Assembly (NCBI GenBank): GCA_965242965.1
Contig: OZ251518.1
Span: 5,088,001-5,152,000, forward strand
DNA length: 64,000 nucleotides
Source of the DNA: Candidatus Poribacteria bacterium
GTDB lineage: Bacteria > Poribacteria > WGA-4E > WGA-3G
Reading direction: 5' to 3'
Made by a program: the position numbers and the translations under genes
Part shown: positions 1 to 64,000 of the stretch, piece by piece
Layout of the letters: every line of letters begins with the position of its first letter
Position numbering within the stretch: position 1 is the stretch's first letter
Notes under the pieces: model-generated
Told to the model about the DNA's origin: nothing
What the model saw: the letters and a program-made list of their open reading frames with translations, nothing else
The model's database searches: none

Positions 1-817
1 GCGCGTCAAAGATGCCGGTGTGAAACACGCCTTCGCCGCGACGCATCTGTATGACCCGAGCGTGGTGTATGTCCGACACCTGATTACGCAGCAACGGTGC
101 ATCGGCGAACTCAAAGAGGTCGATATTGGATACACCCGCCGACTTCCGGGAACTCCGACGAACAAAGTGAAGCCGTGGAATTGGATGAGTTCCCTTGCGC
201 ACGGCGGCGGCGCGCTCAACAATGGGCTCACGCATCAACTCGGTATGCTTGAAAAGATGACCGGGGCGAAAGTGATTTCCGCTGTTGGTGAGGCGCGATT
301 CGCGCCGAGAAAAGCACCTGTTATGCCAGAGATACGCGACTTTCGGGTGTGGCGTAGCAGAATGATTACGATGGAAGAAGCCTCTAAATTGCAGTGGCGC
401 GAGTGCGACGCGGAGGTGGGATATTCAGCACTCTTCAAATTAGGAGGAACGGAGAATCCTGTCCTCGTGACGATGCGGCCGAAGCCGGGTGCGCCGACGC
501 AATCCCCGACTGGCGGCTGGTATTTCTACGGGACAGAAGGCACACTTGTCGGACGAGGCGGACACATCTTATCGCCGATTACCCAACACCGCGGGGATGC
601 GGTAGAGGAATTATCTATTCCGCAGGCGTTTTCGGATGCCCTTCCGCGCATCGGCGATGACATCCAAAACAAGTGGACCGCGCTCGTCCGCGACTTCCTC
701 GCCGACATCCAGAATTGTCCCCATGAACCGTATCTAACGCTTCATGATGGGTGGCGTTATCAAATTGCTATTGATGCAATTCGGGGGCGCGCGGGGTGGA
801 CAGAGGTCCCTGTCTGA
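1..817 (+). CDS. Gfo/Idh/MocA family oxidoreductase, C-terminal part (5' truncated by window)
   Basis: IGELKEV, GGGALNNGLTHQL, YFYGTEGTL and a terminal DGWRYQIAIDAI helix typical of the family. Confidence 0.75.
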   Translation, partial: RVKDAGVKHAFAATHLYDPSVVYVRHLITQQRCIGELKEVDIGYTRRLPGTPTNKVKPWNWMSSLAHGGGALNNGLTHQLGMLEKMTGAKVISAVGEARFAPRKAPVMPEIRDFRVWRSRMITMEEASKLQWRECDAEVGYSALFKLGGTENPVLVTMRPKPGAPTQSPTGGWYFYGTEGTLVGRGGHILSPITQHRGDAVEELSIPQAFSDALPRIGDDIQNKWTALVRDFLADIQNCPHEPYLTLHDGWRYQIAIDAIRGRAGWTEVPV

Positions 818-869
818 AGCAGGATTCACAAGATTGGCAGGATAATATCCCTCGCTGCGCCGTTTTCAC

Positions 870-1500
870 CGTAGCGCGGGGGCCTGTCCCCCGCGATCGC
901 TCAGGCAAACCTAAAACCATCCGTAGCCCGAGGCCCCGGCGGTTTCTGTCCCGTCCGATGCGTGGCGAGGGACAGGCCCTCGCCCTACGGGAAGGGGCGC
1001 GATTTGAGCATGGCGAGCGATTGCTCAGGCAAAAACAAAAGCCGCCGTTTTCACCGTAGCGCGGGGGCCTGTCCCCCGCAATCGTTCAGGCAAACCGGAA
1101 ACTGTCCATAGCCCCGAGGTCCTCGGCGGTTTCTGTTACGTCCGGTGCATGGCGAGGGACAGGCCCTCGCCCTACGGTATGGAGCGCGATTTTGGCATGG
1201 CGAGCGATTGCTCAGGCAAAAACAAAAGCCGCCGTTTTCACCGTAGCGCGGGGGCCTGTCCCCCGCAATCGCTCAGACAAACCGCAAACCATCCGTAGCC
1301 CCGAGCCCCCCGGCGGTTTCTGTCCCGTCCGATGCATGGCGAGGGACAGGCCCTCGCCCTACGGTATGAGAAGCGATTTTGGCATGGCGAGGGACAGGCC
1401 CTCGCCCTACGGTATGGAGCGCGATTTGAGCATGGCGAGGGACAGGCCCTCACCCTACGGTAAGGAAAAGCAATTTGGTCAAATGGCGCGGGACAGGTTT
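870..1500. repeat. Cluster of REP-like GTAG-hairpin repeats
   Basis: Multiple GTAGCGCGGGGGCCTGTCCCCCGC and inverted GGCGAGGGACAGGCCCTCGCCCTAC copies. Confidence 0.9.
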
Positions 1501-1539
1501 CCCGCGTCCGACACGAATGATAAATCAAAGGAAGCGAAC

Positions 1540-2367
1540 ATGCAAACCCACGAACACCCCAACTCCCAGGTCCAAGCATACATCAACAACGGCTATCTGA
1601 TGCTGCCAGACATCATCACACCCGAAGAATGTGACAAACTCAAGGCAGAAATGCTGAAGATTTTCCGCGGCGACTATGCATGTGAGGCGATTCCGCCGAT
1701 GCCCGAAACCGCTACCGAAACCGAAGTCCTTGACAGGATTATGTGCGTCGGTGAACCGCACGTTTTGAGTCCCCTCGTGCGCCATTACGTTGCGCATCCG
1801 AAAATTTGTGAAGTACTACAGGAGATAGTCGGCGCGCACATCCCGTTTTGGGATGGCGGCGTGAAATGCATGCAATCGATGATGCTCAGCAAAGTGCCGG
1901 GGCATACCGGTAACCCGTGGCATCAGGATGAACACCCCATCCCAACCCGCGACCGGTCACTTATCGGTGTTTGGATGACGCTGGACGATGCGACGCTTGA
2001 AAACGGCTGTCTCTGGGTGCTACCGCATAGCCATCGCACTGGCATAATTTACGACAGGTTTCCGCACAACAAACGCGATGAATTTGATAGTTGTCACGAG
2101 GCACGCGGTTTTGACGACAGTGCCGAGATGCCAATTGAAATGAAGGCAGGTAGCGTTCTCTTTTTCAACGGCTATCTGCTACACCGGTCCAAAAAGAATC
2201 GGAGCAACACGTTCCGGCGCATCCTGGTCAGCCACTACTGCTCAACGGCATCGTGGTTAGGATGGAAAGGACAGCGGAACTACCGCGGTATCGTCACCGT
2301 CTCTGGCGACGATCCCTACGCCGATGAAGGCACCGTCACGCCGAACGTCTGGGCGCGATGGGAGTGA
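1540..2367 (+). CDS. Phytanoyl-CoA dioxygenase (PhyH) family Fe(II)/2OG enzyme
   Basis: PWHQD, WMTLDDATLENGCLWVLPHSH and LLHRS motifs; likely start ATG 1540 after AAGGAAG, upstream ORF extension is translated repeats. Confidence 0.9.
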   Translation: MQTHEHPNSQVQAYINNGYLMLPDIITPEECDKLKAEMLKIFRGDYACEAIPPMPETATETEVLDRIMCVGEPHVLSPLVRHYVAHPKICEVLQEIVGAHIPFWDGGVKCMQSMMLSKVPGHTGNPWHQDEHPIPTRDRSLIGVWMTLDDATLENGCLWVLPHSHRTGIIYDRFPHNKRDEFDSCHEARGFDDSAEMPIEMKAGSVLFFNGYLLHRSKKNRSNTFRRILVSHYCSTASWLGWKGQRNYRGIVTVSGDDPYADEGTVTPNVWARWE

Positions 2368-2382
2368 GAGATTATCCACTGC

Positions 2383-5175
2383 CTACTTCAAAATCACCAT
2401 CCGCCGCGTCGTCTGGAAATCACCAGCAATAAACGTATAAAAATAAATTCCGCTCGCGACGCGGATGCCGGATGCGTCTTTTCCATCCCAATATGCCGCC
2501 TTCTCGCGACTCCGATAACTACCCGGTGCCTGTAACCCCAGAGCCAAGTGCCGCACCAGCCGCCCATGCACATCGTAAATACGCACTGTCACCTCCGCCG
2601 GTTCCGCCAAATGGTAAGGGAGCCATGTCTCAGGGTTGAACGGGTTCGGATAATTTTGGAAGATGGTGGTCCGTTTGATGCTGCCCAGCGTGGTGAGCGT
2701 CCGATCTGCGGCATCAACAGCAAAGGGCACCTCTTCGGAACGGAACCCGAGGTCGATCGGGTTATAGACGAAGGCGGAGCCGGCATTATCGCCCGCGCTA
2801 TCATTGCCAGCGGAGCCGACGATGGCAAACGCGCCGCGAATCCCAACCGATGCCCCAAACCGGTCTGCCCGGTTCGTCCCACTCGCAACGATCCGCCGTT
2901 TCTGAATCCACGACAAATCTTCCAGCAAAAAGGAATACGCTGAACCTTTGTCTACCTCAATGCTCGGGTCGATGCCTTCACCAAGCGGATGGTCATCCTT
3001 CCAAGCACCGACTAGCGCGGTGTCTTCATGAATCGCCACAGCGGAGCCGAATTCATCACCCGCTTCACCACCGAGAGCGGCAAGTTTCGCCTGCTGCACC
3101 CACGTGGTATTCGTCTTGACAAAGATGTAGGCGGCACCCATGTCCTCTTCATGCCTGTCCTCCTTCGGCGCGCCGATGATAGCGGCACCTTCCGTCAGAG
3201 CCACCGCATAGCCGAATGTATCGCCGACACCAATATCGTTTGGAATGAGGACGAGTTCCTCACTCCATGAATTCCCGCTGCGAGTAAACAGATAAGTCAC
3301 CCCAGAATCCGGGCCAGTCGCATCACTCAAAGGTGTGCCTGCGAGAACAGTGTCGCCATGAACAGCGACAGAAAAACCGAACCGGTCGCCTTGCACGGCG
3401 TTCCGCTGTGTCAGTTTCGCTTGTTGCGTCCAATTCGTGCCATTTCGGACGAAAATGTAGATTGCACCGGAATCAGGACCTGCTTCGTCTTTCCCGTGCG
3501 CGCCAATCACGACAGTGTCTTCATGCAAGGCGACGCTTGAACCGAACCGGTCGAAAATGCCGATATCCGCGCCGATCAGTTTCGCTTGTTGGACCCACTC
3601 GTCGCCCGCGCGGACGAAAACATAGGCAGCCCCGGACTCCGGCCCCGCGTCGTCAACCCCAATCGCGCCGATAACGACGGTTTCACCAGCCAGCGCGATT
3701 GTGCTCCCAAACAGATCTCCCGGCTGCGCATCGGCAGCGGTGATTTTTGCACGTTGGAGCCATAAGGAACTGCTCCGCTCAAAAACATAAGCAGCCCCCG
3801 CGTTCGGCGCGACATCGTCATCTTGCTGCGCGCCGGAAATGGCGAGATTGCCATCAATCGCAACCGCTATCCCAAACTGGTCTTCGGACGCAGTCTCGCC
3901 ATCGCTCAACTTAACCGTTTCTACCCACGTCGCATCCTCGCGCTGTTGAAAAATATAGGCAGCACCAGACGAAAGTCCACCCGCGCTGTGCTTCGGCGCG
4001 CCCGTGATAACTTCCGTGCCGCTGATAGCTACCGAAAATCCCACCTGGTCTCCAGCACGTCTATCGCCGGTAGCAAGTTTCGTGTGTTGATTCCAAAATG
4101 GGGGTTCATTGCGCGTGAAGACATAGGCTGCGCCGACAGGTTCATCGCCGACAATGCCCCCGGTCGCGCCGATGACAGCAATATCTCCCTCAATAGCAAC
4201 GGAAGTGCCGAAGCTGGTTGCACCATCCGGATCGATGGGAATCATCCGGATGCGGACACGGTTTCTCTGTTGCACCCATCGCTCGCCACTGCGCTCAAAA
4301 ATGTAAGCCGCACCGCTGCTTTGCAAGCCGCGACTTTTATTATACGGCGAACTGACAATCGCAAAATCGCCGTCAACGTCCACGGCATACCCAAATCTAT
4401 CCCCCTCTTTGGTGTTATTGCCGATGAGTTTCGCTTGGTGCGTCCATTGGAATCCGGTGCGGACGAAAACGTGGGCGGCACCCGCATCGATGCCTTCCTC
4501 TTTATCACGAATTACTCCAACGATGGCAGTATTGGCATCCAATCCAACAGAAAAGCCGAAGTATGAGAAATGCGACGCGTCGGGAGCAGTGAGCTTCGCT
4601 GTCTGATTCCAGACCGCGCCGATGCGTTCAAAAACGTAGACAGCACCTGAATCGGCAAACCTTTCTGAATTCGCACGATGCGCACCGACCAAGACGGTGC
4701 TTCCGTCTATCGCGACAGAGATACCGAAATAGTCGCCGCGCGTCTCGTCAGCCGCACTCAGCTTTGCCTGCTCCACCCACTCCGTGCCTTGTCGGACAAA
4801 AATGTAGGTCGCACCGGAACGTCTGCCGGCTCCCGATTTCCTCGGCGCGCCGACGATAACGTAATTTCCGCTCACAGCGAGGGTCGCGCCGAACTCGTCG
4901 TTGTCTTCTGCATCGCTGGCGTGCAGTTTCTGATGCTGAACCCACCCAGTCTCGCTTCGGAAGAAAATTTGGACTGAGCCGGCGTTTCTGCCGTTGTCGG
5001 TATCATCTTTCGGCACGCCGACGAGCGCGTAATCGCCGCTGATGCCGACACTCGCGCCGAGATTGTCGTGGAGGACAGCCGCACTCGTGTTGAGCTGCAC
5101 CCTATCCGCGCCGCTGTGTGTCGCGAAACTCATGCATAAAAAAAGAGTAAGTATCCCCGTTTGCAGTCTATTCAC
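2383..5175 (-). CDS. Secreted FG-GAP repeat beta-propeller protein with C-terminal FlgD-Ig/T9SS-like domain
   Basis: About 14 FGxSVAI..GA...GAAYVF repeats; signal peptide from GTG 5175 after GGAGG; C-terminal FQNYPNPFNPETWLPY..WDGKD..VASGIYFY. Confidence 0.9.
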   Translation of the reverse strand: MNRLQTGILTLFLCMSFATHSGADRVQLNTSAAVLHDNLGASVGISGDYALVGVPKDDTDNGRNAGSVQIFFRSETGWVQHQKLHASDAEDNDEFGATLAVSGNYVIVGAPRKSGAGRRSGATYIFVRQGTEWVEQAKLSAADETRGDYFGISVAIDGSTVLVGAHRANSERFADSGAVYVFERIGAVWNQTAKLTAPDASHFSYFGFSVGLDANTAIVGVIRDKEEGIDAGAAHVFVRTGFQWTHQAKLIGNNTKEGDRFGYAVDVDGDFAIVSSPYNKSRGLQSSGAAYIFERSGERWVQQRNRVRIRMIPIDPDGATSFGTSVAIEGDIAVIGATGGIVGDEPVGAAYVFTRNEPPFWNQHTKLATGDRRAGDQVGFSVAISGTEVITGAPKHSAGGLSSGAAYIFQQREDATWVETVKLSDGETASEDQFGIAVAIDGNLAISGAQQDDDVAPNAGAAYVFERSSSLWLQRAKITAADAQPGDLFGSTIALAGETVVIGAIGVDDAGPESGAAYVFVRAGDEWVQQAKLIGADIGIFDRFGSSVALHEDTVVIGAHGKDEAGPDSGAIYIFVRNGTNWTQQAKLTQRNAVQGDRFGFSVAVHGDTVLAGTPLSDATGPDSGVTYLFTRSGNSWSEELVLIPNDIGVGDTFGYAVALTEGAAIIGAPKEDRHEEDMGAAYIFVKTNTTWVQQAKLAALGGEAGDEFGSAVAIHEDTALVGAWKDDHPLGEGIDPSIEVDKGSAYSFLLEDLSWIQKRRIVASGTNRADRFGASVGIRGAFAIVGSAGNDSAGDNAGSAFVYNPIDLGFRSEEVPFAVDAADRTLTTLGSIKRTTIFQNYPNPFNPETWLPYHLAEPAEVTVRIYDVHGRLVRHLALGLQAPGSYRSREKAAYWDGKDASGIRVASGIYFYTFIAGDFQTTRRMVILK

Positions 5176-5797
5176 ACTTGCCTCCTGCCGCGAGTTGACA
5201 AATCGCCTGGCCTTTGTCATCGCCATACCACAAGTGGGTGCCGTCCCATGTGAGGCCGTGCGGCTCGGTCGGACAAGAGACTGCATCCAAAGTTTCACCG
5301 GTATCGGGATGGACGCGATAAATTGCCCAGGCATTCGTGTCCACGTTCCAGAGTGCTTCGCCGTCCCAAGCGAGTCCGTGCGCGCGCCCACCGGGAGTCG
5401 GCAATTCCGCGAGAATCTCTCCTGTCTCCGGACACTGCTTCACGAACCGACTCGTGTTCATGTCTACACTCCAGAGATGCTCGCCATCCCATGCCAATCC
5501 GTGCGGGCCCTCCCCAGGCGAAGGAAAGGTTGTGACGACTTCCAATGCCGGCACCGTCAGTTTGTAAAAGGTCTGCTGCCAGATGCTGTTGTACCAGAGA
5601 TATTCGCCATCCCATTCCAACCCCGAGCTGCCCGGATACGGTGGTGTAAGCGTGAGCAAAACTTCACCGGTTTCCGGTTCGATTTTGTGGACGGGACCAG
5701 GTCCTTCAACACTCCAGAGAAATTCTCCCTGCCACGCGAGCCCGTTAGTGCCAGCACCAGGGGCGGCAAATTGATGTGCAATGATTCCTTTGTGCAT
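5168..5797 (-). CDS. Small beta-propeller protein with GLAWDGExLW repeats (glutaminyl cyclase/Vgb-like)
   Basis: Five PHGLAWDGEHLW-type repeats; GGAGG RBS; overlaps the downstream gene by 8 bp. Confidence 0.7.
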   Translation of the reverse strand: MHKGIIAHQFAAPGAGTNGLAWQGEFLWSVEGPGPVHKIEPETGEVLLTLTPPYPGSSGLEWDGEYLWYNSIWQQTFYKLTVPALEVVTTFPSPGEGPHGLAWDGEHLWSVDMNTSRFVKQCPETGEILAELPTPGGRAHGLAWDGEALWNVDTNAWAIYRVHPDTGETLDAVSCPTEPHGLTWDGTHLWYGDDKGQAICQLAAGGKCE

Positions 5798-5889
5798 TGT
5801 TCTTATCCTCCCTACAAACGCAGGACTTTTCGTTTTCCATCCGCTCCCCTATCTGTCTTTACTGTGTCTACAAAAATTTAAACGTTCGG

Positions 5890-7197
5890 CTACAAACCCG
5901 CCAACGCCTCCTGAATTTCTGCGATAACCATCGGTTCGTTTTCAACGGCTAACCGAGTTTGCAGCAGCTTCGCGGCTGTCTCGCCGCCAATTTGCCCGAC
6001 TGCCCATGCGGCGTGACTCCGAACGAGGGGTTCGTCGTCAGTTAATGCGATTTTGAGCGCGGGCAACGCTTTGCGCGCCCCCCAATTGCCGATAGCGACA
6101 AGCACATTCCGCAAGAATCCGCGGCGTTTGGCACGCTTGATAGGACTGCCTTTAAACCGCCGGCTGAACTCTATCTGTGTCATGTTGACAAGCGATAGCA
6201 ACTCCGGTGCGAGATTACCCTCGCGCGGGTGGAACGCCGATTCAGTTGTAGGCACTGCCTTGCTGTTCCACGGGCAAACCTCTTGGCAGATGTCGCATCC
6301 AAAGATAAGGTTCCCCATTTTCGGGCGAAGTGCTGTCGGGATGCTTGCCTTTAACTCAATAGTGAGATAAGAGATGCACAAACGCGAATCCAAGACGTTC
6401 GGTGCAACAATCGCGTCTGTCGGGCATGCCTCGATGCATCGGGTGCAGGTGCCGCAACTGCCTCGCGGTAATGCCGGTGTCTCGTATCTGTCATCATCCC
6501 CGTAGCGCGGGGGCCTGTCCCCCGCGATCTGCCGAACGGTTCCATCATCCCCGTAGCGCGGGGGCCTGTCCCCCGCGATCTGCACAGGCCACTGAGATTC
6601 CACCGTCAATTCCAACGGAACATTAACAAGCACCTCAGCCAGAAAATACCACGAACCAGAACGCCAATTGATGAGATTCGTATTCTTGCCTATCCAACCG
6701 AGTTGTGCCTTCTGTGCATATTCCCTCTCCAGAATTGGTGCAGTATCTACACAGATGCGGCTGTCGGGTTCGGTTTCAGCAAACCGCTGCCGAATAAATT
6801 CAACGAGTTGCCGAAGGCGTTCGCGGATAACTTCGTGATAGTCGTCACCCCAGGCGTAGCGCGAGATTTGCCCGCGCCCCGGGTCTTCCGCCAGGAGTTG
6901 AGGAGTGTCTAGCGTGTAATAATTCATCGCGAGACTGATGACTGATTTCGCCTCCGCGAGGAGCCGCCTCGGGTCTTCCTTGAGCGGCAGATGTCTCTCA
7001 AGGTAGTCCATCTCCCCTGCGTATCCGTTTTCAAGCCAGTCCCGGTAACGCTGGAGAGTCTGGCTCCGTTCCGCCGGTGTAATCCCGACGAGCGCGAAAC
7101 CGAGTTCGTGGGCGCGCCGCTGGATCTGGTGTGTCAACGAGAGAGTAGCAGGATTTCCAAGATTTCTAGGATTTCCAGGATTACGTTTTCTGTTCAC
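5890..7197 (-). CDS. queG: Epoxyqueuosine reductase QueG
   Basis: ISRYAWGDDYH, VDTAPILER, GWIGKN, CGTCTRCIEACPT, CISYLTIE, GCDICQEVCPWN and HEAT-like tail; contains an in-frame REP insert. Confidence 0.95.
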   Translation of the reverse strand: MNRKRNPGNPRNLGNPATLSLTHQIQRRAHELGFALVGITPAERSQTLQRYRDWLENGYAGEMDYLERHLPLKEDPRRLLAEAKSVISLAMNYYTLDTPQLLAEDPGRGQISRYAWGDDYHEVIRERLRQLVEFIRQRFAETEPDSRICVDTAPILEREYAQKAQLGWIGKNTNLINWRSGSWYFLAEVLVNVPLELTVESQWPVQIAGDRPPRYGDDGTVRQIAGDRPPRYGDDDRYETPALPRGSCGTCTRCIEACPTDAIVAPNVLDSRLCISYLTIELKASIPTALRPKMGNLIFGCDICQEVCPWNSKAVPTTESAFHPREGNLAPELLSLVNMTQIEFSRRFKGSPIKRAKRRGFLRNVLVAIGNWGARKALPALKIALTDDEPLVRSHAAWAVGQIGGETAAKLLQTRLAVENEPMVIAEIQEALAGL

Positions 7198-7212
7198 GGC
7201 CAGTCTCCTCGC

Positions 7213-7436
7213 GTCCTATCATCAACCAGGGTTATAGTTGAAGGAGATTGCGAGGGACAGGCCCTCGCACTACGATAAGTCCCATCAACTAGGGTTATGG
7301 TTGAAGAGATTGCGAGGGACAGGCCCTCGCACTACGATAAGTCCTATCATCAACTAGGAGTATAGTTGAAGGAGATTGCGAGGGACAGGCCCTCGCACTA
7401 CGATAAGTCCTATCATCAACTAGGAGTATAGTTGAA
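7213..7436. repeat. Tandem 62-66 bp units: pheA 3' end plus a REP hairpin
   Basis: About 3.5 copies of GTCCTATCATCAACTAGGAGTATAGTTGAAGGAGATTGCGAGGGACAGGCCCTCGCACTACGATAA. Confidence 0.9.
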
Positions 7437-8522
7437 AGCACCTCGCGGATATGAACCCAGACTCTTGACACTCCGACATAATTCTTCAAGCCGTTCCACA
7501 GCAGCGCGAACATGCGGTTCAGCGAGATGTCCATCCATCTCCACGAAGAAAATATATTCCCACGGTTCCGTGCGCGATGGCAAGGATTCTAGGTAACTCA
7601 TATTGAGCCCATGCTGCTGTAAAACGCCAAGCACCTGATACAGCGCGCCGACTTTATCACGAATCGTAAAAAAGAGGGATGTCCTGTCCGCGCCGCTCGG
7701 CTGCGCGTCGCACTCCCCGATAACGAAAAACCGAGTCGTGTTATTGGGCTCGTCCATGATGGAGTCGGCGACAACCGGCACCTGATAAATGTCGCTGGCC
7801 AGTTTGCTGGCGATGGCACCTGTCATCGGTTCCGCCGCCGCACGCTGTGCCGCGACAGAGGTGCTGACAACCTCTACCTGCTCCGTCGCTTTCATAAATC
7901 GGTTTAACCAGACACGACACTGCGCAAACGGCTGCGGATGCGAGTAAATCTTCTGGATTTCCGAGAGCGGCGACTTTGAAAGTAGGTGCTGTTTCACCGG
8001 TTGATAAATCTCGGCGCAAATCTTCAGCGGGGTGCCTTGGAAACGTTCCAACACATCGCGCACCGTCCCTTGCACCGAGTTTGCAATCGCTACCACCCCG
8101 TAGTCCGCGCGTCCCGCTTCGACTTCGGTGAAGATGTCGATTTGCGGCTGCACCGGGATGAGCGCAACCGATGAACCGAAATGACATAGACTCGCAAGGT
8201 GCCCGAAACTCCCGACAGGACCGAGGAACGCCACCCGTTCCGGGGCCTGCAGCGCGCGAGAAGCAGATAAAATCTCCGTCCAGACAGCCTCCACCGCAGC
8301 ATCGGAAAACGCCCCCTGTTCACCGTAGACTCGGTTGCACACCTTCAAGCGTTCAATAACTTCCCGATGTCGATGCGGAACATAGACGTTTGAGGTGCCT
8401 GCCTCTGTCTTGAAAGCACCTACCTGTTTAGAAATTTCCGCGCGTTTTTGTAACAGGGATAAAATCCTGTCGTCAATGTCGTTAATGGTGTCGCGATAAT
8501 TTTCGAGTTCAGAATTGTTCAT
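7416..8522 (-). CDS. pheA: Chorismate mutase / prephenate dehydratase
   Basis: N-terminal CM domain (RDTINDIDDRILSLLQKR), YSHPQPFAQC, NTTRFFVIG, ACT domain LESLPSR..WEYIFFVE. Confidence 0.95.
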   Translation of the reverse strand: MNNSELENYRDTINDIDDRILSLLQKRAEISKQVGAFKTEAGTSNVYVPHRHREVIERLKVCNRVYGEQGAFSDAAVEAVWTEILSASRALQAPERVAFLGPVGSFGHLASLCHFGSSVALIPVQPQIDIFTEVEAGRADYGVVAIANSVQGTVRDVLERFQGTPLKICAEIYQPVKQHLLSKSPLSEIQKIYSHPQPFAQCRVWLNRFMKATEQVEVVSTSVAAQRAAAEPMTGAIASKLASDIYQVPVVADSIMDEPNNTTRFFVIGECDAQPSGADRTSLFFTIRDKVGALYQVLGVLQQHGLNMSYLESLPSRTEPWEYIFFVEMDGHLAEPHVRAAVERLEELCRSVKSLGSYPRGAFNYTPS

Positions 8523-8562
8523 TTGATCTATCGTTTATCCGGTTTTCGGTTTGCGTGAGTGA

Positions 8563-9045
8563 TTGCGGGGGACAGGCCCCCGCGCTACGGTGCGAGTGGC
8601 GGCTGTCGTTGCATCCGGCGGAAAACCCCTCTTCTGTCCGTAGGGCGAGGGCCTGTCCCTCGCCATGCAGCGAACAGTTAAACCCCTCTTCTGTCCGTAG
8701 GGCGAGGGCCTGTCCCTCGCCATGCAGTGAAAGGCTAAACCCCTCTCGTGTCCGTAGGGCGAGGGCCTGTCCCTCGCCATGCATTGAGCGTGACAGAAAC
8801 CGTCTGGGCCCTCTGGGCTGCGGATGGGTTTCGCGCGGATCGAATGATCGCGGGGGACAGGCCCCCGCGCTACGGGGAAAACGGCGGCTTTCGTTGCATA
8901 CGGAAAAACCCCTGTCGCGTCCGTAGGGCGAGGGCCTGTCCCTCGCCATGCCCTGGGGCCCCCGAACGATCGCGGGGGACAGGCCCCCGCGCTACGGGCC
9001 AAGGACGGTATTCCTGTCCGTAGGGCGAGGGCCTGTCCCTCGCCA
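8563..9045. repeat. REP-like hairpin cluster
   Basis: Repeated CCGTAGGGCGAGGGCCTGTCCCTCGCC and GCGGGGGACAGGCCCCCGCGCTACG. Confidence 0.9.
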
Positions 9046-9053
9046 CTCTGAAC

Positions 9054-9299
9054 CTACGCATTGAGTTTCTGCATGGCGGCAATCATCTCCTCGTCTGAGG
9101 GATTGCTTTCCACCATCTCAACGAACGCATCAGCGGTTAACTTGTGTTCCTCCAGGAACATCTTATCCTGCGGTCACGGGTAGATATACTCACCGATGAT
9201 GCCCTGCCGTTTCGCATTGGCTTTATCGGCAATTCGGGCTAACCACGGGATATTCCCGATGATCATATCCCGATGCCTCGGTTTCCAATCGAGTGACAT
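9054..9299 (-). CDS. DUF5069-like small protein with in-frame UGA, probable selenoprotein (81 aa)
   Basis: AAAGGAGGT RBS, ATG 9299; MSLDWKPRHRDMIIGNIPWLARIADKANAKRQGIIGEYIYP-TGA(9176-9174)-PQDKMFLEEHKLTADAFVEMVESNPSDEEMIAAMQKLNA-TAG; absent from the ORF track. Confidence 0.8.
9145..9176 (-). promoter_or_regulatory. Candidate bacterial SECIS element
   Basis: UGA, 13 nt, then hairpin UGUUCC-UGGA-GGAACA with a G-containing apical loop 19 nt after the UGA. Confidence 0.65.
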
Positions 9300-9320
9300 G
9301 AATTTCACCTCCTTTCAGGT

Positions 9321-12300
9321 TTAGCGCGCGTTTTCCTCAAGTTGCCTCAAGGTTTGTTCTAAAAGTTCAAGATAACGGCCATATTCACCCCACTTCCCTG
9401 TCTGCTGCGCAGTTTGCGCCTGCTTAAAATAGCGATTCGCCTGCTCAACGAGTGCAGGCATGGACGTTTCGTCAGCAGACAGCGCGGGAACTTCTGTTCC
9501 GGGGCGCGTCGCCTCCGGCACAGCAGGAGTATCCACGCCGAACATCTTGATCAGTGCCTCGTCAAGGCTTTCACCCCAGACGACGCTCTCTTCGTAACCG
9601 ACAACAACACGCCGCAATTCCGGTATCGCTGTCTTCTCATCTTCCGATTGGATATAGATGGGTTCAACGTAAAGGAGCGAGTTGTTCATCGGCATAATCA
9701 GCAGATTGCCGCGGAGAACCCGCGAACCTTGCGTGTTCCAAAGGCTGATTTGCTGCGAGATATCGGGCTCTTGGCTGATAAAGTTTTCTACCTGCATCGG
9801 ACCGGATACCAATTTCCCCTTCGGGAAACGGTAGACGAGAAGCTGCCCGTATTGCGGAAGATCACACCGTGCCGCCAACCACGCTGTGAGATTCGGTTTG
9901 TTGCGCGGTGTAAACGGCAACATCAACATGAACTCCGCCTTCTCCTCGCCCGGCAGTTTGTTGACAACGTAGTAAGGTTCAACATCCTGCACGTTTGAAG
10001 GTGAACGTTGAACTACCTGAGGTTGCTGCGTAAACGGATTCGTTGACTGTGGCGGCGCGGGTTGCAGAAATTGCGGATCGGTGTTGTCATACAACTCCCT
10101 ACCGACTTCCCACTGGTCTTCGCCCGCATAGAATGTCACCGGATCGATCATGTGGTAATCCCTATAAACGTTCGCTTGGATAAGGAACATCCCCATCGGA
10201 TAGCGGATATGCGCCTTCAACTCCGCCGGCATCTCCGAAAACGGTTTGAAAAGATTCGGGAAAATCTTTTCGTAGCACGCCGCAATCGGGTCCTGCGCCT
10301 GAGCAACGTGGTAAAAGTTAACCGTGCCATCATACGCATCAACGACGACCTTCACCGAATTTCGGATGTAGTTCCCCCACGGCTCTCCATCGCGCTGGGT
10401 AGGCGGCACGGGCCCGAAAGTCCGCCGACGCGGTGTGAGCTCTCGCATGGACAGCGAATAGGGATACCGGTGCGTGACGGTATAAGCGTCAATCATCCAC
10501 ACGAGTCTGCCGTTGTGAAGGATAATGTAGGGATCTCCATCGTAGCGCAGGAAAGGTGCGATTTTACGAACGCGCTTCTTGATATTACGTTCATAAAGAA
10601 TCCGGCTCGTCGGCGTAATTTCGCCCGGCAAGATAATGTTGATTGCGTTATCAAACTTCAGCATGTAAACCAACTTGCGCCAGAACGACGCAAGCGGCAC
10701 CCCGCCTTTGCCTTGATACGCATTCGTGGCGTATTGCTGCCCCTCTTGCGGGTAATCGAACTCAAGCACGTTCTCACGCCGGTTCGGATGCACGATGACA
10801 TACCGGTCGGTGCGTTCACCATAGTAGATACGCGGACCCGGGTCATCGCTGAACCGGTGCGGCCAGTTATCCTCGTAGTCAATCGGCGGCAAGCCTTGGA
10901 TATACATATTCGGCTTGCCGTTATCGATCTCGTTGACAGGACTCAAAACCGCGCCATACCCGTGCGTATAGGTATAAGTCTGTTTATACCAATCGTTTCT
11001 AATTTCGGGCGGGAGTTCGTTGATGTTGAGTTCGCGCGCCGACAACATCACCTGCCGGATCTCGTCTCCAACCGCATATCTATCAATGTCAACATCGTAG
11101 AAGTCATATTGCGAACGCAATTCTTGCAGCTGCCGGAAGGTTCGGCGCAACGGCCGCCAATCCCAGAGACGAATGCTGTTAATCACCGCGGCATTGTCAG
11201 GCCCCGTGATGTCGCTGTAAGCGAGTTCCTCCGTGAGCGGATATTCCTGTTCTGTCACGGTATCCCCCTCTAACCCGTAAGCTTGGAGCGTCGCCTTGAT
11301 GTTATAGTTGATATAGTCTTTCTCCAACTCCTGTTTTTTCGGTTCAACCCGCCACGTCTGAACGAGCGTTGGGTAGAGTTGGCCGAGGATACCCGCCACG
11401 ATGAAGACTGCCAATCCGCCGAAGGCAAGCCTGTTTCGCCGCAAGAAGATGCTGATGAGGAATACCACAGCGCACAGCACTGTAAGCCCGAGCAGGAGAT
11501 ACAAAATCGGCAGGCGCGCTTTCATCGCCGCGTATCCGCCGCCAGCGCGCACCACATCGTTTGACGTATAGAGCAGGTCGAACATCGCGAACCGATAGTT
11601 CCACGCCCGGAAAAAGAGCGTGATGGCGACGAGGACGAACAGATGTGCCTTCACCGCAGGCGGCGGACGAAACTGAAGCTGGCTCGTATCGCCGGTGATG
11701 AGCCCATGAAAAAAATAGACGACGACAGAAAATAGCGTGACTAACAAGAACATCCCGAAGAACGTGCCGCAAATATACCGTTCCAGCGGCATCTTGAAGA
11801 CGTAGTAGGCGACATCCTTGCTGAAAATCGGGTCGCGAGCCATTGAGGTGAAAACCGCTTTCTGTCCTGCCTCTATCTGGATAGGCGTATCCAATTGGAG
11901 CGCGTTTTCTAGCACCGCTGCCACGCGCGCAGTCTGGCTATCTCCGCCATCAACTTGAACGTTGATTTCATCGCCGACTTGGAACTTCTTCGCCTGCGCT
12001 TCCAGCGGCGGGACCGGAATTTCGGTGGCATTGAGGGAGTCCTCTCCTGTGAGAATAGGCGTAGCCGACTGGAATTCCAGTCCATCGGCGTTCTGATAGC
12101 GCAACCAGAGTTCCCACCGGTCGCTGGCGGCATAACCCATGAAAATGCTGAAGAGGACCGCGAGCAGTGCCAACCCGCCGTAAATGAGTTGGCGCGTGTC
12201 GCTGCCACTTCCCAAGGAACCGCCGGTGAATTCCGTGCCGCCCATGAAAGCAGGGCTCAGATGCGCCGGTGTGAACCGATAGAGCAGCGCGAGGTTCGTC

Positions 12301-12500
12301 AAGAGAATTATCGCATAGACGACACCGACAATTATTCCCATGCCGAGTTGTGTCCAGAGGATTTTAGCGTAAACCCCGAGGTAGTTCACCATCTCGAACC
12401 AGAGGAAATCGGGATAGATGTTAATCCACGCGGCGAGACTGCCGACGAGCACCGCGAGAATGATAAATGTGATAATAGAACGTTTCATCCGTGAATCCAT
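9321..12500 (-). CDS. UPF0182 family membrane protein
   Basis: DFLWF, DPIFSKD, IRLWD, YDFYDVDIDRY, YTHGYG, NYIRNSVKVVVDAYDG, GNLLIMP..LLYVEPIY motifs. Confidence 0.95.
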   Translation of the reverse strand: MDSRMKRSIITFIILAVLVGSLAAWINIYPDFLWFEMVNYLGVYAKILWTQLGMGIIVGVVYAIILLTNLALLYRFTPAHLSPAFMGGTEFTGGSLGSGSDTRQLIYGGLALLAVLFSIFMGYAASDRWELWLRYQNADGLEFQSATPILTGEDSLNATEIPVPPLEAQAKKFQVGDEINVQVDGGDSQTARVAAVLENALQLDTPIQIEAGQKAVFTSMARDPIFSKDVAYYVFKMPLERYICGTFFGMFLLVTLFSVVVYFFHGLITGDTSQLQFRPPPAVKAHLFVLVAITLFFRAWNYRFAMFDLLYTSNDVVRAGGGYAAMKARLPILYLLLGLTVLCAVVFLISIFLRRNRLAFGGLAVFIVAGILGQLYPTLVQTWRVEPKKQELEKDYINYNIKATLQAYGLEGDTVTEQEYPLTEELAYSDITGPDNAAVINSIRLWDWRPLRRTFRQLQELRSQYDFYDVDIDRYAVGDEIRQVMLSARELNINELPPEIRNDWYKQTYTYTHGYGAVLSPVNEIDNGKPNMYIQGLPPIDYEDNWPHRFSDDPGPRIYYGERTDRYVIVHPNRRENVLEFDYPQEGQQYATNAYQGKGGVPLASFWRKLVYMLKFDNAINIILPGEITPTSRILYERNIKKRVRKIAPFLRYDGDPYIILHNGRLVWMIDAYTVTHRYPYSLSMRELTPRRRTFGPVPPTQRDGEPWGNYIRNSVKVVVDAYDGTVNFYHVAQAQDPIAACYEKIFPNLFKPFSEMPAELKAHIRYPMGMFLIQANVYRDYHMIDPVTFYAGEDQWEVGRELYDNTDPQFLQPAPPQSTNPFTQQPQVVQRSPSNVQDVEPYYVVNKLPGEEKAEFMLMLPFTPRNKPNLTAWLAARCDLPQYGQLLVYRFPKGKLVSGPMQVENFISQEPDISQQISLWNTQGSRVLRGNLLIMPMNNSLLYVEPIYIQSEDEKTAIPELRRVVVGYEESVVWGESLDEALIKMFGVDTPAVPEATRPGTEVPALSADETSMPALVEQANRYFKQAQTAQQTGKWGEYGRYLELLEQTLRQLEENAR

Positions 12501-12637
12501 AAGTCTCCTATAAGCATTTTTAAGATAGACAGAGAACGAATCTAGTAGGTGCGGTTTGCAACCGCGCGGGCTTCAGTCAAGCGCGCGTTCCAAGCGCGCC
12601 TACCAGTCCTTATACCTCTTGCCTGTGCCTCCTGCAT

Positions 12638-15604
12638 TCAAAAAGCTTGTCCTAACCCTAAATGGTATTTAAAACCGGGCTCCAATCGTGTCAAATCGGT
12701 ATTTCGCGCCGCGGCGAAGTCAATGGAAAACAGCCCCAGCTGCAAGCGCAGCCCTAACCCGAGCGATGCTTTCACATCGCCAAGCCGGATGCGGTTGTTC
12801 TCCCAGTGAAAAATCTCAAACGGATTGTCCGAACCGTACTGCCAGTCAGACCAGGCACCGCCAATATCGGCGAAGATAATCCCTCGGATGCCGCCAATTG
12901 TCCATTGGATAGGCCAGCCGAAATGGAGAATGTCGATAAACGGAATGCGCACCTCAGCGTTGAGCAAACCGATGCGTGTCCCGACAAACTCTTCATACTG
13001 ATACCCGCGGATAGTATCAATACCGCCGAGGTAGAAGTAGGAACGCGCGTCGCCGAAACTACCTCCCCATAAAAGCCGCAACGCCAGCGTTGAACGCCTG
13101 CCGAGGCTGAGATAGCGGCGCGCGTCAAAAACAACGTTCGTGAACGATAACTCGCTGCCAAGCGCGGGGAACGAACGTTCCACTTCCAAGCGATAGCGCG
13201 CGCCGGTATACGGATAGAACTCTCGCCACATCGTCGTATCCCCAACGAATGCCACCGAACCGACAGAAAGTAACCCGCGGTTATCGTAAGGATCCAGCGG
13301 TTCACTCGTCTGGAAGTTGAACAGAAATGGCTTGGTAAACATTGAGAAACCGAAGTCAATCCGGCGATACCGGTCAAACGGATAGGAGAGATACCCACCC
13401 ATCCCAGTAATTCGTTGTAAAATGCCGCGGCGACTCCGAATCGCACCTAACACATGGTATTCATGATAGTTGTAGACGCTCGCGCCCATATCGGCGCGAT
13501 GCGTCAGGAGGCCATATTGCGCGATGAAATTTGGCGCAAGATAGGCGGACTGATTCATCACTTGGATGCCAATGCGATGGTTGCCCAACATATCGCTACC
13601 GATAATCTGCACGCTGCTTCGGAGGAGGCCATCTGCACCGAAACTGAAATCGGGAAAAATGGCATCTAATGCGAAGGACGAGCGCGTGCTGTATTTGCGC
13701 TTGGAAACCCGAAAGAGGGGTGCCTCGTCGCGCTCACTGTCCACTTCAACAACCTCGGTTATCGGCATCTGTTCCTCAACCGGCTCGTCAACGGATTTCG
13801 TCATGTCCATGACACAGACATCGTATTTGCCGTTCTGATACGCCGTAAACAGCAAGGATTTTCCATCAGGCGACAGACTCGGATTGAAACAGCCTGTCAT
13901 CATGTTTGTGAGCCGCGTGAGTCGGTTTCCATCGTCCGCAAGTGCCAATTTATAGACATCGTAAACACCCTGCCGGTCCTCGCAGTAGATAAGCGCGTCG
14001 CCATCTTGCGCCCAGGTGGGACTAATCGCGTTGAACTCGCCATCGGTGAGCAACCGTTCGGTTTTACGCGCTGCAGGCTCGGTGACATCAAGCAGCACGA
14101 GCCGATTTTTTGGCCCGCGTTCGGAGGCATAGACAACCTGGTCCTTCTCCGGATGCCAAGACGGATGCGTATCGTTAAAGACATCATTCGTCAGCGGCGT
14201 GATTTCGCCGGTAGACAAGTGAATAATAAAGAGATCTGTCTGTCCTTCCTTCAAGGCGGAAAAGACGATGCGTTCGCCATCGCCATCGTAATCCGGCGAG
14301 GCGATGTTGTCAAACTCCACATTTTCATAATCAAGTTTGAAGTAGTGCGTAATCTCCCGCGTCAGAATATCCACCTCAATCAGGTAGTTGGCGTGGTGAT
14401 GCTTTGCGACAAAGGCGATTCTGTCACCATCGGGTGCCCACGCGAGACTCCGGCCGAACCCGCTGAAGTCTGTCCGAATCTCCTCGTATTTGTTGCGAAA
14501 AAACTTTCTGGTTATCCGATGCAGCCGTTCCCCTGTCTTCGCGGACATAAGGACAATCTCAAGGAAACCGTCATTCCCGGTGACATAAGCGATGATGTCC
14601 CCACTTGGTGCCCAGACGGGCTTGATGTTATGCGAGTATTTCGCCGCCGCTGTCAAATTCTTTGAAACCAGGTCTGGCAGTTCGCGTTCCTGTATGAGAG
14701 GCCAATAACGTTTGCGCACCGTCTGCCGCCACGCCTTGTCAAAATCCTCTAGGGAGACATTGAGGACTTCGCGGAAAACCTTGTCCAAGTCTTTCGTGCG
14801 GCTTTGGCGTAGCCCTTGCAAGATATCGGCGATTTTCTCGCGGCCGTAAGTCTCGCAGAGATACGCAACCGCGAGTTGGCCCAGTTTATACCCAATGAAC
14901 GGGGAAGTGAGGCGGTTGAAATTATGCAACTGCGTGAGCGGGACGATGTTGTTATTGATGCTGGCATCCCGCAGCACCATTTCGCCGATAGCGTCGTTAT
15001 CCTCGGCGAAGTAATCCGCCATCCCCTCAATAAACCAGATAGGCGCGGAGTAGAGGAACTCGCCGCTATAGATGCGCATGTGCGGTTTCTGATAGATAAT
15101 ATCGTATTGAAAGACATGGATGAGCTCATGGAAAATCACCTCACGAAACGCCGCAATCGAACCCGTAAACGGGATAACGACGCGGTGTTTGAAGAGCTCA
15201 GCGAACCCACCGATGCCTTCGTGGAGTTCCTGCAGGATGATGTTCGTCTCCTGAAAATCCCGATGCGACTTGTAAAGGATGAGCGGTGTCCTGTCCTGCA
15301 ACTCGTGTTCAAAATCTTCGCTGTGCTTTTCGTAAGCTTCCTCGGCGATGGATGCCATAAGCGGCACGAGCTTTGCTTCACTCGGATAATAGTGGATGTC
15401 AAAGTGCTCCGTGCGGTGAACGTGCCAATCGAAGCGTTGCCCAGTAATCTTGTTTTTCCCGAAGCCTTGCCCCCAAGCCGTCGTCGCTTGCATTAGGACG
15501 AACAGGAGAACAATAGACACTGGTAGGCGCGCGTTCCAAACCGCGCCTCCCTGACTCGTGCCGCGTTCACCCTGAGGCTGTTGTGTTTTCGTCAAATATC
15601 TCAT
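12638..15604 (-). CDS. Peptidase MA-like domain + PD40/TolB repeats + BamA/TamA-type beta-barrel
   Basis: GQGFGKNKI, TEHFDIHYY, HELIH..WFIEGMADY, PxWxPDG repeats, FYLGG..IRGY, terminal Phe. Confidence 0.85.
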   Translation of the reverse strand: MRYLTKTQQPQGERGTSQGGAVWNARLPVSIVLLFVLMQATTAWGQGFGKNKITGQRFDWHVHRTEHFDIHYYPSEAKLVPLMASIAEEAYEKHSEDFEHELQDRTPLILYKSHRDFQETNIILQELHEGIGGFAELFKHRVVIPFTGSIAAFREVIFHELIHVFQYDIIYQKPHMRIYSGEFLYSAPIWFIEGMADYFAEDNDAIGEMVLRDASINNNIVPLTQLHNFNRLTSPFIGYKLGQLAVAYLCETYGREKIADILQGLRQSRTKDLDKVFREVLNVSLEDFDKAWRQTVRKRYWPLIQERELPDLVSKNLTAAAKYSHNIKPVWAPSGDIIAYVTGNDGFLEIVLMSAKTGERLHRITRKFFRNKYEEIRTDFSGFGRSLAWAPDGDRIAFVAKHHHANYLIEVDILTREITHYFKLDYENVEFDNIASPDYDGDGERIVFSALKEGQTDLFIIHLSTGEITPLTNDVFNDTHPSWHPEKDQVVYASERGPKNRLVLLDVTEPAARKTERLLTDGEFNAISPTWAQDGDALIYCEDRQGVYDVYKLALADDGNRLTRLTNMMTGCFNPSLSPDGKSLLFTAYQNGKYDVCVMDMTKSVDEPVEEQMPITEVVEVDSERDEAPLFRVSKRKYSTRSSFALDAIFPDFSFGADGLLRSSVQIIGSDMLGNHRIGIQVMNQSAYLAPNFIAQYGLLTHRADMGASVYNYHEYHVLGAIRSRRGILQRITGMGGYLSYPFDRYRRIDFGFSMFTKPFLFNFQTSEPLDPYDNRGLLSVGSVAFVGDTTMWREFYPYTGARYRLEVERSFPALGSELSFTNVVFDARRYLSLGRRSTLALRLLWGGSFGDARSYFYLGGIDTIRGYQYEEFVGTRIGLLNAEVRIPFIDILHFGWPIQWTIGGIRGIIFADIGGAWSDWQYGSDNPFEIFHWENNRIRLGDVKASLGLGLRLQLGLFSIDFAAARNTDLTRLEPGFKYHLGLGQAF

Positions 15605-16413
15605 TGGACCAGGTACCTGTCCTCGCGTTCGTAGTGCGGCGAAATGCTGCGCGTAAATTCGGCAATCGCGCGCCGGCTAAGCTCTCTCAGCGTGTTTTCC
15701 TGCGGCCCGGCCTGTGAAAAGATGAAGGAGCCGAGGGTATGTGCTTCCGCGGTGCCACGCCGATATGTCTCGTCCCAAATAATCTTCTCTGTCTCCACAT
15801 CAATAATTAGGATACGCAGCGTCAAAAAATAGGTTTTCTGCATGTAATCCTGATAGTTCATGACATACCGCTGCCGTTGGACAGAGTAGCGTTCGCCATA
15901 ATAGCGTCTCGGCCGGCTATCGGTGTCAAACCGGTAGTTTCCGATGATAACCGCTTTCACCTCAAAATATTTGCCGAGTTGACTGAGATGTTCGGTATCG
16001 GTGAGCCATTCTTCGGAGATGGTTTCACCGGTGAGGAGACGCGTTGTCTCCTGCGTGCTGACTACCTCAAAATGCTTTTGGCGCGCGAGCCCGCGGCGGA
16101 GGATAGAAGCGACTTCCGTACCGATGCGCTGCGGCAGTGCCTCGTCACGTGAAACGCTGGCAGACTGCACAAAAGGCAAAACGGCGAAGTTAGAATAGCG
16201 GGTAATGTCAATCTCAGATTGAACCTTCACCGGAATAGAGACGCGCGTGATTGTGCGGCCACACCCGCACCAGAACAGCCCTATGAGCCCTATGAGGACT
16301 ACGAGGACTATGCCGAGGCACGCGCTGACCGGGAAACCGCGTCTACCACTCCTCTTCAGGGGCAAATTCCAATTGTTCGTCTCCATCTTCCGGAATCCCT
16401 CTTCGGCGGACAT
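15601..16413 (-). CDS. Putative lipoprotein, CsgG/penicillin-binding-activator-like fold
   Basis: Hydrophobic N-terminus ending WCGC; FAVLPF and LRILIIDVETEKIIW motifs; start uncertain. Confidence 0.6.
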   Translation of the reverse strand: MSAEEGFRKMETNNWNLPLKRSGRRGFPVSACLGIVLVVLIGLIGLFWCGCGRTITRVSIPVKVQSEIDITRYSNFAVLPFVQSASVSRDEALPQRIGTEVASILRRGLARQKHFEVVSTQETTRLLTGETISEEWLTDTEHLSQLGKYFEVKAVIIGNYRFDTDSRPRRYYGERYSVQRQRYVMNYQDYMQKTYFLTLRILIIDVETEKIIWDETYRRGTAEAHTLGSFIFSQAGPQENTLRELSRRAIAEFTRSISPHYEREDRYLVQ

Positions 16414-16750
16414 GTATCCGGCACCGCCGATAGTTCAGTCGATAATATTGATTATCCGGCGCGAGTTCGGTTGCGCGCTGATAAGCGGCAATAGCATCGT
16501 CAGTCTTGCCGAGTGCCTCGTAAGCGACACCGAGGTTGTTGTATGCCTTGGCGTTAGTCGGTTCCATCACGACTACCTGTTGCCATCGGAAAATCGCCTC
16601 GTTCCATAATTCTGCCTGCGCAGCTCTTATCGCAAAACGGTTGTAGTCTGAGACGCGCGTCCTATCGCGCGATGTCGCGCAGCCTAACAGCGTCAGTAAT
16701 GTAACCGCGGATATGAGCACAAATACGTTCTGCTTTAACAATTTTATCAC
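16343..16750 (-). CDS. TPR-repeat lipoprotein
   Basis: Lipobox LLGC; AYNNLGVAYEALG..AIAAYQRATELAP. Confidence 0.85.
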   Translation of the reverse strand: MIKLLKQNVFVLISAVTLLTLLGCATSRDRTRVSDYNRFAIRAAQAELWNEAIFRWQQVVVMEPTNAKAYNNLGVAYEALGKTDDAIAAYQRATELAPDNQYYRLNYRRCRIHVRRRGIPEDGDEQLEFAPEEEW

Positions 16751-16762
16751 CTCAATATAGAT

Positions 16763-16791
16763 ATTTTACACGGATTCACATTTTTTGTCAA
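16763..16791 (-). promoter_or_regulatory. Sigma70-type promoter for the TPR/BamA-like/UPF0182 operon
   Basis: TTGACA-17 nt-TAAAAT on the minus strand. Confidence 0.7.
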
Positions 16792-16870
16792 GAAAAATGC
16801 GTTTTATTTTTTTTGTGAAAATGCTATTCCCTGTCGATAGGGGGGATTTCTACAGCGCAATGCCTTTCCC

Positions 16871-17870
16871 GGTAGGCGAGACCTCCGCGCAATCCGACGC
16901 TCGCGGGGGCCTGTCTCCCGCGCTACGGTGAAAAAAAACGTGCCGCGGCCCGTAGGGCGAGGGCCTGTCCCTCGCCATGCCTCGATCGGGGAAACGGCCT
17001 TTGTCGGCGTGCGTTTTTCGCGCAGGTCGAACGATCGCGGTAAAAAAAGCGTGCCGTTTACCGTAGGGCGAGGGCCTGTCCCTCGCCGTGCCTCGATCGG
17101 AACGAGAAACGGCGTTAGTCGGTGTGCGTTTTTCGCGCAGATCGAACGCTCGCGGGGGACAGGCCCCCGCGCTACGATGAAAAAACGTGCCGCTTACCGT
17201 AGGGCGAGGGCCTGTCCCTCGCCGTGCCTCGATCGGGAGGGAAACGGCCTTGGTTGGTGGACGATTTTCGCGGAGATCGGGCGATCGCGGGGGACAGGCC
17301 CCCGCGCTACGGGCCCGGAAGGGGTTCGTCTCGCCATGTGCCGTTCGGGAGCAGGTGCTCCCGAACTACAGTCTCCTATAGGTCCGTAGGACCTTAATGT
17401 CTATAGCACGCGCAGCCCGCCAAGTCAGCAAGGTCCTTTAGGACCTTAATGTTTTCCTGCGGCGGTGCGTGTGCTGTCTATTAAGGACCTAAAGGACCTT
17501 AGCGTTTTTTTTCGGTCGGGATTACTATAGACATGCAGGTCCTAACGGACCTGAAGAGGTTTTTTCACGGGTGCAATCGCGGGGGCCTGTCCCCCGCGCT
17601 GCGGTTAAAAAAAACGTGCCGTTTCCCGTAGGGCGAGGGCCTGTCCCTCGCCATGCTATCGGAATGGAAACGGCGTTGGTTGGCGTGAGTTTTTCGCGCG
17701 GGTCGAACGATCGCGGGGGACAGGCCCCCGCGCTACGGTAGATGAGGCGGCCTCGCTCTTGACCCGTTCGGGAGCGGGCACTCCCGAACTACAGTCTCCT
17801 CAAGGTCCGGAGGACCTTAATGTCTATAGCACATGCAGACAGCCAAGTCCTCAAGGTCCGTTCGGGTTTG
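16871..17870. repeat. Large mixed REP-like cluster including AAGGTCC(G/T)TAGGACCTT palindromes
   Basis: Many GTAG hairpins, GTTCGGGAGC..GCTCCCGAACTAC and GGACCTAAAGGACCT units. Confidence 0.9.
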
Positions 17871-17931
17871 AGCAGGCGCGTCTTATAGAGGTGATACGAC
17901 TGTTTTCGGCGCGAGAGTGAACTAGCGGCCG

Positions 17932-18597
17932 TCACTCTGGTAACTGATACCCTTGCTCGGCAAACTTCTCTAAATACTTCTCCCACATCCGTTCCACAAA
18001 ATCCGGCGTTTCAGCGAGTATTTCTTCACTCTCTGGCGGTAATTGATCCACCAACCCGGCACGGAGTTCCGATAAGAATTTCCGTTGCTCCTCTGGCGAG
18101 AGCGTGTTCAGATGTTCAACAAGCGCGGCAATAGCCAGATCTGCCGTTTGCTCTGCCTGGCGGTTGAGCTCCTCGGACGCGGCGCGGGCACTGTCCGCAG
18201 CTGCCGCATCGGCTGCTGCCTCTTCGGCTGCCTCTTGCTTCTTTATCCGAGCTTCCTCCAATAACTGGGTATGGGATACCTCTTCTTCCGATTCAGACGC
18301 ATCTTTCTGGGAAGTGACAGATTCGGCATCGGCATCATTCCGCACGCTGTCGGCTTCTTCAGTTTCAACACTTGACTCGGGTGCGTCGCGGCGTGTTTCC
18401 ACTACGGGTGCCGATTTCTCCGAGGTTGTTGACTTCGCCGGTGTCGCGCTATACGTTTTCGTCTCCGATGCCATCCGCTTCGCCTGACGCGGCCGGAGAT
18501 ACCCGTAATAGACAGCAGCGGCGATAGCGCACAAAACGAGTGCAGAAAAAATATAGATACCCCCTTTGCGTTGCGGGGAACGTTGCCTCGCATTCAT
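17932..18597 (-). CDS. Hypothetical membrane-anchored acidic helical protein
   Basis: N-terminal TM helix, E/A-rich coiled coil, AAGGAG RBS. Confidence 0.7.
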   Translation of the reverse strand: MNARQRSPQRKGGIYIFSALVLCAIAAAVYYGYLRPRQAKRMASETKTYSATPAKSTTSEKSAPVVETRRDAPESSVETEEADSVRNDADAESVTSQKDASESEEEVSHTQLLEEARIKKQEAAEEAAADAAAADSARAASEELNRQAEQTADLAIAALVEHLNTLSPEEQRKFLSELRAGLVDQLPPESEEILAETPDFVERMWEKYLEKFAEQGYQLPE

Positions 18598-18730
18598 AAA
18601 AGTCTCCTTTTTCGGTTATGAGTTCCTTCGCACTTCGGATTCGCCCGGCAAATGCTAGCCGGACACACCTTTCACAGCCACCCCTGACCGCGGCACGCGC
18701 GGACAGGGATGAACTATAGGCGACCACTCA

Positions 18731-19141
18731 CTAGTAATGGTCACAGTTCTGAAAGCCTTCGAGCGCGGGGCCAACGGCCGCCCGAGCCGTTGCTAATGCA
18801 CTCTGTTTCAGGTTCACGAATGCTTGCGCTATGGCTATCCATGATGGCGCGAAAGCGATTTGCCACGGATCGCCCGAAGCCACAGCGTTCGCTGCATCAG
18901 CTCGCGCCTGCCGCAGATTCGCCTGCGCCTGAGTCAGCGCAGCTTCAGCATCGCGCACCGCGTACGTAGCATTGCGCCAAGTGTGATAGAGGGGCAAACA
19001 ATTTCCTTTCCCTATTGGATGTGCGAGAGCCGCTGCGGTGACAAACGTCATGGTGCCGAGCACCATAAGGGTAAGCAGACTGAGCAAATTCACGTTGAAC
19101 TTGAACAGCCGCATCGATTTCCGGTCTAACAATCTTCTCAT
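18731..19141 (-). CDS. Hypothetical secreted Ala-rich helical protein with two Cys
   Basis: Signal peptide ending AALA; AGGAG RBS before ATG 19141; TTGCAT-17-TATCAT upstream. Confidence 0.65.
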   Translation of the reverse strand: MRRLLDRKSMRLFKFNVNLLSLLTLMVLGTMTFVTAAALAHPIGKGNCLPLYHTWRNATYAVRDAEAALTQAQANLRQARADAANAVASGDPWQIAFAPSWIAIAQAFVNLKQSALATARAAVGPALEGFQNCDHY

Positions 19142-19386
19142 GATTCTTTCTCCTATCTCATGCTCCCTCTTGGGGAGCGGAAGGGATTTTTGACAATGCA
19201 ACTACATTCCAATCGCTGGCAGTTGCATGCCCTATGATAATACACGCGCACGCAGAATGCAAGAAAAACCAATTTTCCCAAACTATCAGGTGGCATGTCA
19301 TTTCTGCTTGCTTATGTTATTATACACCCCACCTGCGAAAAAGTTCCCGAAAAAACGCAATTTCTTCAATGTGCAGCAAAATACCC

Positions 19387-20010
19387 GGTAGGAGAGACCT
19401 CCTGGTCTTGATGCAGTAAGGCGGCGCGCCTACCGGAGCAGCATCGGCAGAAGGGCCCCTTTCACCGTAGGGCGAAGTCTGTCCCTCGCCATCGCTAGCG
19501 CAATCCAACGATCGCGGGGGACAGGCCCCCGCGCTACGATAAAAAACGCCACCCCCTCACCGTAGGGCGAGGGCCTGTCCCTCGCCATTGTCCGCGCGAT
19601 GGAAAAAACGTCTCTTAGGTCCGTAGGACCTTAATGTCTATAGCACGTGAGGCTGCGAGGAACGCTAAGGTCCTTTAGGTCCTTAATGTGTTTTGCCATG
19701 CGTCGCGTTTTTTTATTAAGGACCTAAAGGACCTTGAAAACGGGCCGGCACGTTTTTCTATAGACATTAAGGACCTAAAGAACCTAAGACAGCATCTTGA
19801 CAATGGTCATCGCGGGGGACAGGCCCCCGCGCTACGATAAAAAAAACGGTTCTTGAGCCATCGCGGGGGAAACCCGCTCGGATGCGCGTGTGGCATCCGA
19901 GGGCCCACGCGCCACGGGAAAATCAAGACCCGGAGGGCTCTCCTACGGAGGGGAATCGAGACCAGGAGGTCTCTCCTACCGGGAAGAAATCGAGGTATGA
20001 AACACCCTCA
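19387..20010. repeat. Mixed REP-like cluster ending in TATGAAACACCCTC
   Basis: GTAGGAGAGACCTCCTGGTCT and other families; terminal motif shared with the MITE at 58793-59327. Confidence 0.85.
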
Positions 20011-20060
20011 AGAGAAACGAAAAAAAAGGATTCGGATAGGGTTTTCACCTCAATCACTTT

Positions 20061-20077
20061 TGCAACTTTTATGCCTT
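20061..20077 (-). promoter_or_regulatory. Possible sigma54 -24/-12 site
   Basis: AAGGCATAAAAGTTGCA (GG-N10-GC); overlaps a + strand TTGCAA-17-TAAAAT promoter. Confidence 0.4.
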
Positions 20078-20356
20078 GCAAAGAATCTGTTTTTATGCTA
20101 AAATTATCCCAAAGTGTCATGACAATTTAAGCCCACCTCTGTAGTCCGGGAGTGCCCGCTCCCGAACGGGTCAAGATCAGGCGATCTTGACCTACAGGAG
20201 TGATGCGGTCTGCCACCAAAACGCATGGCGAGGGAAACCCGCTCGCCTGCGCGTGTGGCACCCGAGGGCCCCAAACCCTACGATGAAGGGGGGGCTTTCT
20301 GCCGCCGCGGCTAACGAAATATGAAACACCCTCAATTTAAGGAGAACCCCACAACA

Positions 20357-21457
20357 ATGTCAAACACAACACCTGTTCGCACCGTGATTGTCGGATGCGG
20401 TATGATTGCTGCAGGAGGCTATCAACCTCGGTGCCAAGCGTATCCGCATCGCATTGAACTCGTTGGCTACTATGACCAGGATGAAACCCGCGCCGCCGCG
20501 TTAGCCGAGAAATCTGGCGGCCGCGTCTACAAATCGCTTGAAGAAGTGCTGAACGATGCCAACGTAGAGGCGATTGTCAACCTGACTATCCATATCTCTC
20601 ACTACCCGGTCTCCTTGGCTGCCCTGAAAGCAGGGAAACATGTCTATTCCGAAAAGCCGATTTCCATCCACACCGATGAAGCGAACGAACTCGTTGAAAC
20701 GGCGGAGGCGATGGGCTTAAAACTAGCCTGCGCGCCCTCGGCGATACTCGGATACGTGCAGCAGAACGTCTGGAAACGGATTCGCGAAGACGAAATCGGC
20801 GAGGTGATTTCCGCCATCGGTAACTTCGGCGGCCCGCTGGAGCATTGGCACCCGAACGCGGATGCGTTCCTGATGCACGCCGGCCCCTTCCGCGATGTCG
20901 CACCCTATCCCTTAACGGCGATGACGACGATGATTGCCCCTGTCAAAACCGTTCACGGGTTCGCCAGAGTCGCTGTGCCGAAGCGGATGTTGCACCAAGG
21001 ACCGCGCAAAGGCACCGAGTTTGAAGTCACTGAGAAGGACCACGGGTTCGCCGTGTTAGAGTTTGAAAACGGCGCACATGGACTCATCTATCACAGCTTT
21101 ACCGTCGCATCCGGTATTCCACCTTACGAAATCCACGGCACGAAAGGCGGGTTCTCTTTGCAAGCGCACGATGACGGCCGCGGCATCCAAAAGTTCACGC
21201 CCGAAAACCGATGGACAGACGAAGATTCGCCGCCAAAGGCATACACAGGATTAGACTGGGGCAAAGGTGTCGCCGATTTCGCCGATGCAATTCGGAATAA
21301 CCGTGCTCCCCGTTGCAACGGCGCGCAGGCTCGGCACGCGCTGGAAGTCTGCGAACGTGTCATTGAATCCTCCGAACTCGGCAGACCGGTTGATGTCATC
21401 AGCCGTTTTCCTGCACCGCCTCCAGTTGGCGGGGTTGCACCGTGGGAGGAAAACTAG
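20357..21457 (+). CDS. Gfo/Idh/MocA family oxidoreductase
   Basis: IVGCGMIA, AGKHVYSEKP, EIHGTKG; AAGGAG RBS. Confidence 0.9.
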   Translation: MSNTTPVRTVIVGCGMIAAGGYQPRCQAYPHRIELVGYYDQDETRAAALAEKSGGRVYKSLEEVLNDANVEAIVNLTIHISHYPVSLAALKAGKHVYSEKPISIHTDEANELVETAEAMGLKLACAPSAILGYVQQNVWKRIREDEIGEVISAIGNFGGPLEHWHPNADAFLMHAGPFRDVAPYPLTAMTTMIAPVKTVHGFARVAVPKRMLHQGPRKGTEFEVTEKDHGFAVLEFENGAHGLIYHSFTVASGIPPYEIHGTKGGFSLQAHDDGRGIQKFTPENRWTDEDSPPKAYTGLDWGKGVADFADAIRNNRAPRCNGAQARHALEVCERVIESSELGRPVDVISRFPAPPPVGGVAPWEEN

Positions 21458-21460
21458 GTA

Positions 21461-22170
21461 AAGGTGTTTCATAAATCCGTTTCGGCATTTATCCCCTTGG
21501 AGAGCGGCGACTCCCGCGCCCTCTTGGTAGGAGAGACCTCCTGGTCTCGATGCAATTGATGTCTCCGTAGGCACGCCCTCCTGGTCTCGATGCAATAGGG
21601 CGGCGCGCCTCCCGGGGCCGCGGCGGCAGAAAGCCCCTTCATTGTAGGGCTTGGGCCCGCGCAGGTTTCCACACGCGCATCCGAGCGGGTTTCCCTCGCC
21701 ATCGTCCGCGCAATCCAACGATCGCGGGGGACAGGCCCCCGCGCTACGGACAGAGAAAACCCCCTTTCACCGTAGGGCGAGGGCCCTCGCATGCCACACG
21801 CGCAGGCGAGCGGGTTCCCCTCGCCATCGTTCCCGCTACGGAAAAAACGTCTCTTGTTCTCTTCAGGTCCTTTAGGTCCTGAATGTCTATAGCACGCGCA
21901 CCAGCGAAGAACCCTAAGGTCCTTTAGGTCCTTAATGTGTTTTGCCATGCGGCGCGTTTTTTTATTAAGGACCTAAAGGACCTTGAAAACAGAACGACAC
22001 GTGCTGCTATAGACATGTAGGTCCTAAAGGACCTAAAACGCCCCTCTTGACGATGGAGTTCGCGGGGGCCTGTCCCCCGCGCTACAGGAACATCGAGCCC
22101 CGAGGTCTCTCCTACCGGCAGAAATTGAGACCAGGAGGTCTCGATGCCCCCGCGCTTACAAACCGCGCCT
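21461..22170. repeat. Mixed REP-like cluster starting with AAGGTGTTTCATAAAT
   Basis: Same repeat families as 19387-20010 and 51492-51796. Confidence 0.85.
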
Positions 22171-24886
22171 ACTGCGTCGTTTTCCCGAGACTCAGCAAAT
22201 TGACGAACAGACGATACGCGCCTTCCACACCGGCTGGCAACTGCCGATAAAAAGCATACGCGGCGTAAGTGTAAGTTCCTTGTCCGTATTGCGCGTGGAG
22301 GAGGCCGCCGAGTTGCGGCTCCTGCCCCCGGTCGTTGCAGGAGAGGAGTGCCTGATAGTTCTCATCCCATTCGGTTAAGAATTTTGAACCGCGCTCCTCT
22401 ACCCAGGCTTCAAAATCGGCTTCCGTAATCCGATGGGGTTTCCGCAATATCGGATGCATCGGTTCCAAAATACGCACCGGTGCATCCTCTTCGGATACCT
22501 CCTCCGGTCTTCTGCCCATCGTATAGGGATAAGGCCCGAAGGGTGCCGCGTCAAATTCCGGTGTCTGATATTGGACGATGAGGTTGCCGCCTTTCTGCAC
22601 GTAATCGAGAAGCCTGCCGTTATAGGCGACGAGATCTCGGCGCACAGCATACGCGCGAATGCCAATGAGAATCGTATCAAAGATGCTCAAATCGCTGGTG
22701 CGGAGTTCATCCCTGTCCAGCAGTTGCACGTCGACACCGAGTTGTTGTAGTGCCTCCGGCACCTTATCTCCGACACCCATGACATATCCGACGCGCAAAT
22801 CCTCAGGGACGACAACATCAACAGTGTGGAGCGTCATCGTGGCAGGCCGATAGAGATGATGCGGTTCTAAATCCCGATGCGCGATTACCTGATACCCAGT
22901 GGTGTATTCCTTTCCGTTGAAGGTAGCGACAGCCTGAATTGTGTAACTTCCGCTAGTCTTTATCTCCTGCGCCGAGACGCGGAACGCCACGGTCTGACTC
23001 GCGCCTTCGTGTGTGAAAGCGAAAGGTGCAGATGCCGGTTCCGCACTCCAGCCTTCAGGCAGTTTCAGCGTGACGACACCTTCCGCTGCCCCTTTGACGT
23101 TATTGAGCAGTTCCACTGCCACGGGTATCTGCGCTAGATTTCCATGCGCATCTTCCTGTAGGGACGGATTTCTATCGCCGCCCGCCGGTATAACCCCAAT
23201 GCGCGGGGACACCGACACGCTAATCGCCGGTGCAACCGTTAGCAAACGCCTCTTCTCTCCCCAGGGTCTGTCAATGGAGACTGTCTGTGCGGGTTGCCAC
23301 AATTCAAATTCCACACCTTCCACGCGATAGGTTAAGGCTCCATAAACTTCGGGCGGCGCGAAGGGTAAAAAGCGGAATTCTGGGTTCTCAAGCGTATAGA
23401 CAGCGTCGTGGTATTCGGATGCGCGCGTCCAATAAGGCTGCGTATAGGCATCGGTATCCTGAGGCACTTCCACCTCAAATTGGATAGACACCGGTTCGTT
23501 TTGCTTCACAGTCGGAAGTTCGCGCCTAGCGGCACGGACAGTCCAACCGTCAGGCGTGCTAAGCGAGGCGTATTTCAACGCAATATCCACCGCTGTCGGG
23601 TTTACCAACCGCATCGCAATCGCAAAGGTTTGGCCCGGAATTGCCACGGAGAAAGTCTCTGGCGAACGGAAAAAAGATTCGTCTGCGCCTTTCGGCTGCA
23701 CCAGCACCTCCAACGAGAGCCCTAACGCAGCGTTCGCCGCTGTCATCAACTCCTGTTCCTTGTTCCGTAGGAGGAACAGCAAATGCGCATGCGCTGGCAA
23801 ATGCGCTGCTTCATCAACGCTAACGCTTTCGATTAAACCGCGCGTCGTTTTGAGTCCCGCGGCGAGGTGTGGGACGACTTTCCACGGTGCGCGGGCATCG
23901 AAAGCATTTATCGCGGTGTCCACACTCTCCTGAAGTTGCGCGAAATCAGCGGTCAACTCCGGCAGGTGGGCAATTTCTGCCATGCCTATAAGCGTCGTGT
24001 CCAGTCCGTCAAAGAGACTCTGTTCCGCAGGCGAGGGTTGCACTCCCGCCGCTGTCTCCACTAAACGCAACTCAGCGATGGAAGCCCCTTTAGATGCCAG
24101 CGTCTGTCCTGCGCCTTGCGAACGTTGGTAACTCAACCCTTTGCGCGCGATTTGCGCGTAAGAGAGCCCGAGCAACGGATTGTATTCACCCGTATCAATT
24201 TTGAGGAGCGGCGTATCCGCCGCGTCAGTTTCGCTGCGCCGCCATCTTGAACGCGTAATGTAGAGTTTCTTCGGTTGCCACGGATGCAAACCTGCCTCAA
24301 AGTGTTCAGGAAACCGATTTGCATCCCCCGCCGCACGAAACGCCTCGAACGTGACAACCCCTGAAACCTGATGGTGCCCGTGTCCATCCTGCTGGTTCCC
24401 CTGAAACCGAGAGATGATGACATCGGGACGGTACTGCCGAATAAGGCGCACCATATCCTCCAGCAGCATCTCCTTATCCCACTTCTCTAACGTTTCGTCC
24501 AGCCGTTTAGAATAGCCGAAGTCTACTGCCCTGCTGTAAAAGAGCTCAATCCCGTAATAGCGCGCCGAAGCGAGATGTTCTGCGGTTCGGACAATCCCCA
24601 GCGCGTCGAACAACTCCGAACCGATGAGATTCGCGCCGCCTTCGCCGCGCGTCGTGGAATATAACCCCGTTCTGACTCCCTGTCCGCGGCTGAGCCACGT
24701 CAACAACGGGCCATTTTCATCGTCCGGATGAGCGACGGTGTGCAGGACGGTAGCAGTTGTCCGTAAGCGTTGCAACGCGCGCCAAACTTCCGCTGCGTTC
24801 GTCATCCCGACTCTTTCGTCTGTATCTGCCATTGTCAAAGTGCCTCCGATTGCAAACGTTAAGATTAAGATAGCGATATATTTCAT
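22169..24886 (-). CDS. PIG-L family deacetylase with Ig-like/NEW3 and C-terminal GATase-like domains
   Basis: AHPDDEN, TRGEGGAN, DFGYSK, HGHHQ, GYVMGVGD, FYRQLPAGVEGAYRLFVNL; signal peptide from ATG 24886. Confidence 0.9.
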   Translation of the reverse strand: MKYIAILILTFAIGGTLTMADTDERVGMTNAAEVWRALQRLRTTATVLHTVAHPDDENGPLLTWLSRGQGVRTGLYSTTRGEGGANLIGSELFDALGIVRTAEHLASARYYGIELFYSRAVDFGYSKRLDETLEKWDKEMLLEDMVRLIRQYRPDVIISRFQGNQQDGHGHHQVSGVVTFEAFRAAGDANRFPEHFEAGLHPWQPKKLYITRSRWRRSETDAADTPLLKIDTGEYNPLLGLSYAQIARKGLSYQRSQGAGQTLASKGASIAELRLVETAAGVQPSPAEQSLFDGLDTTLIGMAEIAHLPELTADFAQLQESVDTAINAFDARAPWKVVPHLAAGLKTTRGLIESVSVDEAAHLPAHAHLLFLLRNKEQELMTAANAALGLSLEVLVQPKGADESFFRSPETFSVAIPGQTFAIAMRLVNPTAVDIALKYASLSTPDGWTVRAARRELPTVKQNEPVSIQFEVEVPQDTDAYTQPYWTRASEYHDAVYTLENPEFRFLPFAPPEVYGALTYRVEGVEFELWQPAQTVSIDRPWGEKRRLLTVAPAISVSVSPRIGVIPAGGDRNPSLQEDAHGNLAQIPVAVELLNNVKGAAEGVVTLKLPEGWSAEPASAPFAFTHEGASQTVAFRVSAQEIKTSGSYTIQAVATFNGKEYTTGYQVIAHRDLEPHHLYRPATMTLHTVDVVVPEDLRVGYVMGVGDKVPEALQQLGVDVQLLDRDELRTSDLSIFDTILIGIRAYAVRRDLVAYNGRLLDYVQKGGNLIVQYQTPEFDAAPFGPYPYTMGRRPEEVSEEDAPVRILEPMHPILRKPHRITEADFEAWVEERGSKFLTEWDENYQALLSCNDRGQEPQLGGLLHAQYGQGTYTYAAYAFYRQLPAGVEGAYRLFVNLLSLGKTTQ

Positions 24887-24905
24887 ACGTCTTCCTCCCT
24901 TTCCC

Positions 24906-25026
24906 CGTAGGCGAGCCCTCCCGGTCTCGATAACCTCTTCGGTAGGAGAGACCTCCTGGTCTCGACTCGCCGTAGGCGAGCCCTTCCGGTCTCGACGCCC
25001 CGTAGGAGAGCCCTCCCGGTCTCGAT
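24906..25026. repeat. Four tandem GTAGG(A/C)GAG..GGTCTCGA repeats
   Basis: About 30-bp period direct repeats. Confidence 0.85.
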
Positions 25027-25058
25027 TTCTCGATTTTTCCATGCCGCAAAACCTACCA

Positions 25059-25955
25059 TTATCCGAGCGCGCCCCGGAGCAACTCCACACTTTGCTGCAC
25101 CCCCGTGTGCGCATCCGCCTTCCCCTCAAATTCAATCGAGACATACCCCTGAAATCCCACCGACTTCAGGATTTGCCCGATTTTCGCATAATCAAGCTCC
25201 AACGTATACCATTCCCCGCCGCCGTAATAGGTTTTGGCGTGAACAAGCACCGCTTCCGGCGCAATCTGCGCCAACTTTTCATACGGAACAGTAGGAGAGA
25301 CCTCCCGGTCTTGACTCCCCGTAGGAGAGACCTCCTGGTCTCGACTCCCCTCTCCGCTTGAATGCGAGAGAAAATTCCCGCAATCCATCGTCACTTTCAA
25401 CCATTCCGAGTCAATAGCCGACACGATGCGGTTCACACCTTCCGGCGTGCATGTCAACCCCCAGTGGTTTTCCAAAGCGAGGATAACCCCGGATTTCTCT
25501 GCATCCGGCAGGCACTCCTCAATAGCGGCGATAACCCAAGTGAACGCCTCATCTTCAGTGTGGCCGGGGAGCACCGGTTCATGTCCTTCCATCCGCATCA
25601 ATTCGTTAAAAGAGCCCGCGGTGCCCCATCGTCCGGAATTAAGCCGAATCGCGGGAATGCCGAGCTCGTGTGCCAAACGGATGCAGTGGACAGTGTGATT
25701 GATATTTTTCTGCCGCGTCTCCGCGTCTGGCGAAACGAAGCCTTGATGAATGGAGAGCGCGTAGAGATCGAGCCCGTGAATGAACGCGAGCCGCTTCAGG
25801 TTCTGCAGATACGAATTCGCCTCAGATGCCATCTGTTGATGCAGGATTTCAACGCCATCTAATTCCATGCGTGCGGCTTCCTCAATGACATGCTCAATCG
25901 GGACGCGTTCGGGGGTAAAATGCCAATATGAATACGTAGATACGCCAAGTTTCAT
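25059..25955 (-). CDS. Sugar-phosphate isomerase/epimerase (TIM barrel)
   Basis: LALENHWG, MDCGNF, VHAKTY, GYVSIEFEG; in-frame REP insert at 25291-25350. Confidence 0.9.
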   Translation of the reverse strand: MKLGVSTYSYWHFTPERVPIEHVIEEAARMELDGVEILHQQMASEANSYLQNLKRLAFIHGLDLYALSIHQGFVSPDAETRQKNINHTVHCIRLAHELGIPAIRLNSGRWGTAGSFNELMRMEGHEPVLPGHTEDEAFTWVIAAIEECLPDAEKSGVILALENHWGLTCTPEGVNRIVSAIDSEWLKVTMDCGNFLSHSSGEGSRDQEVSPTGSQDREVSPTVPYEKLAQIAPEAVLVHAKTYYGGGEWYTLELDYAKIGQILKSVGFQGYVSIEFEGKADAHTGVQQSVELLRGALG

Positions 25956-26243
25956 CTATCACCTCTAATTGGTTGTTGGAGATATGATAACATCATTTGC
26001 AGTATAAAATCCACACTTTTTTCCCACCCCTCACCGTAGGGCGAGGGCCTGTCCCTCGCCATGCTCCGACCTGAGGATTATGATTTCGTTCTCTATTTCC
26101 CCACACTCCTTCCCTTGCCGTAGGGCGAGGGCCTGTCCCTCGCCACGCTCCGACCTAAGGATACAATTCTTTCAATAAATCCCCGAATTTCGTAGAGCGA
26201 AGGAGCTTTCCTTCGTCCGTCCTTCGCCATGTCCCGATTTCAT

Positions 26244-26283
26244 AAAAAAAACCGCCGCGTGCCTCTATGACACACGGCGGTTT
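26244..26283 (-). terminator. Rho-independent terminator
   Basis: AAACCGCCGTGTG..CACGCGGCGGTTT stem followed by a T run on the minus strand, just after the 26301 stop. Confidence 0.7.
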
Positions 26284-26300
26284 GGGAAATAAACCGATTT

Positions 26301-26594
26301 CTACCTCCCCTTTTTATTTTTCCGTTTTTTTTGTTCCAATTGCCGAGTTTCTGCCTCTAGTTCCATTTTCCTGATTTTCATTTCTGCCTTTAGTTCCAAT
26401 CTTGTGATTTCAAGCTGCACCTCGCTTTTTAGTTGCTCGCACTTAAAGTGGCAGTTGAAACCAATCCAAAATATGACAAGTATTACTAAACCTATAAACA
26501 CAACATTAGGGTTGGCATTTTCAACAATAATTTTCAGCATCCCTAATGCCGTTCCAAGCACTCCTTTTTTTAAAAGGAATTTTCTAAATTTCAT
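26301..26594 (-). CDS. Small AT-rich membrane protein with coiled-coil tail
   Basis: GAGGAAGGAA RBS; TM segment; LELKAEMKIRK/MELEAETRQLE repeats; basic C-terminus. Confidence 0.55.
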   Translation of the reverse strand: MKFRKFLLKKGVLGTALGMLKIIVENANPNVVFIGLVILVIFWIGFNCHFKCEQLKSEVQLEITRLELKAEMKIRKMELEAETRQLEQKKRKNKKGR

Positions 26595-26894
26595 GAGTTC
26601 CTTCCTCTATTTTTTAATATGTAGAGCCAAGTTTGAGTTCAGTCTCCACCCATAGTAAATTCTCACGTTGCTTTAAACTTGCTGATATGAAGTCCGTAGA
26701 CTTTTTGGTTAATATTCGCACCCCCTAATGTATGTTATGTCAACTCTAATTTCAATACCGTATACGCCTAGTGATGAGTAAAAATCACTATTAAGTTAGA
26801 CGAGAAAAAGAGGAAAAGGTTTAAAATTTTCATGAAATCCCTCTTTCGCAGTGATACCAAATTACGTGAGGGAGTTTCATAACTCGCTCAACGT

Positions 26895-27356
26895 CGCGGG
26901 AACAGGCCCCGCGCTGCGGGAAAAAACGCCACCCCTTCACGTAGGGCGAGGGCCTGTCCCTCGCCATGCCTTGATCAGGGAAACGGCCTTGGCTGGCGTT
27001 TTTCGCGTAGGTCGAGCGATCGCGGGGGACAGGCCCCCGCGCTACGGTAGATGAGGCGACCTTGCTCTTGACCCGTTCGGGAGCAGGTGCTCCCGAACTA
27101 CAGTCTCTTCAAGGTCCGTAGGACCTTAATGTCTATAGCACGCGCAGGCTGTCGCGTCCTCAAGGTCCGTAGGACCTTAATGTCTTCTGCGGCGTTACGT
27201 GTGCCGTTGATTAAGGACCTAAAGGACCTTAGGATTCTTCGCGGGCGCGCGAACTATAGACATGCAGGACCTAAAGGACCTGAAGAGGTTTTTCACGTGA
27301 ACGATCGCGGGGGACAGGCCCCCGCGCTACGGGCCCGGAAAGGGGTTCGCCTCGCC
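26895..27356. repeat. Mixed REP-like cluster
   Basis: Near-copies of segments at 17280-17870. Confidence 0.85.
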
Positions 27357-27362
27357 ATATCT

Positions 27363-28232
27363 CTAGGGATCTGAGCGTTCCTTGGGCGCGCTGTCACGCT
27401 GTCTTAAATGCGGCGGTAAGCGCACTCTTTGATGCCTGTCAACGGTGGAATAGACACTGGCGAGAAACGTCTCATCCGTGGTAAACGCATAGAGAATGCT
27501 GTTGAAAAGAATGGGATCTTGGAGAGCTATCCAGAGGCTCCCCTCGGCTGTCCCATGTTTTTCAAACACGGCTTTTATCCAGCGTCTATCCTCGGAGAGA
27601 TGTGTCTCCGCCACACTTGACAGCGGCATTTTGAAATACCGGACAATCAGGGTCCACTCTGCCGGCATTAACTTAATAGTTGCGGGAATGCCGAAACGGC
27701 GTTCCAGCATCTCTCTCGCCGCCGAGGTTGCCATGAGTCGAGGCCCCGTGCGCGGGGAAAGAACGAACTCCCCAGTGCGCTCAGAGTTCGGTAGATCTCC
27801 GCCCTCATTCCTAGCTCTGTACATCCAAGCCCCTGTCACCTCAAAGTGGACGAGGAAATGTTCCGCAGCCGTTATCTCGTCAACGCTATCAACGCCGAGT
27901 TGCTCCCAGTAGGAGGAGAGGTAGCGTTCTTTCGGTGGCAAAATCCTGTTGCTAATCTTCTCAAAGTCAATAATCGTCTCAAACGCATTCACCGGTGCCG
28001 CGTCCGGATGCGCCTCCGCGAGGAAAGCGAGATATTCGGGACTCTCGGCGAGTCTGCGGAACGTTTGGAGGTTCACATCAAGGATGTCGCCGGGGAACTT
28101 CTGTCTGAGGCGCGTGAACGCCGCTTGCTCTAGTGCGGTAGGTTCTCTGTCCTCGTGCAGGTAGTCGGCTGCAGCGGTGAACACACCGCCGCTGACCCAA
28201 GCGAGCAGCACGAGCCATGCTAAGGTTTTCAT
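27363..28232 (-). CDS. Hypothetical secreted protein
   Basis: Signal peptide, AGGAGG RBS; SPEYLAFL motif shared with its neighbour. Confidence 0.7.
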   Translation of the reverse strand: MKTLAWLVLLAWVSGGVFTAAADYLHEDREPTALEQAAFTRLRQKFPGDILDVNLQTFRRLAESPEYLAFLAEAHPDAAPVNAFETIIDFEKISNRILPPKERYLSSYWEQLGVDSVDEITAAEHFLVHFEVTGAWMYRARNEGGDLPNSERTGEFVLSPRTGPRLMATSAAREMLERRFGIPATIKLMPAEWTLIVRYFKMPLSSVAETHLSEDRRWIKAVFEKHGTAEGSLWIALQDPILFNSILYAFTTDETFLASVYSTVDRHQRVRLPPHLRQRDSAPKERSDP

Positions 28233-28261
28233 GAGAATGCCTCCTATGTGGCTTATTCTGA

Positions 28262-29314
28262 TTAATTCTCCGCCGATTTTTGCTGCAGCAGGCGTTCTAC
28301 CTGGGCAGCCACCTCGGGGTCTGCTGTTTTCAACCGGCGGAGCCCCTCTTCAGGGCCGTATTGATTCAACATCTGTATCGCACGCGTGAAACGCTGCGGT
28401 GAAAACTGCGCCCGGAGTGCCTTTTCAACAGTCACATCGGTAGGACGTTCGGGTGCTGTCGGCAGCAGTTCCTCGGTGAGTGCCGCCTTGATTTCCGCCT
28501 CGCTTTCGGGTATCCGTTCCCTCTCCTCAAGCGATGGCGCGGCTTCTCGCGGCGGGAGCGTGTCAGCAGGTTCCTCGGCAACATCGGTTGTGCCGGTGTC
28601 ACTCAGGCTCTCGGCATCGGTTGCCGGCGGCGACGTGTCAACATCCCACGGCGTTGGCTCGGCGACGATGCTAGCAGCATTTTGGCGGATATCGTCGCCC
28701 CACTCGTATTCGCCTTCATAACCATTGAAGTAGCCGTGTCTCCAGACCTGATTTGCAAAGTCCGCGTTAAACCGACGCAGCACATCGGCTGTACTCTGGG
28801 CTGGATCTTCCAAGGCAATCTCTGCGACGCGGCGGCGCATCAAGGGCTCATAATCGGCGTATTCGCCACCGTCCGGAAAGTATTTTTGGAAAAACTCCGC
28901 TTGGACACGCCTGCCGGTATGCGGGATACCTAGCGATTCATGGAGTTCCCACCACAAAACGGCATTGAAGCCCGGTTTCGCTTCCTGCTTCCTGACGTAT
29001 TCCAGATAGGCAGGGGAATTCAAGACTTCCTGCAATTGCTGCATGCGGGGTTCGTCGTCCTGCCACCCTAAAGCACGCATCAGGTCAAGGTGCCCTTCCT
29101 TTTTTCTTTCTGCCCTTTCTTCAAGCGTCTCCTCTTGACGTTCCTCAGCGGATTGCGCCGTTTGCGATGTCTGCACGTCGCGCTGTTGGGGAGTGGGAGC
29201 TTTGTAGATAACCACGGGTCCCATCTTTTTCGGCTGAAACAGCAGCCATCCGCCTGCGCAGAGTGCCAGGACGATGGCGATGATGCCGAAGGTCTGTAAG
29301 GGTTTTATCTTCAT
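28262..29314 (-). CDS. Hypothetical membrane-anchored protein
   Basis: N-terminal TM, PVVIYK, SPAYLEYV, C-terminal YGPEEGLRRLK..DPEVA. Confidence 0.75.
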   Translation of the reverse strand: MKIKPLQTFGIIAIVLALCAGGWLLFQPKKMGPVVIYKAPTPQQRDVQTSQTAQSAEERQEETLEERAERKKEGHLDLMRALGWQDDEPRMQQLQEVLNSPAYLEYVRKQEAKPGFNAVLWWELHESLGIPHTGRRVQAEFFQKYFPDGGEYADYEPLMRRRVAEIALEDPAQSTADVLRRFNADFANQVWRHGYFNGYEGEYEWGDDIRQNAASIVAEPTPWDVDTSPPATDAESLSDTGTTDVAEEPADTLPPREAAPSLEERERIPESEAEIKAALTEELLPTAPERPTDVTVEKALRAQFSPQRFTRAIQMLNQYGPEEGLRRLKTADPEVAAQVERLLQQKSAEN

Positions 29315-29439
29315 GACGCTAGGTTCCTCTCTATTGGGGAGCAGTTGCGTCTATGAGCGTAACTGCAGGTTAAATTGCGGGTGTTTCATAAATCGCTCAC
29401 TTCTCTTCTTCTAGATAATCTACGTCAACCTTAAATGAC

Positions 29440-30093
29440 TTACCTCCTTGATAGATCGAGAAATTCGTAAGGGTCGATACCTCCTTCATCAAAAGGCACC
29501 TGTTTGATATCTGGTGGAATGTCAGCCGCGGTAAAATCCATTCTCCTTTCGTCCATAATAGCAGTCAAACGCTCACAAGCGGCAGGATCGCCGGCAAGAT
29601 CGGAGATATAGGGGTGATTACCCGCTGTCTCCCATCTAATATAGACGGTATCTTTGAATGTGGGGTATACCAAGCCATCCTCCATGATAGCACCGTAAAC
29701 TTGTCTCCCCTGAGAGATAAGTTTTATCTCTACGCGTGCCGTTAATTCATGCTCAGATGAAAGACAGGGCCACGTTTCAGGTGGCCACCCATCCGGCAAT
29801 GCGGGATATGGCCCAAATCCGAAGGGGGAGACAAAGCGCGAGACAGTTTCGTCCCCGGATTTTGAGAAATCTTCAGTAGATAGAGAATCTTCGGGAGCAT
29901 CGGCGGGGATAGTTTTTGCGTTGGATTCCTCAAGTATTCGCCTTTCTTGACGCTGTTTGAGTTCTTTGATTTCAGCATCCAGTTTTCCAATTCTGTAGTA
30001 GAACCAAATGCTGAAACTCCCAGTTATCACGAATAAAATGAGAAGCGCGCCGATCATCGTTCGGACATAAAAAGGTTTCATGTTTTGATACAT
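29440..30093 (-). CDS. Hypothetical membrane-anchored protein
   Basis: N-terminal TM, VSPFGFGPYP and EGGIDPYEFLDL motifs. Confidence 0.7.
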   Translation of the reverse strand: MYQNMKPFYVRTMIGALLILFVITGSFSIWFYYRIGKLDAEIKELKQRQERRILEESNAKTIPADAPEDSLSTEDFSKSGDETVSRFVSPFGFGPYPALPDGWPPETWPCLSSEHELTARVEIKLISQGRQVYGAIMEDGLVYPTFKDTVYIRWETAGNHPYISDLAGDPAACERLTAIMDERRMDFTAADIPPDIKQVPFDEGGIDPYEFLDLSRR

Positions 30094-30222
30094 TTGCGAG
30101 AATAGCCAGACAGAAATTCCGTAATCGCTGTCTTGGCTACAATCGCGCTACGGTATCGGTGGTATCGGTGGTATCGGTAGACGCGATTATCGCGCCTACC
30201 GGTCCATTTACCGAGTCAAAAC

Positions 30223-31701
30223 CTATTCAAAACCGCCAACTTTGGCAGCCTCAGGCGCACGCGTCGGAAGTTCTTTCTTCGCCAACGTGTCCTCAGGCAC
30301 ATAGCCGGAGTAGTCGGAAATCGAGCCGTGCGTCAACGCATACACGACGACGTTCGTCATGAAACGATACACACCCGGCGAATAGTGGACACTCCGCGTC
30401 GGGAGACTTACCGATTCCATCGCGCACATATAGTCACGACGGACAACGATGACAGACAACTTCTCGCCGACGGAGATACCTTCGAGGTAGTTCCGCTTCG
30501 GCGGACGCGTCCCCCACCAGAAGATGTCAAAACCAACCGGCGGGCCGCCCATTTCGTAGAAGTTATCGTAGACCTCGTGGTCATTTTCGATTCGTTCGAT
30601 CTGGTATTCCGGCATGACATAACGCATCTGCGCGAGGAAGAGACGAATCATCGCCTGCGCGGGCGCGTTCACACCGCAGTCGTCAAAGACGAGGAACCCG
30701 CCTTTTTCGACGAGATACCGGCGCATGCCAGCGGCTTCGGTTTCAGTGAGCCGGCTGTCCATTTTACCGCCGCCATACTGTCTACCGAGCAAGTTCCGAG
30801 AACGCGTGAGGGAAGGATCGTGCCCTGTCATGAAGACGAAGGGTGTCTTGAAGAGGTTCGCATCGGTGAGTTTCAATGCGCCACCCTCAACGTTCATGTC
30901 CGTCTTGATTTTCGTCCGTTCGTTGAGCCACTTCGTCAAAGCGTTCAGCGAGGATGCATCAGCCCACCAGTCAGAAAGACTGTGACGGATACGCGTGAAA
31001 CGGAAGACACCGCGGATGTCGCGGCCTTTACCGATGACACGGCCACCGGGTTCGCCTCTGGGCAGCGGCGGCACTTCAACGTTACCGAGGGTGATGTTTT
31101 CAACGACATCGCCGAGAGCGTCGCGCGCGGCACCAACGTGCTCAACCATCGCGAGGCCAGGCGGCCGTTCAAAAGCGACTTTCACCTGCACTGCGCCGCC
31201 TGCTACACCGCGGCCGATATTCGCCGGGCCAGCGGAGGGAGCGGTTGCAACGGGTGCAGAGAACGCCAGCGCACCGGGTGCATCGGATACCGGCAGGTCT
31301 GTGTGAGTAACCACCTGCGGCACGGGCGCGTTTGGTGTGACAACTTTCGGCACGTTCGGATTAATCGGCGCGTCTACCTTCACCGCGGTGTTGGAAAATT
31401 CCAATACCGTCTGCGGCTGGAAGTTGGACTTCGCAGTAAACGCAGTGGTGACACGCGGCTGCACTTGGACTTGTTCCACGACGACAGTATTCTGCGTCGG
31501 AACGGTAGGTTTGATAACAGGCTTGACAACGGGCTTACGCACCTTCGGCTTCGGCGGTTCCTTCGGTTGAAGGACTTCGGCACCAACCAGGTCTTTGAAC
31601 TTTTCAGTCTGGGTAACGAGATAGATACCCGCTATGAAAGCGATGACCGCGTGTAGCACGAGCGAAGTCATGAAGGCACCGGAAGTTCTTTTGGCACTCA
31701 T
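30223..31701 (-). CDS. DUF4159 domain protein with TonB-like anchor and Pro-rich linker
   Basis: SLVLH TM, PKPKV linker, PFVFMTGH..RRYLVEKGGFLVFDDC..NVVVYALTH; GGAGG RBS. Confidence 0.8.
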   Translation of the reverse strand: MSAKRTSGAFMTSLVLHAVIAFIAGIYLVTQTEKFKDLVGAEVLQPKEPPKPKVRKPVVKPVIKPTVPTQNTVVVEQVQVQPRVTTAFTAKSNFQPQTVLEFSNTAVKVDAPINPNVPKVVTPNAPVPQVVTHTDLPVSDAPGALAFSAPVATAPSAGPANIGRGVAGGAVQVKVAFERPPGLAMVEHVGAARDALGDVVENITLGNVEVPPLPRGEPGGRVIGKGRDIRGVFRFTRIRHSLSDWWADASSLNALTKWLNERTKIKTDMNVEGGALKLTDANLFKTPFVFMTGHDPSLTRSRNLLGRQYGGGKMDSRLTETEAAGMRRYLVEKGGFLVFDDCGVNAPAQAMIRLFLAQMRYVMPEYQIERIENDHEVYDNFYEMGGPPVGFDIFWWGTRPPKRNYLEGISVGEKLSVIVVRRDYMCAMESVSLPTRSVHYSPGVYRFMTNVVVYALTHGSISDYSGYVPEDTLAKKELPTRAPEAAKVGGFE

Positions 31702-31823
31702 CTTTTTACCTCCAAGGGATGTTGGTTTCGCGGCACGTATCCGCGTAGGCATGCTTTAGCAGCGCGCCTACGAGATGCCGCGAAAATTCCTAGAAAAAAT
31801 AAAATTGTTGATGCAAATTAGAT

Positions 31824-31840
31824 AGCAAATTGTATGCCAA
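31824..31840 (-). promoter_or_regulatory. Sigma54 promoter
   Basis: TTGGCATACAATTTGCT matches TGGCAC-N5-TTGC; about 120 bp upstream of the DUF4159 gene. Confidence 0.7.
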
Positions 31841-31973
31841 CTCATTTGCGCCTATTTCGGCATCAAAACCGGAAAATTGCACGAAAAGGGGCAATATTCT
31901 TTCCATACTGCACAAAAAGGTGCAATTTCCGATTTAGCCGGTAGTTGGGAGTCGCTTCGGGCAGCAACTCGGT

Positions 31974-32005
31974 GCGTCAGGGTGAATGAAAATCCACCCT
32001 GACGC
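31974..32005. terminator. Stem-loop after the lipoprotein gene
   Basis: GCGTCAGGGTG..CACCCTGACGC. Confidence 0.5.
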
Positions 32006-32021
32006 TAACCCCGAGCGGGTT

Positions 32022-32672
32022 TTACGGTGCCCGGTCTTTTTCGGTGGAGAAAAATTTGTCGATACGCGGATCCGCCTTTTTCCAACTGAAGATAGTCAGG
32101 TTATTCTGCGTGACACTATCCAGTTGCTGAATTAACCACTCATCCCCTTTCTTTACGAAATAGAGGTGTGTCTCGCCGGGAAACGCGCCTTTGTAGCAGT
32201 TGTAGCCGACTGCGCTGGCTTCCTTCCGGCGAATCCAAAAGTCAGTTAACTGGGGAGACGTGCCCCATTTGGCACCTTTCGTTCCGATGCCGATCCACAA
32301 TCCTTCGATACCGATTTTGACATCGTTCCAGCCTGCGGCAACAGGCACAGGCTCGTTCCCTGCGAAGATGGTGCCAAAGACAATGGAGCCGGTATCAAAC
32401 GTTTCGGCGATTGCCTTGATGTCGTTATCGTTAAATGCCTCATAGAAGGCAGTGAAAACTTCTTGAAGCGCGGCTTTCTCCGCCTCAAAATCGATCGGTC
32501 TGCTCGCAACAATCGGTCCCTCATCGTCGGAACTCGTCGCTGCGGGAGTCGCTGTCGGTGACTCGGCGGTTTCCTCTGCATCGTCGCTACCGCAGCCGAC
32601 GATGCCGACGCTCATAATGCCCATCGCAAATAGGGCGATCAGAAGCGATGTAAACATGAATCGCAATTGCAT
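32022..32672 (-). CDS. Lipoprotein, NTF2/SnoaL-like fold
   Basis: Lipobox IVGC; FYEAFNDNDIKAIAETF; VKKGDEWLI; GGAGG RBS. Confidence 0.7.
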   Translation of the reverse strand: MQLRFMFTSLLIALFAMGIMSVGIVGCGSDDAEETAESPTATPAATSSDDEGPIVASRPIDFEAEKAALQEVFTAFYEAFNDNDIKAIAETFDTGSIVFGTIFAGNEPVPVAAGWNDVKIGIEGLWIGIGTKGAKWGTSPQLTDFWIRRKEASAVGYNCYKGAFPGETHLYFVKKGDEWLIQQLDSVTQNNLTIFSWKKADPRIDKFFSTEKDRAP

Positions 32673-32798
32673 TTTTGCAAATTCCTCCTATTAAATTCAC
32701 TTGTCACATCTAAAAAGACGTAGTTAAACCCGTTTGCGCTCAGGCGAGCGCAAACTACAGAATGGCTTGTCACATCTAAAAAGATGCAGTTAAATACT

Positions 32799-32827
32799 AT
32801 TATACTTTATTTCCAAAAAAATGTCAA
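32799..32827 (-). promoter_or_regulatory. Consensus sigma70 promoter
   Basis: TTGACA-17 nt-TATAAT on the minus strand. Confidence 0.8.
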
Positions 32828-34026
32828 GTTAATCTTTTATCCCGAAGATCGATTGCCTGAATCACATCTGCAACCTGAATCTCCGACATGCATCCTTCCC
32901 CACCAAATCGGCACGTGGTACCGAGGCACGGTGGACAGTCCGGCTTCTGTCGGAGTGTTTGACATTGCGCGCCGACGGGCCCAAACCGTCCCGGGTCACC
33001 GGGCCCGTAAAGTCCAATCGTCGGGATGCCAACCGCTGCGGCGAGGTGCATCGGACCGCTGTCGTTACCAATGAACAATTGACATAGTTGCAAGATTGAT
33101 GCCAGCTGTGTGAGACTGGTTTTTCCTGCGATATTGAATGACTTCTCTCGCATCAACGCTTGAATTTCCGCAATTATCGGCATTTCCGCATCGACACCCA
33201 CGAAAATAATTTTTGCACGTTTTTGTGCAACTAACCAATCCGCGAGTTTGGCATAGCGTTCGGGCCGCCACCTCTTCAGTGCAACCGGAGAGCCTGGGTG
33301 AATAGCAACCAGTGTTTCCCTCGTAGGAGGAGGCCCTGTCCCTCGCCGTGCCGCATGAACCTGTGGTTCCACCGTAGGGCGAGGGCCTGTCCCTCGCCAT
33401 GCCACATGAACCCCGCGCGCCGCAAGAAAATCCGCCGCCCATCTCTTATCTTCTGCCGTTACAGGAAACGTCGGCGTTTGCACCGGCGTTGGAATGCCTG
33501 CACGGTTGAGGACATCAAGGTTACGCGTAGTCTCGTGCGTGCCGCTAAATCGGGAAAATCCCAACTTATTAGCAACCTGCAGGGCGGCACGTCCGATCTG
33601 CTTCGGGGCAACCCGTAAAAGCGCGAAACAGACAATGCGCCAATCACCGCGGAGTTCCACTACCAACTCATATTTTTCGTGGCGCAGGCGGCGATAGAGT
33701 TGAACAGCCTCTAGCAACCGCGTCGGTTGTTCTCCCGTGCGACAAAAGAACGGTGAATTATATTCAATTACTTCATCTACCGCCGGTTGGTTCTCCAAAA
33801 CAACGCGGCTCCATTTGCCGGCGAGCGCGTGCAGTTCGGCGTTTGGATACGCCTGACGTAAATTGTCAAACACCGGTGTTGCGAGTAGGACATCGCCGAC
33901 GTGGTCCAACTTGATCACAAGGATGCGCTTGGGGATCCAGTCTTTCGGCATCCCTTTGCGATAGAATAGCCATTGCACAGCGGCGGCGGTTATCAGTGTG
34001 AGGGTTTCAAGCACATTCCGAAGCAC
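32824..34026 (-). CDS. Glycosyltransferase family 9 (heptosyltransferase-like)
   Basis: ILVIKLDHVGDVLL, IHPGS..KRW, GNDSGPMHLAAAVG; in-frame REP insert at 33322-33411. Confidence 0.9.
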   Translation of the reverse strand: MLRNVLETLTLITAAAVQWLFYRKGMPKDWIPKRILVIKLDHVGDVLLATPVFDNLRQAYPNAELHALAGKWSRVVLENQPAVDEVIEYNSPFFCRTGEQPTRLLEAVQLYRRLRHEKYELVVELRGDWRIVCFALLRVAPKQIGRAALQVANKLGFSRFSGTHETTRNLDVLNRAGIPTPVQTPTFPVTAEDKRWAADFLAARGVHVAWRGTGPRPTVEPQVHAARRGTGPPPTRETLVAIHPGSPVALKRWRPERYAKLADWLVAQKRAKIIFVGVDAEMPIIAEIQALMREKSFNIAGKTSLTQLASILQLCQLFIGNDSGPMHLAAAVGIPTIGLYGPGDPGRFGPVGAQCQTLRQKPDCPPCLGTTCRFGGEGCMSEIQVADVIQAIDLRDKRLT

Positions 34027-34039
34027 GTTCTATTTCCTC

Positions 34040-34645
34040 TTATGCCTCCTGTCTCACCATGCTGGCGAGAACGCCGAGAATCCTGTCGCACCGCTCCAGC
34101 GTGTAGATTCTCATATCAATGTGGAGAGTTTTGTCAACTAGTTTGAGGAAAAGCCAGTCTGTCCCGGATGTGATGGCCCCATAGATACGCGGGATGCTAT
34201 TTCCTTGTTCGGCGTTAAAGCGTTGCGCTGCTACCATCTCCGCAGCACACTGGGCAACGCCCAACTTCACGTCTGAGTTTTTTGCCGCAACAAGCGCGAT
34301 GACAGGTGCTTCCAACTCAAACGCCTCCGGCGACAAACTCACCAGAAAATCACATACCCCTGTCAATTCTTTGCTGGCATCGACATTGAAATCAATCCCC
34401 GAAAAAAGGCTGACACGATTGTCAAAGTGGATGCAAAGTTCAACGAGCACTTCGGAGATAATCAGTTCGGACTTCGCCTTCTCCGTGCCCATGGCGAGGG
34501 CGAAAGGCATATTTCGCTCTAACACCGCGGTGAGCAGCGCGCTCGGCTCAACCGGTTCAATGTCAGCGAAAATGCCCCACTTCCGGACCGTGTCAAGTTC
34601 AAACGTCTTCCGCACTTGTCCTAAGGTAAAGTTGCTATACGCCAT
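34040..34645 (-). CDS. PD-(D/E)xK-fold hypothetical protein, paralog 2 (ExK motif is AAK)
   Basis: TEKAKSE, GVCDFL, QCAAEMVAAQRFN, YGAITSG. Confidence 0.75.
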   Translation of the reverse strand: MAYSNFTLGQVRKTFELDTVRKWGIFADIEPVEPSALLTAVLERNMPFALAMGTEKAKSELIISEVLVELCIHFDNRVSLFSGIDFNVDASKELTGVCDFLVSLSPEAFELEAPVIALVAAKNSDVKLGVAQCAAEMVAAQRFNAEQGNSIPRIYGAITSGTDWLFLKLVDKTLHIDMRIYTLERCDRILGVLASMVRQEA

Positions 34646-34658
34646 GATGAGAACCTCA

Positions 34659-34779
34659 TGTTCGGAATGGAATTTTGACGTAGCGCGGGGGCCTGTCCCC
34701 CGCGAACCTCGCTACAAAGCATTCTGTTCGGAATGGAATTTTGACGTAGCGCGGGGGCCTGTCCCCCGCGAACCTCGCT
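34659..34779. repeat. 66-bp direct duplication containing a REP hairpin
   Basis: TGTTCGGAATGGAATTTTGACGTAGCGCGGGGGCCTGTCCCCCGCGAACCTCGCT twice. Confidence 0.9.
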
Positions 34780-34788
34780 TACAGTGCT

Positions 34789-35394
34789 TCACGCCTCCTG
34801 TTTCACCATACTCGCAAGGATGCCGAGAAGCCTGTCGCACCTATCAATGGAATAGGCTGTCATGTCAATGGAGAGCTGCCTGCCTTCCAACTTAAGGAAT
34901 AGCCAATTCATCCCGGAGGTAGTCGCGCCGTAGACGCACGGAATGTCATTCCCGTGTTCGGCATTAAAGCGTTGCGCCGCCACCATCTCCGCAACACACT
35001 GCCCAAGCCCATCTTTGAGACTGTCTTTTTTTGCCTCCACTAGGACGATAACCGGTGCTGTCACAGAAAATTGATTCGGTGACAGGCTCACTAAAAAATC
35101 GCAAACCCCAGTCAACTCGTTTTTCGCATCAACGTTGAAGTCAACCCCCGAAAAGAGACTGATACGGCCTTCAAAATGCTCGCGGAGTTCAACCAGAATA
35201 TCGGTAACAATCATCTCCGATTTCGCCTTCTCGGTGCCAATCGCAATGGCGAGCGGGGCCTTTTTTGCCAATCCCGCGGAGAGATACTCACTCGGCACTA
35301 CCGGTGCCGCTTCGGCAAAAATACCAATAACCTGCAGGATTCCCAGGTCAAACGTTTCCTGCACAGAATCGAAGGTAAAACTGCTATATGGCAT
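34789..35394 (-). CDS. PD-(D/E)xK-fold hypothetical protein, paralog 1
   Basis: GVCDFL..LVEAKK..GQCVAEMVAAQRFN; clearly similar to 34040-34645. Confidence 0.75.
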   Translation of the reverse strand: MPYSSFTFDSVQETFDLGILQVIGIFAEAAPVVPSEYLSAGLAKKAPLAIAIGTEKAKSEMIVTDILVELREHFEGRISLFSGVDFNVDAKNELTGVCDFLVSLSPNQFSVTAPVIVLVEAKKDSLKDGLGQCVAEMVAAQRFNAEHGNDIPCVYGATTSGMNWLFLKLEGRQLSIDMTAYSIDRCDRLLGILASMVKQEA

Positions 35395-35429
35395 TATGAG
35401 AAAACCTCCCAGATACTATCTCATTTTTA

Positions 35430-35547
35430 GTATACCTGATTTTTCAGCGAAATGCAAGGAAATTAATAGTGCCTGATTTTTTCTGTGAAAATCAATATTG
35501 TTCCGCGAGAAAACTACCTTGCATCAACTGACAAAATTTGCTATACT
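35430..35547. promoter_or_regulatory. Divergent sigma70-type promoters
   Basis: TTGCAT-17-TATACT on each strand. Confidence 0.6.
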
Positions 35548-35568
35548 ATCTGCAGGCGGGAACGAAAT

Positions 35569-38118
35569 ATGCAGTTTATCAAACACTTTTCAGAAATTAT
35601 GGACGAAGACCTCGGGCATGTCGGCGGAAAAGCACTCAACCTCGGCAAATTGACGCGCGCCGGATTTGCTGTCCCTAACGGGTTCTGTCTCACAACAGAT
35701 GCCTATCGGTTTTCGGTGAAAGACGTGCCAGAAGTTGCAAAAGACATCGCGTTGGCACCCGCACTTATCGCCGCAATTCAGGACGCGCGCGCGCGGTTGC
35801 AGACAGATACCGTCGCAGTCCGTTCCAGTGCAACCGCCGAAGACCTGGGGGATGCTAGCTTCGCCGGACAACAGGATACATTCCTCAACGTTACCGACGA
35901 CACGCTATTGGATGCTGTGAAGGCGTGCTGGGCATCCCTCCGCTCTTCACGTGCAATCGCCTATCGGCAAACACAAGGCATCTCCGAGGAAGACTTGGCG
36001 ATGGCGGTTGTCGTGCAAGAGATGTGTCCTGCCGAAGTTGCCGGCGTGCTGTTCACGGTAAGTCCTTTTGACGAAAATGTCTGCATCATTGAATCCAATT
36101 GGGGACTCGGCGAATCGGTCGTCTCCGGCGAAATTACGCCTGACAACTTCCATGTCGCGCGGGAAACAGGTGAGGTTATCAAAAAAACGGTTGCGAAAAA
36201 AACGGAGATGGTCAGCGCGTTTTGTAAGCGCGCCCCAGTGCCTCTTGCGAAACAGGACATACCGAGCCTCACAGACGCACAACTGAAATCCCTCGCTAAA
36301 CTCGGCATGCAGGTAGAGGCATTTTACGGACAACCGATGGATGTTGAATGGGCTTTTGCTGACAGCGAATTGTTCTTGCTGCAGGCGAGAACTATTACAG
36401 GACAGAAAAAAGCGGCGCGCTTGCAATGCATGTCTATGGGAACTACGGAAGCTGTGGAAAAACTGCGCCAAGAGGAAATCCGCCGCCTAGAAAAACGCGC
36501 CGATAAACACGGCACCGTCTGGTGTCATCACAACATCGCCGAGGTTCTGCCCGCGCCGTTGCCGATGACATGGGAAATCGTCAAGGAATTTATGTCGGGC
36601 AACGGTGGCTTAGGCATTGCGTATCGCAATTTAGGTTACTATCCCAGCGCGCGCGTGGATACAATGGGCATCCTTGACTTGGTTTGCGGCCGCATCTACG
36701 TCAACCTAAACCGAGAAACCGAACTCTATTTTGACGGCTACCCCCTCGCGCACGATTTTGAAACACTGAAACGGGAACCGCAAAAGGCGATGTACGCGCA
36801 AGCCGCACCGAATATCCGTCACAGCTCCGCTTCGTTTTGGTTCAAACTCCCGATACACCTCGTGCGGATGAGTAGTGCGGAATTACGTCTACGCAAACAA
36901 CGTCTCGATTTTGACAGGCGGTTGACAGAGCAAGTATTCCCGCAGTTCCAAGCGACAGTTAAAACGGAGTGGAACATCACCTATCCCCACCTGTCCGATA
37001 CGGAAGTGGTGGAGAAGTTCCAGGAATGGCGCACCAAAACCTTGCGCGAATTCGCACCACAGGCACTGATGGCGACGCTCCTCGCAGGATTTTCACTGCA
37101 GCGGCTAGAGACAGGATTCGCAAAGTGTCTCGATGAAACCGAAGCGAAGGGACTCACACAACAACTCATCACCGGTTTATCGGGCAACCTCACCGTCGAA
37201 ACGAATGAAAAATTGTGGCAAGTAGCAGTGGGAACCCTTTCTCTTAACGAATTCTTGGCGGAGGCCGGACATCGCGCTGTCGGTGAATTTGAATTGGCGC
37301 AACCGCGCTGGCGCGAGGATACGAGTTATCTTGAGCAGATTATCGCTTCTTTTCGGACGCGCTTGAAAGATGATAGAAAGAACGCGCGCGTTGCAAACGG
37401 TGAAGGTGCCTCTCAACAACGCGAAGAAGCAGAAAACCGCCTCGCCGAGTTGCTGAAAAATAAAAAGAACTTGTGGAAACAGATTGGGGAAGAACTCGCG
37501 TTCACACGCCGTTATATGCCGTTTCGCGAAACGGCGAAATTTTATCTCATGCTCGGTTATGAGCAAATTCGGCGCGCTTTAGTAGAACTTGACAGGCGGT
37601 ATCAACTCAATGGCGGCATTTTCTATCTGGTGCCAGATGAATTAACTCGGCTTATCAACGGTGAAGATTTTAGCCGCATCATTGCAGAACGCAAATCACA
37701 GCGAGATGCCTTGCTACAGATTGAACTTCCCGATGTCCTCTTTAGCGATTCCCTAATGGAAAAGTTGTCTGATGAAGAGACAGCGCAAACCTCGCCTACG
37801 CATGCGTATACCGGCGTGGGCATCTCCGCGGGCGTAGCGACAGGCCCCGCGCGTGTGCTTTTGGACCCGGGGGATGTCCATCCGAAAGACCGGGGATACA
37901 TTCTGGTGTGTCCCTCGACAGACCCGGGGTGGACACCGCTCTTTCTGCACGCCGCGGGGTTAGTCATGGAGCGCGGCGGTATGTTATCGCACGGCGCGGT
38001 AGTAGCACGAGAATACGGCATTCCCGCCATCGCCAACATCCCGAACGCAACCCGAAACATCGCTGATGGACAGCAACTCCACATCGATGGAAACCGAGGC
38101 ACTGTATCTATTGGCTAG
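35569..38118 (+). CDS. PEP-utilising enzyme, PEP synthase / rifampicin phosphotransferase-like architecture
   Basis: VGGKALNL, AVRSSATAED..SFAGQQDT, DVEWA..LQARTIT, C-terminal TDPGWTPLF..GGMLSHGAVVAREYGIP. Confidence 0.9.
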   Translation: MQFIKHFSEIMDEDLGHVGGKALNLGKLTRAGFAVPNGFCLTTDAYRFSVKDVPEVAKDIALAPALIAAIQDARARLQTDTVAVRSSATAEDLGDASFAGQQDTFLNVTDDTLLDAVKACWASLRSSRAIAYRQTQGISEEDLAMAVVVQEMCPAEVAGVLFTVSPFDENVCIIESNWGLGESVVSGEITPDNFHVARETGEVIKKTVAKKTEMVSAFCKRAPVPLAKQDIPSLTDAQLKSLAKLGMQVEAFYGQPMDVEWAFADSELFLLQARTITGQKKAARLQCMSMGTTEAVEKLRQEEIRRLEKRADKHGTVWCHHNIAEVLPAPLPMTWEIVKEFMSGNGGLGIAYRNLGYYPSARVDTMGILDLVCGRIYVNLNRETELYFDGYPLAHDFETLKREPQKAMYAQAAPNIRHSSASFWFKLPIHLVRMSSAELRLRKQRLDFDRRLTEQVFPQFQATVKTEWNITYPHLSDTEVVEKFQEWRTKTLREFAPQALMATLLAGFSLQRLETGFAKCLDETEAKGLTQQLITGLSGNLTVETNEKLWQVAVGTLSLNEFLAEAGHRAVGEFELAQPRWREDTSYLEQIIASFRTRLKDDRKNARVANGEGASQQREEAENRLAELLKNKKNLWKQIGEELAFTRRYMPFRETAKFYLMLGYEQIRRALVELDRRYQLNGGIFYLVPDELTRLINGEDFSRIIAERKSQRDALLQIELPDVLFSDSLMEKLSDEETAQTSPTHAYTGVGISAGVATGPARVLLDPGDVHPKDRGYILVCPSTDPGWTPLFLHAAGLVMERGGMLSHGAVVAREYGIPAIANIPNATRNIADGQQLHIDGNRGTVSIG

Positions 38119-38166
38119 CACCGCCATCAACGTAGGACGAGGAGATGCCCCTCGCAGACTAGAACC

Positions 38167-39288
38167 ATGAACATCAACCACAGCGAATTTGTTGGCAATT
38201 GGAGCCGAGATTCCCGCTACACAACCGAAACCTACACCCGCAAACGCCAAAGCATTCGGCAAAAGACGCGGAAATCGTTCCTCATCTCCCTCATCATCCA
38301 CGCCATCGCGCTCGGCGTGGTGAGTTTCAGTTACATCCGGTGGTATCATCCCGTGCAGCCTTCTGAACCGCTCGTCTCTGAGGCAATCGAGGTGACGAAT
38401 GTCCCGCGCTTTCACGTGACGAGTCCCCAGAAACGCTCAATGTTTACGGCGAGACGTTCCACACCTACCTTACCCACCGTGACTGCCGGCGCAGATGCGC
38501 CTATGCGGCCGACCCCGGCATCTAGTAGTTCTCGGATGCTGATGCCTGGCACAGACGCGCGACTCCCGATGGCAGAAACATCGCTGAGCGAACAGACGAC
38601 AAAAACACCGGCGTGGAAATCGCTTGGCACCTCCTCGGCGCAAGTGCCTACCCTGCAGCGTAATCCTGTCCATCGGCGCGGGCAACAGCGCGCAACTGTC
38701 ACAGCCGAACCCGCAAGCGCGGCAGCACCCGTTGACAGAGATGCAGAAATGGGCGAAGCACTAGAGGGCATCGCCGAAAGCATCGCGGACAGCAACGGTG
38801 AGCCTGTCACTGTCGACATTGTTTTTTTGCTTGACATTAGTGGCAGTATGATAGATAATATCCGTGCTGTCGGTAGACAACTGAGTCAGATGGTAGAGGT
38901 ATTTGAAAAGAAAAACGTTGATTTCACCCTCGGCATCGTGATTTTCAGATACCTTGAGGACGATACCATTATCCACCCGCAAACGCGGGATGTGGAGAGA
39001 TATAAGCGGCTGTTGACTTCGCACGTCGTCGCGGCGGCGGGAGATGAGCGCGCGCATAACGCCATCATCAAAACAATTCGTCGCGTCAATTTTCGTCAAG
39101 GCGTAAATCGCCGATTCGTCCTCGTCACCGATGAAGCGAGCAAAGGTTCTTACTCGCTATCCGATGTGCTGGTGCAGTGTTTGCAACAGAAAATTGTCGT
39201 TGATGTCATCGGCATTAACCACACGACGCACAAGGCTTTAACCGTTAAAACTGGGGGACTCTGGTTTCCCATTCCAAAACAACTGTAA
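38167..39288 (+). CDS. VWA domain protein with TonB-like anchor
   Basis: SLIIH TM, low-complexity linker, MIDAS DISGS, VLVTDE. Confidence 0.85.
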   Translation: MNINHSEFVGNWSRDSRYTTETYTRKRQSIRQKTRKSFLISLIIHAIALGVVSFSYIRWYHPVQPSEPLVSEAIEVTNVPRFHVTSPQKRSMFTARRSTPTLPTVTAGADAPMRPTPASSSSRMLMPGTDARLPMAETSLSEQTTKTPAWKSLGTSSAQVPTLQRNPVHRRGQQRATVTAEPASAAAPVDRDAEMGEALEGIAESIADSNGEPVTVDIVFLLDISGSMIDNIRAVGRQLSQMVEVFEKKNVDFTLGIVIFRYLEDDTIIHPQTRDVERYKRLLTSHVVAAAGDERAHNAIIKTIRRVNFRQGVNRRFVLVTDEASKGSYSLSDVLVQCLQQKIVVDVIGINHTTHKALTVKTGGLWFPIPKQL

Positions 39289-39321
39289 GCGCGCCCTTCC
39301 GGGCTCAAAGGAGAATCATCA

Positions 39322-40089
39322 ATGAAATGGTCACTGAATACGTATCAAACGTGCCAAGATTGGGAACTTGAACAGATACTTGAAACCGCTGAGGCTACCG
39401 GGTATCACGGCGTTGAATTCTTAATGGATTACAAACAGAAGCACGGCTTTGAGTGGGACACGCCGCGCGCCGAATGGGGCCGCTTAAAGGCACACGTTGA
39501 CGTTAGCGGCGTGGTTATCTCATCGCTGACGAGCTGCCAGAATTTCCACGCCGAAGCCCCCGAAGACAGGAAAGAGAGCGTCCGTCGTATCACACGCGTC
39601 ATTGACATGGCGGAATTTATGGGCTGTGCTCATGTCCGTGTCCTTGGCGATAGATATACCGATGAAACGAAGGAAGCCGTCATCGGTTATGTCACTGAAG
39701 GGTTGAAGCAACTCGGTAACCACGCCGGCCCGAAGGACATTACCGTCTCTATTGAGATGCACGGCTCTTTCACCGACCCGGGTTCGGCGATGCGCGTCAT
39801 TGAGGCGGTGAACCTGCCGAACGTCGGCTTCGTCTTCAACTCACAATTTGTCGGATGCGAGGCGGGCAGCATTGAACCGCTGTTTTCGCGCGTGGCACCG
39901 CATATCACTGCCGTGCATACGCACCGCGTCGAAGAACCAGCGACGTTTGAGCTCTATCGACAGATGTTTGAATGGCTCAACCGCATCGGTTTTTCGGGTT
40001 ACATTTCCAACGAGTGCGCGTATACAGGGCCAGACCCGGAGAAGGTCCTCGCGCTTTATGTTGGACTGTTCAAAGCGTTTATCCCGTAG
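39322..40089 (+). CDS. Sugar-phosphate isomerase/epimerase (TIM barrel)
   Basis: GYHGVEF, SIEMHG, AVHTH, GYISNE. Confidence 0.85.
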   Translation: MKWSLNTYQTCQDWELEQILETAEATGYHGVEFLMDYKQKHGFEWDTPRAEWGRLKAHVDVSGVVISSLTSCQNFHAEAPEDRKESVRRITRVIDMAEFMGCAHVRVLGDRYTDETKEAVIGYVTEGLKQLGNHAGPKDITVSIEMHGSFTDPGSAMRVIEAVNLPNVGFVFNSQFVGCEAGSIEPLFSRVAPHITAVHTHRVEEPATFELYRQMFEWLNRIGFSGYISNECAYTGPDPEKVLALYVGLFKAFIP

Positions 40090-40243
40090 TGCGCGGGCCT
40101 GTCTCGCGTTCCCACAATCCGCATAATCGTAGTGCGCGGGCCTGTCCCGCGCAAGTTCATAATCCGCATACTCGTAGTGCGCGGGCCTGTCCCGCGCAAG
40201 TTCAGAATCGGATACCCGTAGTGCACTAGGCCTGTCCCGCGCA
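40086..40243 (+). repeat. Four tandem GTAGTGCGCGGGCCTGTCCCGCGCA REP variants
   Basis: About 44-bp period; the first GTAG supplies the upstream stop codon. Confidence 0.9.
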
Positions 40244-40261
40244 AACTCACAATCGAAAAAA

Positions 40262-41611
40262 ATGCATCACCCACAACCCGCGCACCTCTATCAACGCGTC
40301 CCGATTCCAGAGGCGTTTCTAAACGAAACGTGGGGCGGCGACATCCGCATCGGCGATTTGACAGGGGATGGTAACGTCGATTTTCTCGTTTACAAATCAC
40401 TGGGCGGCATTCATCCCTGTTTTCTCGGCGCGTTCACACTGGAAGGCGAACCCCTCTGGTCCCGCGGCGACAAGCATCTGACTATTCCAGATGCAGATGC
40501 CGCGGGAACACATTTGGAAACGCTTTCTCCGGACAGGCCTGGTCCCGTCGCGATTTACGATATTGATGCCGATGGACAAGCCGAGGTTATCTGCTTTTGG
40601 GTGGATGCAGATGCAACAACGGTAAGCAAATGGAATCTCGCCGAAATTCGCCTGCTGATATTAGACGGCGCGACCGGCGAAATTAAACGCACTGCCGCGC
40701 CCGATGCACTCCAACAGTGCAACGCTTACGCCGAAGGCGAACTGCACATCCCTAATTACGTGCATCAGCGGTTGATGATTGCCAATCTCACAGGAAACAC
40801 GCAGCCGCAGGACTTCGTCGTCAAAGTCGGGGTGAAGGTGCTTGCATTTAACCACAAACTTGAGCTCCTGTGGCAGTATACCGATAAGTGGTTCCGTTAT
40901 CCAAAACACTCGGCGTATATTCCCGCTGTCGGCGACTTGAACGGCGATGGCCTTGATGAGGTTAATGGCGGCAACTTCGGACTCGCCGCCGATGGGACGG
41001 TGCTGTGGGATACCTACTTCAGCGATAACATGGACTCTGTTTTAGTTGAGGAATGGAACAACGAAAAAGCCGCCATCCTCTCCGGCGGCGGACAGGTGCT
41101 AGATAGTAGCGGCACGCCGATTCTTTCATTAGGCTCTGAAACAGTGCCACATGGACAAGAAATTCGGTGCGGTAACCTCCTCCCGGGTTCCCCGGGGCGA
41201 GAGCTCGTTATCCGCTATAACGGGCATCATCCAGAACTGATGGTAGTGGATAACAGCGGACAGATTCGGAGCAGATTTCGCGTTGATGAATCGCCGAACA
41301 ATACCGGGTTAGAGGTAATCCGCTGGCATGGACATGGTAACGCCGAACTGATTTATAGTCCCGCCGCCCTTTACGATGGCGATGGAAATAAGGTGGTGAC
41401 GTTCCCTGAACTTCCGCCGCCGAGTGGCGGTAAGATGGGATGGTATCACTGCTTCCCTGCCGATGTGTGCGGCGACGAACGCGAAGAGGTTATCCTCTAT
41501 GAGCCCTATAGTGATGCGATTTATATCTACACACCGAACCCCTTTAACCCGAGTCAGTTTCGCGGCTATACGCATACAGCACGGCAATACAACGCACGGC
41601 TCATGGATTAA
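40262..41611 (+). CDS. FG-GAP/Ca-blade beta-propeller, rhamnogalacturonan lyase (PL11)-like
   Basis: GDLTGDG, DIDADGQAEV, GDLNGDGLDE, DVCGDEREEV. Confidence 0.65.
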   Translation: MHHPQPAHLYQRVPIPEAFLNETWGGDIRIGDLTGDGNVDFLVYKSLGGIHPCFLGAFTLEGEPLWSRGDKHLTIPDADAAGTHLETLSPDRPGPVAIYDIDADGQAEVICFWVDADATTVSKWNLAEIRLLILDGATGEIKRTAAPDALQQCNAYAEGELHIPNYVHQRLMIANLTGNTQPQDFVVKVGVKVLAFNHKLELLWQYTDKWFRYPKHSAYIPAVGDLNGDGLDEVNGGNFGLAADGTVLWDTYFSDNMDSVLVEEWNNEKAAILSGGGQVLDSSGTPILSLGSETVPHGQEIRCGNLLPGSPGRELVIRYNGHHPELMVVDNSGQIRSRFRVDESPNNTGLEVIRWHGHGNAELIYSPAALYDGDGNKVVTFPELPPPSGGKMGWYHCFPADVCGDEREEVILYEPYSDAIYIYTPNPFNPSQFRGYTHTARQYNARLMD

Positions 41612-41681
41612 AGGAGTCGTAAGGGAGGATTTCTATATCCGTTCGCCTCTACAAACACACTGAATTCGGAATCAAAACATC

Positions 41682-42953
41682 ATGGCCACCTCAACCATCA
41701 ATAAATTCCTGCTCATCTCAATCGATTGCTGGCGGTTTGACGCGCTCAGCCGCACCAATCCGTCCTTCAATACGCCCAAGTTTGAGCTCCTGACGAAAGA
41801 CTTCTCCCTCGCCGAGAAGTTCTTCGTCACCGCGCCTGCGACGCGTCCATCGCATACCTCCTATTTTACCGGGCTCTATCCGTTTGAGCACGGCGTTTAC
41901 GGGCAAACCTATCTGAAGATGTTTGAGGGCATCCCGAACCTCTTTCAGATTTTTGCCGATGCCGGGTATCATATCACGGGCCGTTCGGAACGGCATGAAG
42001 TATTCCGCTTCCTCGATTTTGAGCCGTTCATCACACCGCTTGACCCGGGTGCTACGGCGCAACACCTCGGTTCGCTTGAAGATTGCATCCGGCACCTCGC
42101 GCAACCCTCAGATACGCCGCAGTTCTGCTTCCTCCATTTTTGGTATACGCACGGCGGCTACGGTATGTCAGGCATCCCATCCGCACCTAATTTCAAGACG
42201 CTTGTGGAGAGCGGTAGAACCGATGAAGCACTATGCTTCTATTACGCCGCCGTGACGCACGTGCTGGAGTTCAAATTGGTCGAAATCCTGAAACACCTGC
42301 GCCTTTCCGAGTGGGCAGTCTTCATCTTCGGAGACCACGGTGAAGGCATCTGTGAAGAAATCATCGCGCACGGCGACACGCTGAATCAGAATGTGTTGCA
42401 TGTCCCGCTGTTGATGCATATTCCGAATGTTGGAAAATTGGATTTTCCGAATGCCCCGCTGTGCTCCCTCGATCTTTTTCCGACAATCACCAACCTCGCT
42501 GGCATTGACATTGACGTGGACTATCACGGCTATGGGAAAAACCTACTCGCGCCGGAAGCAATTGACGAAAACCGACTTGTGCTATCGGAATTAGATAGTC
42601 TATACGGCATTGGATTTCTGAGTCGGAGCAACCTGGAAATGCCGCACCACCGCGTCACCTCTCGCATATCGGTTGACAACGTTGAGATTCATCGGTATGC
42701 AGAAGGCGTTCGACTCTGGTCCCTCACCGATGGCGAGCATCTCTATCGCGAAGATGAGAAAACGGGTGAGTTTGTTTACCGAGAGGTGCTGAGTGGCGAG
42801 GATTTGCCGTGCGATGAGTCGGAACGTTTCCGCGCGGCTTATGACGACATCCTGATGAATTCCCATTACCAGCACCTCCAATTCCAAGAGACGACTGCGG
42901 AGGAGACAGAGATTCTGGAAGGGCGGCTGCGGGATTTGGGGTATGTGGAGTAA
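41682..42953 (+). CDS. Sulfatase-like alkaline-phosphatase-superfamily hydrolase/transferase
   Basis: LISIDCWRFD, TRPSHTSYFTG, GDHGE, LHVPL, RLRDLGY. Confidence 0.85.
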   Translation: MATSTINKFLLISIDCWRFDALSRTNPSFNTPKFELLTKDFSLAEKFFVTAPATRPSHTSYFTGLYPFEHGVYGQTYLKMFEGIPNLFQIFADAGYHITGRSERHEVFRFLDFEPFITPLDPGATAQHLGSLEDCIRHLAQPSDTPQFCFLHFWYTHGGYGMSGIPSAPNFKTLVESGRTDEALCFYYAAVTHVLEFKLVEILKHLRLSEWAVFIFGDHGEGICEEIIAHGDTLNQNVLHVPLLMHIPNVGKLDFPNAPLCSLDLFPTITNLAGIDIDVDYHGYGKNLLAPEAIDENRLVLSELDSLYGIGFLSRSNLEMPHHRVTSRISVDNVEIHRYAEGVRLWSLTDGEHLYREDEKTGEFVYREVLSGEDLPCDESERFRAAYDDILMNSHYQHLQFQETTAEETEILEGRLRDLGYVE

Positions 42954-43149
42954 GTGTTCGCGGGATTTACGAATCCCGCGAGCCGACTTTATGCATTGAT
43001 TGCGGTGAATCGCTTCACCAATTCCTTCTTCACCGCTTTCACCAGTTTGCTGTCATCTACCTCACACCCGGAACGATTCCGTTTCCCCGGTAGGAGAGAC
43101 CTCCCAGTCTTGATTTTTCCTCCCGGTAGGCGAGACCAGGAGGTCTCGC

Positions 43150-44859
43150 CTACCGAGCGGGTAAGGTTGTCAACACAATCTGCGCCTCGTCTTGCTGGAT
43201 GTCAGGCGGGAGCGGTTTGTAGGTGCCGTCAGGCAGCCGCTGCATCCCGCGGACCTTATCTGCTGCGAGTTGCGCATCCTTCTCTGCCAAGTAGAAGTAT
43301 CCGTCCTCTTCGTAAGTTTCAATGTCCGGAAACGGTTTCGTTCGCGCGGCAACCACCAAGAGCTCAACGCCAAACGGGGGTGTGCAGCGAAACTCGCCAA
43401 TCTCAACGTCGGTATTGGCTTGAGACGCGTCAATATAGTAGTCGTCTTGGAGGAGCGTGTATCTGCCGGTTTCAACCGGGCCCCTAAGGTTTCCACGTTC
43501 TCTTTCATCAGCGAGGATATAGAGCAGCCGGAGGTGGGCTGGTTGATTCACCCGCACAAAGACTTTCATTCTCTCGTCTTCGGTGTAAAGCACGGGGCCG
43601 CTACCTTTGTTTGTCCGGGCTTCAACCTTTAAACGGCCGTCGGTGAAAACCCGCCGTTCAACGAAAACTTTTGGATCGAACTGTTCCATTCCTCGCTCGC
43701 CGAGGGCATAGTCTGGCGGCGCGAAAGTTTCCTGTTCAGCACGAGCTGGCTGATAACCGGGTGGTTCAAAAGCAATCGGCGGACTGTAGCGGAGCTCCGA
43801 CTTGCGAAATGGCACGACAGTCGCTGCCAGAAATTCCCCTGTTTTTACATCGCGTAGGGCAGCCCGGAGGGTGAGTTCATCTCCGTTCTTCCAATAGGCA
43901 CCGTAAAGTTTTAACTGAGGATTCGGGCGGCGGATATTGGCATTTTCTTCCGTGGAGCCGCGCATTCTTTCAACAGTATCCCACTCAATTTTTTCCCGAA
44001 AGCCGTCGACGAAAATGAGATGAGATGGGCTGCACATCCCAGAATCTTCATAGGGGAACGGTTCTACCCAGACTTTGCGCCCAGGGCGGGGCACTTGCCG
44101 TAACAGTTGAGACGCAGCGACATAGGCTACATCCTCAAGAGAAACAATCGGTTTTTCCTCTAGTTCCGCAACGCGCTTAACGACGTGCCTGAACGAACTT
44201 TTATCAGTTGCTGTTGCAGCCTGCGCCATTTCCGCGAACGCTTGCGTCAAATGCGTCGAATGAGGATAATATGCCGCGCCTAGTTGAATGAGTTGCGCCT
44301 CTCTCAACGCTTCGTAAAGCGGATAGGTGCTCAAGTATTTCTGCACCGCGCTGGGGATGTCAAGATTGTCCTCCGCGGCTTGAGCTTTGTCAAGGATGCG
44401 GCGAATCTTTCGTTGCAGCTCTGATTCACGTTCGGCATAGATAACCTTGAGTTCGGCGCGGTTGACATAAGCGATGGCGTAGGTATCCAAATCTGTGCGC
44501 GCCCTATCTACCGTCAGGTTCCTGTTATGGAGCCCCGAGAGTTTCATTGATTCTGAACTCACGAGGACTGTGCTGTAGTGTTCCACTACCATGTTGTATT
44601 GCAAGTTATTGCTGTTGGCGTTAAGAATGCACCAGACCATGGCAACAATCCGTTTCGCCGCTTCCTTTCGGGCTTCTGCGGCAGCAATCTCAAAGGATTT
44701 TTCGCCAATTCCCCGGCCTCGCCCTACGTCGAAAAGGAACGTTTCAACGGGATACCTGCTGAGCTCCGGTAGGACCCAATCCGGTAAATCTGACTGTGCA
44801 GCATGCGCTGTTGCAGTTGCCGCAAACACAATCAGCAAGCAAACAAAAAATCTTTTCAT
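43150..44859 (-). CDS. Secreted protein: LPP20-like N-terminus, FlgO-like middle, DUF4384 C-terminus
   Basis: Signal peptide ATAHA; PDWV..AEARKEAA; YTEDERMKVFVRVNQPAHLRLLY..PPFGVELLVVAA. Confidence 0.7.
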   Translation of the reverse strand: MKRFFVCLLIVFAATATAHAAQSDLPDWVLPELSRYPVETFLFDVGRGRGIGEKSFEIAAAEARKEAAKRIVAMVWCILNANSNNLQYNMVVEHYSTVLVSSESMKLSGLHNRNLTVDRARTDLDTYAIAYVNRAELKVIYAERESELQRKIRRILDKAQAAEDNLDIPSAVQKYLSTYPLYEALREAQLIQLGAAYYPHSTHLTQAFAEMAQAATATDKSSFRHVVKRVAELEEKPIVSLEDVAYVAASQLLRQVPRPGRKVWVEPFPYEDSGMCSPSHLIFVDGFREKIEWDTVERMRGSTEENANIRRPNPQLKLYGAYWKNGDELTLRAALRDVKTGEFLAATVVPFRKSELRYSPPIAFEPPGYQPARAEQETFAPPDYALGERGMEQFDPKVFVERRVFTDGRLKVEARTNKGSGPVLYTEDERMKVFVRVNQPAHLRLLYILADERERGNLRGPVETGRYTLLQDDYYIDASQANTDVEIGEFRCTPPFGVELLVVAARTKPFPDIETYEEDGYFYLAEKDAQLAADKVRGMQRLPDGTYKPLPPDIQQDEAQIVLTTLPAR

Positions 44860-44901
44860 CTGTTAAGGATTCCTTATTTTAGTTAGTAGGTTGATAGTTT
44901 G

Positions 44902-44932
44902 GCTGACTTGATGCCGAAGCATCAAAGTCAGC
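44902..44932. other. Intergenic stem-loop
   Basis: GCTGACTTGATGC-CGAA-GCATCAAAGTCAGC. Confidence 0.55.
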
Positions 44933-44954
44933 GGATTCTCTCCGATTTGCGATG

Positions 44955-47165
44955 TTACTTTGCGATGAACAGGAAATCGCTCCCTGTCTCATCGCTTCCG
45001 AATCTACCGTAGCGCGGTTGAGGGCTCACCTCCTTGATGTAACCGAAAAGTTCGTCAAGGGTTAAGACGCTGTCTTCGCCGCCACCACTGCGTAGTGCCT
45101 CAAGGAATTTGCTGACAAACGGTGATGGGCCAGCCTCCTTTCCACTGAACGTGAGATACCGACGACTCCCGGCATCCCTACCCCTTTCGTCTTCGCGCAA
45201 GGAATTGGATGTTCCACTGAAGCGCGCATCTATCATCAGTAAGATATGTTGACACTGGGCACCGTCAAGAAGTTCCCAGAGAGATTCCTGGGAGACATAA
45301 CTGGTTAGCCCCGGGTCATCCGCTTCAAGTTTTGTGTCTTGAGCGACGATGTAGTCTTTTCCGAGGGACACATCAAAATACCCGCGTCCAGCGAAGAAAA
45401 CGAGGAGCTGATCTTCAGCGTCGTACTGCCGTATTGCATATTCATTGAGTTTTTCCAAGAGTTCGGTTCGCGCTGGATTTTCGACGAGTTCAACGTCAAA
45501 ACCGTAGGTTTGCTCCAGTTCCGTCTTGATTTTCATCGCATCAGGAATTGGATTGACGAGCTCTTCCCAATGTTCATAGGCATTGGTGGCGAACACTAGC
45601 GCGTTACCTTTTCTTATCGGCGGTGGTGGAGGTTCAACAATTGGCAATTCAATTGTCGCTCGCACATCCGCGCCGCCGAATTTATCAGTGATAGACACGT
45701 TCAGTATTAGGATTTGTGTCGTGCTGTTCTGTCTGATACCAACGTTGAAGGTATCCTTTTTGGACGCACCGGGGATGATGTCGCCGAGGTTTCTTGAGGG
45801 TTCTCCGAACAATTCAATCCCTTGTTCACCTTCTACCTCTATGCGGACAGTGACATCTTCGGCGTTTCCCTCGCCACTGTTTGTAACAGTTATCGAGAAA
45901 TCAATGGATTCACCCGGTTGAATAACCCCATCGCCATTGCCAACATCCTCAACGTAGGAATAATGGTAATCAAATTTTGGCGGTGGTGCGCCCACGATGT
46001 GCAGTCGCCTCTCCTTATCAGGCGGCGCGTAATTGTTATATTCCGCGAAACGCAGCGGGATTGTGAGAGTCTGTGTTTTCATAGAGGCCTCTGTTTTGAC
46101 AGGCAATTTCAACGTTCGCGATGCCCCTACGGCAATCTTTCCAAACTCCAACTTCTTGTTTTTGAACGCGGACTCGGTGCTCACAGTGTGAGTGGTGAAA
46201 CGGTAAAGAGCCCCTTTGCCGCTATTTTCGACAGTGACGCTTAATGTTGTCGTGTCTCCTGCACGCACCGGGTTGGGTTTCCAACGGGCTTCAACAACTT
46301 TCGCTAACGGTTTTCCCACCGGTTGGCCCGTTGAAAACATATCAATGCCTTCAACAACTTTGAGCGCGTGCCACCGAAACGGTTTTAATTGTTCCCATCC
46401 CTCAAGAGTGAGGGTTTCTTCGCCTGTTTTTCCATCAACCTTTGTGGAAGCGTGCACGTCAATAGATGAAAGGTTCAAGAAAGGCTTTGGTTCTTCGAGT
46501 CCATACAAGAATCCATGAATTGGGACTGTTTCATCGCCGGATGTCGTTCGGTACTGCTTGCTAAAATCGTAGGTTGGCAGTTCAATGCGATAATCCTGTT
46601 GTCTGATGCCTTGCAGTGAGCCCGCCTCTTCGCCTGTCTGCGCCCAACCTGTCCGGTGGGTTCGCCTAATGCTTCCGATGAGCCGATAAAGGACGATATC
46701 CACCGGCACACCTATCATTATCGCTTTGTTCCAGAAACTGGTTCCCTCCCAGTCAAACCGGAAATCATAGGGCTCAAAGTTGTCCCAGTCGACCTGGGTA
46801 TCCGCCAACTTTTCCTCCTTATATAACCACGTATCGTAGATTGCCTTACCCCAAAGTGCGGTGGTAGCGAGTCCAACCGCCAAATCGAGAAGTGTGGATT
46901 CGGGACGGTATTTGATGATGTCGCGCTGTTCAATTTTGTAATGGGGGACATATTGCAATTGAAACCGGAAGTCAGTTTCTGTTGCACCGAATTGAATCTG
47001 GAAGTCGCGGGGGTGCACCTCATTTCGGCGTTCTTCGGTATCAACGACAGTCGTCCTGTCGATGCCGTATCCAAAACTATTTTCCACGAGTCTGACTGCA
47101 GAGCATCCTGCTGTGCTCAGCACAATCACGCTGAACACCAAGACGTTGATGAGTTTGTGTTTCAT
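44955..47165 (-). CDS. Lipoprotein with two CARDB/Ig-like domains and a catalytically dead caspase (C14) domain
   Basis: Lipobox TAGC; GNGDGVIQPGE; caspase motifs read FFAGRG and MIDARF instead of AGHG and DAC. Confidence 0.85.
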   Translation of the reverse strand: MKHKLINVLVFSVIVLSTAGCSAVRLVENSFGYGIDRTTVVDTEERRNEVHPRDFQIQFGATETDFRFQLQYVPHYKIEQRDIIKYRPESTLLDLAVGLATTALWGKAIYDTWLYKEEKLADTQVDWDNFEPYDFRFDWEGTSFWNKAIMIGVPVDIVLYRLIGSIRRTHRTGWAQTGEEAGSLQGIRQQDYRIELPTYDFSKQYRTTSGDETVPIHGFLYGLEEPKPFLNLSSIDVHASTKVDGKTGEETLTLEGWEQLKPFRWHALKVVEGIDMFSTGQPVGKPLAKVVEARWKPNPVRAGDTTTLSVTVENSGKGALYRFTTHTVSTESAFKNKKLEFGKIAVGASRTLKLPVKTEASMKTQTLTIPLRFAEYNNYAPPDKERRLHIVGAPPPKFDYHYSYVEDVGNGDGVIQPGESIDFSITVTNSGEGNAEDVTVRIEVEGEQGIELFGEPSRNLGDIIPGASKKDTFNVGIRQNSTTQILILNVSITDKFGGADVRATIELPIVEPPPPPIRKGNALVFATNAYEHWEELVNPIPDAMKIKTELEQTYGFDVELVENPARTELLEKLNEYAIRQYDAEDQLLVFFAGRGYFDVSLGKDYIVAQDTKLEADDPGLTSYVSQESLWELLDGAQCQHILLMIDARFSGTSNSLREDERGRDAGSRRYLTFSGKEAGPSPFVSKFLEALRSGGGEDSVLTLDELFGYIKEVSPQPRYGRFGSDETGSDFLFIAK

Positions 47166-47236
47166 ATGCCGTTCCTTTTCGGTTTTTGAAATGATACCAA
47201 AATTCACGAAAAAAGTCAACTGTGTGCTGCTGACAC

Positions 47237-50200
47237 TTACTTCGTGATGAACAGAAAATCACTCCCGGGTTCATTGCGATGTCCGAATTTGCCTTGGTGA
47301 GGTTGGGGTTTCGCCTGCTCAACGTAACTGAAAAGCTCATTGAGGGTTAAGATTCCATCTTCGCCGCCTCTATCGCGGAGTGCCTCAAGCACCCAGTAGG
47401 CAAATTCTGATTTGTCGGGAACGTATTCGTTGCCGCCGGAAGTCATGTAGCGACGTGTCTTATACCCCATCACACGTTCAACGTTCACGGGCTTATCCTC
47501 ATTCTCCGCGCCTCTATGCCCGAGGAGTTCGTGATCGAGTGTTCCACCGAAGCAGGCATCTATCATCAGAAAGATATGTTTGCACGCAATATTGTCAATG
47601 CGTTCCTTGAGCAGCGGATAGGAAATATAACTGATGTGTTCTCTGTCGTTATCAGGCAGCTCCGTATCACGGGCGACGAGGTATCCGATTGGGAAAATCT
47701 CATCGAAATAGCCGTGCCCGGCGAAGAATATCATCACCTGGTCTTCGGGGTGATACGTCTTGGCTGCGTATTCACGGAGTTTAGCGAAGACCTCCTGCAT
47801 CGTCGGGTTGAGAATCAATTCAACTTCAAAACCGTAGGTATCCACTAATTCCGTTTCAATTTTCATCGCGTCAAGGCTTGGATTGTGGAGTTTCTGCCAG
47901 TGTTCGTATTCATTCACAGCAAACAACAGTGCGTAATCCTTTCCCTTCCTTTCATATCCATTCGGCACAACCGGCACACCACAATCGATGATGAGATTCT
48001 TGACTGCCTCGTTCCCCAGGGTATCCGTTGCCGTGATATGAATGCGGTTCTCCCCAAGGACAAGCGTGATATCTTTCACGAATTGCCCTGTTTCTGAAAC
48101 CTGCACCCGTTCGCCGTTGACGCGAACTTCGGCAATCCCACTCCTGTCATGGGCCCTGCCAATGAGAGGCAACTCCTTCTCCGTGACAACGATTATTGGT
48201 TGGAAGCCGCGGACCCCCGGCGGCGAGTCAATGAAAATCTCGGGGCCTTCATCATCTGGCTCTTCTGGTTCTGGCCGTGTGATGGTAAGTGTCGTAGTCG
48301 CCGTGAGCCCCCACTCATCTGTTGCCATGACAGAGATTGGGTTTTCACCATAGTTCAGCGGGACTTCTGCCTTGAATGCACCGGTTTTCAAGACTCGCAC
48401 CGGTTTCTCGTTGACGGTAACATCACGAATTCCGCTAGCAGGGTTGACGGTCCCGGCGATAATTATCTGCTTGTCCCTCTCTTCAACGGTGAAAGGTGAA
48501 CGGCGCGGATAGTTGATGTCAATCGTAAGGGACGGATTGCGAATGAAGGTGACTACCTCGGATGCTTCGTTTCCCCACCTATCGGTTGCCGTGATAGTGA
48601 TGTGATTTTCACCGGGGACGAGCGAAACTTCTGCCTTGAATGCACCGTTTGGCAAAACCCGCACCGGTTCCTCGTTGACGGTGACTTTAGGGATTTCACC
48701 ACTGTTATCAGTGACGTTCCCCGTGACAATTTTCTTGTCGTCATCCGGTGCAACCATAAAAGGCGATTCGGGAGGGAAATTGATGACAATCTCTGGCGGA
48801 ATGTCATCTACGCGAGTGACTAGAACTTCCTCAGTTTTTCTGTTGCCCCAGGTATCTGTTGCCGTGATGAGGATGCGATTTTTACCAAAGTTCAGGGCGA
48901 ATTCTTCCTGAAATGCGCCGACTGGCGAAACCTGCACCCGTACGCCATTGACAGTCACTTCCGAAATCCCGCTAGCATCTACGGCTCTGCCTGAAATCGG
49001 CAGCATCTCCGCCGAGGTAGTTGGTGGTATCGGCGGGTTAATGACAATTTCGGGTGGTGTATTATCGCCACCGCGGTTGATTATGAGTTCCTTCTTCGCT
49101 GGATTTCCCGCCATGTCTATTGCGACAATGCTGATGCTATTCGCGCCCGAGTCAAGAGCGACTTCTGCTTTGAATGCGCCGGTTTCCAAAACCCGCACCT
49201 TTTTCTCGTTGACGCTGACCTCGGCAATCCCACTAGAGTCCATCGCACTCCCGGATACGACAATCTTTCTCACATCCGCTTTGACGGTAAAAGGCGAACT
49301 GGGAGGATAATGGATAGCAATTTCGGGTAGCACCGTATCCCGAAGCGGAGGCGGTATTGGAACTACATCGCGCAGATTCCAGATTAAAACAGTGCTATCT
49401 CGGCTTCCGGTAGCGAGCATCGTTCCCATCGGTGAAAAGGCTACTGAAGTCACCCCATCAGTGTGCCCTTCAAGGGAAGCGAGTTTCGTTCTAGATGAAA
49501 CATCCCATAGGTTCACATTATCGCTAACACTTGTCAATCCTGTGGCGAGCATCTTCCCATCAGGCGAAAAAGTTAGTGCCTCTACATAGCCAATGTGTTC
49601 AAGGGTTGCAACGGCTTGCCCGGTAGAGACATCCCAGAACTTTACGGCATTGTCACTACTGCCACTTGCGAGCATTTTGCCATCGGGTGAAAATGCAACC
49701 GCGTACACAGAATGGCTGTGCCCGTTTAAGGGCCTGATTTCAGGTTCGGCACTAACAGTCCAGAGTTTGACAGTGCCATCATAACTTCCCGATGCAAGGG
49801 TATCTGCATTTGGGGAAAATGCAATGGAAGATACAGCCCCTCGGTGGCCTTCAACGGTGAAATTTTCGTTTATTCTTATCCCGAACCGCCGGCGGGATGT
49901 TGTGTCAACAGACCAGGTTCTTATTTTGCCATCGTAACTCCCGCTAGCGAGCGTCTGTCCATCGGGCGAAAACCGAACCGTCTGGACCCAATTTCTGTGC
50001 TTCAGCGTCTCAATTTCATGCCGGCTATCCACATTCCACAATTTGACAGTTTTATCGGCACTTGCCGAGGCGAGCAACTTTCCATCTGGTGAAAACGCTA
50101 CCGACTTCACCCAGTCTTTGTGCCCGGTGAGCGGCGAGAGTTCGCGATGGGCAACAGTATCCCACAGTTGGACGGTGTTATCACTAACGCCGCTGACGAG

Positions 50201-51400
50201 CAACTTTCCATCTGGCGAAAATGCAACAGCATACACTGGGCTGCTGTAGTCAATCTGCGTTATCGCGTTTTCGGGGAGAGCGCGGGAGAGTGGCACCTGC
50301 CTTAAAGGTTGCGGTGCAGCGTCGGAATTATCTTGCACTACGAGACTGATTTCGGAATTTGGAGATTGCGGTGCAGCGTCAGAATTATCTTGCACTACGG
50401 GACTGATGTTGAACTCGGAGAGATTCCAGAGAAAAATTGTCCCGTCCTCGCTACCACTTGCAAGGATATTTCCATCGGGAGAAAATGCTACCGCCTTCAC
50501 ATCTTTGCGGTGGCCCGTAAGGGTATCAATTTCGCGCCCGCTTTCCACATCCCACAACTTGATTGTGTCATCCCAGCTTGCCGAGGCAAGCGTCTTTCCA
50601 TTAGGTGAAAAAGCGACAGAAGAAATAGCGTGCCGATGTCCTTTGAGTGTCGCGATGTCATTCCAATTTTCAGCAGTCCAGAGTTTAACCGTGTTATCTT
50701 CGCTCGCGGATGCGAGCATCTTCCCATCAGGCGAGAAAACGATAGCGGACACATCCTCGCGGTATCCCCAGAGCGCGCCGATATCACGCTTTTCAGCGAC
50801 ATCCCAGAGTTTGACAGTCGCATCGCTTACCGAATTGAGGATATCACCGGCTGACACGAGCGTCTCCCCGTCCGGCGAAAACGCCACCGACTTCACATCC
50901 TTGTTGTCATCACGGAGAGTGGCGATTTCGCGCCGGTTCTTCACATCCCACAACTTAACCGTGTAATCCCGGCTGCCGCTGGCGAGCGTCTTCCCATCAG
51001 CAGTAAATGCAACGGAATTGACACCCCGGGTGTGTCCCTTGAAGGTATAGATTCCCTCGCGTTTGCCTTTAACAGTCCAGAGTTTAACGGTGTTATCTTC
51101 ACTTGCAGAAGCAAGAAAATCCGCATTAGGCGAAAAGGCAACCGAATTGACAGTGTCTCTGTGTCCTTTGAACTCAGTTATGCCGCGCCGATTCTCAATA
51201 TCCCACAATTTGATAAGCGCGCCACTTGCCGAGGCGAGGAACCGTCCATCGGGAGAAAATGCAACGGACGTTACGCTGTCGCTGAGTCTCCCCAGTTGCG
51301 TTCTCGTGTCATCAGGGAGTGCCGCCTTGGGATAAACCAAACTCGTTAGATGGATGAGGAGTGTGAACCCGAGGAGAATGGAATGGTTTTTGAATCGCAT
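47237..51400 (-). CDS. Secreted WD40 (about 14 repeats) + five Ig-like domains + caspase (C14) protein
   Basis: Signal peptide; GH..V.SVAFSPDG..LASGS.D.TVKLW repeats; D..PPEI.I Ig repeats; intact FFAGHG and MIDACF dyad. Confidence 0.92.
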   Translation of the reverse strand: MRFKNHSILLGFTLLIHLTSLVYPKAALPDDTRTQLGRLSDSVTSVAFSPDGRFLASASGALIKLWDIENRRGITEFKGHRDTVNSVAFSPNADFLASASEDNTVKLWTVKGKREGIYTFKGHTRGVNSVAFTADGKTLASGSRDYTVKLWDVKNRREIATLRDDNKDVKSVAFSPDGETLVSAGDILNSVSDATVKLWDVAEKRDIGALWGYREDVSAIVFSPDGKMLASASEDNTVKLWTAENWNDIATLKGHRHAISSVAFSPNGKTLASASWDDTIKLWDVESGREIDTLTGHRKDVKAVAFSPDGNILASGSEDGTIFLWNLSEFNISPVVQDNSDAAPQSPNSEISLVVQDNSDAAPQPLRQVPLSRALPENAITQIDYSSPVYAVAFSPDGKLLVSGVSDNTVQLWDTVAHRELSPLTGHKDWVKSVAFSPDGKLLASASADKTVKLWNVDSRHEIETLKHRNWVQTVRFSPDGQTLASGSYDGKIRTWSVDTTSRRRFGIRINENFTVEGHRGAVSSIAFSPNADTLASGSYDGTVKLWTVSAEPEIRPLNGHSHSVYAVAFSPDGKMLASGSSDNAVKFWDVSTGQAVATLEHIGYVEALTFSPDGKMLATGLTSVSDNVNLWDVSSRTKLASLEGHTDGVTSVAFSPMGTMLATGSRDSTVLIWNLRDVVPIPPPLRDTVLPEIAIHYPPSSPFTVKADVRKIVVSGSAMDSSGIAEVSVNEKKVRVLETGAFKAEVALDSGANSISIVAIDMAGNPAKKELIINRGGDNTPPEIVINPPIPPTTSAEMLPISGRAVDASGISEVTVNGVRVQVSPVGAFQEEFALNFGKNRILITATDTWGNRKTEEVLVTRVDDIPPEIVINFPPESPFMVAPDDDKKIVTGNVTDNSGEIPKVTVNEEPVRVLPNGAFKAEVSLVPGENHITITATDRWGNEASEVVTFIRNPSLTIDINYPRRSPFTVEERDKQIIIAGTVNPASGIRDVTVNEKPVRVLKTGAFKAEVPLNYGENPISVMATDEWGLTATTTLTITRPEPEEPDDEGPEIFIDSPPGVRGFQPIIVVTEKELPLIGRAHDRSGIAEVRVNGERVQVSETGQFVKDITLVLGENRIHITATDTLGNEAVKNLIIDCGVPVVPNGYERKGKDYALLFAVNEYEHWQKLHNPSLDAMKIETELVDTYGFEVELILNPTMQEVFAKLREYAAKTYHPEDQVMIFFAGHGYFDEIFPIGYLVARDTELPDNDREHISYISYPLLKERIDNIACKHIFLMIDACFGGTLDHELLGHRGAENEDKPVNVERVMGYKTRRYMTSGGNEYVPDKSEFAYWVLEALRDRGGEDGILTLNELFSYVEQAKPQPHQGKFGHRNEPGSDFLFITK

Positions 51401-51491
51401 TATTTTCTGATGGGCATCACGCATGCCTTTGTCAAGCCGCCTCTGCTGCGGAACCTCGTTTTATGGTATGAGATAGTAGTTCTATCGTTGG

Positions 51492-51796
51492 TGTAGCGCG
51501 AACGCTGGCGAGGGACAGGTCCTCGCCCTACGGTGAAAGCGGGCTTTTCTCTGTCCGTAGCGCGGGGGCCTGTCCCCCGAGATCGTTGGAGTGCGCACGA
51601 TGGCGAGGGAAACCCGTTCGCCAGCGTGTGTGGAAACCTGCGAGGGCCCTCGCCCTACGATGAAGGGGGACCTTCTGCCGCGGCGGCCCCGGGAGGCGCG
51701 CCGCCCTATTGCATCGAGACCAGGAGGTCTCTCCTACGGAGACATCAATTGCATCGAGACCGGGAGGGCGCGCCAACGGATTTATGAAACACCCTG
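51492..51796. repeat. REP-like cassette ending in TATGAAACACCCTG
   Basis: Inverted near-copy of 21461-21790. Confidence 0.85.
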
Positions 51797-51801
51797 AATT
51801 A

Positions 51802-51831
51802 ATTATACACTTTGAGTATAGCAATTGTCAA
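51802..51831 (-). promoter_or_regulatory. Sigma70 promoter facing the caspase genes
   Basis: TTGACA-18 nt-TATAAT. Confidence 0.65.
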
Positions 51832-51868
51832 GGAGAAACCCTTAAGATTTGACACTTGACGCGCACCG

Positions 51869-52999
51869 CTAATTCCTGAAGAGAGCCAGATACTTCTCCA
51901 GCACAAAAAGGCGGTTGCGGGAGAACCCAGTCATTTCCTTTAACACCCCAAGTTTTGTTAGGGACTTGAGAAGTTGATTCGCTGTTGCATAGTTCATTTC
52001 TAACGCACTTTCAACCAATCTAACGTTGACAATTGGCGTTGCGTACATGAAACTCAGCAATTTTTGGGCGTTTTTCGCTGGACGCGAGCCAAGGTTTAGG
52101 ATTTTCGCGTCGTATTCCTGACGGAGCGAAATAATCGCTTCGAACGTTTCAATGCCGTGCCGCGCTGTTGCAGCGATGCCGTTCAAGAAAAAAGCTATCC
52201 ACTGCTCCAAGTTGTTTGACTTGCGAACCATTGTGAGTGAATCGTAGTAGGAATCCCGATGCTTATCAAAGAAAGAAGACATATAGAGCACCGGTTTATC
52301 CAGCATCTGTGCGTCAATGAGTTGCAGAACGATCAAGAGCCTTCCACACCTACCGTTCCCGTCCAAAAACGGATGGATGGTTTCAAACTGATAATGCGTG
52401 ATAGCGATTTTGATCAGCGTCGGAATCTGTAGCGACTGGTTGTGCCAGAATTTCTCTAAGTCGCTTAAAAGTTCCGGCACCTCCGCCGCGGAGGGCGGCA
52501 CAAAAAACGCATCCGAAAGCGAGGAGCCACCAATCCAATTTTGACTCCTGCGAATCTCACCAGGGGCCCTATGCTCACCGCGAACTCCAGAGAGCAAGAT
52601 TTGATGCGCTTCCCGCAGCAGACGCATCGAAAGCGGTAACACCGGAAGTTTGTCAATCGCCGAATTCATCGCTTGGATATAGTTCTGAACCTCATGCCAA
52701 TCCTCGCGACGCTCCGGGTCGATCTCCTCGTGCGGTAGCACCGCTTCGTCAAGTTCGGTTTTTGTCCCTTCAATCCGATTAGAGTCTATCGCTTCTTTCC
52801 TCACCTGCATTTGGATGAAGAAATCGACATCCGGCACGAGGCCGGCGTAGGCATTTAACTCGCCTAAAAGCCGGCCTGCCTGTTCCAAGAGAACATCTAT
52901 CTGCGAGTTTTTCCAACTAAAATGACAGTTGATAAAAGAAGGGATGAAACTCCTATATTCTCGTTGCTGCCTATATTTGCCCGCTACGAATGTTTTCAT
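51869..52999 (-). CDS. Fic family protein with N-terminal Fic_N and C-terminal wHTH
   Basis: [43 protein letters not shown]. Confidence 0.93.
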
Positions 53000-53027
53000 G
53001 TCCCCATCCTCCAATTTAGGACAATTT

Positions 53028-53190
53028 AGAATTCCATATTATCATTTTTCCCGATTTTTAATAATACAGAATTCCATATTATCATTTTTCCCGATTTTTA
53101 ATAATATAGAATTCCTCATTATCATTTTCGGCGATTTTTGATAACCATAAACGCTATATTATCATTTTCGGCGATTTTTGATAATCATAA
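53028..53190. repeat. Four AT-rich 40-bp tandem repeats upstream of fic
   Basis: ATTATCA at 53038, 53078, 53118 and 53158. Confidence 0.9.
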
Positions 53191-53218
53191 ATTGATTGGC
53201 GAACTATAAAACTCGCCT

Positions 53219-53701
53219 CTACAATTCATGAATCTTCGCCGCAAGCGTGCCCAAATCCACAATCGCGACGGTAGACTTTCCTGTCGTCCAGCCGCCTGCC
53301 TCCCCTGGATTAAGCAGAAGAGACCTCTCGTTCTGAACATCGATCTGGTGTGTGTGGCCGTAAACGACGATGTCATACACGCCGCTTTTGGCAATCGGAA
53401 TAGCGAGTTCAGGATAGTGCATCACGGCGATGCTCCTGCCGCCGACAGAAACGTTCGCTAAATTCGGGTGAACCTCGCCGACAGCTTCAAACCGCTGCGC
53501 GAGGATAACGCGCTCGCCATCGTTGTTACCGAACACACCGACGACTCGGCACTCCAAATCGGCAAGGGGTGCTATTGCAAACGGCGAAATAAAATCGCCC
53601 GCGTGGACTACCAACTCTACGCCAGCATCGTTGAAGAAGGCGACAGCGCGTTCAATCTGCGGGATGTTATCGTGACTATCGGACATTACGCCAAGTTTCA
53701 T
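53219..53701 (-). CDS. YfcE/MJ0936-type metallophosphoesterase
   Basis: SDSHDN, HAGD, GNND, YGHTH, LNPGE. Confidence 0.92.
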   Translation of the reverse strand: MKLGVMSDSHDNIPQIERAVAFFNDAGVELVVHAGDFISPFAIAPLADLECRVVGVFGNNDGERVILAQRFEAVGEVHPNLANVSVGGRSIAVMHYPELAIPIAKSGVYDIVVYGHTHQIDVQNERSLLLNPGEAGGWTTGKSTVAIVDLGTLAAKIHEL

Positions 53702-56700
53702 GAGGGTTCTCCTTTTGTGTTATCGTGTCGTTGAATTCCGCGTTCATTGAGTTGTGCTAATTCTTTTTCCAAGTTGCACCGGGATTTCTTCCCACCGTGA
53801 ATGCTCGGTTCGGCAGAGAGAAGTTCCCTGAGTTTGCCTAAGGCTCGGTGGACATCGGGAGTGTGGATGTCCAGCACCTCGCGAAGCAGACGGCTGTCAA
53901 GTGTGTGACGGCCCGGGTCATCCGCAACTTCGTTAAACGGCAACATCCGTTCGTGTTTCAATTCGTGGAAAACGCGTTCGGCATTCGCTAACGCCTCATC
54001 CGAAAGACGGCGCACATCCAAGGACGGCATTCGGAGTAGGGCTCCCCTTGAACTTCTACCCCTTTTAGCCTGTTGTTTTCCACTGTGCATCCACTGGAGC
54101 ATGAGCCCAAGCGTTGAATTACCCCAGAGCGTCCAGACGTAGTCGTAATGAGAGTTTTTCAACACAACAGTCGGCAGTGAACTTATCCCAATAGCGGGTT
54201 CTTCCGTGAAGAGGACACCCAGTGAGTTTGAACTGAATCCCATACTTATGTTGAAATGGACGCGGCTGTTGAGTGCCAGTATCCGCTGTGCTTTGTCATG
54301 GCGATTGGGACGAGGAATGAGATGGCAATCGGGTTTAACCAACATGGCGCGTTGTGCAGGCGCATTCACTCGCCACAATCCGGGATAAAGGACCGGGGTG
54401 GCATAACTTTCTTCCACGTCAAACGCCCCGCGCTCCCCAGATTCATGAATATCCCTTTGATGCGCGCCGACCTCGGCAATATCGCCTACGCTGCACATAG
54501 GGATTTGTAACGGCCTCGCCTGCGTTGGTAACCACAACTCACCTGTCCCTAGGCGATACGCCGATTGGATTAACGCCATCTCCTTTATCCGAGTGGCTTC
54601 CCAGGCACCGTTCTCCTTAAGCGGACAATTGAGAACATGCCCGACAGTGCCCTCGCCGATTTTAACCAGGTCTGCGCCAATCGGGCCATCTTCCATCCGA
54701 CGCGTGCTTTTCACTCGGTGGACAGTATTTCCCACTTCGATGGCTTCTAACACGCTCCGCGGCCGATGGGTAAGCGAGACAAATGTGCCGCGCCCTGTGC
54801 ATTCCGCTTTTTCCCCTTTCGTTGCAATGACGATGCACTCCGCCATGCTTGTATCCGCCGAGAAGGCGCAGTTCTCGCCTTTCGCATCGGCGATTGTCAC
54901 CACAATCACGTCGTGGTATTCTGTCGCCCACATATCGCGGACTTTCTGCCAATGCGGTGAAACAAGGCACGTCAGCGGCAGAATGAACCCCATCTGGCTT
55001 TTCCCGTTGGGTTTTAACATCCTATCGGCAAGATCGACGAAATCGGACGCGAGCCCCGCGTTGCCGTTGCCGACGCGAAAATTTTTCCTTCTCCGCGCCG
55101 CCCGCATCTCTTGTTCTTCCTCCTTGTCCCTTCCACTCCCCTTGAAAACCGCTTTGGGCGCACCGCTACTCGCATCAGAATCCGGACGCGTAAACGGCGG
55201 ATTCTCCACGACAATATCAAAGTCTTCGTGCCTGAATTGATGCTGCGCCGTTACCGTCATGTCGTCTGCACCCCCAATCCGCTGCGCGGCTATCTCCAAG
55301 CCCATCAGGGGCAGCGGGAGGGTTTTTTCCGGCGTGTCAAGCAGCTCAAGCGAACCGAGGGCATAACTGCCATCGTCTTGTTTACCGTAAGGCAATGTGA
55401 AGATACAGGTATCCCCTATCTTGATATCCGGGGCGATGCTCGTCAGCAGTGCCGCGGTAAGATGACTGGCGTTCGGCATCACATCGCATCCGACGATGTT
55501 CTGCTCTATCATCGCCTTGTGGATGAGGTGCCCTTTACCACCTGCTTGTTCGTGCAGTTCAAGCATCCGTTGGTAGGCACCGTAGAGGAGCGAACCGGTG
55601 CCGCATGAGAAATCGGCTACCCGCAACGCGCGCACATTCGTCTGCCTTCTGGGGAGCACTAACGCCGAGAGCAAAGCAACCGATTCCAGCCGCGTATAGT
55701 TCGCTTTGATATACTTTCTGTCGACAATCAGGCGTTGGAAAACTGTCCCCGCGAGCTCATGCATCTGCGTCAGCCGCTCATCTACCAATGCTATCGCCGC
55801 ACGACATAGCAGCGCGAGCACGCTATCCACGCGTGCGTCGTCCGTGGCAATCGCCTCGATGAGCCGTTTGGCGACAGAGAAAATCGGACGGTAATTCACG
55901 TCCAGAATCACATCCCACCCCGTGAGAACCTGTTTGTAGGGCAGCCGTTCCGCATCGTCGGAGAGCAGCCGTTTCAGGGACAAGACACCTTTCACTTTCC
56001 CGGCGAGCGTGCTTTGAAACACAAGCGCGTTCGTGACGATGAGCATCGCCATCCGAGAGGTTTGCACACCCGACTTCTGGAAGAGAATCGCCTCAATTTC
56101 TGTTCCGATGTCAGGACGTTCCTGAATTGCAGCCTCCAATTGCTGCGCCGCAAACTCTATCCGTTGTTGCAACAAATCAGCAGCGGCATCAATTTGGGCG
56201 ATAGGTGTCGCGCGAACGCGAAGTACGGTTGCGATGTCGGCAACACTCCCTTGCAGCCATCCGTTTTCAGGGAAGCAGTCGGGTGACGCTAGGTTATTAA
56301 ATGTATGTGAAGGGGGGGGGGTAATTCTCCTTCTTTCAGCATCTGTTCAGGTGCCGCTTCATTGATGAACAAAGCCTGTTCGGATGCCGACGTGCCTACT
56401 GGTTTCGGCTGGCTGAGGAGCAGATAAGCGATGTCTTCCGCCTCGCGCATTTCGGATTCAATGGTGTCCTGCGGCATCGTTTTGAATCGGGCCGGCATCC
56501 GGATGCGCATCACATGCGAAACGGTATTGTAAGTGAGATAGGGAACAACGTTGGCATCGAGAAGCCTCCCGAAATGTGCTTCTGCTTGTGTCCTGCCTGA
56601 AAGATTCGGCGTATCGCCATCGATTTTCACCTCAATGACGATAGGATTCCGTCCGACTTCGGTGACGATGACATCAGGCTTTTTGGTAGCGTTGAGGAAC

Positions 56701-56804
56701 GGCTTGGTAATCTGTTCGTTCACGCTCCATGCCTGCCGCATCGGACGAAGCACGTTGACGAATGCGGTAGTGATAGTATTTTCGCTGTTTGACATCATTT
56801 CCAT
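53698..56804 (-). pseudogene. Type IIG-like fused endonuclease/N6-methyltransferase, frameshifted at a C10 tract
   Basis: N-part KPDVIV..IVIEVK (PD-ExK); C-part DFSCGTGSLL and VENPPF; one extra C at 56312-56321 joins both ORFs into about 1035 aa. Confidence 0.85.
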
Positions 56805-56818
56805 CCCGTGGGAACGTT

Positions 56819-57691
56819 TTAGCCTGAAACGTCTGAATCAGCCAATTTCCCAAAGAGTTTCACATCGGGTTGCCCGCGATAGAGGACAACAAAATAGCGC
56901 AACTTCAACATCTCATCAGAAGCAAGATGGAGCGGCTCATAGTAGACAAGCGACGGATGGATGAGGCAATATTTCTCCCGATTGCGCACCCACCACGTCG
57001 TCGGATAGCGCGGATTCTTAACGTTATCGACGATAGCGGCACCGTAAATCTGGCCATCAGCGGGATGCCGCGACGTGAAACTGCACCATTGACTCTGCTG
57101 GCCAAAGATGTCCATCGGTTCCGTGCGGCCATCTGCATCCAACAGACTGCCCGGCGTGAGGACATTATCAAATCGGATAGCCAGCCCGCTGTAAAACCGG
57201 CCGTCTGCACCCGGCTCGCCGCGCCGCAAATCTAAAACCACCTCGCGTTCATTTGGCAGAAACTCAAGTTCCACGAGAATCTTCAGCGTGTCAGGCGTTG
57301 TCGGTTCGCCGAGGGTTATCTGCCGGCGTTCCGTGAGATGCGTTACGCCTCGCCAATCGAGCCATGCGTTTTCAGCGATGATTCGCGCCAGCCTGGTTCC
57401 CGCGGTGCGTTCAACGATGCGCTGAGGGACGATTTTCCCGAAACCAGTGGCATCCTCGCCAGGGGCAGGCTGCTCCCAAAAATTAACTCCGTTAACCTTC
57501 TTCCACGCCACCCACATTCCCTGATGATGCACGTGATCTCCCGGTTCATTCATTGTTAACGGCGGCCCACCGGGCAGGCGCAGCGGATGACAATAAGGAC
57601 GGTTACCATCCTCAGGAAAATGGTAACCTAAAACCTCTTGGCCGTCCCAATTGACAGTTAAACTGTCTTGGGTTTCAGATATTGAAAACAT
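56819..57691 (-). CDS. DUF6807 (PmoA-named) family protein
   Basis: RPYCHPL..PGDHVHHQGMW..VNFWE, YSGLAIRF, NPRYPTTW. Confidence 0.75.
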   Translation of the reverse strand: MFSISETQDSLTVNWDGQEVLGYHFPEDGNRPYCHPLRLPGGPPLTMNEPGDHVHHQGMWVAWKKVNGVNFWEQPAPGEDATGFGKIVPQRIVERTAGTRLARIIAENAWLDWRGVTHLTERRQITLGEPTTPDTLKILVELEFLPNEREVVLDLRRGEPGADGRFYSGLAIRFDNVLTPGSLLDADGRTEPMDIFGQQSQWCSFTSRHPADGQIYGAAIVDNVKNPRYPTTWWVRNREKYCLIHPSLVYYEPLHLASDEMLKLRYFVVLYRGQPDVKLFGKLADSDVSG

Positions 57692-57717
57692 AGTCTTCTC
57701 CGTTGCGGGTTTCAGCC

Positions 57718-58542
57718 TTAGTTGAGGTAAAGATTCACAACCTCGCGCTCTAGCGACAAACCTTCCCATTCGTCATCCCCGGGTCCGTCGTAGATGAGGG
57801 TGTGCGGACCGGAAAAACCTGCGTCACGGGTAAGCTCCAAGCATTGGACATAATCGTCCCGCTCCATTTCGCGAGGTGCAGTGAAACGCGCTTTCGTATG
57901 GCAAGACTCTGCCAAAGAGGCAATTGCACCCAGGTCATCGTATTTCGTATCGCCGTGCCAGTTGCCGAAGTCAAGGCAGAGTCCGACTTTGCCATCTAAT
58001 CGGCTTAAAATAGTATTGACATTCTCAGGCGTGGAGAAGATAGAGAACCAGTTCTCGCTCATCAAGCGGATGCCCGCTGTTTCCGCGCGTTCAGCGAGTT
58101 TGGCGAGGACATTACGACTCTGCGCGAGGGTGGCTTCAGATGGTTCTGCTTTCCCGCCGATGACGCGCGCACACGTCGCGCCGAGCTCTCCCGCAATATC
58201 AATCCACGTCTCAATCCAAGCGATATCGCGTTCTGCTTCAGACGGATGCGTGATGTCGCCATCGTCAATCAACAGAGAAAAGAGTTCAACATCGGCATCC
58301 GCAATGGCTGCGCGGAGTTCCGATAGGTATGCCTTCTCCACAGAAGGCAAGTGGAAATGGCAGAGCTCCAGGGTATGAATACCAAATTCGGCAATGCGTC
58401 CCGGCAATTCTAGCAGGGAAATGGGGCCGTTGTGATGCGTTTCAACGGGAATGTGCATCCCATCCGCGGGACCGGTAAAGCCCGGTTTCCCGAGTTGCCG
58501 ATGCAAACTCCACGTTGAAACCGAAAGACGAGGGGTTGACAT
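57718..58542 (-). CDS. Sugar-phosphate isomerase/epimerase (TIM barrel)
   Basis: STWSLH, LMSENW, LCLDFGNW, CHTK; GGAGG RBS. Confidence 0.85.
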   Translation of the reverse strand: MSTPRLSVSTWSLHRQLGKPGFTGPADGMHIPVETHHNGPISLLELPGRIAEFGIHTLELCHFHLPSVEKAYLSELRAAIADADVELFSLLIDDGDITHPSEAERDIAWIETWIDIAGELGATCARVIGGKAEPSEATLAQSRNVLAKLAERAETAGIRLMSENWFSIFSTPENVNTILSRLDGKVGLCLDFGNWHGDTKYDDLGAIASLAESCHTKARFTAPREMERDDYVQCLELTRDAGFSGPHTLIYDGPGDDEWEGLSLEREVVNLYLN

Positions 58543-58655
58543 AGTTGTTATCCTCCAAATAGTCCGATGCAATTCGGAAAGTTACGACGGTAATAGCGGG
58601 CCGCGCGGTTTTCTTCTCACCAAGCCGAAAGGCAACCGCGTGTGCCTTTATAGGT

Positions 58656-58775
58656 CTACTTTTTGTTCGCGTTCCAGATGGCTGTTCCTATGACGTAACA
58701 CAGCGTCGCGATGAACGCTACCAACAAACCGAGGATTACCCATTCTCTCCAGTCCATCACAAACCAGTCCATCAT
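58656..58775 (-). CDS. 39-aa single-pass membrane microprotein (not in the ORF track)
   Basis: GGAGG RBS; MMDWFVMDWREWVILGLLVAFIATLCYVIGTAIWNANKK. Confidence 0.6.
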   Translation of the reverse strand: MMDWFVMDWREWVILGLLVAFIATLCYVIGTAIWNANKK

Positions 58776-58792
58776 AATTCCTCCAATTCATT

Positions 58793-59327
58793 GAGGGTGT
58801 TTCATATCACGATGGCTTCCCGGTAGGCGAGCCCTCCCGGTCTCGATGCCTCAAACGTCCGTAGTTCGTAGCGCGGGGGCCTGTCCCCCGGTGCATCAAA
58901 AACTGCTGCTTATGACGTAGCGCGGGGGCCCTCGGATGCCATACGCGCATCCGAGCGGGTTTCCCCCGCGAGTTTAATAGTCTGAAGCAGGATTTCCAAG
59001 ATTTTCAAGATTTTCAAGATTAGGAACCTCTTGGCGAGGCAAATCATCTTTCTACCGTAGGGAGGCCCCCCTCGGATGCCATACGCGCATCCGAGCGGGT
59101 TTCCCCCGCGAGCTGCCGACCTCCGCGAAAAACGCCCGCAGCCCACCACGGATGGTTGCTACTCAGACCTGGGCATGGCGAGGGACAGGCCCTCGCCCTA
59201 CGGTGACCGGGAACGATTGCACGGCGAGGGACAGGCCCTCGCCCTACGGTGACCGGGAACGATTTCTTAGTTGTTACCGTAGCAGGGGTCTGTCACCGCG
59301 ACGTTGAACGAATTATGAAACACCCTC
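58793..59327. mobile_element. Non-autonomous MITE-like element carrying REP repeats
   Basis: 14-bp perfect TIR GAGGGTGTTTCATA/TATGAAACACCCTC flanked by direct repeat AATTCATT (58785-58792, 59328-59335). Confidence 0.8.
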
Positions 59328-59402
59328 AATTCATTTGTAGTTCGGGGAGTCAAACCGCATGAGACGATAACGAATCCCCGAACACAGCCAGTTGTCTGAG
59401 AA

Positions 59403-60158
59403 CTACTCCACTTCGTTCAGGTGCCGGTCCAACCACTTCACGACATCTGCTGTCATGTGTAGAAGCGATTGATCTGAAAAAACGTGATCGGCGTTCATGA
59501 GTTGAACGAGCTCTACCCCTTCATTAGCGTGACGCAGGATGTCACGACTATCCTGAACCGGAACGACATCGTCTTCAAAACCGTGAACTAATAGCCACGG
59601 CACGGTAATGTCACTCGCGTGTGGGACAACGCTGTCAATCTCCGCCAAGTCACTCATATAGGCTTGGGAGAGCGGACAGTCAGGTTCGTCCCACATAAAG
59701 CCTTCGTCCGGTGTGACTTCGCCGAACTCGCGTTGCGCGAACGCTTGCGTATGCACCATCCCCGCTAACGAGACAAGGAATCGGATGCGTTCATCGGCGG
59801 CGGCGCGCAGCACACCGACAGCACCACCCATGCTATGCCCAATATAAGCGACGGTATACCCATCGAGCATGTCAAGCACGCTACCCAGGTCTGCTACCTC
59901 TTTAGTGATAGTGGAATCGGTGAATTCGCCTTCTGATTCTCCGTTACCAGAGAAGGAGAAGCGCAGCACAGAGATGCCTGCCTCGGCAAGATTCTCCGCT
60001 AAATGAACGAGGAAAGGTCTGTCTTTATTTCCGGTAACGCCGTGCCCGATGACGACGATTTGGTTGGTATCGTTTGCGTTACCCGTGTAACCCAAGTCGC
60101 CTTCGTGAAAGGAATAGTCAAGGCGCTCGCCGTGTTCGTTTCTAATTTCGCCAAACAT
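59403..60158 (-). CDS. Alpha/beta hydrolase
   Basis: HGVTG, FSGNGESEG, GHSMG, HGFEDDVV, ADHVF. Confidence 0.9.
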   Translation of the reverse strand: MFGEIRNEHGERLDYSFHEGDLGYTGNANDTNQIVVIGHGVTGNKDRPFLVHLAENLAEAGISVLRFSFSGNGESEGEFTDSTITKEVADLGSVLDMLDGYTVAYIGHSMGGAVGVLRAAADERIRFLVSLAGMVHTQAFAQREFGEVTPDEGFMWDEPDCPLSQAYMSDLAEIDSVVPHASDITVPWLLVHGFEDDVVPVQDSRDILRHANEGVELVQLMNADHVFSDQSLLHMTADVVKWLDRHLNEVE

Positions 60159-60228
60159 ATTTGTTGTATTCCAAATGAGAAAGATGGGACAGCACCAGTG
60201 CCGTCCCATCCATCGATTGCGCGCAAAA

Positions 60229-62526
60229 CTAATGTCCGTTGCTTTGCAGCGCAGTCACAACCTTTTCCGGTTTGATCGGCAGTTCGTTAACCCGAATACC
60301 GACAGCATCGCGGACAGCGTTCGCCATTGTCGCCAAAGTCGGCGTAATCGGCGGCTCCCCGACACCCTTGGCCCCGTAAGGACCATTCGGCGCGGGCACT
60401 TCAACGATGACTGACTCCACCGTCGGCAAATCGGCGGAGGTGGGAACGCGGTAATCGACAAAGCCGGGGTTGACGTTGCCGTTCTCGTTATACTGCATCT
60501 CCTCCATCATTGCCCAAGCATAGCCTTGCACCACGCCGCCCTCAATCTGCCCCTCAACCGTCATCGGATTAATCGCGAATCCGACATCTTGAGAAGCAAC
60601 AAGTTTGAGAACTCGCGTGCGGCCAGTTTCCGCATCTACCTCAACTTTCGCAATCTGTGCAGCGAGTGCCGGGGTGCTCGGCTGACGCGCAAAGGAGCCT
60701 TTCCCTACAACCGGACCGCCGGTGGTGGACAGACTATACGCTGCCAACTCGCCTAACGAAATAGACTTCGGCGGTTCGGCGGTGATAACATGCACAGCCC
60801 CTTCGCGGAGTTCTAAGTTATCCACGTTGGTATTGAGCCGTTCGGACGCGAGTTCCAAGATGCGTCGATGCGTATCTTCCGCCGCCAATTTCGCAGTGTT
60901 GCCCATCGTGAACGTCACGACGCTGCCCCCGGAACCCGTGGAATACGGCGCGGAATCGGTGTCGCCGCGCGTAATCGTCACGCTTTCGTAAGGCACCGTC
61001 AAGATTTCGGCGATAATCTGCGATATCGAGGTATCTGTCCCCGTGATGTCCATAGAACCGTGGAAAACTCGAACGCTTCCATCTTCATGGACAGAGACAT
61101 AAACACCGCCGGGTCCGCAGCCGTTTGTCCAATCGCCGACAGCCACGCCCCAGCCTTGGTTTTCGTCCTTCTCACGTTCCCACCAGCCTGCAGCATCGGC
61201 GACAGCCTCCAAAGTCTCCTTGTAACCCACTTTTGGTTCCTTGCCGCCAGCGGGGACTTCGTCGCCTTCTTCACGCATGTTCTTCAGCCGAAATTCAACT
61301 GTATCCATGCCGATGCGGCGCGCAATCTCGTCAAGCTGAGATTCGCCGGCAAAGATGGCTTGCGGCGCACCCGGTGCCCGATAGGCAGCCGTCCCAGATT
61401 TGTTCGTGTGAACACCGTAAGCATCTATCTTGAGGTTCGGAATCTTATAGACACCGCGCACCCGAATCGTGCTACCGATAGAGGCACCAGAGACAGAACC
61501 TGAATCCCAGAAAGCGAGTGCTTGGCGCGCGAGGATGCGGCCGTCGTTCGTCGCACCCGTTTTCAACTTGATAACGCAACCGGGTGCGGGCCTGCCATCA
61601 AGAAATTCCTCTTCGCGCGTCATCTGCACACGCACCGGACGGCCCGTCTTCTGCGAGAGCAACACGGCGGGAACGTGTGTAATAATCACACCAAAACGCC
61701 CCCCGAAACCGCCGCCCATCGTCGTGCCGATAACGTTCACCTGTGTGAGCGGAATGCCGAGGGTGCCCGCAATACCGGAACGGATAGCGAACGGTCCTTG
61801 CGTAGATGCCCACACCGTCACCTTGCCAGATGAATCCGCACTCGCGACAGAGACGTGCGGCTCCATGTAGGTTTGATGAACGCGGGGGACAACGTAGGTA
61901 TCCTCAACGACGACATCCGAGTCGGCAAACCCCTGTTCCACATCGCCTGCTTCGCTATGGCTTTCGGCAGAAATGTTGTAGTAAACTTCATCAGGATACT
62001 TCTCTAATTCTGCTTCCAGCGCGCGAATCTCGTCACCGTGGTCTGCCTCTTCGTCGCGCGAAAGTTTCCGAATTTGTGCAGCGATGCCGCGCCGGTTCGG
62101 GCCATCCTTCGTCGCGTCACCGTGCAAACGGGGTGCTGACGGTTTAATGGACTCCATGACATCCTGCACAACCGGCAGGACTTCGTATTCAATGTGAATG
62201 AGTTCAGCGGCCTCCTCGGCGATATCCGCATCCGTCGCGGCGACGGCGGCGAGGGGTTCACCGAGGTAAAGCACCTTATCCGTAGCGAAAACGCGACGGC
62301 CGCTTGGCACGTCTGCCTGCGTGATAATCGCCCGGACCCCGGGAAGTTTCTCCGCCTCGCTGGTATCAATACTCAGAATGTTGGCATGGGCATGCTTGCT
62401 ACGGACGATTTTGCCGTAGAGCATTCCCGCGGGGTGGACATCCGCGCCGTATTGCGCGGTACCTGTCACCTTTTCAATGGCATCGACCCGAGGCACTTTT
62501 TGGCCGACAACAGTATAATCTGACAT
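60229..62526 (-). CDS. Xanthine dehydrogenase family molybdopterin-binding (large) subunit
   Basis: RVDAIEKVTG, YMEP, GGGFGG, AYRAPG, EGQIEGG, KGVGEP. Confidence 0.93.
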   Translation of the reverse strand: MSDYTVVGQKVPRVDAIEKVTGTAQYGADVHPAGMLYGKIVRSKHAHANILSIDTSEAEKLPGVRAIITQADVPSGRRVFATDKVLYLGEPLAAVAATDADIAEEAAELIHIEYEVLPVVQDVMESIKPSAPRLHGDATKDGPNRRGIAAQIRKLSRDEEADHGDEIRALEAELEKYPDEVYYNISAESHSEAGDVEQGFADSDVVVEDTYVVPRVHQTYMEPHVSVASADSSGKVTVWASTQGPFAIRSGIAGTLGIPLTQVNVIGTTMGGGFGGRFGVIITHVPAVLLSQKTGRPVRVQMTREEEFLDGRPAPGCVIKLKTGATNDGRILARQALAFWDSGSVSGASIGSTIRVRGVYKIPNLKIDAYGVHTNKSGTAAYRAPGAPQAIFAGESQLDEIARRIGMDTVEFRLKNMREEGDEVPAGGKEPKVGYKETLEAVADAAGWWEREKDENQGWGVAVGDWTNGCGPGGVYVSVHEDGSVRVFHGSMDITGTDTSISQIIAEILTVPYESVTITRGDTDSAPYSTGSGGSVVTFTMGNTAKLAAEDTHRRILELASERLNTNVDNLELREGAVHVITAEPPKSISLGELAAYSLSTTGGPVVGKGSFARQPSTPALAAQIAKVEVDAETGRTRVLKLVASQDVGFAINPMTVEGQIEGGVVQGYAWAMMEEMQYNENGNVNPGFVDYRVPTSADLPTVESVIVEVPAPNGPYGAKGVGEPPITPTLATMANAVRDAVGIRVNELPIKPEKVVTALQSNGH

Positions 62527-62770
62527 GCATTTCTCCTATCAATTGCAATCTGAATGAAGTTTCAGGATTAAAACGGATAACGTGCCGCCACCGAAGGCTC
62601 AGTAGGAGCCCCCCGGTCTCAATGCAAGTGTAAGCAGGACAAGGATGTCCTTCCTACTGCAATTACCCGTTTATTTCTTTAGCACTTCATGCAGACTGCG
62701 GGAAGTGAACTGTAGGAGACAACTCTGCTCCCAATGCGTGCAGGAAGTCGCTCCTACCTTCCACAAAACA

Positions 62771-63001
62771 TTAAGTGCTTGCAACGAGTTGGTGGAGTTT
62801 ACCGCGCCCGATAGCAGTGTTGCATCGCTTGCAGACGTTCACGGTATCCTCACCGACTTCTCGGCTATAAAGCACTTTCACGCCGGTGCGCCCACAGACA
62901 GGGCAAGTGCCGCGGCCGTTATTATAGGTGCCGGGATGGGTGTTGCCCTTTGGATCGACGTAGAGGTGCTTTATGCCTTTTCCACGATGTGTTTTCGCCA
63001 T
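62771..63001 (-). CDS. Small basic zinc-ribbon protein (76 aa)
   Basis: GAGGAGG RBS; MAKTHRGKG; CPVC and CKRC. Confidence 0.75.
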   Translation of the reverse strand: MAKTHRGKGIKHLYVDPKGNTHPGTYNNGRGTCPVCGRTGVKVLYSREVGEDTVNVCKRCNTAIGRGKLHQLVAST

Positions 63002-63079
63002 TCTTCCTCCTCTTTTATGAGAGTCATTCGTAACTCAACTTGGTATAACATGGCGAGGGACAGGCCCCCGCCCTACGAA

Positions 63080-63559
63080 CTAAGCGGTTGCCTGAACTTC
63101 TTCGGCGGCTTGCATCACCGCTTCCAGAATCTTGGTATAGCCGGTGCATCGGCAGATGTTCCCACCGAGGTCGTGACGGAATTCTTCTTCCGTCCGATTT
63201 GGATTTTCATCAAGCAACGCCTTCGATGCCATGATGAAACCAGGGGTGCAGAACCCGCACTGGTAGCCGCCCGTATCAATAAACGCTTGTTGCAACGGAT
63301 GAAGTTCGCCATTGACAGCGAGGCCTTCAATCGTCGTAATCTCTTTGCCCGCGGCGGTAACGCCGAGAACCATGCACGACGTGACAGCTTTGCCATCAAC
63401 GATAACGGTGCATGCACCGCAGTCACCCGTGCTACATCCCTCTTTGGTGCCTGTCAACCCGGTCGTGTCGCGAAGCACCGCGAGCAGCGTTTTGCGCGGT
63501 TCAATGAGTAAATCGTAACCGTCGCCGTTGACGGTGAGAGTGACAGGAAGTTTTGTCAT
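63080..63559 (-). CDS. (2Fe-2S)-binding small subunit (CoxS/XdhC-like)
   Basis: GTKEGCSTGDCGACTV, QCGFCTPG, NICRCTGY. Confidence 0.95.
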   Translation of the reverse strand: MTKLPVTLTVNGDGYDLLIEPRKTLLAVLRDTTGLTGTKEGCSTGDCGACTVIVDGKAVTSCMVLGVTAAGKEITTIEGLAVNGELHPLQQAFIDTGGYQCGFCTPGFIMASKALLDENPNRTEEEFRHDLGGNICRCTGYTKILEAVMQAAEEVQATA

Positions 63560-63610
63560 ATTTTTCTCCTAAAATTGCGCCGGGACCGGAATGTCCCGCC
63601 GACAAAGTGC

Positions 63611-64000
63611 TTAAACTTGTGCCCTCGCGACAGCCTCTTGCACCGTGCGTCTCGTGAGGACATCTACCATCTCTCTGCGGTGTGCCGCGGAACAGCGTAA
63701 ATCGGATATCGGACTGCAGTTGGCAGCGGCGGCTTCACCCGCCTCAGCCAGAAGCGCGTCTGTGAGGGACTTGCCCGCCAACAATGCCTCGGCTTCCCTC
63801 GCGCGAATCGGTGTCGGCGCGACAGCGGCGAGGCCAATCCGCGCCCCGGTAATCGTGCCGTTATCCATATCCACGGCGGCGGCAACGCCGATAAACGCCA
63901 GATCCATCACTTCGCGGATTTTATGCTTGATATAGTGCGAACCGGAAGCTGGGCTCGGCAGCCGAAACCGCGTAATAATCTCACCCGCCTTTAAAACAGT
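63611..64000 (-). CDS. FAD-binding medium subunit (CoxM-like), 5' truncated by window
   Basis: ARIGLAAVAPTPIRA..PISDLRCSAAHRR. Confidence 0.9.
   Translation of the reverse strand, partial: TVLKAGEIITRFRLPSPASGSHYIKHKIREVMDLAFIGVAAAVDMDNGTITGARIGLAAVAPTPIRAREAEALLAGKSLTDALLAEAGEAAAANCSPISDLRCSAAHRREMVDVLTRRTVQEAVARAQV

Follow-up and report, generated by a model that had tools for sequence, protein, structure and literature searches.

A candidate selenoprotein of the DUF5069 family, with a small conserved SECIS-like hairpin, in Poribacteria and Latescibacterota

The gene and its surroundings

The window analysed here is a stretch of 64,000 nucleotides from the genome of Candidatus Poribacteria, which comprises 5.70 Mb in two contigs. 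On its minus strand, between a UPF0182 membrane-protein gene upstream (9321..12500, minus; PF03699, 810 bits) and a pheA-type gene for chorismate mutase/prephenate dehydratase downstream (7416..8522, minus; PDT, CM_2 and ACT domains), lies a frame of 81 codons (9054..9299) that translation and Pfam comparison identify as a putative selenoprotein gene of the DUF5069 family, in its short form. The frame opens with ATG at 9299-9297 and closes with TAG at 9056-9054; its sole in-frame TGA, codon 42 (9174..9176, minus), stands in the context GEYIYP-U-PQD, is aligned with the conserved cysteine of DUF5069 and is read here, conditionally, as selenocysteine (Sec). A ribosome-binding site, AAGGAGGTG, can be read directly from the sequence at 9306..9314 of the same strand, 6 nt ahead of the ATG. 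The original prediction had described a strong ribosome-binding site, a coding-like frame on both sides of one TGA and a start 21 nt after the UPF0182 stop, and the locus bears this out in detail: the single TGA lies at 9176-9174 on the minus strand, and the TAA of the UPF0182 frame (9323-9321) is 21 nt from the ATG.

Shortly after the TGA the minus strand carries a SECIS-like core, G-UUCC-UGGA-GGAA-C (9146..9159), with a 5-bp stem and the loop UGGA at 9154-9151, starting 14 nt past the UGA. In the window genome this core is part of the 6-bp hairpin UGUUCC-UGGA-GGAACA, which is present where it had been predicted, 13 nt past the TGA (9160-9145). The same segment also contains a 35-residue open reading frame (9161..9054) that begins with an ATG at codon +5 after the TGA.

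The arrangement recurs within the phylum: UPF0182 is located upstream of the family gene in 45 of the 54 Poribacteria loci examined, and pheA downstream on the same strand in 47 of 54, including Cys-form families that have no UPF0182 upstream. Across 12 loci of Latescibacterota, Chloroflexota, Bacillota and Eremiobacterota no recurrent neighbour and no pheA was seen, the genes nearby being RsmD-like, HDOD, ketoacyl synthase/MaoC and others. Contigs of relatives, 85-99% alike, from RNA libraries (four runs, three studies) cover positions 9060-9315, and in one of them the TGA is flanked on either side by more than 31 letters; such libraries may contain DNA and the contigs cannot prove transcription.

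The gap of about 530 nt between the selenoprotein gene and pheA is filled by a 22-nt GC-rich repeat (GGGACAGGCCCCCGCGCTACGG and a variant), of which the window holds 49 copies on both strands where none would be expected, at positions that include 8569-9039, 869-1460, 7254-7403 and 16950-17738 among others. Two copies (6500-6572) are located inside a QueG-type open reading frame and encode the repeated peptide IAGDRPPRYGDD.

Family membership and the residue at the TGA

The read-through protein matches the Pfam profile PF16798 (DUF5069) with an E-value of 1.1e-12 and 48.7 bits, well above the gathering cut-off of 27, in agreement with the predicted family membership, and in a six-frame search of the genome with the same profile this gene scores 43.5 bits. 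Residues 10-80 align with profile positions 4-74 of 133, so that the match runs across the UGA and covers part of the domain; the same short form is found at other loci of Poribacteria, Latescibacterota, Chloroflexota and Bacillota. An NCBIfam search of the read-through protein, at E up to 1, returned no family.

A DUF5069 profile search of 1.84 billion representative proteins yielded 659 matches at E up to 0.001. Over 207 domain matches the column of the TGA holds Cys in 138, Ser in 28 (mostly tandem-domain proteins) and Trp in 12; of the remainder, 13 proteins end exactly before the site and 16 have rare residues (G, A, N, R, Y, L, K, D, T) or gaps. The expectation that the TGA would align with a cysteine is thus confirmed by the majority of the family, and also by the one available structure. 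That structure, 3omd, is the crystal structure of an uncharacterised protein of Leptospirillum rubarum, which hmmsearch places in the family with an E-value of 4.5e-16. An AF2 model of the read-through protein (pLDDT 79.5) superimposes on chain 3omd_B with Z 10.7 and an rmsd of 2.0 over 78 residues, the next-best chain reaching Z 3.6; the fold is the same, and 3omd has a Cys at the position aligned with Sec. The crystallised protein has 145 residues, of which the window protein corresponds to the N-terminal subdomain only, and it has no assigned function; a literature search on 3OMD returned only papers on 3-O-methyldopa. Foldseek against the PDB and a wide VIA-align comparison recovered 3omd alone, all other chains (TetR-type helix bundles) staying at Z 3.6 or below, which is noise level, and the fold therefore gives no function. 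A search of the ESM Atlas with the natural Cys homologue P0010 returned DUF5069 clusters only, with scores of 0.84-0.87.

Elsewhere in the same genome, outside the window, a 423-residue stop-free frame (G000:C1:1522077-1523315; loci L070, L075 and L077) contains three tandem full-length DUF5069 domains of 79-92 bits each. Similar tandem proteins in other organisms mostly have Ser at the Cys/Sec position.

Selenocysteine machinery and other selenoprotein genes of the genome

All four components whose presence was to be checked, selA, selB, selC and selD, are encoded in the genome above their curated cut-offs: selA with 577 bits, selB with 331 bits (cut-off 242), selD with 358 bits and an in-frame TGA of its own, and a tRNA-Sec with 78 bits and the anticodon tca, located beside selB, which is the only Rfam tRNA-Sec match above threshold. 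The selA and selB frames contain no in-frame stops, so TGA is not a general sense codon in this organism.

The selenoproteome of this genome is sizeable: selD, one SelW-like gene and five genes of the AhpC-TSA family, two of which stand in tandem, have one in-frame TGA each (G000:C1:1879810-1880025, 1012994-1013365, 2583528-2584349, 1196679-1197050, 112533-112919 and 58854-59813), in most cases followed by a small hairpin with G in the loop. The selD hairpin, GGCUCC-GGG-GGAGCU, begins 11 nt after the UGA and that of the SelW-like gene, CAGCCA-GUU-UGGCUG, 16 nt after it; in two AhpC-TSA genes a hairpin with a stem of 7 bp and a GGC or GGU loop follows the UGA by 14 nt, and a crude scan of two other AhpC-TSA genes detected no simple hairpin. 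These genes, which belong to long-known selenoprotein families, serve as controls from the same genome: like the window gene, they have a 5-7-bp hairpin with a G-containing loop of 3-5 nt, 11-16 nt after the UGA, but the four hairpins are somewhat stronger (-7.1 to -7.7 kcal/mol, compared with -5.8 kcal/mol for the window gene).

Conservation of the TGA and of the frame beyond it

When 176 genomes of the phylum were searched in six frames, 169 gave a match. Among the 150 best-scoring places listed, in which one genome appears twice, 149 have one in-frame TGA, and no fewer than 148 Poribacteria species genomes share it. At the DNA level it was confirmed in 30 of 30 loci of the family to which the window genome belongs and in 19 of 20 loci fetched from other families of the phylum; family f4 has it in 7 of 7 genomes. 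The 8 genomes examined in family f8 all have the Cys form, and selB is present in all five of them that were tested for it. In Latescibacterota the TGA was found in 20 of 20 loci, and selB was above cut-off in 4 of 4 genomes tested, while the loci with the motif found in Chloroflexota, Bacillota/Clostridia and Eremiobacterota have TGC or TGT. The Cys form and selB occur together also in one Chloroflexota genome; since the Cys form is thus found in Sec-competent genomes, Sec is not required by the fold.

A scan of metagenomes revealed further TGA lineages with diverged protein sequence; with the Cys form P0011 as query, the metagenome matches were either Sec forms or Cys forms at a greater distance. 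Metagenome contigs L172-L178, L181 and L184-L186 have the Sec-form motif G-D-Y-[VIL]-F-P-U-[AG]-A-D, with the closing pair of the hairpin flipped to C-G.

Within the family motif C/U-P-x-D, the proline at +1 and the aspartate at +3 are kept in all 49 Sec rows of the alignment. A rough Nei-Gojobori count on short segments gave pN/pS values of 0.10-0.57 after the TGA against 0.08-0.41 before it, and judged by these ratios the frame downstream of the UGA is conserved as protein, under purifying selection.

Constraint and covariation in the hairpin

The 14-nt core N-UUCC-UGGA-GGAA-N is present in 97 of 97 distinct Sec (TGA) sequences and in none of 27 Cys sequences, a count that leaves out the Cys forms P0011, P0012 and P0014, which keep F-L-E-E-H; most of the 97 are kin, so that independent events are fewer than such counts suggest. 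In 93 sequences the distance from the UGA to the start of the stem is 14 nt; in the other four, where it is 17 nt, a one-codon insertion has moved the hairpin by 3 nt and left it intact. The closing pair is G-C in 87, C-G in 7, A-U in 2 and G-U in 1, the four types occurring in different lineages, and inside the core only two variants were seen (C to U and A to G), both compatible with wobble pairing. The anticipated recurrence of both TGA and hairpin in relatives extends across at least two phyla. As to the shape originally predicted, the 5-bp stem and the UGGA loop are conserved, and the sixth pair, U-A, turns out to be lineage-specific.

The constraint is also apparent in codon usage. In the 49 Sec rows codons +6 to +9 (F-L-E-E) are TTC CTG GAG GAA, with a third-position entropy of 0-0.14 bit, and codon +5 always ends in G; for invariant Y, I, P, D, F, V and N codons in other parts of the gene the entropy is about 1 bit, so that synonymous sites are frozen in the hairpin and close to saturated in the rest of the gene. 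Cys forms use TTC or TTT at the F position and CTG, CTT, CTC or TTG at the L position. When 79 aligned Sec RNAs were folded jointly, RNAalifold predicted this helix alone, with no broken pairs and a consensus energy of -5.55. For a 7-bp version of the helix, 90.3% of the cells are paired, compared with 20-65% for slid controls, and the covariation score of 0.112 (0.057 in shuffles) was reached by none of 500 shuffles.

By the window sequence alone the hairpin is unremarkable. The fold of a single 66-nt sequence has z = -0.26 against shuffles, its minimum-energy structure lacks the hairpin, and the hairpin by itself amounts to -4.2 to -6.4 kcal/mol; an Rfam scan of 9000-9340 at E up to 10 assigned no family, its sole match being a chance snoRNA of 9.7 bits. 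It is the comparative evidence that decides. The sequence GTTCCTGGAGGAAC occurs only once in the 5.7-Mb genome.

The bSECIS model given in the Fig. 2 legend of PMC13188914 calls for a loop of 3-9 nt with G in its first two positions, an upper stem of 4-16 bp, 16-37 nt from the UGA to the loop and a minimum free energy of -7.5 kcal/mol or lower. Measured against that legend, the window hairpin has the required geometry, with a 4-nt UGGA loop, a stem of 5-7 bp, G at loop position 2 followed by another G, and a spacing from UGA to loop of 19 nt (22 nt in the insertion variants). The UGA plus 45 nt of the window genome does reach -10.4 kcal/mol, but this needs a lower stem that RNAalifold does not find conserved, the conserved hairpin having -4.2 to -6.4. 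As the Fig. 2 legend of PMC13188914 presents them, the E. coli fdhF-type bSECIS and the consensus model are likewise located in the coding region directly 3' of the UGA and have a small apical loop; compared with them, the conserved part of the window element consists of only 5 bp and a 4-nt loop and is weaker than -7.5 kcal/mol. From one phylum to the next its core hardly varies, an uncommon trait among bSECIS elements. A SECIS core so small and so nearly invariant, common to several phyla, would offer a natural test case for minimal recognition by SelB outside model organisms.

In the closest Cys form, locus L065 (G009:C4) of family f8, the 5' arm and loop TTCCTGGAG are kept about 15 nt after the TGC and the 3' arm is lost. 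By its sequence this locus seems to hold the decaying remains of a SECIS, Sec having given way to Cys.

A probable selenoprotein gene and the competing readings

Taken together, the comparisons indicate that the gene is very probably intact and encodes a DUF5069 selenoprotein of 81 residues. The proposal of a Sec-containing member of this family, made originally from the letters of the DNA, thus finds support in the family match, the Cys column, the conservation of TGA and hairpin, and the Sec machinery of the genome. Translation would presumably follow the ordinary bacterial Sec mechanism: a ribosome reaching the UGA at codon 42 would meet, 14 nt downstream, the hairpin (5-7 bp, loop UGGA), which may act as a bacterial SECIS and recruit SelB carrying Sec-tRNA(Sec); selenocysteine would then be inserted in place of termination, and translation would go on for 39 more codons past the UGA. 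In several respects the gene resembles the bacterial families with a single Sec in Table 1 of PMC13188914, in which the UGA is likewise aligned with a conserved Cys and followed by an intragenic hairpin just downstream, occurrence is limited to Sec-competent genomes and annotation ends at the UGA. It differs from them in that DUF5069 is a small helical domain, not a thioredoxin-like one, and has the motif P-U-P-x-D in place of UxxC or CxxU.

The TGA could alternatively be a true stop, with the product a 41-residue peptide as annotated by NCBI and the frame beyond it an untranslated remnant. Public annotation does record a 41-residue hypothetical protein, for example as a cluster on 180 contigs, and the hairpin is energetically weak. 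We nevertheless regard this reading as very unlikely, as the 39 downstream codons stay in frame under purifying selection in two phyla (pN/pS 0.10-0.57) and continue both the C/U-P-x-D motif and the DUF5069 profile up to position 74, and as no remnant would preserve, in 97 of 97 sequences, a hairpin that covaries and keeps its distance.

More improbable still are two separate genes, or a split gene, the second half being translated from the AUG five codons after the TGA. The window genome offers an ATG at this place, which opens the 35-residue frame described above, but codon +5 is ATG in only 29 of the 49 Sec rows (AAG in 13, TTG in 4, AGG in 2 and GCG in 1) and is not preceded by a ribosome-binding site; moreover, the stretch between the TGA and +5 shows conservation at the protein level, and the Cys-form homologues are single continuous proteins. 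Decoding of the TGA as Trp or Gly, by an alternative code or a suppressor tRNA, can be dismissed almost entirely: of the twelve database homologues with W at the site, eleven come from ENA and one from Logan, all on contigs shorter than 1.3 kb, the genome loci of the clade have TGA and never TGG (so that the W is best read as the gene caller's choice of code), selA and selB lack in-frame TGA, the tRNA-Sec match has the anticodon tca and lies beside selB, and the residue of aligned homologues is Cys, not Trp or Gly.

Annotation and the selenoprotein inventory

If the selenoprotein reading holds, the public annotation of the gene is in error and can be put right. NCBI lists a hypothetical protein of 41 residues, one such sequence being recorded on 180 contigs, and 41-residue stubs are found in NCBI, JGI and Logan records alike. 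The full-length versions of 81 residues that public protein sets contain (P0002-P0009, P0015, P0016, P0018 and P0043) all have W at the Sec site.

A search of about 8.4 million full texts for 'DUF5069' returned no paper, and a search on Poribacteria or Latescibacter with selenoprotein or selenocysteine returned nothing on this gene, as far as the listings and the beginnings of the abstracts go. PF16798 has no occurrence in PMC13188914 (May 2026), whose Table 1 lists 119 prokaryotic selenoprotein families and subfamilies, although its supplementary files and Deng et al. 2026 (groundwater genomes) may hold candidate lists; none of the NCBIfam models in that table matches the protein. DUF5069 is also not among the nine new selenoprotein families of the deep-Sep paper, in the part of that paper available to us. 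DUF5069 is, within these sources, a selenoprotein family not yet listed as such, and would be an addition to the prokaryotic selenoproteome that is missing from the May 2026 inventory PMC13188914.

Probable origin and spread of the Sec form

A quick tree built by maximum likelihood (112 rows, 80 columns), in which many forks are unresolved, joins all 61 Sec rows and their nearest Cys forms (19 rows) in a single clade, supported at 100% by SH-aLRT; X replaced the residue at the Sec/Cys site, but the hairpin codons were kept, so that the Sec rows share F-L-E-E in these columns. This clade is nested among Cys forms of Bacillota and Chloroflexota. The tree needs three changes between Sec and Cys, of which well-supported branches force at least one. 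Probably, then, the Sec form and its hairpin arose once, were passed among Poribacteria, Latescibacterota and further lineages, and on several occasions gave way to Cys again; one origin with transfer between phyla and reversions is the simplest reading of the tree together with the shared hairpin core.

A broader proposal joins this history to the chemistry of the protein: DUF5069 may be a hitherto unrecognised redox-active fold of non-thioredoxin type with a single catalytic or sensing Cys/Sec before a helix, whose Sec version, equipped with a minimal and nearly invariant 14-nt SECIS, arose once and was then passed from phylum to phylum (Poribacteria, Latescibacterota and no fewer than two other uncultured lineages). 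We offer it tentatively, as a possibility somewhat short of even chances. Were it correct, gene and hairpin would constitute a compact, portable cassette for Sec insertion.

Possible function of the Sec residue

Sec42 is the only Cys or Sec of the protein. It is part of the motif Y-P-U-P-x-D and, in the AF2 model (pLDDT 79.5), directly precedes the helix 43-51. Pairs of Sec and Cys at one position are among the few signals in sequence alone for a functionally critical residue, and here they would mark the conserved Cys position of DUF5069 as a working residue; as this singles out one residue in a domain of unknown function for which a crystal structure (3omd) exists, it suggests a concrete first experiment. 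Reviews describe most residues of such Sec/Cys pairs as redox-active.

From this general knowledge, and given that Sec is the sole residue of its kind and is placed just before a helix, a redox selenol would be expected. The residue might be a nucleophilic selenol, active in redox chemistry or redox sensing, with an external thiol or a partner protein as its counterpart, cycling via selenenic acid or selenenylsulfide as a redox or redox-sensing module of the one-Cys type. This suggestion, which draws on the Sec/Cys position and on the secondary structure of a model with pLDDT 79.5, is plausible, at somewhat less than even odds.

The main alternative is that the inserted Sec serves to bind a metal or metalloid, or as a carrier of sulfur or selenium, without being a redox catalyst. 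Consistent with such a role are the single Sec/Cys without a resolving Cys, the conserved basic residues near the motif in the alignment (K6, R8, R10, R22 and K26) and the fusion of family members to Cupin_2 (in 3 of 23 scanned proteins), DUF2249 and a methyltransferase domain. Beyond D45, however, no second ligand residue is conserved next to Sec, and a metal-binding or carrier role appears somewhat less likely than the redox selenol.

No pathway emerges from the gene neighbours or the domain fusions, both of which are heterogeneous. The 23 longer family members include, in addition to the three fusions to Cupin_2, one each to an AI-2E transporter, DUF2249, a methyltransferase, CO_deh_flav_C, AA_kinase and DLH, some of which may be gene-calling artefacts. 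At one Chloroflexota locus (L133, 578-3285) two DUF5069 genes, one full-length and one short, flank a gene for beta-ketoacyl synthase and a MaoC-type dehydratase, and at another (L128, 726-3443), which includes an open reading frame without Pfam match (3006-3443), a full-length DUF5069 gene adjoins the synthase.

Follow-up and report, generated by a model that had tools for sequence, protein, structure and literature searches.

An exported caspase gene beside genes for a lipoprotein with a predicted dead caspase domain and a DUF4384-like protein in a sponge-associated Poribacterium

The window, a stretch of 64,000 nucleotides, comes from the genome of a sponge-associated Candidatus Poribacteria bacterium. 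Three adjacent genes, g1, g2 and g3, occupy positions 43150-51424 of its minus strand (Table 1), as open reading frames at 47237-51424, 44955-47219 and 43150-44859; the preliminary description of three co-oriented genes, all with export signals, agrees with this layout and with the signals described below, which are conserved in relatives. The g2 frame reaches a TTG at 47219, which would give 754 aa, and holds an ATG at 47165, which gives 736 aa and at which the database cluster P0124 begins; in some gene calls g1 starts at Met9 (51398-51400). Between g1 and g2 there are a promoter-like site (10/12) and a hairpin that, with its T run, resembles a terminator, and a further hairpin lies between g2 and g3, so the three genes may not form a single operon. 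Directly upstream of the trio stand a gene of the SoFic defence type (E 1.8e-115 in PADLOC) and an Eco57I/PglX-like methyltransferase gene, and a sulfatase and an FG-GAP/RGL11-like protein are encoded nearby.

Table 1. Coordinates of the three genes, their predicted domains and nearby sequence elements, in window positions.
Feature	Position	Strand	Details
g1	47237..51424	-	exported WD40 x2, Ig x5, C14 caspase; 1395 aa
g1 signal peptide	51323..51424	-	residues 1-34; predicted cleavage YPKA/A
g1 WD40 propeller 1	50390..51292	-	about residues 45-345
g1 WD40 propeller 2	49355..50239	-	about residues 396-690
g1 five Ig-like (Glucodextran_B-type) domains	47975..49327	-	PF09136, E 1.8e-54, 5 stretches
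g1 caspase (Peptidase_C14) domain	47240..47974	-	His1237 at 47714-47716, Cys1291 at 47552-47554
g2	44955..47165	-	lipoprotein: N-domain, CARDB x2, pseudo-caspase; 736 aa from ATG
g2 lipoprotein signal peptide	47103..47165	-	lipobox LSTAG/C; Cys21 at 47103-47105
g2 N-terminal domain, no Pfam family	46290..47102	-	two conserved hydrophobic segments
g2 two CARDB-type Ig-like domains	45648..46289	-	AF2 pLDDT 80-92
g2 pseudo-caspase domain	44958..45647	-	Arg codons 45384-45386 (His position) and 45222-45224 (Cys position)
g3	43150..44859	-	secreted LPP20-like / helical / LpoB-C-like / DUF4384 protein; 569 aa
g3 N-terminal LPP20-like alpha/beta domain	44461..44742	-	residues 40-133; secondary structure
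g3 LpoB C-domain-like alpha/beta domain	43801..44145	-	residues 239-353
g3 DUF4384 beta-sandwich	43153..43644	-	residues 406-569
Hairpin, 13-14 bp	44902..44932	-	between g2 stop and g3 start; unique in window, 0 expected by chance
Sigma-70 consensus promoter-like site	51802..51831	-	12/12; about 380 nt upstream of g1; consensus match only

The g1 protein carries two blocks of WD40 repeats (PF00400, E 3.4e-157, 14 stretches), five Ig-like domains and a C-terminal Peptidase_C14 domain (PF00656, 59.4 bits against a cut-off of 21.4). Pfam matches were found for each of these parts, all of which had been named in the preliminary description, and the minus-strand codons for the catalytic dyad, CAC for His1237 and TGC for Cys1291, lie at exactly the positions that it gave. 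In an alignment with 27 related caspase domains, every one of which keeps His and Cys, both residues fall at the dyad positions, and both are kept in seven of seven close g1 orthologues. The recognition part is more variable: relatives differ in the number of propellers (one or two) and of Ig domains (three or five), and the orthologues P0136 and P0144 are without propeller 1. Export signals of the trio and of its relatives were assessed by sequence and hydrophobicity; that of g1, with a Kyte-Doolittle core of 1.47, is the least hydrophobic of the three, and the signal-like N-termini of the group-A WD40-Ig-caspases (nine of nine) are stronger. Group-B caspases and Big_2 proteins likewise carry signals. 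The prediction that g1 is an exported clan-CD C14 orthocaspase with an intact His-Cys dyad is well supported. Enzymes of this class cleave after Arg or Lys and process themselves.

The signal peptide of a lipoprotein ends at the lipobox Cys, and the N-terminus of g2, MKHKLINVLVFSVIVLSTAGC, is a lipobox-type signal whose Cys is shared by all 13 homologues in the alignment; a lipobox was also found in nine of nine group-A lipoproteins. The N-terminal domain that follows has no Pfam match (best Atlas score 0.85; AF2 pLDDT about 50-74), and is joined to two stretches of CARDB (PF07705, 44.2 bits against a cut-off of 22.7) and a C-terminal C14 domain (PF00656, 49.0 bits, above the Pfam cut-off). 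At both dyad positions of this last domain the codon is CGC, placing Arg612 at the His position and Arg666 at the Cys position in numbering from the TTG start, a pair that stands alone against the 27 related domains with His and Cys. The lipoprotein, Ig-like and pseudo-caspase assignments of the preliminary description stand, and its term 'closely paralogous' is somewhat generous for caspase domains of g1 and g2 that share 48-50% identity. Both domains match the PADLOC 'caspase' model (3.2e-9 and 4.7e-5). The AF2 model of g2 has an overall pLDDT of 61.8 and a pTM of 0.30; its residues 519-736, a region mostly below pLDDT 70, align with MALT1 (Z 11.9), Dronc (Z 11.1), the protease-like domain of c-FLIP (3h13, Z 10.6) and metacaspase 4 (Z 10.5), which weakly supports a predicted caspase fold in the C-terminal domain.

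The g3 protein begins with a Sec-type signal ending in AHA/A. Its model aligns with LpoB (4q6l) with a Z of 9.6 and an rmsd of 3.2 over 112 aligned residues (Foldseek E 1.3e-4) and also resembles the envelope folds of TolB-N, PelC, GNA1162, HP1454 and FlgT. The preliminary description had likened g3 to LPP20, FlgO and DUF4384 proteins, and of these the DUF4384 likeness is carried by the family: at E<=0.01 DUF4384 is matched by 23 of 23 aligned family members (best 3.6e-9), LPP20 by seven and FlgO by three, and many homologues carry a prior PF14326 annotation. By contrast, the g3 protein of the window itself gives a partial match to PF14326 below the cut-off (18.9 bits against 27, E 1.6e-3) and no match to LPP20 (PF02169) or FlgO (PF17680) even at E<=10. 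A low-confidence, length-variable linker (residues 381-407) lies ahead of the DUF4384 domain. The family comprises 320 representative clusters at E<=1e-30 and is patchily distributed, being present in 48 of 151 genomes of the phylum.

The preliminary description had staked its reading beforehand on conservation of the trio elsewhere, and the components do recur across Poribacteria, both split and fused, although gene order and fusion state in the window differ from the common form. The forms make up a Rosetta-stone pattern. In the split form, found in about 13 of the 151 genomes, the N-terminal and CARDB parts of g2 are a separate lipoprotein of 345-382 aa adjoining a WD40-Ig-caspase of 860-930 aa. 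The same parts are fused to a live caspase in open reading frames of 920-1013 aa in five genomes (G004, G076, G125, G148, with two copies, and G150), and to a dead one in a single genome among the 151 sampled, that of the window itself (G000). Neither of the two same-genus genomes sampled (G001 and G002) yielded the trio. Contigs from three other studies bridge the gene order, from g3 to g2 (X1, X6, X10) and from g2 to g1 (X6, X10), and the indels listed within the trio genes on such contigs are net multiples of three. Of the 18 Poribacteria loci that could be assessed, 17 have a g3 relative adjoining a caspase gene, with two different caspase architectures represented, and a caspase reading frame accompanies 19 of 75 non-duplicate g3 loci from unrelated metagenomes, or 12 of the 24 that span at least 12 kb, counts that overstate independence, since related loci are kin. 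Where Pfam confirmed the type at metagenome loci it was a WD40-caspase or caspase-PEGA (L056, L060, L053) or a bare caspase domain (L038). The linkage is frequent, not obligate: g3 stands without a caspase gene at locus L016 and at the other 12 of the 24 long metagenome loci, and g3 relatives also adjoin CsgG/LPP20 genes. One search returned 225 WD40-Ig-caspases, and modules of this type also occur in metagenome contigs from outside sponges and beyond the phylum. The trio is a variant of a widespread and apparently unstudied bacterial envelope protease module.

Bacterial orthocaspases (C14, clan CD) described in PMC7475262 share with g1 a p20-type domain with a His-Cys dyad and the company of WD40 and DUF4384 domains; in the cyanobacterial set of that source WD40 occurs in 9% and DUF4384 is an accessory domain. 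The arrangement at the locus differs, in that the caspase of g1 follows the WD40 and Ig domains at the C-terminal end of a protein with a signal peptide, with DUF4384 on a separate secreted protein, whereas the models given for the cyanobacterial enzymes place the p20 domain in the cytoplasm. Among 9,994 orthocaspases of bacteria, 858 are pseudo-variants (Klemencic et al. 2019, PMC6426788); as described there, these resemble g2 in having both dyad residues substituted, and they keep the acidic residues of the specificity pocket, as g2 may do. The Arg/Arg pair of g2 is not among the dyads taken from that source for comparison (YS, YA, FS, QC, HA, YN and YG). The g2 pseudo-domain differs further in being carried on a CARDB lipoprotein, directly beside a live paralogue. 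In the Craspase system (type III-E CRISPR), the CHAT protease Csx29 is genetically linked to Csx30, a protein that it cuts within a flexible linker and that in some lineages ends in DUF4384 (bioRxiv 10.1101/2022.08.17.504292). The likeness to g3 lies in the variable linker before DUF4384 and the genetic linkage to a caspase-like protease. Craspase, however, is cytoplasmic, RNA-guided and built on a CHAT rather than a C14 protease, and no CRISPR genes are present at the trio locus. The g3 model shares folds with the LPP20, HP1454, GNA1162, LpoB, PelC and TolB-N lipoprotein domains, yet g3 is a secreted multi-domain protein of 569 aa whose Sec-type signal is without a lipobox.

It is suggested that the trio encodes an extracytoplasmic orthocaspase module in which g1 is catalytic, g2 a tether or regulator and g3 an adaptor or substrate, a reading whose chances we judge to be about even. 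Such a module would sit in the periplasm or at the surface of the sponge-associated Poribacterium. The catalytic subunit would be g1, with its two WD40 propellers and five Ig-like domains selecting or reaching the target, and g2 would be a membrane-anchored lipoprotein that in relatives either stands on its own as a partner of the caspase or is fused to a live one. The dead domain of g2 would most likely dock onto the live protease or compete for its substrate, and by so doing may tether, gate or buffer the activity of g1, while g3 would be a conserved third partner, either a scaffold or adaptor or the cleaved substrate. Contact between g1 and g2, what g3 does, which substrate is cut and what the module is for are inferred here, and so are the roles that the preliminary description had assigned (sensor-protease, tethered regulator and substrate or adaptor, for envelope surveillance or host interaction).

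In a rival reading the caspase-like domain of g2 is a functionless relic that rides along after fusion or deletion, and the system acts like the split form, with lipoprotein, live WD40-Ig-caspase and g3. The short dead form occurs in one genome only among the 151, its domains have lost live-invariant positions besides the dyad (G1247D, P1257E, D1297N/S/P, S1329F and deletion of D1337), and in the tree they form a single clade (100/100) on a long stem (0.6), all of which favours a relic. However, the reading frame of g2 is intact, a 6-base deletion beside the Cys-position codon in other samples stays in frame, and of 55 alignment columns that do not vary among 23 live domains, 42 are the same in each of the six pseudo domains. 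Moreover, among g2 orthologues that differ by up to 30% (67-100% identity), in which the Cys is replaced by Arg in six of six and the His in five of six, the pseudo-caspase domain is 70-90% identical, on a par with the CARDB domains (70-90%) and the N-domain (81-96%). These comparisons make a relic quite unlikely. The closest homologues of the pseudo-domain are all live, and the inner branches of its clade are short. Asp1185 and Asp1289, which were equated with the acidic S1 pocket residues of PMC6426788 by motif position, not by structural alignment, are invariant in the 23 live and unchanged in the six pseudo domains. As judged from the alignments, the dead state of g2 is old and maintained, with selection probably keeping the domain as a predicted non-catalytic caspase fold.

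The target of the module could also lie outside the cell. WD40 and Ig-like repeats are typical of the 'eukaryote-like' proteins of sponge symbionts, and g1 might be released or displayed at the surface as a host- or prey-directed protease whose repeats bind sponge or foreign proteins that are then cleaved for nutrition or host manipulation, with g2 and g3 serving only as anchor or for export. The eukaryote-like repeats of g1, the modular and variable recognition part, the presence of the stretch in sponge-metagenome-labelled runs and the nearby sulfatase and FG-GAP/RGL11-like genes are consistent with this. It is nevertheless unlikely: modules of this type are also present on metagenome contigs that do not come from sponges, the genes around the trio include none for a secretion system and, given that sulfatases are common throughout such genomes, the nearby sulfatase gene is weak evidence. 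A role in conflict or defence, with proteolysis set off when envelope damage or an invader (phage, predator or competitor) is sensed, is very unlikely, even though SoFic and methyltransferase genes stand directly upstream, both caspase domains match the PADLOC model, the distribution of g3 is patchy and a Pycsar-type TIR gene lies near the related locus L009. Against it, the trio proteins are all exported whereas known caspase-like defence effectors are cytoplasmic, an NTPase, sensor or nuclease partner is absent, and the SoFic neighbourhood is not conserved, since flanking genes vary across related loci.

Within the preferred reading of an extracytoplasmic orthocaspase module, a more specific form can be considered. 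c-FLIP, a paralogue of caspase-8 without catalytic activity, binds that live caspase and regulates it, and g1 and g2 are likewise a live and a dead paralogue encoded together. This is an analogy only: the c-FLIP domain aligns with the g2 model as do many caspases, and the Poribacteria pair is bacterial, extracytoplasmic and of unrelated architecture. C14 enzymes of the metacaspase type are as a rule monomers, so one would not by default expect a heterodimer of the FLIP kind. By this analogy the Arg/Arg domain of g2 would be a dedicated partner that docks on or gates the membrane-located live caspase, with the DUF4384 protein as the cleaved output, as Csx30 is for Craspase, which we consider rather improbable; the two Arg residues at the His and Cys positions might place their side chains in the domain's own acidic S1 pocket, which is probably retained. 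If it were true, the split, fused-live and fused-dead-plus-live forms would be snapshots of a protease evolving its own pseudo-enzyme regulator.

Bacterial caspase homologues are numerous, and the substrate, partner or location is known for almost none. The recurrent module, an exported WD40-caspase with an LPP20/DUF4384 envelope protein, is by the counts of g3 clusters and WD40-Ig-caspases given above large enough to matter, and it occurs here in a dominant lineage of sponge symbionts whose exported proteins with eukaryote-like repeats are suspected to act on the host. Its forms amount to a natural experiment in which a lipoprotein module stands alone, is joined to a live caspase, or is joined to a dead yet conserved one that has a live caspase as its neighbour, and the trio gives testable pairs for the tethering and regulation of caspase-like proteases outside the cytoplasm and for the origin of pseudo-proteases.

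The window occupies positions 5088001-5152000 of contig C1 of its own genome (G000), which is 5.7 Mb in two contigs and whose relatives are Candidatus Poribacteria MAGs; runs labelled sponge metagenome contain parts of it. The interval of interest holds three genes, g1 to g3, whose coordinates and those of neighbouring features are collected in the table. The protein encoded by g1 consists, in order, of a signal-like N-terminus, two WD40 propeller blocks, five Glucodextran_B-type Ig domains and a C-terminal Peptidase_C14 domain that scores 59.4 bits in Pfam against a cut-off of 21.4. Its predicted signal peptide is weak by hydrophobicity (Kyte-Doolittle 1.47), and some database annotations begin the gene at Met9, giving the N-terminus MRFKNHSILLGFTLLIHLTSLVYPKA↓A. 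The catalytic His and Cys codons lie exactly where the preliminary description had placed them (CAC, 47714-47716; TGC, 47552-47554), and both residues are kept in seven of seven close orthologues. The first propeller is missing from the close orthologues P0136 and P0144 (about 1095 aa), thus propeller number changes among near relatives of g1. Within the linker between the propellers (residues 346-395; 50240-50389) the motif VVQDNSDAAPQ is duplicated. The g2 protein carries a lipoprotein signal (…VLSTAG↓C), an N-domain of ~270 aa, two CARDB domains and a Peptidase_C14 domain (49.0 bits in Pfam) that shares 48-50% identity with that of g1, and both of its dyad positions are Arg (CGC at 45384-45386 and 45222-45224).

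Features of the three-gene locus, its surroundings and the g3 model
Feature	Position	Strand	Description
g1-g3	43150-51424	minus	three long ORFs (ORF calls), filling the whole interval
g1	47237-51424	minus	1395 aa, signal-like N-terminus
g2	best start ATG at 47165	minus	736 aa, database cluster P0124
g3	43150-44859	minus	569 aa, classical AHA↓A signal peptide
Terminator-like hairpin with T run	47234-47215		between g1 and g2
Promoter-like site	47219-47191		10/12 consensus, between g1 and g2
Near-perfect hairpin, 13-14 bp	44902-44932		UUCG loop on coding strand, g2 stop to g3 start
Sigma-70 consensus-like site	51831-51802	minus	TTGACA-18-TATAAT, 12/12; just past SoFic stop, upstream of repeat array
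SoFic-type Fic gene (PADLOC E 1.8e-115), Metallophos_2 phosphoesterase, 825-aa Eco57I/PglX-like methyltransferase	51869-56175	minus	directly upstream of the trio
g3 N-terminal alpha/beta domain	residues 40-133		AlphaFold model
g3 helical region	residues 134-255		AlphaFold model
g3 second alpha/beta domain	residues 239-353		AlphaFold model, LpoB C-terminal-domain-like
g3 linker	residues 381-407		AlphaFold model, low-confidence, length-variable
g3 C-terminal beta-sandwich	residues 406-569		AlphaFold model

The His and Cys are kept in all 27 aligned related caspase domains, including that of the G004 protein in which a g2-like module is fused to the caspase, and in this alignment the Arg/Arg pair is confined to g2. 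In five metagenome orthologues of g2 (P0125-P0129; 67-90% identity over queried residues 300-754) the Cys is replaced by Arg in every case and the His in four, P0125 having His. A rival reading takes the caspase-like domain as a relic. This is distinctly unlikely: identity of the orthologues to g2 is 81-96% in the N-domain, 70-90% in CARDB and 70-90% in the pseudo-caspase domain, so the dead domain is not decaying faster than the rest of the protein. Among 55 columns that do not vary across 23 live domains, 42 stay the same in all six pseudo domains. The alterations common to all six are C1291R, G1247D, P1257E, D1297N/S/P, S1329F and a deleted D1337, with H1237R in five. Two Asp at positions assigned by motif only to the acidic specificity pocket are invariant in the pseudo domains, in line with what Klemencic et al. 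describe for pseudo-orthocaspases in general, which keep the acidic pocket residues (PMC6426788). Maximum-likelihood analysis unites the six pseudo domains in a single clade (100/100) with a long stem of 0.6 and short inner branches; its deeper branching leaves both the g1 lineage and the long fused form as possible origins of the dead domain. The AlphaFold model of g2 is of low overall quality (pLDDT 61.8). Structural matches of the C-terminal portion of this model are MALT1 (Z 11.9), Dronc, caspases, c-FLIP (Z 10.6), metacaspases and GSU0716; a PDB sequence search with g2 gave weak caspase matches only. For the N-domain a family search found no match, the best Atlas score (0.85) was uninformative and a VIA structure search gave no identification because model confidence was low. 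Two hydrophobic segments in this domain (residues about 88-166; ~46668-46905), with Kyte-Doolittle values up to 2.35 in the long forms, are conserved in homologues and may form a membrane-embedded helical hairpin.

The description of g3 as LPP20/FlgO/DUF4384-like holds at the level of the family, and for g3 alone reduces to a sub-threshold DUF4384 match (18.9 bits). One search returned 136 full-length homologues, and among 23 aligned family members at E<=0.01 DUF4384 is matched in all 23, LPP20 in seven and FlgO in three. An AlphaFold model built on this 23-member alignment (pLDDT 78.9, pTM 0.66) has five parts, the second alpha/beta domain of which matches the C-terminal domain of LpoB (Foldseek E 1.3e-4; VIA Z 9.6, rmsd 3.2, 112 residues aligned). 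The other fold matches of the model, TolB, PelC, GNA1162, HP1454 and FlgT, are likewise all envelope proteins. Macroglobulin, Ig and PKD-type matches to the sandwich (Z 8-9.4) fall in a common range, and a functional reading from them was dropped; the best PDB sequence match of g3 (FlhD, E 0.37) was taken as chance.

Conservation of synteny in related genomes, raised as a check in the preliminary description, is borne out for the linkage of g3 with caspase genes: of 19 fetched and annotated loci around g3 relatives, one of which (L013) was not assessable, 17 of the remaining 18 have a caspase gene within 10 kb of g3, in two caspase architectures, these loci being kin and not independent. Given only 10 C14 matches in the 5.7-Mb genome of the window, the chance of a g3-caspase adjacency would be a few percent. 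In the first architecture (ten loci: L001, L002, L007-L012, L014, L017; g3 about 41-47% identical) a WD40-Ig-caspase gene lies directly upstream of the g3 homologue at every locus, and the nine loci with enough upstream sequence hold the full unit of lipoprotein, caspase and g3 homologue, as compared with caspase, lipoprotein and g3 in the window. The lipoprotein (~336-358 aa) comprises a homologue of the g2 N-domain and one CARDB domain, and the caspase (863-929 aa) one WD40 propeller, three Ig domains and the caspase domain; a lipobox is predicted in nine of nine of the former and a signal-like N-terminus in nine of nine of the latter. In the second architecture (seven loci: L003-L006, L015, L018, L019) one to three caspase-PEGA(-FGE-sulfatase) genes precede the g3 homologue. 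Five of these loci (L003-L006, L018) place a conserved lipobox protein between the caspases and g3, which is Big_2 by Pfam in the three scanned (L003, L005, L018), and the caspases and Big_2 proteins have similar predicted export signals. At L016 (a MAG labelled Eubacteriales, 271-7634) the g3 homologue follows a CsgG-like and three LPP20 genes, with no caspase nearby, so that this protein family also occurs with another set of partners. The window's genome also has a copy of the second type, a g3 paralogue at C1:4002625-4004253 (37% identical) with three large caspase ORFs around it (C1:4001429-4011096).

Other caspase-rich spots were noted. A separate cluster in the window's genome (G000:C1:1243047-1259846) holds five caspase-domain ORFs within 17 kb, and in other Poribacteria (G116:C1:21702-32237, G129:C1:2656993-2667634, G148:C60:43524-49332) there are five to seven caspase-domain ORFs by g3 homologues, or two tandem long fused lipoprotein-caspases. 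One related locus, L009, has a CAP12/Pycsar-type TIR effector gene (4747-5208; E 7.4e-39) some 1 kb upstream of its three-gene unit of the first architecture.

Searched with g2, 151 phylum genomes show the lipoprotein module in three states: separate from the caspase, joined to a live caspase and joined to a dead one. About 13 genomes carry the split form. The long fused form is present in G004, G076, G125, G150 and, as two tandem copies, G148, plus a 1105-aa frame in G110; the short 736-aa form occurs in G000 only. In G004 the fusion is one 913-aa ORF with two g3-like genes nearby on the other strand. The same long form is seen in metagenome proteins P0130-P0135 (964-980 aa), where an SH3-like and Ig insert separates CARDB from the caspase. 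The sampled representatives of the same genus, G001 and G002, lack g2, and G002 has a unit of the caspase-PEGA type only. Given that the lipoprotein module and the caspase are found both as neighbours and as a fusion, we infer that they work together, and no other observation here argues more strongly for a functional link between g1 and g2.

Beyond the phylum, a profile search across 1.84 billion representative proteins recovered 1450 relatives of g3 at E<=1e-3; of these, 746 also pass <=1e-10 and 320 pass <=1e-30, and many are full length. Look-alike DUF4384 clusters in the Atlas have mostly Bacteroidota labels (score 0.97); DUF4384+LPP20+FlgO and DUF4384+CsgG clusters from other phyla score below 0.9 and are leads only. 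Around distant g3 homologues in 80 metagenome loci, caspase ORFs were detected by an HMM made from Poribacterial domains: 23 of the 80 have one in the available flank, 19 of 75 after removal of near-duplicates, and 12 of 24 among non-duplicate loci of at least 12 kb. Pfam confirmed WD40-caspases at L056 and L060, a caspase-PEGA protein at L053 and a caspase at L038; WD40 proteins at L065 and L081 are caspases by the HMM only, and the domain is not among the Pfam matches listed. At L101 a TPR-CHAT protein lies 2.2 kb away. Seven long loci that were scanned showed no caspase, and the linkage is thus recurrent and not obligate.

The trio itself recurs elsewhere. Four runs, each from a different study, yield contigs that together span all 30 bins of 43100-51900; individual contigs join g3 and g2 (X1 record 2, X6 record 26, X10 record 10) and g2 and g1 (X6 record 27, X10 record 11), and these differ from the window at about 1-5% of letters, with the listed indels within the genes in frame or net multiples of three. 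Equal sizes of source contigs (15267 for P0004/P0125, 8399 for P0006/P0127, 5498 for P0010/P0129) suggest that g2 and g3 orthologues reside on the same contigs. The signals between g1 and g2 and between g2 and g3 may split the trio as a unit; the hairpin before g3, the only one of its kind in the window and lacking a T run, may serve RNA stability or processing. An Rfam scan of 42500-52500 found no RNA family.

Short GC-rich palindromic repeats, such as GAGACCTCCTGGTCTC and GCGAGGGCCCTCGC, form arrays on either side of the trio (51485-51800 and 43064-43160). More than 2,700 sites in the 5.7-Mb genome match a 100-nt piece, and metagenome runs show depths of up to about 2 million in the repeat bins, which suggests a REP-like family of intergenic repeats with an extraordinary number of copies. 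If the candidate sigma-70 site drives g1, the array would lie within a leader of ~370 nt. Apparent joints skipping 43153 to 51710 in four of four runs, with sides of only 18-25 letters, raised the possibility of an excised mobile cassette; they arise because one repeat family has copies on both flanks and are not evidence of mobility, and no transposase was seen around the trio in the window. Two ORFs with no Pfam match, one of 98 aa in the repeat array (51528-51824) and one of 177 aa antisense to g3 (42954-43487), were treated as spurious. The genes directly upstream make up a small defence-like cluster, and a sulfatase and an FG-GAP/RGL11-like gene lie downstream on the opposite strand.

Companionship of orthocaspases with WD40 and DUF4384 has been published (PMC7475262), as have pseudo-orthocaspases as a class (PMC6426788). 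Literature searches in an open-access library yielded no exported WD40-Ig-caspase with a separate LPP20/DUF4384 partner, no lipoprotein module split from, fused to or dead-fused to a caspase, and no Arg/Arg dyad, although the supplementary tables of PMC6426788 may list rarer dyads.

With export signals conserved and g3 modelled with envelope-type folds, all three proteins are predicted to lie outside the cytoplasm. Judged from its dyad, g1 would be the sole catalytically competent protein, and the variation between relatives in WD40 propellers (one or two) and Ig domains (three or five) fits a module for recognition or reach. The g2 protein, with its predicted membrane anchor and a conserved, dead domain of predicted caspase fold that retains the putative acidic pocket residues, would most simply bind the live caspase and hence tether or gate g1, or else hold the same substrates without cutting and hence buffer or present them. 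Because g3 stays the partner while the caspases differ, it may be a scaffold or a substrate. A role as substrate or adaptor is plausible by likeness to Csx30, some forms of which, substrates of the caspase-like Csx29, are reported to have a C-terminal DUF4384 domain (bioRxiv 10.1101/2022.08.17.504292).

The relic reading and two further explanations partly overlap with this picture, because the difference lies mainly in the purpose of the module. An outward protease directed at a host or prey is unlikely, and a defence or conflict system is very unlikely. Confidence in the parts of the trio and in where they reside is far higher than in the mechanism. Overall, a picture that stands about evenly between right and wrong is that of an extracytoplasmic protease, g1, with g2 as its tether, gate or buffer and g3 as scaffold or substrate.

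Follow-up and report, generated by a model that had tools for sequence, protein, structure and literature searches.

The window, a 64,000-nucleotide stretch of DNA from a Candidatus Poribacteria bacterium, carries a caspase-family gene, P0001, in which both residues of the catalytic dyad have been replaced by arginine within an otherwise intact reading frame. We think it probable, if far from certain, that P0001 is an exported, lipid-anchored pseudo-orthocaspase that works with a neighboring active caspase and a DUF4384-like protein. In this model, P0001 would be an exported lipoprotein in which a β-sandwich module follows the lipobox, and two CARDB/Ig domains are joined through a proline linker to a C14 domain. 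The C14 domain would have lost catalysis through the changes of His594 to Arg and Cys648 to Arg and through the loss of further residues in the active-site region, and it would have been retained as a folded, noncatalytic module. The gene and the parts of its product are:

44955..47165, minus strand: pseudo-caspase lipoprotein gene P0001 (736 aa; ATG at 47165, stop at 44955-44957)
47103..47165, minus strand: signal peptide with lipobox (LSTAGC, Cys21), read from the sequence
46278..47102, minus strand: N-terminal module, residues 22-296, a β-sandwich with a helical hairpin, of no named family
45675..46277, minus strand: two CARDB/Ig-like domains, about residues 297-380 and 413-497 (Pfam CARDB, DUF11, Big_3_5)
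45609..45644, minus strand: proline-rich linker PIVEPPPPPIRK, ending in Arg518
44958..45608, minus strand: catalytically dead Peptidase_C14 (caspase-fold) domain, residues 520-736 (PF00656, AF2, Foldseek)

The open reading frame does not begin at TTG 47219, which is itself the −35 hexamer of a promoter-like site described below; the true start is ATG 47165, because the 13 aligned homologs all share the lipobox-containing signal peptide encoded directly after this codon. Gly20 and Cys21 of the lipobox are invariant in all 14 aligned sequences, and a ..GCS motif is present in all 14 N-module ORFs at related loci. With a signal peptide ending in LSTAG-C21, P0001 has the sequence hallmarks of a bacterial lipoprotein and is predicted to be lipidated. 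The N-terminal module, modeled by AF2 at a pLDDT of 80.2, gave no Foldseek match in the PDB at E ≤ 0.001. A wide VIA search returned as its top match (Z 7.7) the MG domain of a bacterial alpha-2-macroglobulin (78 residues aligned, rmsd 2.8), a likeness that may be merely a common β-sandwich arrangement; pore-forming proteins, which appeared in very weak Foldseek rows (TM about 0.1), were disregarded as relatives. Pfam CARDB matches two stretches of P0001 (E 2.3e-11), and TIGR03900 matches the CARDB/Ig-like region with E 9e-39, below its cut-off. Arg518, just before the caspase domain, is invariant in 14/14 aligned sequences and might conceivably be a processing site.

The two substitutions are found at these codons:

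45384..45386, minus strand: CGC codon of Arg594, in place of the catalytic His (GGA CGC GGG, in AGRG)
45222..45224, minus strand: CGC codon of Arg648, in place of the catalytic Cys (GAT GCG CGC, DAR)

Direct reading of the minus strand confirmed both AGRG and DAR as first reported, and the other motifs quoted in support of a caspase relationship (YEHW, NP..DAMKI, TYGF, GGED..LTL.ELF and GSDFLFI) are all present in the alignment with the neighboring caspase, P0002. In BLASTP, the two proteins share 126/270 identities (47%; E 4e-61), with FFAGRGYF and MIDARF in P0001 aligned to FFAGHGYF and MIDACF in P0002. Pfam PF00656 matches P0001 residues 520-649 with 49 bits, the cut-off being 21.4 (51.1 bits in the whole-genome scan); the EACC1-associated caspase model NF047832 scores 42.3 bits, short of its curated cut-off of 140. 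The His-Cys dyad that marks an active peptidase is absent from P0001, where Arg594 and Arg648 stand instead. It is 100% conserved among the 71 active homologs aligned and present in 153/166 stored homologs, of which only 3 outside the P0001 ortholog group have a changed dyad and 4 were not alignable. Judged from these comparisons, the dyad change in P0001 exceeds chance. The identity of the new residues is a separate matter. CGC at both sites is a single transition from the neighbor's CAC and TGC, and by transitions alone CAC (His) and TGC (Cys) each reach only Arg or Tyr. Thus, the Arg/Arg pair need not have been selected as such, and mutational accessibility alone could explain it. An independent Cys-to-Arg change has occurred in another paralog family, in two related species that encode the residue by CGT and CGC, which shows that the Arg in this second family has survived a synonymous change.

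The proteins closest to P0001 are 70–90% identical to it in the caspase domain, and Arg is conserved among them more fully at one site than at the other. Arg occupies the Cys site in 6/6 close relatives (7/7 clade members including P0001), whereas the RR pair is found in only 4/6 (P0004–P0007; 5/7 counting P0001), the remaining two, P0003 and P0019, having His at the His site together with Arg at the Cys site (HR). Because the closest trio itself has both Arg and His at the His site, Arg is not strictly required there; the His in P0003 and P0019 is most simply read as a reversal. The reading frame is intact, as originally proposed, and all seven clade sequences are free of stops and frameshifts. 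Since close relatives keep it, the dead domain represents a new example of a pseudo-caspase rather than a broken gene. We found no short-form ortholog of P0001 in 61 relatives or 112 family genomes, the best match being a 46%-identical long form, and no DNA of close orthologs in genome contigs or metagenome contigs (protein query; alignment query for metagenome contigs). In the same-genus genome G002 (94% complete), neither P0001 nor P0002 had a close homolog: the best match to whole P0001 reached only E 6.8e-7, and the best match to the P0002 C14 domain was 30% identical. The sequencing runs listed for the locus (15 runs from 8 studies) include none of RNA and thus bear neither way on expression.

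A quick IQ-TREE analysis, in which deep branches are weakly supported, supported monophyly of the pseudo clade (100) and joined it to the long-form lipoprotein caspases as their sister (SH-aLRT 81), with the P0002 domain in another subclade. This grouping goes against the idea, suggested by comparison with cFLIP, that the dead domain is a recent tandem copy of its neighbor. FastTree, applied to 175 domains, placed the pseudo clade weakly with the WD40-caspases instead (support 80), and its deep position is accordingly tentative. P0001 has probably descended from longer (~965 aa) lipoproteins with an active C14 domain; in the alignment, its lineage has already lost an insert of ~230 residues.

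The claim that the dead domain is still constrained is supported by variation within the clade. Changes fall in 12/67 family-conserved columns (18%) compared with 70/150 others (47%; Fisher p 4e-5), column variability is graded with family conservation (18%, 36%, 58%), and 48/71 family-conserved columns are intact in all seven members. Among the changed codons readable from contigs (n = 36), 14 are synonymous and 22 are not, giving a pN/pS of about 0.47 for the whole gene (binomial p 0.022); the domain value of 0.40 (n = 12, p 0.11) and the value of 0.50 for the rest of the gene come from a small sample, and all of these figures are rough, drawn from 40 of 250 listed contig differences. Mean pairwise identity within the clade, at 79% in the domain and 83.5% in the N-terminus, likewise accords with constraint. 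Other measures point to a loosening of it. The ratio of domain to N-terminal divergence is 1.25 in the pseudo clade against 0.48 in active long forms (about 2.6-fold), and the stem branch of the pseudo clade is long (0.73 vs 0.50 for the sister clade). Taken together, these patterns of substitution indicate that the dead domain is under continuing purifying selection with partial relaxation. The proposal of selected inactivation therefore stands in part: the Arg at the Cys site in 6/6 relatives and the constraint favor it, whereas transitions alone could have given Arg/Arg.

Structural models confidently suggest that the dead domain keeps a caspase-like α/β fold. The AF2 model has a pLDDT of 90.4 and a pTM of 0.88, and residues 668-736 of P0001 are predicted to be part of the same fold. 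Foldseek placed MALT1, an active Arg-specific protease, at the top (E 2.8e-10, TM 0.62), and also matched GSU0716 and caspase-6. The best structural matches, to the MALT1 paracaspase and GSU0716 (PDB 8v4x, 3v4o, 3bij; E 2.8e-10 to 3.5e-9, TM 0.61–0.62), are only 13–16% identical to the dead domain and show the fold only. Two residues of the putative S1 pocket can be placed within it:

45540..45542, minus strand: Asp542, S1-pocket Asp (NPxxDA motif), aligned to GCINDA of yeast metacaspase 4f6o (Yca1)
45228..45230, minus strand: Asp646, second S1 Asp, two residues before the Cys position, matched to TbMC2 Asp211 by position (as numbered in PMC6426788)

Each is kept in 7/7 clade members, with their equivalence to the S1 residues of TbMC2 based on motif position, not structure, and the two together may still bind a basic side chain. 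The earlier description of hits at exactly the dyad is incomplete, since 12/71 family-conserved positions are lost in the dead domain, among them G604D, S673F, D654 and a deleted loop of 7 residues that contains an Asp conserved at 100%. Because of these losses, the loop included, the substrate groove may no longer exist.

The genes on either side of P0001 provide a setting in which a dead domain could act:

47237..51424, minus strand: upstream neighbor P0002 (1395 aa), with a signal peptide, 14 WD40 repeats, 5 Ig-like domains and a C14 domain
43150..44859, minus strand: downstream neighbor (569 aa), with a signal peptide, DUF4384-like

An active-type paralog does adjoin P0001, as had been noted: the C14 domain of P0002 keeps His1237 (CAC) and Cys1291 (TGC) in AGHG and DAC and is predicted to be active. 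The 569-aa protein has an Atlas score of 0.97 to DUF4384 clusters and a Pfam DUF4384 match of E 0.0016 that is below the family's cut-off. As read from the sequence, signal peptides start all three products. Linkage of the N-module, caspase and DUF4384-like genes extends across genera. In G012, an N-module lipoprotein (349 aa) is followed by a WD40-Ig-caspase (863 aa) and then by a homolog of the 569-aa protein; G004 has a long-form caspase next to two such homologs; and at 12 further places among 112 family genomes, no more than about 3 kb separates an N-module ORF from a caspase ORF of 850–930 aa. In genus g5, the N-module is present without any caspase domain, so the dead domain may be dispensable. 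We propose that P0001, the WD40-Ig-caspase and the DUF4384-like secreted protein could form one cell-envelope module, in which the adjacent exported WD40-Ig-caspase would supply the protease activity of the lineage. On the model of TbMCA4 and MCA3, the dead domain would be a binding or scaffold partner, or a substrate, of its active neighbor, which might cleave P0001 at the invariant Arg518. A complex prediction for the P0002 C14 domain with the dead domain, made without controls, gave ipSAE values of 0.14 and 0.10 (mark 0.32), which we count neither for nor against binding. The bacterium itself is probably a sponge symbiont, and exported WD40 and adhesion-type proteins of sponge symbionts are thought to mediate host contact.

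One alternative, which we consider rather unlikely, is that the dead domain is a degenerating passenger, redundant with the active neighbor and surviving by its fusion to a useful N-terminal lipoprotein, such that the remaining constraint reflects only avoidance of misfolding. In its favor are the rate of domain evolution, which when scaled to that of the N-terminus is roughly 2.6-fold the rate in active cousins, the lost conserved positions and deleted loop, the toggling His site, the stand-alone N-modules of other genera and the failure to find the module in same-genus G002. However, the domain is intact in all seven sequences at divergence down to 70% identity, its variation shuns family-conserved columns, and its pN/pS, in the small sample, is not above that of the remaining sequence of P0001. 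Were the 217 residues of the domain useless, one would also expect truncation, just as the lineage has already shed its ~230-residue insert. That the arginines are an assembly or sequencing artifact, or that P0001 is still an active protease with another nucleophile, is barely credible and has nothing beyond bare possibility in its favor. The same Arg residues occur across independent assemblies and runs, for which reason we rejected an artifact, and a contig of run X1 that spans 45222-45605 has 5 differences, 0 of them at either Arg codon. No other Cys or His lies at the dyad positions, and all 71 active homologs keep the dyad.

A more elaborate alternative holds that the arginines themselves were selected, with Arg648, perhaps together with Arg594, sitting in the protein's own acidic S1 pocket as a P1 mimic and making P0001 a self-plugged decoy or an allosteric heterodimer partner. 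Orthocaspases are reported to cleave after basic residues (PMC6426788), Arg is at the Cys site in all seven clade members, and a second paralog family has made the Cys-to-Arg change independently; the retention of both S1 Asp residues in 7/7 also leaves room for such a plug. On the other hand, CGC lies one transition from CAC and TGC, the His site is back to His in 2/7, and other conserved pocket-side residues are gone, and we regard this explanation as improbable. We give the same low credence to its fullest form, in which Arg at the Cys position was selected as an S1-pocket P1 mimic, arose independently in at least two paralog families, and belongs to a lipid-anchored pseudo-protease that docks onto, is clipped by or restrains the exported WD40-caspase at the cell surface. 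If this were true, the cFLIP/caspase-8 and MCA4/MCA3 pairs would have a bacterial parallel that operates outside the cytoplasm. The model of a pseudo-orthocaspase that works with its active neighbor remains the one we prefer.

Dead caspase homologs are common in bacteria, and to our knowledge none has a known mechanism. Human cFLIP, which bears death-effector domains, regulates caspase-8 through formation of a heterodimer with it. Like cFLIP, P0001 is a dead caspase-fold paralog encoded near an active one and has Arg at the His position (the cFLIP dyad is given as RV in Table S1 of PMC6426788); unlike cFLIP, it lacks death-effector domains, for which there was no Pfam or NCBIfam match, and by the tree it is not a recent copy of its neighbor. 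Among bacterial proteins, P0001 fits the description of pseudo-orthocaspases in having a prokaryotic C14/p20-type domain, replacements at both dyad residues and two retained S1 Asp residues, a retention reported for cyanobacterial members (PMC6426788). Klemencic et al. 2019 (PMC6426788) counted dyad substitutions in 858 of 9,994 bacterial orthocaspases, SyOC of Synechocystis 6803 being an example. The RR dyad of P0001 differs from those that they give as common (YS, YA, FS, QC, HA, YN and YG) and is absent from 30 Poribacteria rows examined in their Table S1, among which the 6 pseudo entries are 5 RS and 1 RC. P0001 is also unlike described pseudo-orthocaspases in that its domain is C-terminal on an exported CARDB lipoprotein beside an active paralog, and in that further pocket-side residues are missing. 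The pseudo-metacaspase MCA4 of Trypanosoma brucei, reported to be membrane-associated and lipid-anchored, processed by the active MCA3 and released (PMC3220528), offers another parallel: it too is a dead member of the caspase family found together with an active relative, and it shares a lipid anchor, which in P0001 is predicted. TbMCA4 is eukaryotic, however, with a single substitution and a myristoyl/palmitoyl anchor rather than a bacterial lipobox, and its processing by MCA3 is reported, whereas we infer the processing of P0001 by its neighbor. By analogy with these systems, the dead domain may be a partner, a substrate or a decoy.

As a sequence finding, P0001 is modest: through it, a class already catalogued gains an RR dyad and a new domain architecture. 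Its value lies in being a clean test case: a dead and a probably active paralog side by side, both carrying export signals. Binding and cleavage assays on this pair could thus show whether bacterial pseudo-caspases are partners or substrates. The dead member, moreover, carries its own promoter-like site, which is conserved, as is its lipid-anchor signal.

The noncoding sequence flanking P0001 contains two further elements:

47191..47219, minus strand: promoter-like TTGACT-17-TATCAT with an extended −10 TG (motif score 10 of 12)
44902..44932, minus strand: stable stem-loop with a UUCG loop and no U tract, between the P0001 gene and the 569-aa gene

The promoter-like site, which had been proposed to serve P0001 itself, is weak evidence alone because the region has 13 such sites, compared with 6.6 ± 2.8 in shuffles. 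It gains support from the conservation of the stretch in P0006 and P0007, where it is near-identical (VDFFR[E/K]FWYHFK) in mis-called N-terminal extensions of proteins that are only 73–75% identical, and the proposal of an own promoter-like site is upheld. Rfam gave no match at E ≤ 0.1 over 42000-53500. The UUCG stem-loop has a folding energy of −22.6 kcal/mol (z −4.35), and 0/200 shuffles fold equally well.

The open reading frame at 44955..47219 on the minus strand ends in a Peptidase_C14 domain (Pfam PF00656, E = 8.1e-13, 49 bits against a cut-off of 21.4, residues 520–649) in which both catalytic positions read as arginine in the DNA. The His-site codon is CGC (45386–45384, within GGA-CGC-GGG, giving FFAGRGYF), as is the Cys-site codon (45224–45222, within GAT-GCG-CGC, giving MIDARFSG). 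The upstream gene encodes FFAGHGYF and MIDACFGG where the dead domain has Arg, and the C-terminal regions of the two proteins share 47% identity over 270 residues (E = 4e-61). Because the neighbour's dyad codons are CAC (His1237) and TGC (Cys1291), each Arg codon is one single transition away. The sequence-only reading had the coordinates and residues right, and all the motifs that it quoted are found in this alignment. Only the start needs correcting: the TTG at 47219 is the −35 hexamer of a promoter-like site, and we place the start at ATG 47165, since a signal peptide and lipobox after this ATG are common to all 13 aligned homologues. The resulting protein and its neighbours are laid out as follows.

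44955–47165, minus strand: dead-caspase lipoprotein, 736 aa, with the next five parts
N-terminus: signal peptide and lipobox LSTAG-C21 (G20 and C21 invariant in 14/14)
Residues 22–296: N-module, an unnamed beta-sandwich plus helical hairpin (AF2 pLDDT 80.2)
After the N-module: two CARDB/Ig domains (Pfam)
Ending at invariant Arg518, before the dead domain: proline linker (alignment)
C-terminal end: dead C14 domain (PF00656)
47237–51424, upstream neighbour, 1395 aa: signal peptide, 14 WD40 repeats, 5 Ig-like domains and an intact C14 domain
Downstream, 569-aa protein: signal peptide and DUF4384/LPP20-type likeness (Atlas 0.97; Pfam DUF4384 E = 0.0016, below cut-off)

Ten C14 matches occur in the source genome (5.70 Mb, 2 contigs, 94.66% complete). 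The organism is probably a Poribacteria-type sponge symbiont: one homologue, at 35% identity, carries the name 'caspase family protein [Candidatus Poribacteria bacterium]', and near-identical DNA is found in 15 sequencing runs from 8 studies, of which those with the organism label in clear are sponge metagenomes.

The gene neighbourhood in related genomes links the N-module to caspases in several ways. In genome G012 (locus L051), the order runs from a 349-aa N-module lipoprotein through an 863-aa WD40-Ig-caspase to a homologue of the 569-aa protein, which is divided between two ORFs (385 and 173 aa). In G004, a 913-aa long form with an intact His/Cys dyad adjoins two homologues of the 569-aa protein (L050), and in 12 further places an N-module ORF lies within ~3 kb of an 850–930-aa caspase ORF. 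The N-module thus comes in three forms across genera: joined to an active caspase (~965 aa, with an additional ~230-residue insert that includes a GEWYRV-type segment), joined to the dead one, or standing alone (~350 aa) next to a WD40-caspase. The N-module has no Foldseek match at E ≤ 0.001, and its best VIA Z, 7.7, is to a macroglobulin MG domain; this resemblance may reflect only a common arrangement. G002 (same genus, 94% complete) contains no close homologue of either the dead-caspase gene or its neighbour, and the module is therefore accessory. In G007, an N-module and caspase pair occurs twice with identical scores on two contigs (C1:4333370–4337050 and C2:878906–882586), either a true duplication or assembly redundancy. 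Upstream of the caspase cluster in the window (51869–56175, minus strand) are genes for a Fic/DOC protein (Fic_N and Fic), for a calcineurin-like phosphoesterase and for an 825-aa protein whose match to Eco57I methylase is weak (E = 1.3e-4, below cut-off).

The dead domain belongs to a clade of seven sequences. A word-indexed search returned five full-length orthologues (P0003–P0007; 92, 80, 81, 75 and 73% identity, respectively) and seven ~965-aa homologues at 35–40% identity, and an exhaustive search with the dead domain alone added P0019, a 228-aa fragment at 91% identity. In a quick IQ-TREE analysis, these six relatives and the query were monophyletic with support of 100, and the query, P0003 and P0019 formed a trio with support of 97. 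The Arg/Arg pair singled out in the sequence-only reading is conserved at one of its positions and partly at the other: in the alignments, Arg replaces Cys in 7/7 members and His in 5/7, with His present in P0003 and P0019. Given the supported trio, this His requires two changes if it is a reversal vs three if the His-to-Arg changes were parallel. All ~965-aa forms have His/Cys. Among 166 stored homologues, the query excluded, the dyad (His site, then Cys site) is HC in 153, RR in 4, HR in 2, and HS, HA and HV in 1 each, with 4 not alignable; dyad changes are therefore rare in the family, and RR occurs only within the pseudo clade. A contig from run X1 that spans 45222–45605 has exactly five differences, none of them at either Arg codon. 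By its sequence, then, the domain is catalytically dead, and the dead state is conserved.

The domain is also predicted to fold. An AlphaFold2 model from a 78-row alignment reached a pLDDT of 90.4 and a pTM of 0.88, and its best PDB matches were MALT1 paracaspase (E = 2.8e-10, TM 0.62), Geobacter GSU0716 and caspase-6. In a profile alignment, the family's NPxxDA motif aligns with GCINDA of yeast metacaspase-1 (4f6o), which identifies Asp542 as the first S1 Asp. Asp646 lies two residues ahead of the Cys position, as TbMC2 Asp211 is reported to do (PMC6426788). Both residues are retained in 7/7 clade members, and the same paper describes cyanobacterial pseudo-orthocaspases that likewise keep both S1 Asp.

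A rival reading takes the dead domain for a degenerating passenger. Relaxed selection throughout the domain would speak against the selected inactivation proposed earlier; the evidence points to relaxation in part. No portion of the active long forms is better conserved than their caspase domain (82.6% vs 63.4% for the N-terminus). The domain/N-terminal divergence ratio is 0.48 in these forms and 1.25 in the pseudo clade, a ~2.6-fold difference. At 0.73 substitutions per site, the stem branch of the pseudo clade is longer than that of its sister clade (0.50; quick IQ-TREE). Twelve conserved positions are lost in all clade members, the most telling being C648R, G604D, S673F, D654N/S/P, Y678 and a 7-residue deletion in which two Gly and an Asp conserved at 100% disappear. 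That N-modules without a caspase exist also favours a degenerating passenger. The pattern of constraint, however, argues against it. Columns ≥85% conserved in 71 active homologues vary less within the clade than others (12/67 vs 70/150; Fisher p = 4e-5), with graded fractions of clade-variable columns of 18%, 36% and 58%, and 48/71 conserved columns are intact in all seven members. No clade sequence contains a stop or frameshift, and mean pairwise identity within the clade is 79.4% for the domain, 83.5% for the N-terminus and 80.2% for the CARDB region. In a sample of 40 of 250 contig differences (36 codons changed, 14 synonymously and 22 not), the whole gene has a pN/pS of ~0.47, which departs from neutrality in a binomial test (p = 0.022); taken separately, the domain has 0.40 (n = 12, p = 0.11) and the remainder of the gene 0.50. 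We therefore infer that catalysis was lost and the surrounding region remodelled, and that the fold was then kept conserved. Strains differ by many indels in the loop past the Cys position (45161–45221), a hot spot where all four runs lack 6 bases at 45216 and three have 54 bases in place of 18; these indels agree with the variable-length loop of P0004–P0007.

The sequence also bears export signals, and the gene is linked to an active paralogue. We infer that the dead domain, without catalysing anything itself, binds or scaffolds the neighbour's protease, or else is a substrate of that protease. Speculatively, an Arg/Lys-specific enzyme would find a natural place to cut at invariant Arg518, just ahead of the domain. 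The nearest worked example comes from T. brucei, whose lipid-anchored pseudo-metacaspase MCA4 is processed by active MCA3 and released (PMC3220528). Alternatively, Arg may have been specifically selected as a P1 mimic, akin to the self-plugged decoy of the sequence-only reading. This less likely reading draws on a Cys-to-Arg change that arose independently in another paralogue family, in two related species (MFDSRFS[G/S], codons CGT and CGC). Against it, either Arg codon needs no more than one transition, and there is reversion at the His site. That second family of independent Cys-to-Arg pseudo-caspases, from a related genus, consists of 708–725-aa proteins with an N-terminal C14 domain and His kept (MFDSRFSG, MFDSRFSS), at L021 (G032) and L022/L053 (G020:C1:2447000–2466900; ORF at L053 8436–10610, minus strand). 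No other C14 domain is present in the 19.9 kb examined at the G020 locus. The likeness to cFLIP drawn earlier is loose only: the protein here lacks death-effector domains, and in the quick IQ-TREE analysis its dead domain does not come out as a recent duplicate of the neighbouring active one.

The protein falls in the known class of pseudo-orthocaspases, catalogued in PMC6426788, which reports dyad substitutions in 858 of 9,994 bacterial orthocaspases, commonly YS, YA, FS, QC and HA. The 30 Poribacteria rows examined from its Table S1 include five RS and one RC, and none is RR. Among the papers listed for Poribacteria with caspase, and for DUF4384 with caspase, no title or abstract dealt with caspase homologues from Poribacteria. 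What is particular here is the RR dyad, the exported lipoprotein architecture as read from sequence, and the active paralogue side by side.

The promoter that the sequence-only reading gave to the gene is a promoter-like TTGACT-17-TATCAT with TG ahead of it (47219–47191, score 10/12). A lone match is weak because the region holds 13 such sites vs 6.6 ± 2.8 expected. The stretch is nevertheless kept in P0006 and P0007, whose mis-called N-terminal extensions read it as VDFFR[K/E]FWYHFK, identical to or one residue off the window reading, while insertions set apart what follows immediately downstream. These extensions also cover, in a different frame, the tail of a caspase gene lying upstream, so P0006 and P0007 likewise retain synteny with a caspase-domain gene. 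Among close strains, the −35/−10 stretch is kept and the leader between the −10 and the ATG (47167–47184) carries indels: 16 bases are missing from runs X1 and X2, 35 bases are inserted at 47184 in run X10, and a longer insert occurs in P0006 and P0007. A perfect 12/12 site lies upstream of the WD40-caspase neighbour (51831–51802). Between it and the neighbour's start are ~370 GC-rich bases (51430–51800, minus strand) with repeated motifs, namely GTAGGGCGAGG...CCTCGCC-type hairpins and CCTCCCGGTCTCGATGCAAT twice, and with no Rfam match. Between the dead-caspase stop and the 569-aa gene, a UUCG-tetraloop stem-loop without a U tract (44902–44932, minus strand; −22.6 kcal/mol, z = −4.35) may act in RNA stability or processing or as an atypical terminator.
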